From positions 8,759 to 72,758 of the forward strand of contig JAUCBJ010006248.1 of the NCBI GenBank assembly GCA_032718475.1: DNA of 64,000 bases, in the 5' to 3' direction. Source of the stretch: Nemertoderma westbladi (lineage: Eukaryota; Animalia; Xenacoelomorpha). Positions 1 to 64,000 of this stretch are shown here, piece by piece. Below the pieces are notes generated by a model. That model ran no database searches. It was given only the letters and a program-made list of their open reading frames with translations, and was not told the origin of the DNA. A program made the translations under genes and the position numbers. Position 1 is the first letter of the stretch. Each line of letters opens with the position of its first letter.

Positions 1-120
1 TTTTTTTGCCTATATTTGAATTTACAAGCCTCTATTAGTAATGATTGAACCAATTTCCTTATCAATAATGCTTGGGTATTATTTATACATACATACATTA
101 TACTCACAGCGCATATACAT

Positions 121-460
121 TTTACTACTACTACTACTACTACTACTAGGATCGGCATGCTGCATTGCAGCTGCATTTTTAAGAATGCTCTGCCGGCTTA
201 TTGACTAAATTGCGCCGCCACAACTCCCTATCTCCCATGAAATTTGCTAGATCATCCGCATCTTCAAGGCCAGTGTCCTTTAAGATGTGTCTCAAGAAAG
301 TCATGGGCTGTCCACCATGCTTATTCACTCCATGAGGCTGCGAAAGCACATGATTATGCACTGGCTGGTCCTCACGGCGAAAGCAATGTCCTGCAAAGCG
401 GAGGCAACTTTGTTCTAATGTCAAGCTTGGGGAAACCAATGAGACACCTCCAATATACAT
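121..460 (-). mobile_element. 3' fragment of an RTE-like LINE with (TAG)n tail
   Basis: LRFAGHCFRR..GGQPMTFLRHILKDTG..DRELWR; near-identical copies at ~18240 and ~56600. Confidence 0.75.
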
Positions 461-679
461 TATATTGCATATACATTCACAGCGCTATAAAGCTATACAG
501 TTCACACTCAGCTTTGGAAATCCAAATTATACATTCAATCCGAATATAAACCATGAATATACCTATCTGATATTTTTTCACCTAAGTTAATATAATAAAT
601 TATCTATGACATCATAAATATATAACAATATTAAACGATTTCACAGAACGCAGATTCAACATTTCCTTGTTTCACATAG

Positions 680-832
680 GACATGCAAGTAGAGCAGTTC
701 TTTAACGAAGGGACCCAATGCAGTGCCTGTCTGGATGGCCGTGTCTGTCGGGATGGTTTGTGTGCGCTTCCTGATGAAGAGAGGGACCTGGTAGAAGAAT
801 TACCAAATTGCTCCAATGATGCACATCAAGAC
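680..832 (+). CDS. Paralogue 1 exon: Cys-rich hinge after CAP (CSACLDGRVCRDGLC)
   Basis: acatag|GAC...GAC|gtaagt, 153 nt, homologous to 53535-53687. Confidence 0.88.
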
Positions 833-3800
833 GTAAGTTTACAACTGTACAAGTTATTAAGTGTGGAAGGATTCTATATATCGCTCCGGGTTGTGTATCC
901 AGATCGTGTGGGTTTAAATTATATTTAATACAGATCGGGAGCTCCATGAAACCTATTATCGACATGTTATTTAAGGATGATTTATTAATTAGCACTCCAG
1001 TTATGTATGTGTATTACGTAAAAATATCTAACCCTGGGGTGTGCATTAGGGCTGTTCGTTTTTTACTTTTTTTTCGATTTCATTGTTCTACCGGTGCGAA
1101 AAAGTTGCCAAAGGGTAAAAAATCAAGGCAAATTTTTTTTTCTAAATTCCATCAATATCTTGACGGATCCCAAGGAGGTTGAAATTTTGAGCCTTCGCGA
1201 TGCACCACAATGAAATTTATAACAATATAACACATTGATGAAAGATCATTGACGCAAGAAAGAACTTCCTTCATGCATCAAATGGGTCCAAACTTAGTTA
1301 GATACCAAAATTTTAATTTTTGGATCATGGGAACTAGCGCCACCGGCACATGGCCAGAACCTACCCTTTGGTGCAAGTGACCCTTATTCCCGATTTTCGC
1401 GATGGACATCTTTTAGTTCTCCTATGGCATTAGCATTATGCTCATTAGAACCGCAATGACCGATTTAGTGCGGGTAGACACCAAGCAAAATAAGCGTATA
1501 GAGAATAGTTCTTGAGCTATTGCAGAAAATGTTAACTATGTTATGTTAAGTCTACATTACCACCTTGATGCGATATGAACAAATATACTAAAAATGTTAC
1601 TTCTAATTATCTTAAGACATGGACTTAACATTTTCTGCAATTTATCAAGAACTATTCGCTCTACACTTGTTTTGATGGTGTCTACCCCCACTAATTGCGG
1701 TTCTAATGAGCACACCATTAATGCCATAGGAGAAGTAAAAGTTGTCCATCGCGAAAATTGGTAATAAGAGTCACTTGCGCCAAAGGGTAGGTTCTGGCCA
1801 TGTGCCTGTGGCACTAGTTCCCTTGATCACAAAATCAAAATTTTGGTTTCTAACTAAATTTGGACACATTTTATAACATTTGATGCATGCAGGAAGTTCT
1901 TTATTGAGTCATTGATCGTTCATTAATGTGTTATATTGTTATTAAATTTCATTGTGGTGCATCTCGGGTTTGGGAGGTGGCTAGGTGACAGACGTATGCT
2001 AGGTTTACTAAGTACCGGTACCTGTAGGTCCATTTTACTTCCAAACCCCCACTATCAGACTTAGATTACTATTAACCGTCGTTGTTCCGTTGTTTGGTGA
2101 GCGATTACTCTATTTGAGTTGTCAAATATGCCCCCCAAACTTACTCTTGATGCAATCATGGATTCTCTATCTGCCTTAACCCTATTACCACTGCGGTGGG
2201 GGGGGGGGGCGATTCGGCCCACCCACTATATTTTTGTAATCGTCCAATGAAATCCTACAAAATTTGGGCTGTTGGAGAAACAACTATAGATGAACACTAC
2301 CAAACCTTAACAAGTTAAAATTTCATAAGCAGGGAATCATAATTTTGATGAAAAATAAAAGTAGTCCCAGGACAAAATTACAAAATTTTTCGTTTTCTGA
2401 AAGCTAATAGTGTGGCAGTGTTGGCTAGATTTAGTAGGTTTTTCAAGATATTCTAACTTTTACCGAAACTTTTGTAAAAAAAGATGATGCCATATTTAGA
2501 TTGTAGGGAAATAAAAAGAGGCGGGTCGGCAATTTTTGTAAATGAAAATTATGAAGTTAATCAAAGGCCTGACTTACGGGTCGAGGGTTTGGAAAACGTG
2601 TTTATTGAGATCAAATGCACAAGCAATGCAAAACCCTTAATTATTGGAACTATTTACAGAACTGGAGCAATTAAATTTGCATGTTTTTTAAACTCTTTAG
2701 TAGCAAATTTGTCAAAAACGTGTGAACTTATTGAAAAATATTTGCTAAGCACGTGAATATACAATTTTATTAAATTCCTTCGGTTTTCTCCAGTTAATAA
2801 CAACGGCTACTAGAAGAGTTGAAGGCTCAGACGATTCATTAATTGATCACATTATAACAAACATAACAACTTACTTTACAACCGCAGGCACAATCTTAGC
2901 TCAAATTGGTACATCGGATCACTTACCTCGCTTTTCAATTTATAGAAACTATTCTTGCCAATTTTCAGACCCAACACACTATACCATTTTTGATTACTCA
3001 AATTTTAAGGCCGATAAATTCATAAAAGATATTAAACTGGAAAGCTCTTGGTCTTACAAATCCAGTTTAATACCAGATAATGAAAAATTTTATAAATTTT
3101 ATGTAAATCTAGAAAACATTTGTTCGAATAGTGTAACCAAAAAAAAAATAAGTCAACGCAATTCCCCCAAAACACCCTGGATAACCACCTCTTTAATAAA
3201 ATGCTCCCGCAAGAAGAATACATTATACCGAAAATATTTAAAAAATCCCACAACAGAAAACTCAAATAAATTAAAACATATCGTAATGTGTACACCACAA
3301 ACTCACATTATTTTTTTACCTCATAAACACCCATTATAAAGTTCAGTTCGCAGTTTGTGGATAAATATGAATACGGATGTATGCAGTAGTATACTGGTGT
3401 TCTCCTTGGAACCAAAGACCACCCCGCAGAATGGCCCCATTTTTCTATAAAGACACAGAGTCAGTAGACAGAGTGCTGTTAACCTTTGTAGAAATACTAT
3501 GACCGACCTCTGTATTACTATCCGGGACCAAGGACTGTGTTGTCACATTGAAACAAACCATTGAGTCTGTAGCGGTGGTTGATGGTTGCATCTGTTACTT
3601 AGGTTTGGGCAAACTGATATTGGAATGGTAAGAAGGTTTCTAGGAATCTAAGTAAGAAGGAATGTAGGAACAGATGTAGGAATGTATGTAGTAAGTAGTG
3701 GATATAGGAACGGATCTAGGAACACATGTCATAACAGATTTATGATTGAAAGTAGGAATGGATGTTGTACCAGATTTTCTAGTAGATGTTGAAGCGGATG

Positions 3801-6800
3801 TAGGAATTGAAGCACGAATGAATGTAGAAGTGTATGTAGTAATGGACGTTGGATCAAATGTTTGAGAACAGTTATAGAAACATATGAAGACTTTTACTCA
3901 AACAACATTTTCTTTAACAAAATATTATTTTCTATTAAATCTACAATTTTTTTACACTATTTTGTAAATGATTGTTAATGACTATACATTATTTTTTTAA
4001 TTGTAGACTTCATTCATTGACACCATTCATCCCCACTAACAACCATCCCTCTGATAACCCACCATCTTTTAACTAACACCATTCAGCAAACCCACTAACA
4101 ACACCACCATCATCCCACCAACATCCCCCCTAATCCACGATCTTCTAACTGACACCTTTCTTTAATTAGATATATTTTATTTTGCGACAGACTGTATTTG
4201 AGTTGATTACCGGTACCATCATCTGTAATGACTTCTCTGACACCCACCTGGGAACCTTCAATTTCGTCCAATAAAATTTCAATATAGCATGCTGGTCATG
4301 TCATTGTTGGTTTGTTTGGTGTTTGGCACTTTAACATCTACTTTAAATCTCATATTCATAATTTGCGATTATCCACCCTCATAATGATTTGAAAATTCAG
4401 GTTTTGGAAGCTTCTAAACGCTGCAATGGACACTGCTCTCACTGTAGCAATGATGGTGGATCTATGACAGTTAATGAACGATGGTGTCAGGACGAAGAGG
4501 AATGTGATTGTGACCCATCTACTCATGTTGTCTGTAACGCTCACTACACACCAATATTATGTCGCCTAATATCAGATACTGATGCAAAATGCGGTTTGTG
4601 TTATTTCAATGAATAATTATATTTTAATTTTAATGAATAATTGGATAAATGTCTCTATCTAGTTTAAATGAAGTTGTAGAGCTGAGCTCTCGGTAACAAC
4701 AAAAAACAAAATGGGACCTGAAGGCTACAAAGATCACAATATTTATTGACGGCAAATTTGGAGGTTCCGTCCGCACATTTATTCATTGGATGGTGGTCTT
4801 GGTCACCATGTAGAGTGTTTGGGTAGACTTTTGTTTAATAATCTTGGATTCGTATATCAGATTCACATGTCCATGTGCAAAAAGACGAGGCATCATGGTC
4901 TGCATTAAATGTGTGAGAATATCTCCGAGAAGCATATAGTTGAGTCTGTTCTGCTTTTATTAACTTTATAAGGAAGCGCGTGCACTGAAAAAAAACAGAA
5001 CCCAAGTTATTTACTAATTTAAAATGCGGTTTATTTTATTTGGACTTACACTTTATATCCAGTGTTTTTTTTTATACAGAAACTGCCATTTTTTTGCAAA
5101 CGAAAACCCCAGGGTTTCTTAAAAGGCAAGAATACACAGTTAATATGAAAAAAGTGTGTTTTATAAAACATTAACCAGCAGTATCTCTTAAAGTGGTATA
5201 CTGGCATTTTAGCCTTTTTATCATAATAATATGTTGTTCATAGCTCATTTCATTAAAACCATTAATAAGACCATTAATTAATAAGATCTAGGTTGAAAAC
5301 CTGGGTTATTACATACAACCTACAGTTTTAATATACACAGTTGTTAGTACAAAACAATCGATGTATGCTTATATTCTTATACTGTAACATATAATGTAAA
5401 AAGTTCACTAGAAAGCCAGCAAGCTGGCTATAAGAAGACCGTCATAGACAATTAAAATGAAATAAACAGTCAGTATTGCAAAATAACAATTTCTGTGTTA
5501 AATTGTATTATAGTGCTCATCTGCGATTATAGTGATAACGTGGTTTATAGTGATCAGATTAAAATGGCCATCTTAAAGTAGTATATCGTTTAGCAGTACA
5601 TCAATATATAATAGAACACACATACAAATAATATTCGATTGTAAACAGTATTATCGCACATATAAGATGCAGTTCCAAAATCACCAAAAAATTCAACTGT
5701 TCTCGTTGCGTTCGTCATGTTTTGTATTTAAATATATTTCTTAAACGCAGACTGACGATCTTTATAATAATAATAACTAGGGATGCGATCAATATGTGAA
5801 GCCAGGTGGTTTATATAATAATATAGTCAACGCAGTACTCGTCTTCATTATATGCCTCGTTGCGCTCGTCGCTCGTCCCGTTTTGTCATCAAATATTTTT
5901 CTTAAACGCAGACTGACGACCTTTATACAGTTATAACTATGCGAAGTTTCGAAACTGTGCGAGTAACTGCTGATACATCTATGTGCAGATGAGTGTGATA
6001 CAACACCAACGCATTGTATGCCGATGTAGTAATATGGGTATTGAAATAATATTAAATCAATGTAAGCTCTTAAAGCTGCAGCGAAAAATTGTAGCTAATT
6101 TCCTAGGATACATAAAAAATAATAATTTTTACTACTTTGCAGGAATTCAATTAAAAAATAACCAGACAAATACATTGTGGAATAAACTATTTCAGATATA
6201 AGCCTACACAACAGCCATGCCATGGATAGTTATTATATTGATTGTTATTATATATGTCATTTACCTGAGATAGCAATACAACATTTATAGTACAGTGATA
6301 CAGGCAGGGTATGCATGGTGGGATTTAAAGAATGCTGTCTGGGCCGCAATAGCAATACTGCTGCCTATTACAGTACAATTACGTATGTCGCAGTGTCCGA
6401 GTGGATACGGGGCCTGAACTGCTTACACAATAGTGTTTGGTGGTGCAGGTTCGAATCCGACTAAAGGCTGTAGAAATTTCGCACTGTTGTTTCCCTAGGC
6501 AAGACACTTTAGATATTAGTACCTACGCCAACCCAGCGGTATAATGGGAACCTGGCTTTGCTGGGGTAATGATAATAAAAGCGCTTTGAGTATGCTGAGC
6601 GTAGAAAAGCGCTATATAAATAACTAATATTATAATATTATTACAGTACAATTCCCCTCTCTGGTTAGGCTACAGCAACAACTCCCAGCAGCTAGCAGCT
6701 CCACACCAGCAGAGACTATGTTGACCATCATCATCTATTTCTTCATTTTCTATCATCATCATTGAGTCTATGGCAATTTTCGAGTTATAAAGCTATATTT

Positions 6801-9800
6801 CGAAATAAAAAAAAGTCACTTTGATAATTATTTTCGAAACTTGAATTTCCACATCCTGGGGTTGAGCTGCGTCGATTGATATAACTTTCAATGACGGACG
6901 AACTATAGCTTCGGAGGAGTTCACCCGATATAGATAGATACATACATAGATCGTGAATACTTTCACAGTAAGAAGTCCTAACGGTCTTCTAATAAACACA
7001 GTTCAGCATCAAGCCATCCTAAAATCGAAAAAAGTACCAACCAATCCGAAAACAATCTTGAGAGTTCCTGGTCTGGTAGGGTTGGATTGATGAGAGTTGC
7101 TGCAATAGAGATAGAAAATCACGTTTGCTCATTCATGTTTGCTGTCATTATGGATCAACAACTGTCTTTATTGTTATTTGGACATGTCGATTGGCAGCTT
7201 TTTCCAAACTCCCATCCTCAAGCCCTGATGCATTATCAGAACTTATACCCTCACCACAGTATTCCCAATGGACTGGTCACAGCCATTTTTAATGGGTGAA
7301 CAATGTTTTTTTGCATGACATTCAGGCCGGCCCTCTTTTTCTTCCTGCAATTGGTAAACAACAGACTTAAACTTGAGATGTGTATGAGAAAAACATAATT
7401 ATGGATAAACGGAACACACAAATTTAGCGATAAAACCATCCTTGGATATATTGCATTCCTCAAGGAATCGAGAAATGGCCTTACTTACATTCAGCATGAA
7501 TCCCCCACCCCATAATGGAATCATTCCAAGCAAACACCAGTCAAATGACCGGAATGCATACTTTTTACCCGCTTCCCAAGTAATGTTCCTATCCATTTAA
7601 GTGACTTCCAGATTGACTTGAAGAATTGCACACTGCACCACTGGCCCATGTGAGGATTGAACCCACGACCTATGGGAGATGTGAATTCAATGCAACCACT
7701 ACACCAAGGTGGAACCTGTGTGTTAGTGGGGTTGTGTGTGCGTGTGTTTGTGTTAGTTAATGTTGTAGTTACAATACATGTGAAATGTTTTTTCTGCATA
7801 ACTGTTCCAGTCAGTAACAACCTATATTTTTTTCAAACAACAATTATTGGAAAATCATTTGTTATTCTGGAAAATTCTTTAACATTTACAGCTGATACCA
7901 GCAATAATATACTGTGATCTGTGCTATTTGGCTATTGATTCTCATTTATTGTTTTGGATAAGAATAAAAGATTGACCAAAATACCCAATAATGATGCATT
8001 ATTATGGTTTGAGTGTATGTGCGTTTATTTGGTAATCGATATATGATTCTCTGTCATTTTGTCCTAGGGTCCTAGTCCTCTTGATTAGGTCTTGCACCAT
8101 TCTCTCTGGGATAATATGTGGAACTTTTGTTATGTGTGTAAAAACCTCACGTTTACATTTCAGAATAATGTTGTAATGTAGTCTTTAGAAAGTAGAAGAT
8201 GGAATAGATCACATTTGCATTTTTATCATATTTTGTTTCAATATTATATCTTTCTTTTTTCACACAACATTAGATTGCCATGGTCTGTTTGATACGGTTA
8301 TGGAATGCAGTTCAGACATCGGAAGTCAAGATGTGTGTGCCTTATGTAATAATGGTATTGGTGAATGCCCTTCTGGTGAAGATGAAACTGAGCAATCTTG
8401 TAAACACCCAGGTAAGCAGGAAGTTATGTTTTGAGTGGGTGTGTTCTGGAAATGGTCTTTTATAAACGCTTTCAAATGTATAGAATATTACTTAAATTCC
8501 ATAAACCTTGTGCCTCTACCAAGAGGTGTGCTTCCAAGAATGCATATCTTGTAAACCTTCTCATCTGTATCATAATTGTGATCATTTGCTAATTGAAGCA
8601 TAATAGTATGACAGGTCATTTTAACATAAAATAATTAAATACCGGCGGATGAAATATATTGTTATCTATTTTAGAAAACCGATTTCCTACTGTGATGGAT
8701 ACTTTACTACACATGTTTATTTATAAATACCTAGGCAATGCCTATTTGGTCTGTACAAAACTATATATTCGGTTCACTAACTATGTAATAAATATTTTGA
8801 ATGAGTAGAGATATACTTTATATTTGAAATATTATCCTATACATTAATTAATTGTAAACAAATGGGAATGTGCCAGGATAAGCCTACCATCTATTTAGAT
8901 TTACTAAAAAAATATCAAGACTTTGTTCTCCCATATCAATGTTTAAAGACACTCTCTGGAAGGTGTAACTTGTAAGGCAGCACTTGGTGTTGATACTCAA
9001 AGTTTTACAAACTAAAGATGAGTGCGACAAGCTATAAACTATTTATTTTAATTATGCAGATGCTCAATGCGCCGATCTGGAAGATTTTGTAGATGACTGC
9101 GGAATTTGGGGCAACTTATTAGTACCGAGTGAATGCGAACGTAATCCCGTATATATGTACAATAATTGTGAAAGAACTTGCAGGGAGAGGGACGGTTCAT
9201 GCATTGGCGATGAGAATGGTAAATTCATAGAGTAACAAATTATTATAATTATTCTTGTTACGGGTAATAAGGCAGGGTGAAAAACTTTTTGTTTCCCCAT
9301 TATTGTAGGGAATGGGATTAAACGCTACGCCTAATAACTACACTTACACATACCAGTAGGCAGGTTAGTAAAGAAGCAGGTTACAGAGGAGGGTTGAGAA
9401 GGACCAAAACAAGCCTTCTTATACTATTTTTTAATTTAATTATAATTTTATAGTTTTATACTATACTATTTTCTAGAACCTTTGTGCAGCGACTTGGTGG
9501 ATTTAAATGGTGATTGTGATTTATGGGCTAATGTGTTTGAACCAAGTGAATGTGAACACAATCCAATATGGATGATGGACAATTGTGAGAAATCTTGTCT
9601 GATTGCAAGTGGAGGTTGCCAACTGGAAATTGTTGGTGAGTGTAAGGTGCAGCCGTTTTTATTCTTTAATTTTTATTTATTAATTATATGTATGTATACT
9701 ATGAGATGAATAAAATGTTTAAAATAAAATGATTTGTGTAAAAAAATACAATACATGAATGAAACTATTTACCAGTAAACACAGTATTATATATATTATT

Positions 9801-12800
9801 TTCTAAATATTATGTACAATTTGTAGGATGTGCTTGCAGCAGTTATGATATTCAGGATGTTGGCTATTGTCGAGGATTACAGATGAACCCTGCTACGGAT
9901 TGCAGTACCAACGTTGCTTGGATGCACTCACAATGTGCCAAAACTTGCGATTTATGTGATTGTAACTATGAAGGTTAGTATTGAATAAATTAACAAAACT
10001 GGCTGAAATATTGTTATATTACATTAGCAAAATATAAGATTTCACGAATTGTTAGATGGTGCCCTTTCCATACGCACTGTACATGTTTAGTCATAATTCG
10101 GTGGAATACATCTGTTAGTGCGGGTGTTTGAAAAAGGTAGACTGGATACAGAAAACATGGACAATGGACAGACAAATCAGAAATGTATTATGCAAAGCAG
10201 TTTGTAGCAATTGGTCTGTCCACCTTTTTCAAGTTTTGCTTTCTTAGTTGGGAATAAGATGTGTGTTTGAAAAAGGAGGACTGGACACATGCACAAAAAA
10301 CATAGATAATAGTCTGACCAATCAAAAACGTATTAAAGCAATGCTATTTATTGGTGATTGGACTGTCCACCTTTTTCAGGTTTCAATTATCTACCTATCA
10401 TGGGCATGCTGGAAGCAGCTGCATTAAGAATGCTGTCGGTGTCCTAGGCGTATCTACCCCCCCCCCCCGCGCAGATTGCCCCCCCTATAGACTTACAGTA
10501 TAATACTGTTCTAGTAGGTCTAGCGTACCCCTAGTCTTTAGCAACTTTACGAATCTTCAAAGACCAGTAATGATCATGCAATGTCTTTAGTATGTCTGCA
10601 AAGATCATAATGCATTGTAAACCTGTCAAGAACATAACATTATCTTGTTAAGATCATGAAAGACTGGAACCGGAAAGTGAACATTTTAAGTTATCTTATT
10701 CTCTTAATTTATCTTATGATGCATATGGACAACTTAAAAATCCTCTAGTAACATTACAAAGTTATGATATTTAAGTGTGTGCAAAAATGTACTATGTAGA
10801 TTTCATATCTGCAAAGATCATAACATGATCATAACAAGATCATCAAAGTTTTGAACGGAATGGCGCACCTATGTTCATGTCTTAAATTGTATTTTATGAA
10901 TGGTGCATGCAGTAATTGAAACATAAACTTGACATACAATGCCACCACTGGGAGCATGCGGTAAGGGAATAGTGGCTGAATGGGGTGGGGGGGTGATTGT
11001 GGAGAGAGAAAATAAGAAAATAACAGCACTTTAACTTGGATTTATTGGTTTATTTTTGTGGTTGGGTTAGTTGGTCAGGCCCAAACCCTAATTAAAACAG
11101 TCATTAACCCTATAACCTTAAAGTCCCGATGCTCTAATCTAAGAAATTTTGTGGAACTTAGGATCAAAAATATTTAAGGTTGGGGTTACATGACAGTTTT
11201 AATTAAGGTTTTGGGCCTCCATTTCCACTTTGAATTTGGGTTAGGGACCGCCACTCCCAAAATATGGGGACTTATTTACCTCCCTCGCTGCGCTCGGTCG
11301 TGTAATAACAGATCTCGGGATGAACGGTAAATAAAGCATATTATATTTCCCTCACAGTACAATAGGTGCCGGTAGTTATTATAATTAACTTTATGCTGTA
11401 ATGAGTTTGAATATTGACGTTCCAATATTGATGCTATCGCGTGGCTAGATAGATAGATATATTTATACATTATGTAAAAACAATAACAAATACACCAAAC
11501 AATGTACCGGTATAAAGGTATTGTCCAACATAACATATAGGATTACCCCTAAAGCTTTGCAGCTTATTTCCAAGGGGTCCTTTATGTTACTTTGTTACAA
11601 ATACAATATTACACTACGCTAACCTAAAACCAATATGAAACGTAATTACACTATGTACATGTACAACTTTACCAAGAGCGTGACAATGTAGACTCAACGA
11701 TAAAGATGTAATGTACAGAACAATTTATTATAAAACGTAATTACACTATGTACATGTACAACTTTACCGAGAGCGTGACAATGCCCGACTATTATGCCCT
11801 ATATTATTAAACTAGGCCTATTTCGACAACTTCGGTTGGTCACAGTAAGTATGGGATAATAATAATGTGCAAATCAATCTGATTGGTCAATTCATTGCCT
11901 GTCTTTCTCAACCCAGTCCACCTTTTTCAAACACACATCTTATTCCCAATTATGTAACTAAGAAAGCGAAACTTGAAAAAGGTGGACAGAGCAATTGCTA
12001 CAAACTGTTTTACATAATACGTTTCTGATTGGTCTCTCCGTTGTCCATGTTTTCTGTGTCCAGTCCACCTTTTTCAAACACCCATAATAATAACAATAAT
12101 AATCCATAAAATCCTTCTGAAATTTTTTGAAAAACGTGGACAGAGCTGCTATAATGTGCGAATCAATCTGATTGGTCAATTGGCATCATTGCCTGTTCTT
12201 TATTCTCAACCCAGTCCACCTTATTCAAATTTGAAAAAAGTGGACAACAAAGCTGAAAAAGGTGGACATGCTGAGTGACGCAAATCGCCCGTGATTGGTT
12301 TGTCCATTGTCCATGTTTTCTGTGTCCAGTCCACCTTTTTCAAACACCCCTGTTAGTGCTGTGTTTACAGATTATTGTCATCGGGTATCCTGGGGAAGGC
12401 TTTGTACAGCAACGTAAATGTAATACCTCAAAATACATCTAGCAGAAACACAATCGCAATGGTGTGATAATTAGGTCGGGGTCGTCGGAGTTTGATTATC
12501 ACAGTTTAGTCTTTTTAAGGCTGTATGGGCTGAATGCCATCTAACTACCGCCATAAGTGTCATTATGCATGGTACATACATGTATTATATAACATAACAT
12601 CCCTAAATACTGATTCCTTAAAGAACACAGACCTTTCTGGTCACCAATGCAAAAGGTGTTCCCAATGAAAGTTTTATTAATAATGTATAAAACCACTCAT
12701 TCACCCAAAACACCAATTATAAACCCAGAGATTTGGTTTCTTCGGCTCTTAGAACCCAGCATGGATTCCCCTATAGGAGTACTGATTCCACTGCTGCCCA

Positions 12801-13659
12801 AAATAATAGAACCTTGAGATTCCGATGTATTCTGTAGGACTTCCACACCCTGTCCGGAATATGTTGACCCTATATCAATGCATTTACAATTGTTTGCAGA
12901 TTGCGTAGATGACGAGGACGAAAACGGTGGTTGTGGTAACTGGGCTTCACAAGGTAAGTTGAGTCTATGGCGTAAAATGAAAAATTAATCTAATTAAATT
13001 AACTAATATTGGTATAATAAAGGTGCACGTTACACAAGTGGTGTTTTCTAACCAAAACAATAAACAAAAGATTATTTCACTTGCAGACCATGTGCAACAC
13101 TATCTGTATAAAGGCCCGTTCACTTCCCATGGAACGGTACACCGCGTGGTGTACCACAGGTGCAGCGGTACACTGCTGACTGTGAACGACCCAACTGGTA
13201 GTTGTGCGCTAAACCACGCGGTTTACCGCAGCACATTTGAACAATGTTAAACCAATTAATGTAATTTCCTGTTGAATTCACAATCAACAGACAGACAATC
13301 AGTTACCGCAACGGTACCGTTGGGTGTGAATGGGCTCCGGGTAGTGTACCGCTGGCTTACCGCTTCAATCCCGCCAGACTACTTTACCGCTCACGCACCG
13401 TTGGATGTGAACGGGGCTTTAGTTAACTAAATTTTGTGTGTAAAGCAACACGTTGCTGTCTGCTGGTTTTTCCTGCAAACGATCGGATTATGATAAAATG
13501 TTAACTGTATAAAATAACTTACATTATGGACTGTAATACTATTGTTTTCTTTTAGGACTTTGTGTGAGCAACCCGCAGTATATGAACGACGTGTGTCAGA
13601 CTTCGTGCCACACCTGCAATGCTTTGAAGGAGAAAAAATTGAATCAGGCCGAAAAATAA
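680..13659 (+). CDS. Paralogue 1 (3' part; CAP exons presumably upstream of window): Cys-rich linker + LDLa-like + 4 ShKT domains
   Basis: Exons 680-832, 4401-4593, 8274-8411, 9060-9218, 9477-9635, 9827-9973, 12900-12953, 13556-13659. All GT-AG with compatible phases and one open frame ending ..LNQAEK*. First three exons match exons 4-6 of paralogue 2 in length and sequence. Confidence 0.88.
1199..1963. mobile_element. Palindromic MITE/foldback (arms about 350 bp)
   Basis: gatgcaccacaatgaaattt.. is inverted at ..aaatttcattgtggtgcatc; shares the ggtagacacca motif with 13725-14230. Confidence 0.7.
2484..3300 (+). mobile_element. Degenerate CR1/L2-like LINE APE endonuclease fragment
   Basis: RGGSAIFV, IIGTIYR, SLIDHIITN, SDHLP, PWITT motifs across frameshifts. 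Confidence 0.75.
4401..4593 (+). CDS. Paralogue 1 exon: 9-Cys module
   Basis: ttcag|GTT...TGCG|gtttgt, 193 nt, homologous to 58393-58585. Confidence 0.87.
6381..6643 (+). mobile_element. tRNA-derived CORE-type SINE with L2-like tail
   Basis: A/B boxes (gtccgagtgg, ggttcgaatcc), ccctaggcaagacact core, aaagcgctatataaat tail, TSD cagtacaatt (6371-6380 and 6644-6653). Confidence 0.8.
7630..7715 (-). mobile_element. 5' fragment of tRNA-SINE family 2
   Basis: Reverse complement matches the head of 21446-21722. Confidence 0.65.
8274..8411 (+). CDS. Paralogue 1 exon: LDLa-like module (CALCNNGIGECPSGEDETEQSC)
   Basis: Phase 1-1 exon, 138 nt, 6 Cys and a CxxGxDE motif; homologous to 60618-60755. Confidence 0.87.
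9060..9218 (+). CDS. Paralogue 1 exon: ShKT domain 1
   Basis: CADLEDFVDDCGIWG..ECERNPVYMYNNCERTC..C; gcag|..|gtaaat. Confidence 0.87.
9477..9635 (+). CDS. Paralogue 1 exon: ShKT domain 2
   Basis: CSDLVDLNGDCDLWA..ECEHNPIWMMDNCEKSC..C; ctag|..|gtgagt. Confidence 0.88.
9827..9973 (+). CDS. Paralogue 1 exon: ShKT domain 3
   Basis: CSSYD..YCRG..DCSTNVAWMHSQCAKTCDLC; gtag|..|gttagt. Confidence 0.85.
10122..12349. mobile_element. Non-autonomous Mutator/foldback-like DNA transposon
   Basis: Modular long TIRs gggtgtttgaaaaagg../..cctttttcaaacaccc; TSD ctgttagtgc at 10112-10121 and 12350-12359. Confidence 0.8.
12730..12865 (-). mobile_element. Small RTE-like LINE fragment
   Basis: RVWKSYRIHRNLKVLLF..AAVESVLL resembles 18620-18700. 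Confidence 0.55.
12900..12953 (+). CDS. Paralogue 1 exon: ShKT domain 4, N-half
   Basis: DCVDDEDENGGCGNWASQ; gcag|..|gtaagt. Confidence 0.83.
13112..13418. mobile_element. PIF/Harbinger-like MITE
   Basis: TIR aggcccgttcac/gtgaacggggct flanked by TAA/TTA. Confidence 0.65.
13556..13659 (+). CDS. Paralogue 1 last coding exon: ShKT domain 4, C-half and stop
   Basis: GLCVSNPQYMNDVCQTSCHTC..*; tttag acceptor; AATAAA overlaps the stop. Confidence 0.85.
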
Positions 13660-13724
13660 AACTGTACATTGCACAAATTGTGGATTAAATAATTACGGAC
13701 TACTGCTAAATGTATTTACTACTG

Positions 13725-14230
13725 TAGCTCTATTAGTTTCATTCGAACCGTAATGGTCGATTTAATGGGGGTAGACACCATCAAAACAATGGTCGAGTTA
13801 TTGCTTCTCGAGATATCGGTCAAAATGTTAGCGCTGACTCACATAACTGAACACATAACTTCAGCAGTTTAATATCAATAAATCACCATATCACTAAAAA
13901 TATGAATTTTGTTTATACTACTAAATTGTTGTTTTGATGGAGTCTACAACTACTAATTCTACCATTGCGGTTCAAATAAGCATATTACCTAAGTATATTT
14001 ATGTGAAAGTATGATTTTTAGTGATATGGTGATATATTGCATTAATTGAAATTAAATTGAAAATTTATATTAAAAATGTTGCTGAAATTACAGTTGGTAA
14101 AGTTAAGTCAGCGCTCACATTTTGACCGATATCTCGAGAAACAATAACTCGACCATTGTTTTGATGGTGTCTACCCCCACTAAATCGACCATTGCGGTTC
14201 GAATGATACTAATATCAGTGCAATAGGAGT
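13725..14230. mobile_element. Palindromic MITE just downstream of the paralogue 1 stop
   Basis: Nested inverted arms (cattcgaaccg..ggtagacaccatcaaaac..ctcgagatatcggtcaaaatg and its reverse complement). Confidence 0.65.
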
Positions 14231-14732
14231 AAGAGAAGTTGATATTCTCTACAATTGAGTATTAGGCAGTTCTCCTTATATAATATTAATATAATTAATA
14301 ATATTATTTTAGAATATTATTCTAAAACACACCGACGAATATTATGAAATTAACAGATTCGGCACCAGGTTGATTAAAAGTATCGCGAAATGCTATAGTT
14401 TGGTCTGGGCATTTTTATAAGATATATAGCATTATTATAAATAGTATTTTACTAATACTTTACTAATACTAATTTATTTGGTACAACACTATTTAAGAAA
14501 AAGACACCGGCAAAAGATTTTGAAAATATCATTTTTGGAATCAGGGTGTTGAAGTACCCCAAAAAAATGAAATAAGTTTGGCCGGGCATTTTTCTTTTAT
14601 AAAAAGTTGGTTCAGCCCCACCGTGATAGCAGTTGTTTGGGTTAGCTATTTACAATTATCATTTACCCATCCACCTAATAGCGGCATGAAATAGATTCTT
14701 CGCCAACTACGTGGCTCGCCCCACGCCTGAAA

Positions 14733-14880
14733 CATTGGAAATAAATTCGCTTCCATTGGAATTAAATTCGCTTGCATTAAAACTAAGTTCGCTTCCATTG
14801 GAACTAAATTCGCTTGCATTGGAACTAAGTTCGCATCCACTGGAACTAAGTTCGTATCCATTGGAACTAAATTAGTTTTC
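14733..14880. repeat. 21-bp minisatellite (ttggaactaagttcgcttcca)
   Basis: About 7 tandem units; explains the MEANLVP ORF. Confidence 0.85.
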
Positions 14881-15527
14881 GTTATTCTCTAGTATTGGAA
14901 CTAAGTTAAAATCAACAAACTAAAATTATTAAAAACATTACTAAAATCACCAAAATTGGAACTAAATTCGTTTTCGTTGGAACTAAAATCACATTCGGCT
15001 TAAATTGGAACTAAGTACGAGGAGTCAGTTCGTTTCGTGTTACCATATTTAATATTATATTGTTGTCTACGCTATTGATTAGGCCTATACATTAGCTATG
15101 TATGTATTTATTACCTGTAGGCCTATATATTCATCTATATATGGTGCTGGCATGTTTCATTGGTACTGCTCTAATAAATATATAATATAATTTAATATTA
15201 TAGTCGAATAACTATTATATATATTTTTTTATTCCTAAATCTAAATTATTATATTTAATTTCAATGAACAAAGAAATTTTTCATTGAATGAAGTTTACAT
15301 AGTAACAATATAGGATATTAAAGTTAATGTCTTTTATTGTCGGCGAGTCCTAATTAAATATTAAATATAAATATAAAGAATAATAAATAACAAATCAGAA
15401 TAACTACCAATACGGACCGGTAGTATAGTGGAAAGTTTATGTTACATGGGATGGGAGTCGTCTCTTCGGTTTCTATGTGGTCCCGTCAGGTCTCAATGGG
15501 GTCTCCTTGAGTTTGATAACAGCGAGT

Positions 15528-16165
15528 TTAGTCACCGAAAATCTTGCTGGTAGGTGTGGCAGCAGTTCCCATGGATGATGCAGCAATGCTGATCAAAATT
15601 GCCACCTCAAGGCGGAAGGCGTTGCAGCAGAAACTGGTGCGACGTGGACACGGTTCGATGTGGATGCGAGCCCCGATCTCCCGGAGGAAGGTAGTGGTAT
15701 CTGGACCGTGGTGGCATAAGGTCTCAAAGGCAACAGGGTGAAATAAGTCCATTAGGTTGCGATGCTTAGCATTTTTAGTTTGCTCTGCCCCCTCTGCCGT
15801 GCGTCCCCCAGCAAGGATTGTCTGTTGAATGTGGCTGAGGGGCAGCGGATCTACCATTGTGGCATCCATGCGAGGGTTCGGCACTGTGACTGCGGGGTCA
15901 TGGTGACGCCGTCAACCATCGTCCCGTCGCTCCGACATAAACCTGGGGGCTCTTGGATTGAAGACATCCCACAAGCAGCTGCATAGTGATCTCAACTAAC
16001 AGCAGAGTCCATGGAGGCCTTCAGCAGCCCCTGGAGTGCCACAGTGGCAGCTGTGATGTTCGACGATTTTACACCCCAGTCTCGTAGCGATGGCGATATG
16101 GAGCTGAGTATCGTTCAGTTTCAGACCAAAAGAGGACCAGGGCATCGCGTTGAGCCATCAAGTCA
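15528..16165 (-). mobile_element. 3' fragment of a CRE-like non-LTR retrotransposon (Zn knuckle + restriction-like endonuclease)
   Basis: WLNAMP..GLKL..IATRLG, CHCG..HGLCC, DGVTMTP..W/DATMVD, FHPVAFETL..GP..FLREIG. Confidence 0.7.
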
Positions 16166-16216
16166 ACTATTATATATATTTTTATATTTTTATTTAAAAA
16201 AACTTATATCCATCGG

Positions 16217-16432
16217 AGGGCATTTCGCCCGGGGGCATTTTCCCTTGAGGGCATTTCGCCCTGGGGGCATTTTGCCATGAGGCCATTTCGTCCTGGGGGT
16301 ATTTTGCCCTGAGGGCATTTCGCCCTGGGGACATTTTACCGAGGCAATTTCTTCCTCATGAAATTACAATGCAAAATACACACAGAACGAAATGCCAACA
16401 GAGCAAAATGCCCCCAGGGCGAAATGCACCCA
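16217..16432. repeat. 16-bp repeats (gggcatttcgccctgg) with inverted copies; probable transposon subterminal array
   Basis: About 8 direct units, then inverted units at 16390-16432. Confidence 0.65.
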
Positions 16433-18239
16433 GGAATTTTGAAATGACATGCTTCCATGCTTTATTTAATTGTGTTTTATTAATGTTATGTCCTTGGCAG
16501 ATAGTTGTGGGCATCCGTATTTATAAATAACTAACTAAAATATGATCAACCACTTACCACTGCACTAAGAACCATATTATATATCTAATGTAGTTAAGAA
16601 TACCCTTATTTTATTTTTGTTATTTTTGTTTGGAATAGATAATGCATCAGACACAAACATGTAGCTACTAAGAACACAGAATAATAATTAGAAATCTAAA
16701 TCGATCGAATTTGTATTTTTGATTATCGAACTGTTACTTTAGAAATTGAATCAGCCAAGTCATTTCATTCGAATTCTCAAAAAGCATGTCATTATGTGTA
16801 ATCGATTAAATACCGAATTCATCACCATTGTAACAAAGGAGCCTATTACTTTTCACTTAATTTGTACAAAAGGATTCTCGAAAAAATATAAATACAACAT
16901 ATTTTATTAAACTCGCGCTGTTTTTGTAATAGGTATTATGGGTTTCATGTGGCATTTGTTCATTATAAATGGAGAAATTGCGATCTTATATTTGCCCAAA
17001 TCATTTTGATTTTTTCTCTTCATTGCGTTAATTTCGTTCTAGATAATTTCGTGACTGACAATTCCTTTCATTACATCATCATATGTTATTTTATTCTCAA
17101 CTTTTGAAAACTTATAGCTACACTACAGTGATGAGTGTCGTTTGAATAATGAGATAAGGGGAAAACGGGACGTAAATCTCATCTCGGAGAATTAATATCT
17201 CGCCTCAATGTTAAATTATCAACTATGTTTAAGGAGCATGTGATTCTTAATTCTATCCAAAACAATACTCTAAAGTCAATAGAATAGGTTACAGTATTAT
17301 CTTTGGGAGTTTTTAATGTGCCCGCTTCACAAACGAACGGCAACGAACTGGCAGTGTAATTAACCAGAACACTCTGGTGCAAGTATGTCTGTAGTGTTCA
17401 TTAGGCGTCAGAAAAACAACTATCCATATTGTCCTTTCCAATTTAGTAGATAAAAGGGTACTGTCAATGCACCACATAAGTCTGTAAGTGCTAACGCGGG
17501 ATTTCCTTGGTAAAGTGACACCATACCAGTGATTTCTGAAAGTACCAATGTGCTAACTCAGTAACAGACTTTAGCAACATTTAGCAACACCAATTCTGCA
17601 CCACCCGCAAGAGGGCTCAAGTGTTCTAAAGTGCTAACTTACTAAAAACACCAATAACAATAGTAATATTAGCAAAGTTAGGAGTTTGAAGTGATGGTAT
17701 CTGTATATCTTGGAAGATAATGATTAGGTGTTTTTGTGTTGAATATTTCAAGACACCACACATCATAAAATGCTAACTCATTATTCGTTCTTTGGGATGT
17801 GAAAGGAAATTGAATATATTATAATATTAATTATGTAATCATTGGGGAGTGGGGGGGTGTACACACCAAATTTTATACTACCAAGTTTTTGCTAATTTCA
17901 TTTGTGAAAATGTTCTCAAACATATAAAATATGTTAAATTAAAATATTTTATAACGTTCTATATTTTTCATTTTCAAAATAAAATAGAGAATCCTAAAAA
18001 AATGTTCTCCTTTTTAAACAATAGAACATACATTTCTGCATTTCCAATCGCTGATTTATCAGGCTACCAAAGGGGATCAGAACCTTAATGCGCATATAAG
18101 ACAATGAATGCTCGTATTTATGGATGTATGTTACCACTATATGATTTCTGCTGACTGGAATTATTTATTTCTGAAACACATTGTCATCTATATTGTGATC
18201 TATGGCTGATTAAAAAGCAATAAACACAATAAACGCAAT

Positions 18240-19680
18240 AAATAGAATGCTGTGCCGGCTTGACGGCAAAATTGAGCCACCACAACTCCCTATCACCCAT
18301 GACATTTGCTAGATCATCCGAATCTTCAAGGCCAGTGTCCTTTAAGACGCGTCTCAAGAAAGTCATGGGCTGTCCACCATGCTTATTCACTGCATGATGC
18401 TACCAAAGAACAAGATTATGCACTGACTGGTCCACACGGCGAAAGCAATGTCCTGCAAAGCGGAGGCGGGTTTGTTCTAGTGTCAAGCCTGGGGGAACCA
18501 ATGAGACACCTCCAATGTTATATTGTGTCTGGTTGGAGATGTGTGGATTGTACTTGACACAGTGAACCCGGCGTAGCATTCTTGTGAATGTGCCATCCAG
18601 AGATTTGGTATCCTCTTTGGTATACTGGAACTACTGCTGCTCTAAATAATCGTACCTTAAGATTCCGATTAATTCTATGTGACTTCCAAATCCTGGAAAG
18701 CCTATTCAAGGCTGCCCATGCCTTTCCCTTGCGTATTCGAAGGTCTCGCCTGACCTCCGGATCCATGAACCCTGGTGACAGAAGTCGTCCACATGCTCAA
18801 GCATACCATCCTTTGAGCTTATGCTCATCCGGTCAGAGACTTGCTGATGACTTTCATAGTTAACTGTCAAAATTTTGGTCATTTTTGGAGTTAATAAAAA
18901 GACCAACACTAGAAGCAGCATGTTCTAATGAGCTGAGGAGCCGTTGGGCTCCCTCTAGTGATTCTGAGAGTACTCCTAAGTCATCAGCAAAGTCTAGATC
19001 AGTTAGGTACTTGGCAGGATTTCCTCGACTTCTGGAGCCAGTAGGTGGAGTTATCATCACCCCCATCATCATTATGATGATCTAGTGACATGCTTATAGT
19101 CAACCATAATTATGAACAAGAATGGCGCAAGTGTGTCTCCCTGGAGGACGCCCCATAACACTTAAATTGGTTCTGTGTCACCGTCAGCAGTAGACACAAA
19201 TGTTGTCGAACCATCGTATACTGATCTGATTGCTGCAATAATTTCATCATGAATCCCATATAATGAAAGTATGCTGAACATTCGTGAGCGAGAGACTGAA
19301 TAAAAGGCCTTGAATAAGTCAACAAAGATAACAGCCAGATGCCTGTCTTTCTTTTTTGATCAATCTCCTCAATTATCCTTCTAAGTACCAAAATGGGCTC
19401 CATGGTCTCACGACCTTTAAGGAACCCATTCTGATTTCCAAGGAGCAGTCTCTCAATGGGATCCAGAGGGATCAATGGGATCTAGATAAGCTTTAAACAC
19501 TCAGGTATTTTAAATACCTCAGGGGGAACACCATCTACTCCACTACTGGCACGATTGGTCTTAATGCTCTTTGCAGCAGCCTTCACTTCTGCAAAGGAGA
19601 TATCGCCAATGGGAATATCTGGGAGTACAGACTCAGAACACTTTTACTTCTTTAAAGTTATCAGGCGATACCCTGTCATT
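18240..19680 (-). mobile_element. Degenerate RTE-like LINE, RT domain to 3' end
   Basis: NQNGFLKGR..ILVLRRIIEE, GVLQGDTLAP, LDFADDL, RIRKGKAW..LKVRLFRAAV; frameshifted. Confidence 0.85.
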
Positions 19681-20694
19681 GAATTAAATACACTGCATTC
19701 CGGGACATGGCTTATTGGTTTTATGTATGTATTTAGAGAGGTTTAAAGTTTTGACCTCGAAAAGACCAAGAATAGCAGCGGTGTGCAATAATGGGTAAGA
19801 AATTGGTGACACATTTTCAAAATACTTGTAGCAATTTACGTTATAGCAGTATATGTAAAAATTAAAATTTGAGATTGCACGAAATTTGACATACAGAATG
19901 ACCTCTCTATTTTCTGGAAAAGGAAACTTATTGCAAGGATTAAGGATTTAGAATAATATATAATTATGAGAATAAATTAATTAATGGTTGTTGATTATGT
20001 GCCATATTATTGAATGCTTTTAAGAAATTGAATTAGTTGCAAAGACATAGACGTTTAATATATGAATTGAATAGGCCTAATGTTAGCACTTTATGCTTTC
20101 TGTTGGCCGGTATTATTCATTTCAGAAACTCATAATCTCCTCTTGTGATCTCGGCTTGATTAATAATCAATTTATTTCAATTTTAGTTATAAAACGCTAA
20201 CATCTGGTCTGGCTTGCTATGCAATAATTATACAACAAAATTAGCCTTAAAGAGCTAACATTTAGAATATGTCTTATGGAGAAACTCTATAGTGCTAACA
20301 GTTAGCACTTTACCTTTTTCAATAATTCTGAATCTGGTCGCTAGGGGGCAGTTGTTAAAATTTGTTGCTATTTGACGTTTTTAATTTGTGCTTGCAAAGG
20401 GGTCAAACTGCTAACACTTCGAAATGAGCCAATCGGAACCTGGAATTGTAGTCAACTTGTCTCAACAAATTTTTTTCAGGGAGTGTTAGCACTTTAGGTT
20501 AGCACTTTAAAACAGTTAGCACTTTACCATTGCAGGACTGCTGTTTGTTAGCACTTTAGTACTTCTAAAAACAGTATATCATTTTAAAGGTACACCGTAA
20601 TTGTGTTAAATAAGCACAATTATGTAAAGTTGAATTTTTTCGAAAAGTTTGTTGTTCAACATATAGAATATTTATTATATAATAATAAATATAC

Positions 20695-20945
20695 ATGGAG
20701 CCTCCACGTAAAGCGTTAGTGTTTGCAGTCTTTTCTATGTTCCTACAAATAAGTGTAGCTGAAATTCTCAGCTACTCCGAGAAACAGCTGATACTGAATT
20801 GGCACAATGATAGACGCCGCAATGCGGTGGACCCGGTCCATACAAATGTGGATTTTAGTGGAACTAAAGTTCCTGATGCCAGTGGAATGAATGAACTGGT
20901 ATGGGATGCTGATCTGGAGAGAATAGCCCAGCAATGGGCTGATGG
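20695..20945 (+). CDS. Paralogue 2 exon 1: signal peptide and CAP N-terminus
   Basis: ATG..ALVFAVFSMFLQISVA..ILNWHNDRRR..WDADLERIAQQWADG|gtgagt. Confidence 0.9.
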
Positions 20946-23900
20946 GTGAGTAACGTTACTCTAGGTATGCAAATGTAGGCCTGAACCTGAAGGGGGGTAT
21001 AGTCTGAAAGGGGTATTTTCAACATAAAATGTTATGCTGTGCTCTCAAAGGAACACAACACACTCGAACTTTCACAAAAATGCATTCGTTCTTTCAAAAT
21101 AACACTTTCACATTTAAAAACTAATATGGTTCTTTGTGCTGCCGTATTTCACAACAGATATAACGTATCATATAAGATATAAGATATAAGATAGGTATAA
21201 GATATAAGATAGGTATAAGATATAACGTATCATATAAGATATAAGATATAAGATATAACGTATCTTTCAGATGTTCAAATGCACATGGGATTATGAAGAA
21301 TACACCGGAATTTATTTATTACAAGAGTATCTACCGTTCTAGCGGAGGATTGGGGCAGAATATCCACGGTGATGGGAGTCCTGCCTTACTGGAATCCGCA
21401 TTGTTCGATTTCTACGACGAAGTTCAGTGAGTACCAGATAATCATTAGGTTCCACCTCGGTGTAGTGGTCGCATTGAATTCACATCTCCCGTGGGTCGTG
21501 GGTTCGATCCTCACATGGGCCAGGGCAGTTTTCGTTTCGGCACGAATGCTTTAAAGGGACCAGCCAGGGCGCATCTCTGCCTTGCCTCCTTAAGTGGTAG
21601 CTAAATGAGTACTAGAGTTTCCTCTGGGGAGTAAAGCTCTGGGGGGACCGCACTGGAAATTAATTGTCAGACTTTGTGCGTAATCCCTGGCCTAGTGGCC
21701 GAAGAAAATTTACTTTACTTTTAATCCCCATTCAGATACGGAAAATATTATTTTTCACTATTGATAATTAAGGTGGGCAAAGAAAGGTTTGTCCCCTTTA
21801 GAGAGATTTAATTTAATAGTTACTGAACTCAGTAGTGTTGTATTATTTATGTATGTATATTGTATAAACTGTTTGTAGCTTTTTAGAAATGTAACCAACA
21901 TTTAAATAAAAAAGTACTTCGGGCGTCCTAAATTATATATTATGTTTAGAAGCTATTTCATATTATTGTTTAGCTTACATTCAATCGTTCTGTTGTTACC
22001 TTTTCTTACATTACACCACAGCCAACTACCAAATGTCGTTTTTCTTGTAAAGGTAGAACAAACGCTAGCCTATAATATATATTATATAAAGGCGTAGCTT
22101 CTGTTCTACCTGTAAGAGTGTATGGCGTTTAGGTTTATGGTTAGAGAGATACACATCAGTGTGTTGCGCATGTCGTTGTTTGTTTTTTGTTCCTTATAGT
22201 ATTTGTGTTTTTGACGATGGCACTTCTTGCGCCTGAGTACTATATTTGGGTTTAAAGGTCTCGATTCTATATTTCTTTGGTAGTCTGTTGTGGTGTAAGA
22301 CCCCAATGTTTACCTATTTACTTTTTAATTTAGATTTTGTATGGGGCGTTCTACCATTAATTAAATTGCTACATTTCTTAATTCTTGCATACTATGAATT
22401 ATTATTATTTAATTTAAATTATTATCTATGAATAATAAATAATTTAATACATTTTATCTAATTTGCCCCAATTTTTAGATTTTGTGTCCCTATTATTTTA
22501 TTATGTAGCACATTTTTAATGATGTGTCTAAGGAAAAAAAATGAATTATCTACATTTCCGAGCTAAAAAAATAATAATAACGTGCAAATGTAATTAAATG
22601 AAGTTATTTAATTATGTACCATAAAAATATTATCCCATTGTTATCCCAGACGGTTCACGATGGATTCTTGGCATTGCGAGGGATTTGAAAACAATCGTGA
22701 TATCCCAAAGTGGATAGCTTGCGGCCACTTTGACCAGTTGATGTTACAACGGCTTACTAAAATAGCCTGTGCGAGAGGCGCGACCTGCAACTTTTTGGTG
22801 TGCGAGTATTTCGATGGTATGAACCGTCTACCTTGGTGTGACCCTGCGCTGGCAGACTACGAAACGTGTTTGTTTGTAAGTAATATATGTAGAGAAGTAA
22901 ATATATTTCTCATTAACTCTTAACTTAAATTTAATTTATTTAATCTTGTACCTGTAATCTTGTACTTGTAATCCATACTGTACTACAATATACTATACTT
23001 TGCCACTTTACATAATAATTATACTAGGCCTAGTAATATTTATGTTATATTATACTAATTAATATTTATAATATTTATTTATCGTTAATAGTGTACAACA
23101 TTTATATATATATGTAGATTTTCTACATTGTTTTTGATGGTATGTGTTAAACAGGGGCGATCAGGAGCGCGTTATTACTGCCGCACTGCTGCTAAACACA
23201 AAACTGCTTCTCACCGCTGGATGGCGCTAACCTGGACGTTCGCTAATATATTTTACTAATTTTATACGGCTCCTGTAAATCGCTTGTTCCTTTCTCTGTT
23301 GATCGCTCAACAGAGAGCTAACTGTTCGAATCTATGAGCCACGCGGCAATAACCAAAACAATAAACCCGAATCGACTCCCTAAGCTACTTAAAACGAGTG
23401 CGGGTGGCCAAGCACTCGGAGTTCACTTATCGCAAAATACTGGAATTCACTGGCAGAATCGTTGAATGTGAGAATGTTTTAATAATCTACGGGGACAGAT
23501 CTATTACTTTCTTAGGTGCCGAAACTTGGCCTTTGGCTGGTTTTAGACCAGCAAACTTACTACTGCTGTACTGTATACTGCACACTGCTGTCAACCTGTT
23601 GCCCCGCTATTTTCAAATAAACGCCTAGCGTGAATAGTCTACAGTACTCCAAATAATTACTTTAACTACTCTCCACTATGCTGCGTACAAATTCTTAATT
23701 TTTGTACGGGATCCGAGAATCCCGACCGGTTGGTTTATTTACGCGTCCCCGCCGCCAGTGAAAGAGTTTGTTATCTTGTTATCGTTCCGGAATTGTTAAT
23801 GAGATATAATATAAAATATAGTCAGGTAAAATAGATAGCACAATTGATAGATTGACTGATGTATGGTAGTATGTGATATAATTGGTGATGGTGGCGGCGA

Positions 23901-26900
23901 CGGTAATAAAAGTTACCGTTCTGCCCTAACTGAACTGAGTAAACTAAACTATAATATAAAACACCAACTGGTAATATATTGCACTGTGTTGGCCTTACTA
24001 CTCAGATGATGCCTCTCCTGTCCCCCCATTGGTTGATAACCTACTTCTCGCCTTCACCTCTGCGGGAGTGTTTCCCCCCCTCTGCTGTTACTTTCCTTCT
24101 CCCCGGAGGCTTAACCTCTGACCTCCATTGTGTGCGACCCTTTGGGGTTTGTCATCCCCGTTTATTGGGGGTGATACGAGGTTGATTGGCAATCAACCTC
24201 GTACTCCTAAATATTGCTTAAAGGCGCCGCTTTCCCAACTTTGTGGGGTGGTTAGCGGAATTGAATCCGCTAACACTCCCCCCTATGCTATCTTCCCGGT
24301 GAGAAGATAGCATCAACCTCAAGTGCGCTTCAATTCCGCTGGAACTCGATCTACTATCGGGTGTGGGGTGGAGTTCTTTTACTCTGGAGTCGGCTTTCAA
24401 GGCCGCTCCCTATGGGTATGATGTCACTACCCTCTCTTGGTGCAACTCCATCCTATGTTGCACCAAGACATCTGGCGTCTCGTGTCGATTGTGGATTCTC
24501 ACACAATTTTTAAACTCTCTCACTCTGACTTTTCACTCTACTCTATCTCTAACTCCGCTCTAACTCCCCACTCTTACTCTCTCCCCACGCCTGAATCGCA
24601 CTTGCTGTACTCTCTCTCGCCAGCAGCTCCTCTCCATACTCCACTCATACTGCCCTCAAAGGCGCTAATTTTATGTTACCCCTGTGCTATCATTCTATCT
24701 ACCTACTACTTACTTCTTACTTACTATCTAACTCTCTTACTACTTACTTACTAACTCTCTAATTCTAATAACTCTCTAACTCTAACTAGCTCTCCTTGCT
24801 CTACTAACTCTCTTAAGTCTACTAACTCTAACTAGTTCTCTAACTAACTCCTACTAACTCTTCTAAGTCTACTAACTCTAACTAGTTCTCTAACTAGTAC
24901 TCTCTAACTCTCTACTAACTCCAACTCTACTAGCTCTAACTAGAACCCTCTAACTACGTGGCGCTTTCGGTGCCCACAACCACTCCCGACTTCTAACCCT
25001 CCCGGTACTACATACCCTCCTACTCCCGTGGTATGTCTATATACCACACTCCCTATACCCGCCGCCTTCTAACCTCTTACTATCTTTCTAACTAACTTTT
25101 ACCGACTTTCTAACCTCTACTTACTGTCTAACTATCTACTAACTATCTTACATACTTACTCTATCTAACTTTCTAATTATTATCTAACTTCTAACCTTCT
25201 AACTCTTTTATTTTATTATTTAATTATTTTTATTATTTTATTAAAATAATTATTCTTGCGTGGGAAGGGCGTCTCGCCTTCATTCCCACCCCCACAGTCC
25301 AAAATATTGGACGAATAAACTCTAAGGTCCTCCTTGATCTTCCATCGACTCTTTCCAGGAGGCGTTCTCCCACTGCCCCCCTATACGTCCTCTTATTCTT
25401 CGCCACACTATCTCCGCCAATTCCAACTCACCAGGAATTGGTTCTCCCTCTTCTGCCACCCTTAAATCGGGTCTCTCTGCTGCCTTCTTAATTCCCTCGT
25501 CTCTTGGCATCAAAATGCCACCTCCCACCTTGTTGTCTCCCGGCGGCAGAATGAAAAGAAAGTGAAAGAACAGGCAAAACAGAAGGTACAATAGTAATCA
25601 TATCCCTTTCCATCCTGTCTTCTTACTCGAGCTCCCCCTTGTCGGTATGCCTCTCAACTGGACCGGCGTCTCTTCCGGACACTCCTCTGGACACTCCTCC
25701 GGACACTCCTTCTGACACTCCTCTGGACACTCCTCCGGAGTGTTGTCCTCCGGACATCTCGCCGTCCGCTCCTCCCCATCCCCATACCGATACTTGCTGG
25801 GACCCTTGTTCCATCCCATTGCCTCTAAGTCTTCGACGTCAAATCCATTTTCCTCTGCCCACTCTCCTACTGTTACTTCCCCGTCTGGCTCATCTACCAT
25901 TTCCGGTTTCTTCTCTTCGTCCTCTGTGTCTACGGTGCCTGGTAACATGCACCCTGATGTCTCCGTCACTCTGGATGGAATCTTGGTTTTAACTGGGCCG
26001 CTAAGCGTCCATCCAAACGGCGTGAGGATCGCCGTCGGATCCCGCTGCCTGTGTTCGCCAAAGACCGTCTGTATTCTCTCGTGGGCTGTCGGGCAGTCCA
26101 TTCCTACTATGATGGATACCTTCCTAACGTCCACCTCTGGTATTGAGAAATCGATACTGTCCAGGAATCTATATTGTTCGACCTCAATGTTGGTTGGTCG
26201 CCTGGCGTTGATATTTATCGATTCTATCACGTGGATGGGGTCAATCGTCGCCCCATAATCGCATCCCGGTGCAATCGCTGATATCTTGCACCGTCCCGTC
26301 CTCATCTCCAGGACCTCATCCTTACTTGAAACGGTAGTTACCGCCATTCTATTCGGCCTCGTCTTTAGCCCTATCTCTTCCGCCACCCAGTTCTCCACCA
26401 GTGTGAAGGCTGCTCCGCTGTCGACCAGCATTAATGTTGTAACTGATCGTCCGCCCTTTCCTGATATCTTCACAGGTACTACCCCAAGTAGTACTTTTCT
26501 CTCCCTTCTTACTCCTGTCGTGCTTGTAGCCATTGTTTGGCCTCCAGTCTCATCCTCTCTTGCTGCTGTTTCTCTACACTCTCGGATCTGTGTCCTTCTA
26601 CCACACATCGATGACATAGTCCGTTTGCGTCTGTGTAGGCTATACGATCTTGTTTGGGCAATGCTTGCCAGTGCTTACAACTCCTGGTTTTATGGGTTCC
26701 GTCCCGATGTAATTGACATTCGAATCCTGGATTATAGCGTTCCCTGTATAGTCCCTCACGTATCGCGCCTAGGTTTTATCTACCGATTTAGTGTTTTGGT
26801 TGTCTAGACTCGGCCTACTGGGTATATTGGGATTATGTTTATTTGTGGTGTTGTTTTCTTTCTGTCCCTGCCACGGTGTGGCCCTACTCCCAGCTAACTG

Positions 26901-29900
26901 TGGGCTTGTAGCCCCCTGTGTGGCCGCGTGTGGTAGCGACTGTCTCACTCTCGGGAATGGATCTGCCGGATTGTGTTCGGGTTTAGGCCTGTTGTATTCG
27001 GTCTTTGGCGTCTTCCCCAAACTATCCTCACTATAGACTGGGTCTGTAATTAACTCGGCTTCATAGTTGAGGAAGTTTGTCATTTCCTCTAGCCCTGGCT
27101 CCGCACCTTTCTTCTCCCGAGTGGAGAAGGCGATCTTCCTCCACTTGCTCTGTAACCAGATCGGCAGTGCCTGCGCTATCGTGGTGATGTTATTAGATGC
27201 GTTGAGTTCGTATGGCGCGTCTAGCATCTTTAACACGATTAATGCCTTCTTGACCTTGTTCGCAAAGGTCTTTATGCTAACAGGGTTATCCTGTAGGCCA
27301 CCCGATGTTATACCCCTTAATATCTGCCGGATGATTTTGGCTGGGTGTCCGTATTCCCTGTCTAGCGCCCGCCATGCAGTCGTGAAGCCGCCCTCGATGC
27401 CCTGGTACTGCCTCACGATGTCGTATGCTGGGCCTCCTGTATACACTTGTAGATATTTTAGGCACTCCGCCTGCGTCAAGTTCTTACTTAATATCGCGTT
27501 GCTGTACATGCGCCGAAATTGCAGATATTCTTCCGGCCTACTTCCGTCGAATTTAAATGCTCGACTGGTGGTAACTCGATCCTGGTCTTTAATGCATCGA
27601 TTAATGTAGCCATTCCCACTGCCTGTGCTTCCAATGGGTTCGATGGATGCTGTACAGATTCTCCTGTTGGGTGCGGTCCACCCGTCCTGTCTGTTGACTT
27701 TTGCATCGGATATATCATTGGGGGTAACGGCCCCCTCCATATTTCCGTGTCGCACGACCTGTTCTCGTCCAGGGGGTTCGATGTTCTTATTGCTGTTCGA
27801 GTATATTGTTGATATTGTAATGTGAGAATGTCACCCTGTCCCCCCCCCCCCCCCCCCACCGGTATGTTTGGTACTGGGGTTGATGTTAATATATTGGGGC
27901 CCATACTTCTATCTGCAATAACTCTCCCCTCCCCTGGATATATGTTATGTCCCTGGATATTATAGTCATGCTGCTGTGCTGGTACCGATATAGGCCTATC
28001 CACTTCTGGCCTACCTACCGGTATGTACTCCGCGACTTCCGGGTTAAATCCCATCGTCCGCGCTGCCCTAACGCCTACATTATCTCTCCCAGCATGGCCT
28101 ATAATAGTATGTGCAGTAAGGCCTACAGTATGTCCTGCAGTCTGCATGTGCCCTTCCGAACCGAAGTTCAATCTTCTCGAATCTCGAATCTCCCCGCGAC
28201 TACCGTACTCTCGATCGGCAGCTATATCCCGTCAGGAAGTTTCTCTTCGATCCCCTCTTCTGTTCTTGTCTTCGTATCGGTACATCCTGTACCCCTCTCT
28301 TGGCGTGCGGTGCATTTCTTCGGGGCGACGGCAATCTCCCGAAGTTCGACCCCACTGACTCCCTAACTCCATGTCTACTATCGACGGCTCGCTATCCGTC
28401 CTCGCTCTCTGGTTGCTCCTAGCAACGACCCTTCTATTATCTTCACTTCTTCTCTCTTCGACCTCTCGGTTAAACTCTACTATTCTTCTTCTCTCTTCGA
28501 CCTCTCGGTTAAACTCTACTAATCTTCTTCTCTCTTCTGACTGGGCTCGACGTCTCGTCGCTCGCCCACTCTCGGCGCTAACATCTGACTCTACTCTGTC
28601 CGGTTGGACCCTCCTGGAGATACTCGTCATCCCCCTACTATTCTCCGTCGTCGGGTGCCACGGTTCACCTAACTTGCACCGCGCATTATCCGCCGAAGCC
28701 TGTGGGACATTCTCTGCCCCCCCCCCCCCCCTCTCGCTACTAATCTCTCGTGGTGGGGCGCCCGTAGCCCCCCCCCCCCACCCACCACTTCTAACTTCAC
28801 TATCTCTTACTACACTTCCGCGTCCCTCTTGTCAGACATTCTCTACCCCCCCTCTCTCGCCACTAATCTTCCGTGGTGGGGCGCCCGTAGCCCCCCCCTC
28901 CCCCACTCGCTTCTTCTAACTTCACTATCTCTTACTACACTTCTACACCCCTCTTGTGGGGCATTCTCTGCCCCCCCCCCCTCTCTCGCCACTAATCTTC
29001 CGTGGTGGGGCGCCCGTAGTCCTCCCCCACTCGCCACTTCTAACTTCACTACCTCCCCTTACTTCACTTCTATACCCCTCTCTAGTCGACGCACTAACCC
29101 TACTGCGGCTGGGTCCGTTCACCCCCGCCTCTCCCTCTACTACTGTGTGGCCTACCAGGCCCCCCTCGGGTTGACTCAGCGCCATCACTTCCTGCCTACT
29201 AACTACGTGGCCTACCAGGCCCTCATTGGGGTTTCTCACCCCCGCCACCTCCTGCCTACTGACTACATGGCCTACCAGGCTCCTGTCGGGGTTTCTCACC
29301 CCCGCCACCTCCTCCCTACTGATTACGTGGCCTACCAGGCTCTCATTGGGGTTTCTCACTCCCATTGCTCCCTGCCTACTAACTGCGTGGCCTACCAGGC
29401 TCTCATTTGCCGGACCATCCGCGTCCACCACGTTCATATTAATAGCACCATTATCAATATTATCTTCTAAATCAATTAAATTATTTTGCACACCTAAATT
29501 AGAAACGGGATTATTTTGGTCGTTCGAATTAAAGTTATTCGAATTATTTTGCATATTCGGATTTAGATTATTATCTAAATTATTTGAATTATTTTGTAAA
29601 TTCGAATCTACATTATTTGAATTATTTCCTATATTTATATTAGAATGGTTCGGGTTTAAATTACTACTATCGGGCAAAGTATTATTTCCTGCAACGAAAG
29701 TTTGATTAGGGTTATCCACTACGGTACTATTAATATTAACGTTTTCAACAGTATTGTTATTGTTACTGTTATTGTTAGTCTTACGTTCACTAGCCTCTGC
29801 CGCCACTCGCTCTTCTTGCTCCTTTCTTTCCCTCATTCCTATTTCTTCACACTCCCTAAAGTTTCTCGCGACCCACTCGGCCCTCTCTTTATTCTCTCTG

Positions 29901-32900
29901 GCCAGCTCTCTCTCTTTCTCTAGTAATGCACTCCCTTCTTCCATCTGTCTCTCTAATTCTCTCTGGTCCAGCGCCACCAGATCGAGCTGACATGCCAGAT
30001 CTATTTCTAGCACCCGTCTTACTTTTGCGGAGGATGTAGCAGACTTCTCGGTCGCAACGGACTCCCGCTGCCTTCCCGTCCTACTAACTTTCCCCCGCTT
30101 TCTGGAATTCTCGCTGACCGACAAGACCGAATCCTTGGGGTTAACCTCGGATTCGCCCTCCTGCGGTCCCCTCCAACCCACTAACTTAATTCCCCGGGCA
30201 TCGACTAAGTATGGCCCTATGTACACTACACCAGGCTCCATACCCCTACATTCCCACAGCTCGAACAGTTCGGTGGCGACCCCTCTCGCTCTCTCATTGG
30301 CTAGTTCTCCCTGCCCAAAGCGCACTAGATAATCAAAATGTTTATTCGACTCACCTAGCCGCTTCTCTAACTTCACCTGGTCTATCTTCGCCCCTTCTTT
30401 GGCTTCCCTCAACTGTTTTCTGGTTGCATTGTAGGCTCGGCGGAGCCGGTCGCTGACTCCGACGTCCTCGTCGCCGACATCCCCTCTTTCTCTCCGTGTT
30501 CGGCGTCGTACCGGCGGCCCTACCGTCGCCGTTCCGGTGGGCCGTCCATCGCCCTCGGCCTGTGGCTGGCCGGCGACATTGGTACGTCGACCGCCGTCGT
30601 GCGTCGACTCGTCTCTCCTTTCTCTCGACTCGCTCGTTCCTCGCTGTGGTAGACGACCGCCCTCCACTTGGGCTACCGGATCGTTCGGGTTTGAAGAGTC
30701 CGGCGTCCTGGGTCGATACCGTCGCGTCGCGGCCTCGCGGATCGTTTCGTTCGTATCGTCCGGGGTCCGCGGCGTTGTTGTCTCTCCCTCCTGACTCATC
30801 TTTAACTTCTTATTGGTGGCTGGCAGTCACAGTTTCGGGTAGTTGGAATTTTATTACTGTTACGGGATCCGAGAATCCCGACCAGTTGGTTTATTTACGC
30901 GTCCCCGCCGCCAGTCAAAGAGTTTGTTATCTTGTTATCATTCCGGAATTGTTAATGAGATATAATATAAAATATAGTCAGGTAAAATAGATAGCACAAT
31001 TGATAGATTGACTTATGTATGGTAGTATGTGATATAATTGGTGATGGTGGCGGCAACGGTAATAAAAGTATCATACGGTCCAAAGGCCCGCAGAGTGTCA
31101 TGCATAATCAAAAACAAAGATATCACCACAGACAGGCAGTATACTGGTATAATAGGGTATGTCACGGTACAATGCACAACAGCCAAAATCAGTACAACCA
31201 ACTACAGAACTAACTAGCATCTAAGCTTGGCCTCTTAGGTCCTATAATAATCTACTCTAAAATATCCTATAACATCCCCCCTGTTGAAAGACTTGAGACC
31301 CATCAAGTTAACATACTAATATAAAAGACCCATCACCAAAGTTTATAACCATCCAGCTATTGCTTAAATTCTACTGTATTAAGTGTTTTTGGTTTTAGAT
31401 CGTATCCTTGTATTAATCAAGTTTGAGTTGTCCAATAGCAATTCCCAGATAAGGTTTAGTCATCATATCCAGATCTCTTGGACATCGTTTTAGATGCGAT
31501 ACATTAACAGTGAAAGTTTCGTGTGTATGGGATTCAGAGTGATTCGAAAGTAAATCTGCATTATGCTCGGACAATTTCATTATTTTGAATGGTCCGAGAA
31601 AGGGTCGGGCAAATTTATGATTTGGACCTTTACATTCTGACATTGAGTGTAAAAACACTCGGTCACCCACATTAAATCCATGTTTTAGTGTTTTCTTATT
31701 ATATTGAGTACTCCAGTTAATATGTTCCTTTGCCAATTTGTTTCTGACCATCTGGAATGTAGTAGTTAAGCTATCCTTTAGATCAAGTGCAAAGTCTTCA
31801 ACCTCTGCATACTTCCGTGGAATGAAATTCAGGAAGTTGTCGAAAGGAAATTGAGGATCACGTCCATGCATAAGGAAGAAAGGTGTTTCACCTGTTGTCA
31901 TATGGTAGGAGCTGTTATACGCAAAGGTAACCTGATCAAGATAACAATCCCAATCGGTTCCATGATCATTAACTAAATGTGATAGAATATCGCAAATTGT
32001 TCTATTCATTCGTTCTACAACTCCGTTACATTGTTGGTGATATGGGGTTGTAAATATTTTCTCAATTCCCAGTAGTTTTGAAACTTCCTTTATCAAAGAA
32101 CTCGTAAAGTTTGGACCTTGATCAGACAAAAGTTTATTAGGAACACCATGTTGACATATAACATGATCTATTAAGGCTTTCGCCACTGTAGTAGCACATT
32201 CATCACGCAAAGCAATTGCTATTACCCATTTAGTGAAGTGATCCACAAACACTAATGCAAATTTATTACCTTCAATAGATAATGGGAGTGAAAGTAAATC
32301 TACTGCCATTAATTCCATTGGATAATATGAAGTTATAGCAGTTAAGGGAACCTTTTGATATCGGTGAGGAGGCTTCCTTGTGAGACATTCCAAACAAGAA
32401 TTACAGAAACGAACTGTATCGCGATACATGTGAACCTATTCCCCTTCAGAATCACAAATTACCACCATATATGGTAACATTGGCGTTACTTAATTTAGCG
32501 GTACTAAAAGCACTGTACATGCAATCTAATTTAGCGCAAATATAATGGAAATTAAAGCAAATATACAGTTAGTCCTATTGATGCCAATAACAGCAAGCTT
32601 ACATCAAGGGTTTTATAGGAAACTTGCTACCATAGAACTATTTATTTATATTTCATTACAAAATTACGTAGGTAGGGCTACATAGTGTACAAAAATGGAT
32701 AAGATTCACGAATATGGATATTTTATTCTCCTTATCTAAATATGGTTGCGCGTCATTATAGCTTATCTAAATAATTATACTGTATAACGGGCTAATAATG
32801 GTACACAGCGCCATATATCGTAACACCGCTCCAAGGGAAACCAGCAATGTTTCCCTCCAATTGTAGAAGAATATAGGGCGATGTAAACAAACAAAATAAA

Positions 32901-35900
32901 ATTTACTTTCAAATAATCTAAATACTTGGTCTTATAATAGTTCTAAATATTTACAAAATATTGCATAAATATTGCATAATGATTTTACGTACAAATTAAA
33001 TTTACAAAATATTATCTCTCTCACTGTATAATGATTACTAAATACAAATTAAATTTACAAAAATATTGCTTTCTCTTACTACATAATGATTACTACATAC
33101 AAATTAAATTTACAAAAATATTGCTCTTTCATTTACAAATTGACGATCTACATATTGAAATGGAACATGGCTAGGACAATGTCCCCCATTTCCCATCTCA
33201 AATTAACGATCAACAATAACAAAATAAACTAAATATAAACGTATTTGAGGCTAAATTTTTAACTAAATTGCATTAAAGGCCGATAATCAAACTAAATATA
33301 AAATACGTAATAATTTCTTTCATTTTCGGACTTTACTTAATTTCTTATAAAAAACGCAAATCATCTTGGTTTGATGATTGTTCAGGTAAGTGAAAGGAGT
33401 AAGCCAAACCCGCGGGTTTGTCTCCCCAATCACTTCCTTTGCCTCTTTCAATAAACTTTAGAGCAAATAAAGTCATATACACAAAATCAAATATGGTATA
33501 AAGTATTTACTATTTCCAACGGACTACAAAGTGAAAGTATTTCCTTTCAATATTTTTCGGCCTTCGAAATTAAAATTCTAAAATATGGATACGACTAGTG
33601 TATATGAGTCCAGTTGAATGTTTATCAAAACCTATGATATACATCAGAGCGACGATGATGTATATGTCTAGAGTTTATCGGTCTGTGATATTATAGTCTC
33701 ATCGGCTAGCTCCTGGGTCTTTCGGGCTCGCTCCTCTCTTTTGTCCCATCCCCAGATACACCAGTCTACCCCCTGTAGACTCTGTTGACGGCGTCCTTGA
33801 GGCGTCACTTCCCGGAACCGGCGACGACGTTCCCTGGGCACCAACTATCTCTCGACTGGTGCTCCTCCCTCAGCCTCGTCCCATTTGCCGTGTCCCTGCG
33901 GGCGCCTCCGCCGACTCCTCCTTCTGGTCCTTGCCGCGAGCTATGAGCTCCGGCTGCTGTCGCTGTGGGCGCGGCGGTCCGTTGCTCCTCCACTCGTTCA
34001 GAGGTCAATGACCCCAAACGAGTCTCCTTAGGCCGCCAATTGTGCGTTGGGCAATAAATCTAGACGTATATATCAGAGCGACAATGATATATAAAGGATT
34101 GGACATATTCGGGCTTAATAATGCGTGCGTCGAAACTTCCCGAAATAATTTGGAGTAAAATATCGTATAAATCGCGGATCATGGGTATAGTTAGTAGACG
34201 GATGGACGGCGCGAATCTATTGGATGTCGGAACAGCTTGAGTTGTCTTTTTGCGTCGTATTTTTACCTCGTCTGGATACGTGATGGATGTGTGAGCTTCC
34301 TCTCCTGGTGAAGCGAAGTGAACATGGTCCAGGGATTCGAGAGTTCCAACTCCGTGGGTTTGGTACTCGATTCCCATGCCGCTTCGCGCCGCGCCTCTAG
34401 GTCCTTATAGGCTCGGTAAAGCGAAATGGCCGCCGCTTCTATCAAAGCGGGTGTCGAACAGGGTTTAATCTCCGTATATGGATCTAAAGTCGTAATGGTT
34501 GGCGTAATAGGTCTCGGAGGTCTCTTTCTGCTAAAGTCGATACTGATCATCGTGTTGCTCATCGGGTAACCTTCCTCGTTGTATCTAAGAAACTGGTGAG
34601 CTTGACACCGCGTTAATATCGGTTCAGGATTCTGCTTGTTCAGTCGGTCGGGAATCGCTATGTCTTGCTTATTCATGCATTCGCCGCATTTGTAGAACAA
34701 CTTGTATACGCTGAAAACCTTTGGCATCTCCTCGTCCTCGCCTCGGGTCCTCCTGTAAAGATGTATCCCGTCGAATCGATCTCGGACGGCACGTAGCGGT
34801 TCATCGTGCCGCAAATACATATTCATATGGTATAGACGGGCGATTTCCTCGTCAGGGTCGGCGCTAATGTTACACACATCAAGGGCGAAGTCGTGGGGAT
34901 AACGAGTGCGATATTCCTTTCGTAGAACCTCCATACGATCTCCCATGGTAGTAAACATTAGAGTCCTTACACCCATGTCGGGCGAATGGTAGTTCCGCTT
35001 CCTCCCTGGCGATAAATCCATTCCTCGGTTGCGCTCGAATTTCCTTCTCCATTATTGCCGCGTATATACATATATCCCAATAGCCCGTTACGCAAACCAA
35101 TTACACTGTGGGTAAATCAGTTAGATGGTGCGGAGGGACAAACTTCCTGAGCTACCCAGCCGCCTTCCAGCAGTTCAGGTTCGGCTTTCTAGATCCCGTC
35201 TCATTCCTAACTACCTTCTAACCTATTCCCATGCATAGCGCAAAAACTTCGGAGATAAACTGGCCATGACCAACTCACTTTTTGATGCCCAAGCTACTCC
35301 CAATACTTGTACTAGACTACAGTAGTTAGAAAGGACAATAGCTATGGCGTTCGACTATACCAAACCCGCAGGTTTGATAATCGAACACCTCACTCCACTG
35401 CAAACTACTGAGTGGGGTCTGTGTACGCCTCTGGTGCTACTAACCTTTAGCACCTTGGTTGTTGTACTGTTGGCACAAATCTGTGGAAGTTACTGAACTC
35501 AATTTACACTCCTACATAATATAGCCGTCACCATGGTTTCTAAATGCTATTTTCCAGGCTTCACGACTTTCAAATTACTGTATTTCTATAGACGAATTCT
35601 AGAACGCGTCTATATGCAGCGTTTGGAATTGTCTTGGGTTCACTTCTAATTTTTAAAAATTTTTAATTTTCCAAACATTTTATGAAAATAAAATTTTGTT
35701 TTTGATACCCGCCAGACAAATTCTCAACGCAAATCACCACAAACCCGCTGCTATGCATTTCCTAGTATTTGCATACGAGGAATGCATACAAAGTGAATTT
35801 GCGTTCCAACACTAATTTTGGTTTGAGGCAGAAGACAAATTATAGTCTCCTGTCTCGATGCGTGTCTCCTCTAATAACACGATATCTTGGACCGGTCTGT

Positions 35901-38900
35901 CCAAGGTGTGTAAACCATTAGTTTTACACTTCTTTTGGTTCGGACACTTGCACCTTATTTTCACAGTGACGGTGCGTACTATATTTTGCACGTCCGGGTA
36001 TATGTGCAAGATGACTCCGGTCTCCCAATATTTTCTCTTGACAACTGGTTCGGTTATTAATACGTAGTCTCCTCTTTGGAGGCTCCGAACTGTTTTGTAC
36101 CACTTGGATCTGGTGGATATTGTGGGAAGATAATATTCCTGCCAATATTCCCAGATGGTGTACGCTACGAATTGAGTTATTTTCCAGCTCTTTCGACTAT
36201 ATAGGTCGGCACTAATGGGTTCTGATGCCGGCACAAGAAATGCTGGACTCTGCATTAGCAAATGATTCTGCGTTAATGCAACACCGTCTGGCAACATAGC
36301 TATCGGCCTCGAGTTCAATGTATGCTCGATTTCGATGAAAGCTGTTACCAGCTTGTCATCGGTAAGTTGTCTATTTACAGGCAATGTTTTAGCAATGGCC
36401 TGCTTTATGGAGCGAACCAAACGCTCCCAACTTCCTCCTCTCCAGGGACTTTCTGGAGTGTTAAATTTCCACTCCACTCTTTGCGGCAAAAGTGCTGCAG
36501 AGATTTCTCTATTCTGCGCCGCCCTATGAGCTGCGTTCAACTCGCTATTCCCCCCAACAAAGTTTGTACCCTTGTCGGAGTAGAACGCCTTTACTAGTCC
36601 TCTCCTGGCCATAAATCTCTTTAAGGCCAGGAGCAGAGATTTGGTCGACATGTCTGCCACACGCTCTATATGTATGGCTCTACTGGCCATACATATCAGC
36701 AACAGGCCCCATCTCTTGTGGGTCAGCCGTCCACTCTTTGCCTCAATCGGACCAAAGCAGTCCACCCCCGTATTTGTAAAGGGTGAGTCATATGCCTGCA
36801 CTCTCGCTTCCGGGAGTTCAGCCATCTCCTGTTCCAATACTCTGGCGTTCACCCTCTTGCAAACCAGACAGGCGTCGTACATTGTACCTACTGCCCTGCT
36901 TGGCTGCAATAGAATGAATCGCTGTCTCGCTGCTGACAAACAGTGTAACTTTCCCACGTGATGCAACCTTGTATTTATATCCCATAGAATCGCTCTTTGC
37001 AATTCTATTGGGTGACTAGGGATTATCACTGGGAACCTAAACTGTGAGTTTATGTCGACAGTCTTGATTCTCGATCTATGACAAATAAAACCCTTATGGA
37101 TTAATGGGCTCCATTTTCTAAGGGGTTTATAGAGAACTGGTCATTGAGCCGATAATAGATAGAATTCTTTCGGGAAGGCACACATTTGATAATGCTTCAA
37201 ATGTTTTAATTCCGCTTGATCAATCTCATCCTCGGTCAGAGGTTGTTTCAATTTCTGGATTCGCTCACTATTAGTGCTCGTTTGTTCTCCTAAATGTTTC
37301 GAATGTTGTAAACAAAGGTTCGAAACATATCGGCTTAACCACGCAGTTCTTTTACAAATTGTCAGCGAAGAGGCGGACGAATTTAGTAATTTGTCATAAA
37401 TACTACATGGCTCTAATGCCAGCGATGGTTGCCCGCTAGCTAATGGAAGTTTCGAATCCAAACCCGCAGGCTTGGAGACCGAAGGCTCCATCTTTTCGGT
37501 CATTTTCTGTCCGTCACTTACCAATTGTGACCCTTGTGTAGTCTGTAAGGGTAGTTTTATGTCATGACTTACCCTTCCGGACCTAGTAGTCACGTAAGTC
37601 TCTAGGTCTGACAGGTCTCTGGGCCGCTCCAATGACTCTTCAGGCCGCTCCAATGACTCTTCAGGCCGCTCCAATGACTCTAATTTGGCTTTCAACTTAG
37701 ACTTGGAGACTTTCTCCACTTTGACTTCTGCATCCATTGGCATCGGATTAGTTACTATCTTCAGTCGCTCTGGCCAATGCTCCTGTGTCCTCGTTAGAAA
37801 ATCAGGTCCATGCAACCAAAACTCCTGGGACTCCTCCTGACAGAATTCGGTCGGCATAGCACCTCTCGAAGTTATGTCGGCCGGGTTCAATACTCCTGGA
37901 CAATGTCTCCATTGTTCCTTCGTCGAGAAGTCGACGATCTGAGCGCGTCTGTTGGCCACAAATGTCTTTAGTGCAATATTGTCAGCTGCAATATACACTA
38001 ACACTAAGGATGCATCCGTCCAATAGAATAATGTCAATGTTGTGTCTAACTCCTCTATTATCTGCTTACTTACCTCAACTGAGACTACTGCCGCCTGCAA
38101 CTCTGCACGAGGGACAGTCATGTATTTGACCGGCATTGTCTTTGATCTAGAAGTCACAAAGGCCGTCTCAAACTTGTTCTGACTTACCTCTTGGCGAAGG
38201 TAGGCTACCATACCAAAGCCGGTGTCACTTGCGTCACTGAACAAATCTCGATTTCGATGAAAGCTGTTACCAGCTCGTCGTCGGTAAGTTGTCTATTTAC
38301 AGGCAATGTTTTAGCAATGGCCTGCTTTATGGAGCGAACCAAACGCTCCCAACTTCCTCCTCTCCAGGGACTTTCTGGAGTGTTAAATTTCCACTCCACT
38401 CTTTGCGGCAAAAGTGCTGCAGACATTTCTTTATTCTGCGCTGCCCTATGAGCTGCGTTCAACTCGCTATTCCCCCCAACAAAGTTTGTACCCTTGTCGG
38501 AGTAGAACGCCTTTACTAGTCCTCTCCTGGTCATAAATCTCTTTAAGGCCAGGAGCAGAGATTTGGTCGACATGTCTGCCACACGCTCTATATGTATGGC
38601 TCTACTGGCCATACATATCAGCAACAGGCCCCATCTCTTGTGGGTCAGCCGTCCACTCTTTGCCTCAATCGGACCAAAGCAGTCCACCCCCGTATTTGTA
38701 AAGGGTGAGTCATATGCCTGCACTCTCGCTTCCGGGAGTTCAGCCATCTCCTGTTCCAATACTCTGGCGTTCACCCTCTTGCAAACCAGACAGGCATCGT
38801 ACATTGTACCTACTGCCGTGCTTGGCTGCAATAGAATGAATCGCTGTCTCGCTGCCGACAAACAGTGTAACTTTCCCACGTGATGCAACCTTGTATTTAT

Positions 38901-41900
38901 ATCCCATAGAATCACTCTTTGCAATTCTATTGGGTGACTAGGGATTATCACTGGGAACCTAAACTGTGAGTTTATGTCGACAGTCTTGATTCTCGATCTA
39001 TGACAAATAAAACCCTTATGGATTAATGGGCTCCATTTTCTAAGGGGTTTATAGAGAACTGGTCATTGAGCCGATAATAGATAGAATTCTTTCGGGAAGG
39101 CACACATTTGATAATGCTTCAAATGTTTTAATTCCGCTTGATCAATCTCATCCTCGGTCAGAGGTTGTTTCAATTTCTGAATTCGCTCACTATTAGTGCT
39201 CGTTTGTTCTCCTAAATGTTTCGAATGTTTTAAACAAAGGTACGAAACGTATCGGCTTAACCACGCAGTTCTTTTACAAATTGTCAGCCAAGAGGCGGAC
39301 GAATTTAGTAATTTGTCATAAATACTACATGGCTCTAATGCCAGCGATGGTTGCCCGCTAGCTAATGGAAGTTTCGAATCCAAACCCGCAGGCTTGGAGA
39401 CTGAAGGCTCCATCTTTTCGGTCATTTTCTGTCCGTCACTTACCAATTGTGACCCTTGTGTAGTCTGTAAGGGTAGTTTTATGTCATGACTTACCCTTCC
39501 GGACCTAGTAGTCACGTAAGTCTCTAGGTCTGACAGGTCTCCGGGCCGCTCCAATGACTCTTCAGGCCGCTCCAATGACTCTTCAGGCCGCTCCAATGAC
39601 TCTAATTTGGCTTTCGACTTAGACTTGGAGACTTTCTCCACTTTGACTTCTGCATCCATTGGCATCGGATTAGTTACTATCCTCAGTCGCTCTGGCCAAT
39701 GCTCCTGTGTCCTCGTTAGAAAATCAGGTCCATGCAACCAAAACTACTGGGACTCCTCCTGACAGAATTCGGTCGGCATAGCACCTCTCGAAGTTATGTC
39801 GGCCGGGTTCAATACTCCCGGACAATGTCTCCATTGTTCCTTCGTCGAGAAGTCGACGATCTGAGCGTGTCTGTTGGCCACAAATGTCTTTAGTGCAATA
39901 TTGTCAGCTGCAATATACACTAACAATAAGGATGCATCCGTCCAATAGAATAATGTCAATGTCGTGTCTAACTCCTCTATTATCTGCTTACTTACCTCAA
40001 CTGAGACTACTGCCGCCTGCAACTCTGCACGAGGGACAGTCATGTATTTGACCGGCATTGTCTTTGATCTAGAAGTCACAAAGGCCGTCTCAAACTTGTA
40101 CTGACTTACCTCTCGGCGAAGGTAGGCTACCATACCAAAGCCGGTGTCACTTGCGTCACTGAACAAATCTCGATTTCGATGAAAGCTGTTACCAGCTCGT
40201 CGTCGGTAAGTTGTCTATTTACAGGCAATGTTTTAGCAATGGCCTGCTTTATGGAGCGAACCAAACGCTCCCAACTTCCTCCTCTCCAGGGACTTTCTGG
40301 AGTGTTAAATTTCCACTCCACTCTTTGCGGCAAAAGTGCTGCAGAGATTTCTCTATTCTGCGCCGCCCTATGAGCTGCGTTCAACTCGCTATTCCCCCCA
40401 ACAAAGTTTGTACCCTTGTCGGAGTAGAACGCCTTTACTAGTCCTCTCCTGGTCATAAATCTCTTTAAGACCAGGAGCAGAGATTTGGTCGACATGTCTG
40501 CCACACGCTCTATATATATGGCTCTACTGGCCATACATATCAGCAGCAGGCCCCATCTCTTGTGGGTCAGCCGTCCACTCTTTGCCTCAATCGGACCAAA
40601 GCAGTCCACCCCCGTATTTGTAAAGGGTGGGTCATATGCCTGCACTCTCGCTTCCGGGAGTTCAGCCATCTCCTGATCCAATACTCTGGCGTTCACCCTC
40701 TTGCAAACCAGACAGGCGTCATACATTGTACCTACTGCCCTGCTTGGCTGCAATAGAATGAATCGCTGTCTCGCTGCCGACAAACAGTGTAACTTTCCCG
40801 CGTAATGCAACCTTGTATTTATATCCCATAGAATCGCTCTTTGCAATTCTATTGGGTGACTAGGGATTATCACTGGGAACCTAAACTGTGAGTTTATGTC
40901 GACAGTTTTGATTCTCGATCTATGACAAATCAAACACTTATGGATTAATGGGCTCCATTTTCTAAGGGGTTTATAGAGAACTGGTCGTTGAGCCGATAAT
41001 AGATAGAATTCTTTCGGGAAGGCACACATTTGATAATGCTTCAAATGTTTTAATTCCGCTTGATCAATCTCATCCTCGGTCAGAGGTTGTTTCAATTTCT
41101 GAATTCGCTCACTATTAGTGCTCGTTTGTTCTCCTAAATGTTTCGAATGTTTTGAACAAAGGTACGAAATGTATTGGCTTAACCACGCAGTTCTTTTACA
41201 AATTGTCAGCCAAGAGGCGGACGAATTTAGTAATTTGTCATAAATAGTACATGGCTCTAATGCCAGCGACGGTTGCCCGCTAGCTAATGGAAGTTTCGAA
41301 TCCATTGGAGACCGAAGGCTCCATCATTTTCTGTCCGTCAGTTACCAATTGTGACCCTTGTGTAGTCTGTAAGGGTAGTTTTATGTCATAACTTACCCTT
41401 CCGGACCTAGTAGTCACGTAAGTCTCTAGGTCTGACAGGTCTCCGGGCCGCTCCAATGACTCTTCAGGCCGCTCCAATGACTCTTCAGGCCGCTCCAATG
41501 ACTCTAATTTGGCTTTCGACTTAGACTTGGAGACTTTCTCCACTTTGACTTCTGCATCCATCGGCATCGGATTAGTTACTATCTTCAGTCGCTCTGGCCA
41601 ATGCTCCAGTGTCCTCGTTAGAAAATCAGGTCCATGCAACCAAAACTCCTGGGACTCCTCCTGACAGAATTCGGTCGGCATAGCACCTCTCGAAGTTATG
41701 TCGGCCGGGTTCAATACTCCCGGACAATGTCTCCATTGTTCCTTCGTCGAGAAGTCGACGATCTGAGCGCGTCTGTTGGCCACAAATGTCTTTAGTGCAA
41801 TATTGTCAGCTGCAATATACACTAACACTAAGGATGCATCCGTCCAATAGAATAATGTCAATGTCGTGTCTAACTCCTCTATTATCTGCTTACTTACCTC

Positions 41901-44900
41901 AGCTGAGACTACTGCCGCCTGCAACTCTGCACGAGGGACAGTCATGTATTTGACCGGCATTGTCTTTGATCTAGAAGTCACAAAGGCCGTCTCAAACTTG
42001 TTCTGACTTACCTCTCGGCGAAGGTAGGCTACCATACCAAAGCCGGTGTCACTTGCGTCACTGAACAAATGCAGTTCTAAATCAGCTGGTAATACCAGCT
42101 GATTCGGAAAGTAGGAGCGGGGTACATCTATATTTTTCAATAGATGTAACTCGGCTTCCCACTCTCTCCACTGCTTTGCATGTATAGGGGATATTGGCTC
42201 GTCCCACTGTAGGTCGGACAACCAAATTTTCCTCATACATACTCGTGCCTGTAATATTACCGGGCTGATAAAAGTTCATCGGGTCGAATAGTCTACTCAT
42301 TGTGGATAAGCAGATTCTCTTAGTCAAAACTTTGTCTGGACTACTGGGCTCAAACCTAACTCTCACCTGGAACTTATCCGTGTTCGGATTCCAAGCGAGT
42401 CCCAGTACTTGCGCCATGGGGATGGGTTCTACACCCAATTCTATGTCTCCGCTCCCGCGATCTTTCACCGGGAACGACTCTAATAGGGCCTCTGAGTTGG
42501 TGGTGAACTTGGTCAATGGGAAACCTCCTGTAGCTAAGCACTCCTGTAGGCCGTGAGCCACTTCTATGGCTTGTTCCGCTGTGTCCTTGGACACCAATCC
42601 ATCGTCCATATAGAAGTTTCTCAGGATGGACTCAGTAACGTCTACCGGATACTTACCAATCTGGGCCATTGCCGTTTTCTTTAGAACAAACAGCGTGCCG
42701 TTGGGACTATCGTGGGCACCGAATATTCTGACATACATCTGGTATGTAACCACTGGGCCGGATAGGTCATCATTCTCGAACCAGAGAAATCTGAGACTAT
42801 CCTGGTCCGCCTTGCAGGCTCTTACCTGGTGAAACATCGCCTCCATGTCGCATGTAAACGCGAATCATCGCTGTCTAAAGCGTAACAGTATCCCTATCAA
42901 GTAGTTATTTAAGTTGGGACCATCCATCAACTCTGAGTTCAGGGACATACATCTATAGACTGCTGCGCAGCCATTGACTACTCGGACTTTGTCTGGTTTG
43001 TCAGGGTGAGTCACATAGTGGTGTGGGAGGTAATAAGTCTGGTCCATCACTAAGACGGGGTCCTCTACATTCCCAGCAAATCCTTTGGCAAAATAGTTGT
43101 TTATCTGGGCGCAATACTTCTCCCTAACCTCTGGATTCTTCAGCAACTGAGCCCTTATTCCGTTCAATCTTTTCAAGGCTAAGTTATAGTTGTTCTCCAA
43201 CTTAAGAGGTTGTCGACGCCACAACATTCCAACTTCAAAATGTCCTGTCGGTAGCAGACTTATGGTGTCTTCCATCATCTCCAGTGACCGTTTCTCATCA
43301 GTGGACATGGTTAGGTCATACCCACCGGGTTCCATTGCGTCCCTATCCAGCCATTTGATGGTTCTAGCTCCTGTTTCGAGGTCCTGGCGTATCAATTCCT
43401 TCTGCAACTCCTCCTCACTGTATTGGAAAATGTCGAGGTCTCGATATTTAGCCACTTGACCCTCCACTATGTCAGTATAAGTCAAAACGTTACTCAAATA
43501 GGTGACGTGGGCCGCTAAACCAGACCCACAGGTCTGATAACAGTAGTCCTCGGGTTCACTATCTGTCCGGTCGTTGTAGAGTGGTTCCGACAATCTAACA
43601 TTATTGGGAATTAACTCCTTGTCCGACTCGCTAACGTCACTATAGTGGTCAATACAGGTTCTCCTAAACTCGTCTGTCTGGTGGTTCTACTAACGCTGGT
43701 TGAGTTATTCTTTGGCTTGTCGCCACCTGAAATCTCATAAGACATGGGTACTCGTGTATACCAACCTAATATAGTCCTATAGGCATGTGGTCCATTTACA
43801 TGAGGCTCAGCTGGTCTCGTTTCCCATATTTGGTGCGCGATCAGCTGTTCTGCTCCAATTAACATAGATACATTCCTATAACCTACCTGGTGTCTCGGTA
43901 TTCTGAGCTTGTCAAAATATTCCTGTGCTATGGGACTCATTGGTGGCACCTTACCTAACTGCCTGCCGAACCCTTTCATAGCTAGACACTTAGATCCGTC
44001 TAATGGCAACGCTCTCCGTTCTTGGCAAGTGTGCTGGTCTCTCGGGAGTAGGGAGTCTAGTTCTACCGAAATCTTGTGTCCCTTGAGGTCCCCTACCCCG
44101 TGCATGGACTTTAACTCTATTTGGATTTCCTCGGCGTCCTGGAAGCTGGAAACGGCTCTCGCCACTTCCTCTTCTATATACGATAATGTGGACGCAGTAT
44201 CCAACATCACATATATTCTCTTCAATACCTTGTCTCCGGTAAGTTTCACCGGAATCACGCTGAATATTTCCGACGTGGCCGATGATAAATACGTCCGTGC
44301 GCTGGTTGATGAACTATCCGCGGTGAACCCTTGGCAGGTCACCTCTCTCGCGCTCGCCTCGCCATCCTCGTCCGACGAACCTGGTTCATACCCATCATCC
44401 TGGATGCCGGTGTACGTATTTCTCCTTATCGTTACAGGATCTCTGCTCCCCTTCCTTTGAGGATTTCTCTGTAGGCAACGGTACGTTGGTGTATGGAAAT
44501 CCGCATCTAACAACTTGTGATGTTGTCTGCCGCATTCCATGCATCCGTCCTTGCTGTTCGGGCACTGGCGCCGTACATGACCTGGCGCATGACATGTCCA
44601 ACAGGTGTCCAACGTCCGCACTTGAACTCTTCTCTGTTCCGAAGTTAATTCTTTGAACCGTCTGCAACTGTCTAACTTATGGTCATCAGATCTTACCTCT
44701 TTTAGTAAGCAGAACTGGCAACCTACAAATCCATCCGGCAACTCCTGTTGCTTTACCTTAGGTCTATCTGTCCGCTCACCTGACCATACTCGCGAGTCTG
44801 ATCTAAAGGCAGGGGTACTCGAATTGTATCTGTATACTGAGTTAAAAGTCACAGGGGTTCTGTCATCGTCAAAACTTACCATTGACTTACCGGTAACAGG

Positions 44901-47900
44901 TTTAGACTCCCTCATATTCTCCTCTGAGAAGTTTGATTTCATCTCTGCTACCGCATCTGTGGTTGGTTATCATGTCATGGATGTGTTGAAGTGTCAACAC
45001 TTTCCCTTGACTCTCTAACTTATTCTCTAATTTGCGCCATTTCTGTCGGTAACGCAGGTTTAAACGTCTTATTATGCTCTTTAAAACTTCGGCGTGATCA
45101 CCATGATAAGGTAGATTTACTGTCCTCAAGATGTCTAATGCGTTCAACAGCTCTAACGGAGTTGTAATCCTTCCGCCCTTACCCAAGTCTTCTACTATCG
45201 ACTGTGCCATCTTGGTTTTATTCCCATAGATGTCGCTAAGTGTCTTCATAGCTAATTCAAATGCTCTTTCATTGCCGACGAAGTTATCAGCAATGACTCT
45301 AGGTTCTCGATGGAGCATCTGTAGTAGATAGTTGAACTTTTCGTTGGGAGTAAAGGTGCTGTTAGTCAGCTGTTCGTCGATATAGGTTTTGAACATCCTC
45401 CAATGTTTATGGTTGCCCATAAACTTCTGGGGTTGTTGCGTCGGCAGTCCTTGCCTAGCGGCAAACTTACCTATGTCTCTAAGGGTTGCGTCGTTCTGGG
45501 TTAATAAATTATTTACTTCTGCAGGGTTATTAAGTCTGGTCTTTTTCCGGGGATTTAAACTTACCTGCTCCGCGTCGGTCCTTCTTTCCTTCCGCTTCAT
45601 TTCTTCCTCTTCATCGCTTGAGTCTGTGTCAGTCCTCAGCGCTCGCGTTGGTTTATGTGCCGAAGCCCTGTCCCAGGCCTCTTGTATAAATCTTTCCGCC
45701 GAATTTTCGAAGTTGGGATTATGGATCGTAGGGACAGGCGTTCTTACCTGAGGTCTATGTGGTATAGTTGCCTCCGATATGCATACTCGTTGACTAGGTT
45801 GGACTTTATCTAATTTAGGCCTGCTAGGATTAGAATTACTTCTTACCTGGCCTGCTTACTTTAACTGTAGGTTACTAAGCATGTCCGTTATAGGTTGGAT
45901 GTGCGGTGTTATAGCTTGCGCTAAACTAGCACTTAACTCATCCCTCGTAATAAATTCCTGGCTAGGGTTCTGCTGTATTGTCGGCTCTATCTGAGTAATC
46001 CGCTGTCTCTCATATGATCCCTCTTCCGGATTAACCCGGAAGTTCTCCGTCGAACTGGGTCGGCGATCCGTCCGCGTATTCCAAACCCGCGGGTTCGGTT
46101 CGCCCAATACTCGGCCTCTCGGAGTTTCTTCTCTAAACTCCCCATTGTCTCGATAATCTCTGTGTCGCGGTGCGCCGTCCTGATGGTGCGGATCCTGCAC
46201 GATGGGTGAAGCACTAATACCAACCGGCGTGCGATATGTAGAGAACGGTTTAGCGATCCGTGTACTCATAATAGCTGGACCAGGTATAAGAATTCTGGTC
46301 ATCGTGGACTCGCGTATAGTCGGAGTCCTCACCTCCTGTTCGGCTTTCTGCTGTGCGAACAGTTCTCGCAACTCAGTACCTACACTCGCCCCACATTCTT
46401 CGATCATTCGCACCCCCTTCTCTGCGATTTCATTCGCCTTCCTGGTCCGTTCTTCACTCTCTAGCTTTAGTCTTGCACTTTCCAATTGCGCCAGTTTGCG
46501 TTGTTCTTCTTCCCTCGCAAGTCTCGCTGCGCTCTCTTCTTCCAGTCGCGCCTTCTCTTCGTATAATGCGCATCGCTCTTTCTCGATCTCGAGTTCGCGT
46601 TCTTTGCGCTCGCGTTCAAGTTGGAGTTCGCGTTCAAGTTAGAGTTCGCGTTCTTTCTGTTCATGTTTGGCTTGAAGTTCGCGTTCCTTGCGCTCGCGTT
46701 CGGCTTGCTCATGCTTACTTATGTCCTCCAACTCGCGCAGCTTTGCGTCTAACTTACGTGTGCGCTCCCATTCCCGTTCGGCTTCCTTCCGTGCCTCCGA
46801 TGAACGCAAGACCTCTGCCTGTTGTTCGTCTAGTCGGCGTCTTCTCTCCTCCACCGAGTTGTGAGAAACAAGGGATCTAGCGCATATAACCTTCCCTCGC
46901 GCGTGACTAACCTGAGAATCGCCACTGTCTCTAGATGCGTCGTCGGGTGGTGTTAACGTCCTCTGTTGGATGTTCTCTGTCGTCGGTAGCACCTGACCCG
47001 GTACCACCACTCCATTCTGCATCAGCCAGCTGGTGACTTCCCTCTGATACTTTCGCTCTTCCTTGTCTTGGGTCTCTTCCCGCTCCACTAAGTTCCTCGA
47101 CTCTGCGTCACTCACCTGAGTCGCCTGCTCTTGTGATGCCCATAGCAACCAGTTCTCTGTCCTAACTCGTTGGAATCGCTCCGATAACGTGCGGTGTTCT
47201 AACAAAGCTGCTAAAGCCCTGTCGTAAATCCTCGTCGCCACATCGCTCGACTGAGACTCCATTGCTCTCTTCGCTAGGACTGCAAGCTCCTCCATCTGCT
47301 TGAATAACGCTGAGTTGTATCCCTTTCTAATCTCTACTAACCCTTCCCTTCCGATGTTACCAGAGTAACATCTTCCTTACCTTGTCCGTCGTCCGGGTTA
47401 TATGTCCGGCATGCGCGCGAAGTTTCTTTTTTATCGCTATGTCCAGTTGCTGTTCGCTTACCTGACTCACACTCAGTGGACTTGAGGGATTATTTCGGGA
47501 ACTACGGGTACTCCTTACAGCCGCTGGGGCCACGGCACTTGCCATACCCACAGGTCTGGAAACCGGGCTCCGGGCTCTCGATTCTGCTACACTACTCTCC
47601 CTATCACTCACTTCTGGCTGGGCTGCTATGCAATCCTTCCTTACAGTAGTGGTAGGGGATCCTAATACTATTACTACCTCATCTGGCTCATCCTCACTGG
47701 TTACTGTCTCGTCCTCCTGTTCACTTACGTCAGCGTCAATCGCTGCGTCATCATAGTCGGCATTGTCGTCAACAGTTATATTGACGCTATCGTCAGTCGG
47801 CGGTCCAGCCGCCGTCTCATAGCTGTCCTCTAGTGCCTCCTTCTCTGAGACACTCATAGTCTAAGTATATAATTTGCCTTCCGGCCAAAATCTCGCAAAA

Positions 47901-50900
47901 TTCGAGATTTATTAATTTAATCGAAAATACGATTAAATTATTCGTCAAATAATTAGTTGGTCTTAAATGTCGAAATAAATTCGCAACATAATATTGTGAA
48001 TTTAATAGGATATAGTTATAGCAAATACCGGTATAATATTTAAACAAAAATATTATTCTTTAGCTATTATATAGCATTTAAATACCGGTATGACACAAAA
48101 TAGTTTCTGAATCTAATTCAAAATATTCAAAAATGAATTAGTCACCCAAATATTTCTAATTTTATATATATAGCTCTAATCGACGTAATTTTAATTTCAA
48201 ATATTATATGTATCCACTAGCGTGTGGCTACACCTTCGGGTTGCGACACTCTCTCTCTCTCTCTAAATTAAGCGATTCAAAAAACCATGGCCGGCTAAAC
48301 CTAATTATCCTAACTAATAAATTGAGTTCAGTTTCGCAGTTAAACAATCGGTAATTTTTTACTGCTTCCACAAATACAATGGTACCAACAGAACAACTAA
48401 CCTTGTTTGCTGTGAGATTCCACGTCCGCGTCAAAAGTTTCAGGCTCTTCGCTGATTGCAAACCGAACCCGCAGGCCCACACAAACCCCAAACTCAGAAG
48501 CTCCGTCTCGCCATGTATCTCCAGATGGTATAAAGCAACTAAGCGGTTATCTAACATACCGGTACAAAAACTCTAGATTTTATTATAAAACAATTTTGAC
48601 CGAAACTGAGTTCTCACAAACCTAGCTAAAAATTTCAAAACTTACTAATTTACAGTCTGCCCTAACGGCCTAATGAACTGCTGTATTTGCAATTAGTAAA
48701 CGCACTACTGTATATCTCACTGTACGCAGTACAGCAAGTAAAACAGTACACTAACCTAACAGCCTAAGTGAACACTGTATGCCTTACTGTACATAGTACA
48801 GCAAAACAAAATAAAACGTGTTTTACTGTTACGAAGTAACAGTAAATAAAAACAGTACACTAACCTAACAGCCTAATGTACTACTGTATTGCGATTAGTG
48901 AACACTCTTTACTGTTGCAAGCAACAGCAAATATCACGTGTTTTACTGTTAAACAAGCAAATACCTGGTTCTTACTGTTAAACAGGGGCGATCAGGAGCA
49001 CGTTATTACTGCCGCACTGCTGCTAAACACAAAACTGCTTCTCACTGCTGGATGGCGCTAACCTGGCCATCCGCTAATATATTTTACTAATTTTATATGG
49101 CTCCTGCAAATCGCTTGTTCCTTTCTCTGTTGATTGCTCAACAGAGAGCTAACTGTTCGAATCTATGAGCCACGCAGGAATAACCAAAACAATAAACCCG
49201 AATCGACTCCCTAAGCTACTTAAAACGAGTGCGGGTGGCCTAGCACTCGGAATTCACTTATCGCAAAATACTGGAATTCACTGGCAGAATCGTTGAATGT
49301 GAGAATGTTTTAATAATCTACGGGGACAGATCTATTACTTTCTTAGGTGCCGAAACTTGGCCTTTGGCTGGTTTTTGACCAGCAAACTTACTACTGCTGT
49401 ACTGTATACTGGACACTGCTGTCAACCTGTTGCCCCGCTATTTTCAAATAACCGCCTAGCGTGAATAGTCTACAGTACTCCAAATAATTACTTTAACTAC
49501 TCTCCGCTATGCTGCGTACAAATTCTTAATTTTACACTAATTAATTACAGTCATAAATACGAAACAGCGTACTAATTACTAAGTGTTCCAGAATATGCAA
49601 TTCTAATTTATTACGTACCGGGTTACACTAGCAACAGCCTAAATACTGTATTATTTTGACCTAATCAGCAATTATTTATCGTAAACTAAGAAATAGAAAT
49701 CAATCAAAGGGAAAGGCGCCTATCTAAGCATTCACATTTAAGAATCAGGGACTCTTTAGCAACACAACACAAATAGTTCAAACTAAGTCAGTAGTACGGC
49801 AGATAGCGCTAACTACACCAATCAGGTAGTGCATTAAATACCCGTACGTTAGTACATCAGTATACCAGTATTAGTCATCCAATCAGTCAGTGTAAGAACC
49901 ACAGGTCACCCAAAGCCACACATAGGACTCCTATCTAAACCCAAATTCTGCCCCCCTAAAACTACAAAGTAGGGATGGAAATCTGGATCATCAGCCCCCT
50001 AATTCTGTAACAGTGGCTGGTCCCCGGTCCTCAACTGACTAGCCCCGACCGCAACGGTGGCCCCCCGCCAGCGTTGCCCCGCTTTGGATCCTCTGCACTC
50101 CCCTCCGTCGCTTCCCCCCAGTGCGCGCCCGCCGCACCTACCGGTACCTTAGCCCTCCATTAGAATGAATAGCTACCGTAGCGGCGCATGCAATCACAAA
50201 CAGTCTGACAGTCTAAAGAAATCCCGTGGGATTATCGCATCTTAAATCATATAGAACCATTAATCAAAAGGGTAGAAATCATAGTTCAAATTGTAATTTG
50301 CAGTAACCATCAAGATTGATTGAGAAATACAGTAAATAATAAAGCAGAAATTACAAAATTGCGAATTATTGCAAGAAACAAACATATAGGGTCAGAAACT
50401 GAGAATACAGATTGAGAGATGCACATACCGGAAATACAGCCAATTTATAGGTGATTCATAAAGGATGATGCAATAATCCTCTGATTGGTTCCCCAATCCG
50501 CGCTACCATTAGACCAACCTGGAAGCAGCTAGACCAATAAGGAAGCCGGATTGTGAACCTATTCCCCTTCAGAATCACAAATTACCCCCATATATGGTAA
50601 CATTGGCGTTACTAATTTAGCGCAAATATAATGGAAATTAAAGCAAATATACAGTTAGTCCTATTGATGCCAATAACAGCAAGCTTACATCAAGGGTTTT
50701 ATAGGAAACTTGCTACAGTAGAACTATTTATTTATATTTCATTACAAAATTACGTAGGTAGGGCTACATACTGTACAAAAATGGATAAGATTCACGAATA
50801 TGGATATTTTATTATCCTTATCTAAATATGGTTGTGCGTCATTATAGCTTATCTAAATAATTATACTGTATAACGGGCTAATAATGGTACACAGCGCCAT

Positions 50901-53900
50901 ATATCGTAACAGTATGGGTTCAACATGGATTCTTGGATTGGAAATGTGACGGATTTGGAATCAACAGCGCACTTTGTAATGTAGACTTACCTACCCTAAG
51001 GTGTGTGATGACCGCCGGTTCTCTTTCACACCACTAGTAGGCACAACCGAAGGCGTATGGGATCGAGAAACAGATTATTTGTGTCTCGCCGAAGCACTGG
51101 AGGCCCGGTGGAACGGGAAGCAGGGAGGGGGTTTCACCGGGGTTCTGGGGGCAATCCGTAGGAGGCGACTGTTCGGCCTGCGGCAGACGAATTCCCTCTG
51201 TCTCCGTGGAGGGCGCCGCCCCTGGCGCGGTCTCGGGTTTGGGGATAGGGCGGGAATCGTATGAACAGTCGACTGTCTAGATTTATCGGTTTCCGACCCG
51301 GACAGATGTTATCGCCTGCACAATGGTCTTCGATATTAACCTTAAATATTTCATATAAACTTTAGATATATAATAGAAACTTGATTTATTGTGCTATAAT
51401 TTCTACATTATTATTAAGTTCCACGCAATTATATTCGGTATGTGTTATTATATAATTACTTTTTTCCACTTTCGAATAAATCTACATGATCTAAGTCATA
51501 ATCTAGTATTTGACAGAGTTAGGTCCAATTCGGTAAACGTTAGGTACTGTAACATTAGGTACCATAGCGTTAGGTCCTGGTGTGCCTAGGTCCCTTACTT
51601 AATGTCTAGACTTAATATTTATCTTCGGTTATTGTTTTGGTTCGAAAATCCGTGCACTGCAACGTGCACAGAATCCCTTAATTGTCCCCAAGGACCCGAA
51701 CCCCCGAACACCCGAACCTTTTTGAGCTTATAATAGTTTATAGCTTATATAATAGTTTATAGCTTAAAATAGTTTATAGCTTATATAATAGTTTATAGCT
51801 TATATAATAGTTTATAGCTTATAATAGTTTATAGCTTATATAATAGTTTATAGCTTAAAATAGTTTATAGCTTATATAATAGTTTATAGCTTATATAATA
51901 GTTTATAGCTTTTATAATAGTTTATAGCTTATATAATAGTTTATAGCTTATAATAGTTTATAGCTTATATAATAGTTAATAGCTTATAATTCATTCATTC
52001 ATTGTGGCTATAATCAAATTAAATTGATATAATTGTGAAGTAAAAAGTGCACAGCACGAATAGAAATAGAAACTAAATAATTAATAAAATTAATTAATAG
52101 AATATAAAGTAATTATAAGGTTACATTGTGAAAGGCAGTAAAATGAATGGCGATGCACCAAATGATAATTGATACAGACAGATAATAAGAAACCATAAAA
52201 ACTGTCATTCAGTTTTGTTTCGTTGGGGCCGGTCAACTATACAATACATAATAGTATAATAGACATAGTTAGTTATTTGTACATGATAGTCTGCAGGTGG
52301 TTGTGAGTATCTATGTGTAAAGCGTGCCTGGGAGCCAACTAACAATAGAATATGTTCACAGTAAATTATAAAAAAGGCCATTTTTCAAGCGCTCAACTGT
52401 ACATGTACACTATATAACGTGTACACACTGTATAACTAAAAAGTCATAGAGGTCAGATTTCCCAGGAACCTGCTGTAATAGACAACATTCACTCTCATTG
52501 AATCCAGGGCAAGAGTTTGTGTTGTATTCTGAGGAAGGAGCTATCAGCTGGGTAAGATGTTTATTTGCGAGAGAGATCCCACTCTATAACTTGGCAATTG
52601 CTCAAATCCATTCAGCTGAATGGCACAGTAGAGCATTGATTCTGGGTTACAACTAATAAACAATCAATGACAAATTCTCGTTGATTTGCACACCAACGTC
52701 TAATAATTGGATGAAGTGTGTTCGAGAGCGAAGGATATTGAGCTCAACATAAGAACTTACATATTCTTAATCATCTCGAGAATTAATTAATTAATTAACG
52801 CGTAACCTATTCCATGGCCAGTACATATACAAAAACCACCATACAAAATTTGGTAACGCTCCACCGGTTCGTTTAGTAAAAAATAAGAAAAGTAAATTTT
52901 CTTCGGCCGTTAAGCTAGGGATTACGCACAAAGTCTGACGACTTATTTCCAGTGCGGTCCCCCCAGAACTTTACTTCCCAGAGGTAACTCCAGTACTCAT
53001 TTAGCTACCACTTAAGGATGCCAGGCAGAGATGCGCCCTGGCTGGTCCCTTTAAAGCATTCATGCCGAAACGAAAACTGCCCTGGCCCATGTGATGATCG
53101 AACCCACGACCTACGGGAAATGTGAATTCAATGCAACCACTACACAAAGGTGGTTTAGGCGGTGATACGGCTATGACAAATCTCCAATTTATTTAATGAC
53201 AAACATAGGTAGATAACCAGCCCATTCACAATTGTATTATAGATAATAATAAAACAAGTTAAATCTAGGTCTACCATTTAAATGCACCCAAATTTAATAA
53301 CCAAATTGTCGTGTGCCTATTATAAAGTTTCAAAATGTATGCTATTATACTTTTACTTTAATAGTCACTACTGGTGTGTGTAAGCATAATAATTATATTA
53401 TGCAATTTAACTTACAATAATTAAATCATGTTTTTTTGAAATTTGAACTTTACCATGCTCTATACATTATATTATCTTAGTTTTTCCTTATGCTGGAACA
53501 TATTTATTTTTAAATATTTCCTTGTTTCACATAGGACATGCAAGTACAGCAGTTCTTTAACGAAGGGACCCAATGCAGTGCCTGTCAGGATGGCCGTGTC
53601 TGTCGGGGTGGTTTGTGTGCGCTTCCTGATGAAGAGAGGGACCTGATAGAAGAATTACCAAATTGCTCCAATGAAGCACATCAAGATGTTAGTTTAGAAC
53701 AGTACTTTTAATAATTAACAATATAAATTTAAAGCTGTAAAAATAAATATTCTACTTTTTTATTATATTCTTGTCACAAATATTCTAGTAAGATGCTCGC
53801 CCATTGAATTATTTTTTTATTTTAAGTATCTTTTATTGTTAGTTATGGAATGTGATAGATTATTGCTCAAACATAAAAAAAAGAATGGCAGGCCTCGGCA

Positions 53901-56900
53901 AATTGCCGGGACCCAACACTGCACTGCAAGTACGATCAGCGGCGTAGCCAAGGGGGGGGGGGGGGGGGGGGGGGAATCCAAGGATTGATCCCAATATTGA
54001 AAAGAAAACCTGAACAGATAAAAATTATAGAAATTTGAGTTGCAATTAGAACATTATCACCATTATTGTCAGCAATTTCACCTTTGTAAACTCAGCAACA
54101 AACATGGACGGGTCCAGGAATTTCTTATTAGGGGGCTTAAATTTTTTTTACAATAATTATAATTATAATAATAGTACAATTTATGCAAATTCAGTTATTT
54201 ATTAGGACAGTATATAAGAAAGCATATAAAGTAAAAGAATAGTATATATACTATTATAGAAGTGCTTGCTATAAAGTGAAAATCTATAATAATTAATTTT
54301 AATTTATTAAAATTATTATTAACATTAATATAATATACGATTTTAATTAATCGTATGTGACGATTTAGCCTCTTGCCACGATGTTAAGAATGGCATTTAT
54401 AGCAATGTCAATGTCCCGATGAACACTCATGAGGGCAAGCCCAGAAAGACGCTCCTGGGTTATAGTTGATTGAAGGTAAGTTTTTAGGAGCTTTAATTTA
54501 GAAAACTAACGTTCCACTATGGCATTTGAAACTGGGGAGCAGCATTGCCATAGATGGCATGAATTGGTCCTCAGCCATCGTTATCAAAGTGGAAGAGGAA
54601 ATCACCAGCTTTAGTCCATCACTAAGTTGACTGCTTCCACCTCAACAGTAACAATGGTCTTTACTGGATCTAAATCTCCCGCAAACGTATCTGCTGCCTC
54701 CAATACTAGCTGTAAATTTATTTCAGTCCTAAATGCTGCTATAATTTCATGTAAGTTATAGTTGATTGAAGGTAAGTTTTTAGGAGCTTTAATTTAGAAA
54801 ACTAACGTTCCACTATGGCATTTGAAACAGGGGAGCAGCATTGCCACAGATGGCATGAATTGGTCCTCAGCCATCGTGATCAAAGTGGAAAAGGAAGTCA
54901 CCAGCTTCAGTCCATCACTAAGTTGACTGCTTCCACCTCAGCAGTAACAATGGTCTTTAGTGGATCTAAATCTGCCGCAAACGTATCTGCTGCCTCCAAT
55001 ACTAGCTGTAAACTTCTTTCAGTTCTAAATGCTGGTATAAGTTCCTGTAAATGGACAACAGGAAGGACGTTGTCACTGAACTGTCGTTTCAGCTCGCCCA
55101 AGATATGATCCAGAAATGGCAAAAATATTGCTACTCTATTATAAGTTTCTGGATCAGACACAGGAGGATTAGCACGATTGCATTGACGCCCAACTAACCT
55201 CGGAATTGTGATATCCTGATTAAGGTCTACAGCAAGATTCTTAACCTCTACAAATACCATACTGAAGGTTACCTCATAGCTTTTCCTCATGGACTCAAAT
55301 TACTTAACCTCGTCATGAACACGAGCTAATATTGATTCAATATTGACCAATATTGATTTTGGGGTTTTGAAGTGCCTCGCTAAGTGAACTGTTTGCTGGA
55401 AACAGCGAAAAGCAGTCTTTAGGGATACGAGCAATACTATTCCCAAACACGCCTGTAGTAGCTGATGAACATGGCTTACTACCTTTGGATCTTTCACATT
55501 AGCTTTTTATCCGAATAGAAGTCAGGCATATCGATAATAGATAAGTAAAGCTCATCGAAGTGACGTTTAGAATCATGTCTCTCAACCCACCTAGAACAAC
55601 AATTTTAACGATTTCAACGATTTTAACAGGAATTGATAGATAAGTAAAAATATTAGTCCATTATATAAAAATTTAGTACAAAACGTTGCACCTAATATTT
55701 AAAAAGTGTATACACTCATTTAGAAGTTATTGGAATTTTGGTGTCTGCCATTTAGTGCCTATTAGTGCCTATTTAGTATTTATTGTTATTAACAAATAAA
55801 AATAGTTTTAATCGATGATGTCGTGTTGAATAAAATTATTGGTCAACATTTTTTGATATTGATTATATATTTAATTATTTTCATCTTTTTTAAAAAAAAC
55901 TACCATTTTTCACATTTCGAAGCCAATAAAATGAGGTAGGATCAAAATTTTAAATTGTGACCAATACTTTTGAAGACAACAAGCTTTTGATTAATATGTT
56001 CAAATTTCAACAAAAAATATTAAAAATTGGCAGAAGAGTAGCGTTTTTAATTTCGTAGGAATGAAAAAAATTCCGTTCCGAGATAAATGCCTTTAAAGTT
56101 TGAACCTTCCCGCACAAATCTGTCTGTCAATGAATGTCTGTCAATATTCATCTAGCAACAAAAAGCACAAAACCATGCTATGATTTTTGAAATGGAAATA
56201 GGAATAGCTTATAGCCAAATTGTGGCGGTGGTGGCTGAAACAATGGAGTGGCTGCACTAGTGATTGTAATTGCAATCCATTAAATTCGCCCATCATCCGA
56301 CCCGCACCATAATAACCTTGGCCCTGACAGTCTTCCAAAGTTAACCCGATTCCTGTACGGAATCCATGATTAGGAAGTGGATTAGGAAGTCATAGAATTC
56401 ATCAGAAACTTAAGGTCTGATTATTTAGAGCAGCAGTAGTTCCAGTACTCCTCTATGGGAGTCCATGCTGGGGTCTAATTGCTGAGGACACCATCCATCT
56501 GGATGGCACATTCACAAGAAGACTACACTGGGTCCACTGTTTCAAGTACAATGCACACATCTCCAACCAGACACTATATAACATTGTAGGTGTCTCATTG
56601 GTTCCCTCAACCTTGACACTAGAACAAAGCCGCCTCCGCTTTACAGGACATTGCTTTCGCTGTGAGGACCAGCCAGTGCATAATCGTTTTCTTTGGCGGC
56701 CTCATGGAGTGAATAAGCATAGTGGACAGCCCATGACTTACTTGAGACGCATCTTAAAGGACACTGGCTTTGAAGATGCGGATGATCATGTGTGATATGG
56801 AGTTGTGGCGGCGCAGTTTTGTTGAAAAGCCAGCACAGCATTCTTAATATATATGTAATATATACACCATGACCCGTAATATAGTGTCATTTTCTTATGA

Positions 56901-59900
56901 CACGGACCCCCCCCCCCCAAATTTTTCGACAAATCTTTATCATATTGCTTGAAATTTGAAACAGAACTTGTTCAAGAAAATGACACGTGTCATCAGAAAA
57001 TGACACTATATTACGGGTCATGGTGTACATGCAATGCATATATATATGCAATGCAGCATGCCGATTGCATGGCGACAGCATTCGGCAGCAATGCCGAATT
57101 CCAAGGTGGTCCACGATTCACGCTAGTTCTTCAGAAGCAGTCTGCGATTTACCCTAGTTCTTTTGAGGTGGTCCTTGATGCACCCTAGTGCTTCGGAGGC
57201 AGTCTGCAATTCACCATAATTCTTCCGGGGCAGTCCTCGATTCACCCAAGTGTTTCCAAGGCAGTCCATGATTCACTCTGGGACTTCCGAGGTGGTCCGT
57301 AATTCACCCTAGTGCTTCTGAGGCGGTCCGTGATTCACCCTAGTGCTTCCGAGGCGGTCAATGAATAACCCTAGTGCTTCCGAGGCAGCCTGTGAATCAC
57401 CCTAGGGCTTCCGAGGCAGTCCACAATTCACTATAGTGCTTCTGAGGTGGTCGGTGATTCACTCTAGTTCTTCAGAGGCTGTCTGTGATTTACCCTATTT
57501 TTTTTAGGTTGTCTTTGATGCACCCTAGTGCTTCTAAGGCAGTCTGCAATTCACCCTAATTCTTCCAGGACAGTCTACGATTCACCTTGGTGCTTCTGAG
57601 GCGTTCTGCAATTCACTTTAATTATTCCGAGTTGGGCTGAGATTTAACCTAGTGCTTCTGAGGCGGTCAATGAATCACCCTATTTCTTCTGCGGCAATCT
57701 GCGATTCACCCTATTACTTCCAAGGTGGTCCGCAATTCAACCTAGTGCTTCTGAGGTGGTGTGCGATTCATCCTAGTGCTTCCAAGGCAGTCCATGATGC
57801 ACCCTATTGCTTCCGAAGTGGTCTGTGATTCATCCTAGTGCTACCAAGGCAGTCCACAATGCACCCTAGCGGTGCCAAGGTGGTCCGCAATTCATCTGGT
57901 GCTACCAAGGCGGTCCGTTATTCACCCTATTGCTACCAAGGTGGTCCGCAATGCACCCTAGTGGTACCAAGGCAGTCCGCGATTCACCCTAGTGCTACCA
58001 AGGCGGTCCGCAATGCACCCTAGTGGTACCAAGGTGGTCCGCAATTCACCCTAATTATACCAAGGGGTCCACGATTCACCTGGTGCTACCAAGGTGGTCC
58101 GTGATTCAACCTAGTGCTTCCAAGGCGGTCCGATATTCACCTTAGTGCTACCAAGGCAGTCCACAATGCACCCTAGCGGTAGCAAGGCAGTCCGCGATTC
58201 ACCTGGTGCTACCAAGGTGATCCGTGATTCACCCTAGTGCTTCCAAGGCGATTCACTCTAGTGTTTCAGGGCCGATGATTGTTAGTTAGTTATTTATGAT
58301 ATTAATATTGGTTTTATTTTCAGATTAAGTTACATGTTAAAGTTTCAGAAAGTTTTCTAATTACGCATAATACGAATATGTCCAAATTGTAGGTTTTGGA
58401 AGCTTCTAAACGCTGCAACGGACGTTGCTCTCATTGTACCAATGATGGTGGTTCTATGACAGTTAATGGACGATGGTGTCAGGACGAAGAGGAATGTGAT
58501 TGCGACGTATCTACTCATGTCGTCTGTAACGCCCACTACACACCAATATTATGTCATCTAAAATCTGAAACTAATGCTAAATGCGGTTTGTGTATTCTGT
58601 ACTACGAACAATACGAACAAGTAATATTAATTTTACATGGATACATTTACTGTAGCTTATATTTCAGAAGGTTTGTTAGAAATTACCCAATAATGTGATT
58701 CAGCCGCTAAGACTAATGGTAACATTCCTGACTGAGCATTCCAGGGCTTCTAATCAGGAGGCCCTGGTTCGAACCCTAGATAGAGCTGTCAATAAATGGG
58801 AACAAGATTTGACAGAAAACCAGACATTTTTGGTTTTTTTTGTTTTTTTTGGTTTTGGGGGGGGGTCATATTGACCCCCCACCCCCCCCCCCCCCCCCCC
58901 CCCCCTCTAAAATCTACAAATTTTTACGAAAACGTCTGATTTTTTGTTTGTACGTAGGTATCACTCACTAGTCTGGATCCGACCGAAAAAAAAAATTTTC
59001 GAAAAAATGTACTGGGGTGGTTATATTGCAGCACCAAAATTACAAGTAGTGCACAATTTTCACAAAATTTGAAAGTTACATTTTCGGCTAATTATTTTTC
59101 AATACAGGTTTTCTGGGGTGCAAAATACATTGGAAAATATTAAAAAATGATATGATTACTATAAATGGCTGTTTAGTCCTCTCTGCCTAGGAAAAAAATG
59201 AAAAAAACAAGTAACCAGCACTTTTCAGTTAGAACACAAAATTTTTAATTCACTTATACGATGCTATAAATTCACATTTTCAGGTTTTCGAGGGCGCTGA
59301 TTCTAATGGAATACATTTCTAATATGCCAGATCATTGCTACTTGTATTTTTCGGCGTAATTTGGGAAATTTTGGTGCTAGCACCAAATTTCGTACCCTTC
59401 ACCAAAAAGTACAAGTTATGATATTCCTGATATTCCTGATTCCATCGGATTCAGGACCCTCATAAACCCGTATAACGCAAGAAACAAGGTGATACAATCT
59501 ACTTATCAATTTGCATATTTTCCAAAATTTGGTGCTGGCACAACAATTTTCACCCACCGGCGAAAAATACAAGTTTGAGAACTCTTCTAAAATTTTTACT
59601 GATTCCTACTGATACAAACCCGTATAACGCAAGAAAAAAGGTGACACAATCAATTGATATAATATTTGATGGTTTTCAAAATTTGGTGCTAGCACCACAT
59701 TTTGCACCCACATCCGAAAAATACAAGTTTGAGATGTCTAGTTCGATAATTATATTTTCCATTGAATTCAGAACAGCCATAAACCTCTAAAACGCAAGAA
59801 ATAAATTGACGCAAGCAATTTTATCTATTGAATGGATTTTCAAAATTTCGTGCTAGCACCAAAATTTGAACACAGCACCTAAATACAAGTTTGATACGCT

Positions 59901-60755
59901 TGGTGCAACTCGTATATATTTCATAAAATCCAGAAACCCAAAAACCCCAATTGCGTAAAAAACAAGTTTCAAACGATAAATTTACAAAATTGACTTATTT
60001 CAAAATTTGGTGCTGGCACCAAAATTTGGCACCCACCGAAAAAAACAAGTTTGAAATTTCTAAATCAATTTATATGAATTCCATCAAATTTCTAACTCCA
60101 AAAAACCGGTGTAAATCAAAAATAGAGATGTTACAATTCATATTTAATGAAATGTAATTTTCAAAAAACGTCTCAAAAAAAGTCCCAAAAGTAGGGTTAA
60201 AAAATGGTGCTATAACTCGAAAAGTACCCAATATTTTTGAAAAGGGTTTTCACTACTAGGAAGAAAATAGATTTTTAGGAAAAGGCATAAAATTTCAGAC
60301 TGCGTTTGTTTCATCAGAATTATAATAAAAAAACCACGGGGGGGGGGGGGGTCATATTGACCCCCCCCCCCTCCGGGTTTAATAGGGTTAACTTGTTCTA
60401 CCTATTTACTTTTTCGTCACACCAACTTTTAATAATCCAAATTTATTCTGGGAAAGCGTCTGAAGAACTAGCAATGCTATTTCAGTCGTCTACCAGAAGT
60501 AATTTTTTTTACTTCACCGAACAACCCCAAATGGTAAAGCATTTCTAATTTACTCAATTTTTAAAACAATTAATTTCTGATTATATAATGATTCCACCTT
60601 TACCCATCCCATATTAGATTGTCGTGGTGTTTTCGATGCGGTTATGGAATGCAGTTCAGACTTCGGAAATCAAGACGTGTGCGGTTTATGTAATAATGGT
60701 ATTGGTGAATGCCCTGCTGGTGAAGATGAATCTGAGCAAGCTTGTAAAAATACAG
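20695..60755 (+). CDS. Paralogue 2 (5' part): secreted CAP/SCP (CRISP/PR-1/venom allergen-like) protein with Cys-rich and LDLa-like modules; ShKT exons expected beyond the window
   Basis: Exons 20695-20945, 21271-21426, 22650-22875, 53535-53687, 58393-58585, 60618-60755. GT-AG, phases 2/2/0/0/1/1, frame open throughout. Hydrophobic N-terminus; CAP motifs HNDRRR, MNELVWDADL..AQQWA, GQNI, CGHFDQ, VCEY. Confidence 0.88.
21160..21262. repeat. (TATAAGA)n microsatellite just before the exon 2 acceptor
   Basis: 7-bp tandem units. Confidence 0.8.
21271..21426 (+). CDS. Paralogue 2 exon 2: CAP middle
   Basis: ttcag|..CSNAHG..GLGQNI..FYDEV|gtgagt. Confidence 0.87.
21446..21722 (+). mobile_element. 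tRNA-derived SINE family 2
   Basis: ggtgtagtgg A box, ggttcgatcc B box, (tttac)n tail; copies at 52885-53153 and 62445-62697. Confidence 0.8.
22650..22875 (+). CDS. Paralogue 2 exon 3: CAP C-terminus
   Basis: cccag|..CGHFDQLM..KIACA..FLVCEY..CLF|gtaagt. Confidence 0.88.
23145..23702 (-). repeat. Element A 3' LTR, U5-side piece
   Basis: About 97% identical (manual count) to 48976-49533. Confidence 0.9.
23703..24275 (-). repeat. Element B 3' LTR
   Basis: Minus strand starts TGTTAGCGG after the PPT (24276-24285); 23703-23913 matches 30858-31069. Confidence 0.8.
24700..25240. repeat. Low-complexity ctaactct array in element B 3' region
   Basis: C/T/A-rich degenerate tandem repeats. Confidence 0.75.
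25598..30799 (-). pseudogene. Element B gag-protease polyprotein, frameshifted
   Basis: ORFs 28943-30799, 28232-28630, 27488-28171, 26769-27755 (FDG..EY..F..L..YTGGPA..AW..LDREYG, BEL gag/DUF1759-like), off-track frame CQLH..HKTRSC/CHRC..GH, and 25598-26617 (LVDSGA). Confidence 0.85.
28700..29410. repeat. Tandem repeats in element B gag (about 140-bp units, then 60-bp x5)
   Basis: Repeated cgtggtggggcgcccgtag and gtggcctaccaggc blocks. Confidence 0.8.
30858..31068 (-). repeat. Element B 5' LTR (R-U5 side only)
   Basis: tgttacgggatccgagaatccc.. near-identical to the left copy. Confidence 0.88.
31069..32428 (-). mobile_element. Gypsy element C fragment: integrase, PPT and 3' LTR
   Basis: Integrase ORF 31413-32429; PPT AGGGGGGA then LTR 31274-31069 (TGTTATA..TATGATA). 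Confidence 0.85.
31413..32429 (-). CDS. Gypsy-type integrase (5'-truncated)
   Basis: CLEC, VDLL, VDHFTKW, SDQGPNF, TTPYH..NGVVER, TPFFLMHGR, GPF motif. Confidence 0.88.
   Translation of the reverse strand: MYRDTVRFCNSCLECLTRKPPHRYQKVPLTAITSYYPMELMAVDLLSLPLSIEGNKFALVFVDHFTKWVIAIALRDECATTVAKALIDHVICQHGVPNKLLSDQGPNFTSSLIKEVSKLLGIEKIFTTPYHQQCNGVVERMNRTICDILSHLVNDHGTDWDCYLDQVTFAYNSSYHMTTGETPFFLMHGRDPQFPFDNFLNFIPRKYAEVEDFALDLKDSLTTTFQMVRNKLAKEHINWSTQYNKKTLKHGFNVGDRVFLHSMSECKGPNHKFARPFLGPFKIMKLSEHNADLLSNHSESHTHETFTVNVSHLKRCPRDLDMMTKPYLGIAIGQLKLD
32429..32825 (-). repeat. Element A 3' LTR, U3-side piece
   Basis: Matches 50552-50911 plus about 37 extra bp; ends cgtaaca. Confidence 0.9.
32955..33140. 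repeat. About 60-bp tandem x3 in element A 3' UTR
   Basis: aatgattac..tacaaattaaatttacaaaa(a)tatt repeated. Confidence 0.7.
34263..35021 (-). CDS. Accessory ORF (252 aa, unknown function) downstream of the element A integrase
   Basis: Uninterrupted non-repetitive ORF in the env position; CGEC..CQAH; upstream 3' splice site. Confidence 0.55.
   Translation of the reverse strand: MDLSPGRKRNYHSPDMGVRTLMFTTMGDRMEVLRKEYRTRYPHDFALDVCNISADPDEEIARLYHMNMYLRHDEPLRAVRDRFDGIHLYRRTRGEDEEMPKVFSVYKLFYKCGECMNKQDIAIPDRLNKQNPEPILTRCQAHQFLRYNEEGYPMSNTMISIDFSRKRPPRPITPTITTLDPYTEIKPCSTPALIEAAAISLYRAYKDLEARREAAWESSTKPTELELSNPWTMFTSLHQERKLTHPSRIQTR
35812..47857 (-). pseudogene. Element A gag-pol polyprotein, disrupted
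   Basis: Coiled-coil gag N-terminus (45856-47857), gag core (44902-45600), CCHC x3 and LDTAS protease (43611-44942), RT FYMDD (42082-43593), RNaseH FSDAS..TVPRAELQAA, integrase GVDCFGP..SDKGTNF..GGSWERLV. Confidence 0.92.
36325..42070. repeat. Tandem triplication of the RNaseH-integrase block (1922, 1922 and 1902 bp)
   Basis: Identical junction ctgaacaaat|ctcgatttc at 38246/7 and 40168/9. Confidence 0.93.
48976..50911 (-). repeat. Element A 5' LTR (1936 bp)
   Basis: tgttaaac...cgtaaca; both ends match the split left LTR. Confidence 0.9.
51722..51990. repeat. 17/19-bp AT-rich minisatellite (ttatataatagtttatagc)
   Basis: About 14 tandem units. Confidence 0.9.
52885..53153 (-). mobile_element. 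tRNA-derived SINE family 2
   Basis: Reverse complement of 21446-21722. Confidence 0.8.
53535..53687 (+). CDS. Paralogue 2 exon 4: Cys-rich hinge
   Basis: 6 differences from 680-832; acatag|..|gttagt. Confidence 0.87.
53937..56360 (-). mobile_element. Degenerate hAT transposon (ZMYM1/PRKRIR-like transposase)
   Basis: CQGQGYYGAGRMMG, HCFSH..NLAI, PRLVGRQ..RAN, ER*FSKLKLLKTYLQST..ERLSGLALMSVH; TIR-like cagcggcgtagcca-polyG; internal tandem duplication of about 296 bp (54460-55050). Confidence 0.8.
56370..56847 (+). mobile_element. RTE-like LINE 3' fragment
   Basis: Same family as 121-460 and 18240-19680. Confidence 0.8.
56865..57025. mobile_element. Tc1/mariner-like MITE
   Basis: TIRs of about 40 bp (caccatgacccgtaatatagtgtcattttct), TA flanks. 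Confidence 0.75.
57095..58265. repeat. 30-bp minisatellite (gattcaccctagtgcttccaaggcggtccg)
   Basis: About 39 degenerate tandem units. Confidence 0.9.
58393..58585 (+). CDS. Paralogue 2 exon 5: 9-Cys module
   Basis: Homologous to 4401-4593; all Cys kept. Confidence 0.87.
58855..60390. mobile_element. Non-autonomous DNA transposon with internal repeats (piggyBac-like GGG-TTAA end)
   Basis: ggggtcatattgacccc near both ends, repeated aaatttggtgctagcacc, terminus atagggttaa; a similar end ttaaccctatt at ~2177. Confidence 0.5.
60618..60755 (+). CDS. Paralogue 2 exon 6: LDLa-like module
   Basis: Homologous to 8274-8411; ttag|..|gtaagc. Confidence 0.87.
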
Positions 60756-60929
60756 GTAAGCAGAATATTTGTTGGATATATGTTGGCTATTAGTTGGGGG
60801 GGGGGGGGAATGTTTGTGTGTAGAACATTATGCAATATCTCATATGTTTGTCTGTTGGATTTTCTAAATGGTTTTGAAGTGCATGTCATTTTGCTTCTTA
60901 GAATTTTTTTTTATTGTCAATGTCTGGAT

Positions 60930-62215
60930 TCCGAATCGTCTTGGCAGACGGACATGCCTGATCCCAAACCAGACACAAGCCTCATCAGTTTAAACAATGT
61001 ATGAGATTCGACCAATGAGGTTCATAATGCGACCCAGGAATATCTCAACACAAGGTTCTAAACCCATACGCCATCCATCGGTGGCAACCAGTACATGGTC
61101 CAGTGACTCCTGGGCTTCGGCGCTATCGATGCACTATCGTCAATTTGATGAATGACCCAAACCTTAAGACTCAAACCAAGATCTCTGTCCAAATTCCCGA
61201 TAACCAACAGCGACCGATATCTCGTTACCTCATGGTGTTTTAAAGATATTCAAACTCTCTGGTGAGAAACAATAGCTTCAAAGCCCTCAAATCTTTCTGT
61301 ATCAAACACCATGGGGCAGTCTCCTCTCTCAAGTAGGGTGACAACCAGGGACCTCCACACCTCTTATCTGATTGACACTATCGCTGCTAAGCTCCCTCAG
61401 TAACTCCAGGATCAGTGGGAAAAGCAGCATTTCTACTACCATCACATAACTCTCTCCATTTTCAATTTGGATGAATTTATTCAGGGTCACCCGAGTATGA
61501 AACATATCCGCACAACGCCCAAGCAGAAGACCCAGATCCAGAGTTCCCTCAACCCTGGAGATCAGTGACCCGAGAACTCGAAAGGGGCATGGGAATCCAC
61601 TCAAACTTCAAGTCGAGACCATATAAACCCACACTGCCACTGTACTTGGGTGACAGTAGCTCCCAAATAATGGAATCCCGTGTCTCCCAGGGTCGCAGAA
61701 ACTGTCCAAAGTGCAATGGGGCTCATGAACTGTTTTCCTGCGAGAAATTCAAATCCCTTTCGCTATAAAAGTGCTCCAATTTCGTAAACCAATCCCAATA
61801 TTGATTCACCTGTCAAAAGGCCAAACATCGTGCTATAGCATGCCGAACAAAGAAACCTTGTTTGATTGTTGGCAGCTTCAGATGCCATCATAAACTCCTT
61901 CATAATACTCCTCTATTCACGACCACCCTCTCGACTCCCGCCTCTGTGACAGACATTATTCCACAACCAACTGAGGCTGTCCCTGAGTTGGTGAATGTAT
62001 TGAGTACCTCGGCACACCATGTTGCTTCGTTCGTGGCTATCCAACTCATTCCCCATTCGAAACATATTGCTCTCCTAGATAATGTGAGCAAAGTAACTTT
62101 TAGTCAAAGCAATCTTACTGATAAACTCTGTTTAAAGTGTAAGTCTCAAACTGTAAATTTCTCTACAATAAACTTGAGTAGTGAAGAGTTCCTATCGAGA
62201 TCTGCACCTAAAAAC
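60930..62215 (+). mobile_element. Third BEL/Pao remnant (gag Zn knuckles and protease start)
   Basis: CPKCNGAHELFSC, TCQKAKH..C, CHHKLLH, ALLDN; many stops. Confidence 0.7.
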
Positions 62216-62444
62216 ATTTAAACAAAACATTAAAAACATTAAAAACATTTTTTTTTTAATTTAAAATTTACTAGCTATTTTTAATTTAAAAAAAAACTAG
62301 CTACATGTTCTAGAGCGTTATATTTTTTATTTTATTTATTGAAGTAGAAGCTTGTAAATCCAATAATAAAGAGTTAATTGTATTTAATTTAATCATTCAC
62401 ACACTCAAAATTAATTGCAACTTTAGTCCACTTTGGTCCAAATA

Positions 62445-62697
62445 GGGTCCACCTTGGTGTAGTGGTTGCGTTGTATTCACATCTCCCGAAGGTCGTGTGT
62501 TCCTTCCTCACATGGGCCAGGGCAGTTTTCGTGTCGGCACGAATGCTTTAAAGGGACCAGCCCCAGCCAGGGCGCATCTCTGCCTTGCATCCTAGAGTTT
62601 CCTCTGGGGAGTAAAGTTCTGGGGGGACCGCACTGGAAATAAGTCGTCAGACTTTGCGCGTAATCCCTGGCCTAGCTGCCGTAGAAAATTTACTTTT
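62445..62697 (+). mobile_element. tRNA-derived SINE family 2
   Basis: Matches 21446-21722. Confidence 0.8.
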
Positions 62698-64000
62698 TAG
62701 TGTATGCGCGGCGTACACCAAAACGAACTCAATATCCAATATTAGTTTACGTAGTTAAGCGGCTCTCTAGTTACGTAATAAATATTCGCAAACACTAAAT
62801 AATTTTAACATGGAGTAAGGCAGCATCAGGAGTTGAAGAGTACAATAATTTGAATCGCAATAATTATGGAAGCAATATAGTAAAATACTACAGTTCAATT
62901 TATTTTGTAACACTACTGTACAGTAGTATATTGCTATGTTTTATTAAGTTAGCAACAAAAAAGTACCAATTTAAGAATAAAATTACGTATTACATGGGTA
63001 AAAAGACGACGTAGAACATTTTTTTTTCAATATTCTCTCGATCCTTTATTAACCTCGCTGACGCTCGGTAAATAAAATGCCTCGAGAATAATGGTCACAT
63101 AAGCGGCATTACTATGGTATGTATAAGCAAAAATTTACAATTTTTTCGATTGATTTTAATAATTGTTTCCGTGCATGTAACTATATCATAAAAAGTCAAA
63201 AACAGAAGACAGAATGAGTGATTTCAACGGACAAGAAAAATTATTGTTCTAAATTTTATGGTGTAGCTAGTGTTTTAGGTAGGTTTAGATAGTAATTTCA
63301 ACACTGGTTCCGACATCCCACTTCCTTCTATAAATATTTTATAGTAGCTAGTTCTTATTTCTATTTGTATAGAAAATGTTGCAGAACATGTCAACTATTC
63401 TTTTTTAAAAATATTATGTTCTGGAACCAATATTTTTTCTTCTAGAACATTTTTTAGAAAAAATTTGGATTCTATTTAAAAGGTCTCTTTCTAGGGTCTC
63501 ATTCTATTTAAAAATTATATTTAAATCGTTTTACAACGTGTATAAAAATGAAAGGCACTACTACATACTACAGTATGTGTACTAGAAAGCCATTTCCTTA
63601 AGGAAATGCAACCACGAAGATAAGGAAAATTAAACACACTTGACTCATCATTTCATTGGTTTACCTAGTTAAAAGTCATATGTCTTAATTAAGCTCCCAT
63701 TACCATGGCAACTGGAGTTTTCTAGAACTGCTCGGTTTTACATTAAGATCAAGTTTGTGGTTCCAGGTGAAACAAATTGACTTCAAGAAAGTTTCATTGA
63801 GTACAGTAGTTGATGTCCAAAATTAAAGATGTATTTTTGTTAAAACATCAGTTTGCAGTGGTTGTCTTGGAAACTGATAAATATAACAACATTAATTTGA
63901 TGCAGAATAAGTGATATAGTGGGGGTAGGGGTTGGTCCCAAGTCGTAATATCTTAATGTTATGGTTTAAATAATCATTTTATAAATTTGAACATCTGTTT

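Follow-up and report, generated by a model that had tools for sequence, protein, structure and literature searches.

Anatomy of the locus

The window, by which we mean the whole 64-kb stretch of DNA analyzed here, holds an LTR retrotransposon on its minus strand (element A), and a second element (B) is nested in the 3' LTR of the first. The parts of element A are as follows.

50912..50916, minus strand: upstream copy of the TSD, motif CATAC, at the outer edge of the A 5' LTR
48976..50911, minus strand: A 5' LTR, TG...CA, 1,936 bp; family-level contig depth stops in the bin holding 50911
35812..47860, minus strand: A gag-pol, with DUF1759, zinc knuckle, RT, Peptidase_A17 (RNase H region), integrase and DUF5641, containing stops and frameshifts
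36325..42070, minus strand: tandem triplicate of the A RNase H-integrase region, about 1.9 kb each
34263..35051, minus strand: extra open frame of 262 aa between A pol and the 3' LTR, no Pfam match
32429..32825, minus strand: first part of the A 3' LTR, corresponding to 50911-50552, with a short purine-rich tract just before it
23145..23702, minus strand: last part of the A 3' LTR, corresponding to 49533-48976
23140..23144, minus strand: downstream copy of the TSD, motif CATAC, at the outer edge of the A 3' LTR

Pfam matches assign element A to BEL/Pao (DUF1759, E value of 2e-08; Peptidase_A17, 3.3e-33; DUF5641, 6.5e-16), as does the order gag, protease, RT, RNase H, integrase, in which the protease motif was spotted by eye and the RT was identified through homologues bearing PF00078 and PF05380. 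Other marks of BEL/Pao present in A are the TG...CA LTRs, the TSD and a purine tract, albeit a short one, before the 3' LTR. Neither A nor B has the Ty3/gypsy chromovirus Pol that characterizes the Tf1/sushi group, and the Pfam domains of both are those of Pao. The distance from A pol to the 3' LTR is about 3 kb, and the three RNase H-integrase copies, at 97 to 98% identity, may reflect either duplication or an assembly artifact.

The edge of the A LTR was originally placed by reference to the TSD and the second LTR, and this placement holds: CATAC occurs at 50916-50912 and at 23144-23140, and the 3' LTR piece at 23702-23145 has 16 mismatches to the 5' LTR over 558 positions. (An LTR start at 50012 was an early idea, discarded after the TSD was located at 50912.) A stretch of 1,018 bp (50551-49534), which holds the 10-mer described below, is absent from the A 3' LTR, where fragment D and element B stand in its place, so the second LTR gives no support for the 10-mer. 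Contigs from three to four public DNA runs span the whole A LTR at family-level depth and cross both 49534 and 50012, from which it follows that the middle stretch is part of the A LTR. In the region of 32465-32520 (minus strand), the A 3' LTR carries a 37-bp insertion that is not in the 5' LTR, and a contig joint near 50610 hints at copies with a similar insertion. Outside element A, the window contains tandem arrays at 51674-52026, 57037-58248 and 59366-60053, with units of 17 to 19, 31 and about 160 bp.

Element B and the adjoining fragment D comprise the following.

31070..32428, minus strand: fragment D, a Gypsy-type integrase (rve, weak SH3_Tf2-1), a polypurine tract and about 205 bp of U3-like DNA fused to the B R/U5
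30858..31069, minus strand: B 5' R/U5, whose homology to the B 3' LTR starts 2 nt ahead of the 9-mer
31059..31067, minus strand: B 9-mer TTTTATTAC, 5' copy (3' copy at 23911-23903)
30849..30857, minus strand: B slot GTAATAAAA, without TGG, at offset 0
24276..30848, minus strand: B internal region, DUF1759 gag and aspartyl protease
23703..24275, minus strand: B 3' LTR, 573 bp, preceded by a polypurine tract

B is an internally deleted BEL/Pao element, matches to RT, RNase H and integrase being absent among the frames scanned. Its two LTRs have 209 bp in common, upstream of which the 5' copy consists of D-derived DNA; the B 5' LTR is therefore chimeric, and the origin of the B R/U5 is uncertain. 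The joint of Gypsy-derived U3-like DNA to the B R/U5 (31069/31070) lies 2 nt ahead of the predicted primer; it could have arisen by template switching or recombination, or could be what remains of a splice acceptor. Two near-perfect palindromes (24175-24203, 29 bp; 24251-24274, 24 bp) open the B 3' LTR.

Complementarity between the primer-binding slot and the LTR

Where a primer-binding site is expected, element A has the following features.

48966..48975, minus strand: A primer-binding slot GTAAGAACCA, directly 3' of the LTR end TTTAACA (48976), without TGG
49892..49901, minus strand: exact 10-nt complement of the A slot, TGGTTCTTAC, the predicted self-primer, with 49892 as its prospective 3' end
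49904..49906, minus strand: three extra pairs, to 48965-48963, past a 2-nt bulge
48694..48975, minus strand: leader array of seven ACA/GTA units resembling the LTR end plus slot, starting at 48975, 48946, 48912, 48884, 48826, 48787 and 48708

The sequence-only reading had held that the A LTR is followed by this slot instead of the TGG of a tRNA PBS, and that the LTR itself carries a perfect complement of 10 nt with three pairs beyond a 2-nt bulge; both observations stand (48975-48966 and 49901-49892). The 18-nt PBS for tRNA-Arg or tRNA-Gly, a trait listed by the ICTV, is thus absent in A, which has no TGG after the LTR; a tRNA PBS is a described trait of BEL/Pao and not the family's sequence criterion. 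A tRNA search of the 64-kb window returned no tRNAs.

The complement at 49901-49892 is the sole exact match of its kind on the minus strand of the window, and the chance expectation for such a 10-mer match at offset 0 is 0.003 in the 1,936-nt LTR. When slots were shuffled and offsets of 0 to 5 as well as splice junctions were allowed, 2 of 200 shuffles attained the 10 bp of A; for B, 4 of 200 attained 9 bp. Taken alone, the pairings of A and B are real but modest. B was previously read as having the layout of A with a different 9-mer, the product of compensatory change: the 9-bp pairing between its slot and LTR is confirmed, but compensatory change relative to A is not borne out, since no alignment of B to A is possible and the B 5' LTR is chimeric; A and B form an analogy and no true compensatory pair.

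An intron within the A 10-mer was considered and rejected, as the best spliced match reaches only 5 bp and the contigs show no joint over 49850-49960; A was accordingly handled as contiguous. Contigs over that interval list no substitution at 49892-49901, which is uninformative because just four sites are listed in the 111 nt. From the sequence, it is likely that A used its own RNA as the primer for reverse transcription.

The first four units of the leader array are spaced 28 to 34 nt apart, and the units are possibly relics of faulty second strand transfer. Three contig variants from the host genome, each a single contig, differ from A at the primer site. One pairs exactly with the leader unit at 48787-48778 (10/10), the other two match the units at 48946 and 48912 at 8/10, and in one further contig the slot is altered at positions matching the first variant (9/10), all as judged by eye; because the contigs are short and unlinked, these matches are suggestive only.

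Covariation across related families

A profile of the A RT and 14 homologues recovered 511 relatives in metagenome contigs, and the best 80 of the 511, which formed 52 clusters at 88% identity, were used. We scored one locus per cluster in the 24 clusters having an LTR end and enough LTR, and two others were added later, L015 (13 bp) and L057 (5 bp under the strict rule, 13 bp with an AAG acceptor allowed). For the other 26 clusters the needed region is apparently missing (by eye, not all in full), although among their partial loci a match can be seen for the exon-1 side in L001, L003 and L033, where that side is present, and solely for the exon-2 side in L056. The slot sequence played no part in calling splice sites. 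The LTR end was set by a second LTR in 11 families and by terminal inverted repeats in 4, and in the remaining 9 of 24 it is the ACA upstream of gag, chosen with the match in view.

In all 24 families the slot pairs with the family's own LTR over 10 to 15 bp, and this includes every one of the 11 in which a second LTR sets the LTR end. Together with A and B, cognate pairing in these 26 families spans 9 to 15 bp, with a mean of 11.7 bp versus 6.3 bp for 650 swapped pairs; the observed pairing sum of 305 was attained in 0 of 100,000 permutations (null maximum, 214), though the 24 families are not fully independent given that some share slots (L030/L037; L032/L061/L066/L023). The covariation between slot and LTR that the sequence-only reading had proposed to look for in related families is thus present. 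The duplex starts within 0 to 5 nt of the LTR end, the position required of a primer, and TGG occurs in the first bases of a single slot of the 26 (L060), which also matches its own junction over 10 bp.

A later sample added nine loci from contigs in prokaryote assemblies, of which three lack the region and six were scored by the same rule. Four pass (L084 to L087, 11 bp across the junction, with 0 of 200 shuffles each), L088 has 9 bp by the rule and 12 bp by eye at offset 8, and L083, with an incomplete LTR, has 5 bp. These BEL/Pao contigs inside bacterial genome assemblies (L081 to L089) are most likely mis-binned animal DNA. The viral contigs scanned for relatives contained no loci. A looser scan admitting any AG chose different junctions for L004, L030, L060 and L085, and statistics were therefore taken from strict-rule scoring only.

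An RT tree, one of the checks first suggested for this element, was built and shows A as a long branch (2.96) apart from the 42 other rows, but it is unrooted, with neither named references nor an outgroup, and so does not place A in a named clade. Because A stands apart from all of the relatives, their support for it is distant.

A complement assembled by splicing

In 21 of the 24 relatives, the best pairing spans a predicted GT-AG intron of the LTR (71 to 426 nt where measured), with several bases contributed by each exon, and the intron-split complement, missed in the sequence-only reading, is the commonest form in the sample. L055 and L068 have a complement of 12 bp that is contiguous, as it is in A and B. 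In L002 the complement is contiguous in the 3' LTR, which lacks exactly the GT-AG intron that is present in the L002 5' LTR and in the sister locus L004, and L030 shows the reverse, its 5' LTR lacking the intron exactly at GT-AG. By their sequence, these intron-less LTR copies are DNA traces of reverse-transcribed spliced RNA, with the proviso that contigs may merge genomic copies. Covariation can be read off directly: changes on both sides of the junction distinguish L019 from L030 and L037, and between the sisters L085 and L086, two exon-end differences are mirrored by differences at the two slot positions that correspond to them. The unrooted RT tree is compatible with a single origin of the intron-less state and does not separate single from repeated intron loss. 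At L008, the 5' LTR copy (position 509 onward) begins 14 nt before the splice donor and is without U3, which may represent a truncation or a start site.

Folding, promoter motifs and poly(A) signals

After splicing, the predicted probability of the helix is 0.35 to 0.99 in 10 of 12 relatives, against at most 0.27 in the unspliced form; in the other two (L065 and L086), it is 0.0 after splicing. For A, the value varies with the window folded (0.93, 0.82, 0.004 and 0.0), and for B it is 0.02 or less. The loop in A measures 916 nt versus 47 to 243 nt in the relatives where it was measured. Refolding A with six hypothetical R/U5 introns removed left the helix probability unchanged, and there was no sign of such introns.

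Signals in the A LTR that bear on the transcript are as follows.

50703, minus strand: TATAAAA, a further TATA in the A LTR
50443..50497, minus strand: best promoter-like set, CCAAT-type boxes at 50497 and 50488 plus TATAAAT at 50449, by motif match only
49607..49612, minus strand: AATAAA downstream of the predicted cut (a second at 49314), which, if used, would close R

The 10-mer was at first taken to be plausibly the 5' end of the transcript, a claim that is unsupported, as stronger TATA boxes lie 550 to 800 nt upstream. The motif TTTAGATAG, then put forward as a weak TATA-like box, is a poor match that is surpassed by TATAAAT at 50449 and TATAAAA at 50703; the AATAAA named alongside it (49612-49607) is present. 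Moreover, since the complement straddles a predicted splice junction in 21 of 24 relatives, an exon lies upstream, and the primer cannot be the first ~11 nt of the RNA in those families. With an internal primer, self-priming would not be refuted by a TSS remote from 49901, although the sequence-only reading had named this as a refuting condition. A TATA within 300 nt of the donor was found in 4 of 17 relatives, giving no rule for start sites.

AATAAA or ATTAAA follows the predicted cut in A, in B and in 24 of 28 loci. In the A LTR, a donor-like GTACGT lies 6 nt ahead of AATAAA (49618-49607, minus strand), which, if used for splicing or bound by U1, could silence the poly(A) signal of the 5' LTR. 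The idea that slot offset and the spacer following the purine tract mirror each other is unsupported (Spearman 0.41, P = 0.13, n = 15).

Discussion

On the strength of these sequence patterns, we consider it probable that BEL/Pao elements use a Tf1-like form of self-priming, usually with a splice-built primer, and that A and B are intron-less forms. The proposal in the sequence-only reading of a tRNA-independent, self-priming BEL/Pao lineage is well supported by family-specific complementarity of slot and LTR together with covariation, and it is from these that we infer priming itself. Transcription would start upstream of the complement, and where families bear an intron, the complement would come into being when the 5' LTR copy is spliced; A and B would carry it ready-made. 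The complement would fold back onto the slot, and cleavage immediately 3' to the duplex (in A, after 49892), presumably by RNase H as in Tf1, would free a 3'-OH, from which RT would copy U5 and R and then jump to the 3' R, with R bounded by the cleavage point and the poly(A) site. Plus-strand synthesis would copy the primer and in doing so rewrite the slot, a step that would produce the observed covariation; the unspliced 3' LTR copy, being without the complement, could not mis-prime; and occasional splicing of the 3' LTR copy would give rise to intron-less lineages.

We also incline, if only slightly, toward a broader reading in which much of BEL/Pao is primed by spliceosome-assembled RNA, only the spliced 5' copy pairing with the PBS. 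A and B would then be intron-less descendants, and the leader array of A would be a fossil record of successive primer changes, its units matching variants still present in sister subfamilies.

What covariation demonstrates is a helix and not a primer, and the ICTV gives tRNA-Arg or tRNA-Gly priming for the Belpaoviridae (PMC8742986); the helix might accordingly be real and selected but structural or regulatory (in packaging, dimerization, translation or splice sensing), while the primer, at the site or close to it, is a different RNA such as a tRNA fragment. We judge this unlikely, in that the helix, 9 to 15 bp long, always starts 0 to 5 nt from the LTR end, and the slots vary by family, each tracking its own LTR, which a fixed set of tRNAs would not explain; even the one slot of 26 with an early TGG (L060) matches its own junction over 10 bp. 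It is less probable still that the complementarity is a functionless by-product of reverse-transcription errors or of local duplication-inversion. The repeated LTR-end-like units in the A leader and the heavily rearranged locus speak for such an origin, which we nevertheless regard as barely credible and which the junction-spanning matches already contradict: in 21 families, the complement is absent from the intron-bearing DNA and arises only on removal of an intron (71 to 426 nt where measured), and copying errors would not maintain a junction-spanning match across divergent RT lineages.

A doubt of a different kind concerns A alone, whose relatives might self-prime while its own 10-mer matches by chance or as a relic and GTAAGA serves as a splice donor or is one unit of a decayed leader repeat. 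The shuffles for A by itself (2 of 200), its long loop and unstable fold and its long branch all leave room for this, as does ACA/GTAAGA at the LTR end and slot, which resembles the splice donor consensus and has six similar units further along the leader. A donor cannot, however, account for the set, many relatives having slots without an initial GT, and the complement in A is a unique, exact, sense-strand match inside the LTR, upstream of the poly(A) signal and at offset 0. B has the same layout with other letters, L055 and L068 are likewise contiguous over 12 bp, and the variants in the genome carrying A change on both sides. Furthermore, A is without a tRNA-type slot to fall back on, and yet its family is high-copy with LTRs that are 97% identical. 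We therefore hold a chance or relict 10-mer to be very unlikely, and self-priming remains our reading for A as for its relatives.

If this reading is true, it corrects a taxonomy-level statement, that of tRNA priming in the Belpaoviridae, and self-priming would be a solution found in each of the three superfamilies of LTR retrotransposons. If primers are built by splicing, initiation of reverse transcription would be coupled to RNA processing by the host, and the 5' LTR copy would be simple to tell from the 3' one. Because tRNA fragments that target the PBS silence retrotransposons, self-primed elements would be beyond the reach of this silencing, and they would likewise be overlooked by annotation filters based on the PBS. 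The reading makes a sharp prediction, a single RNA break at a named base in each family (49892/49891 in A).

Comparison with known systems

The nematode element Cer7 has been proposed to encode its own tRNA-like primer, an arrangement different from that of A. For BEL/Pao, the accessible text of the Sinbad paper (PMC554778), of a BEL/Pao survey (PMC3118150) and of an annelid LTR survey (PMC8220671) yielded no passage on priming. We found no report of self-priming or of a splice-built primer in BEL/Pao in the literature covered, which included the accessible parts of PMC3601003 and PMC6934838; a prior mention elsewhere, as in subscription journals or Repbase reports, is possible.

As described by the ICTV, the Belpaoviridae (Semotivirus; BEL/Pao) have an 18-nt PBS for tRNA-Arg or tRNA-Gly, LTRs of 0.2 to 1.2 kb and genomes of 4.2 to 10 kb (PMC8742986). 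A resembles them in the set and order of its domains, its LTR termini, its 5-bp TSD and its animal host context, and differs in having no tRNA PBS and an LTR of 1.94 kb (PMC8742986). The fungal GalEa copia elements are, like A, LTR elements without a tRNA PBS, and in the accessible part of their description they have a conserved hairpin site, which lies in the internal region and for which the authors found no LTR complement, whereas the partner in A and its relatives is in the LTR (PMC5445492).

Self-priming has been predicted for Tcn1 and for the copia TAR lineage, according to the available text of PMC6317226. Within that lineage, Houba/Osr-1 of the plant Ty1/copia elements offers a parallel, a prediction made from complementarity outside Ty3/gypsy; it differs in belonging to the copia superfamily and to plants, and the text available mentions no intron-split primer (PMC6317226).

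The closest likeness is to Tf1 and Tf2 of Schizosaccharomyces pombe, to Tj1 and to the Tf1/sushi/Tcn1 group at large, which, in the sources as available, have no tRNA site and use RNA of about 11 nt from their own LTR that is complementary to the PBS. In Tf1 the primer consists of the RNA's first 11 bases, released by an RNase H cut (accessible text of PMC7175516), and Tj1 is described as self-priming like Tf1 (accessible text of PMC4600332). The corresponding complement measures 10 bp in A, 9 bp in B and 10 to 15 bp in the 24 relatives. Tf1 is a Ty3/gypsy element, whereas A and its relatives are BEL/Pao; slot offsets here run from 0 to 5 nt, those of 3 to 5 nt departing from Tf1-style adjacency; cleavage has been shown in Tf1 and is inferred here; and while the Tf1 primer is the 5' end of its RNA, the primer predicted for A and its relatives would be internal and, in most families, made by splicing.
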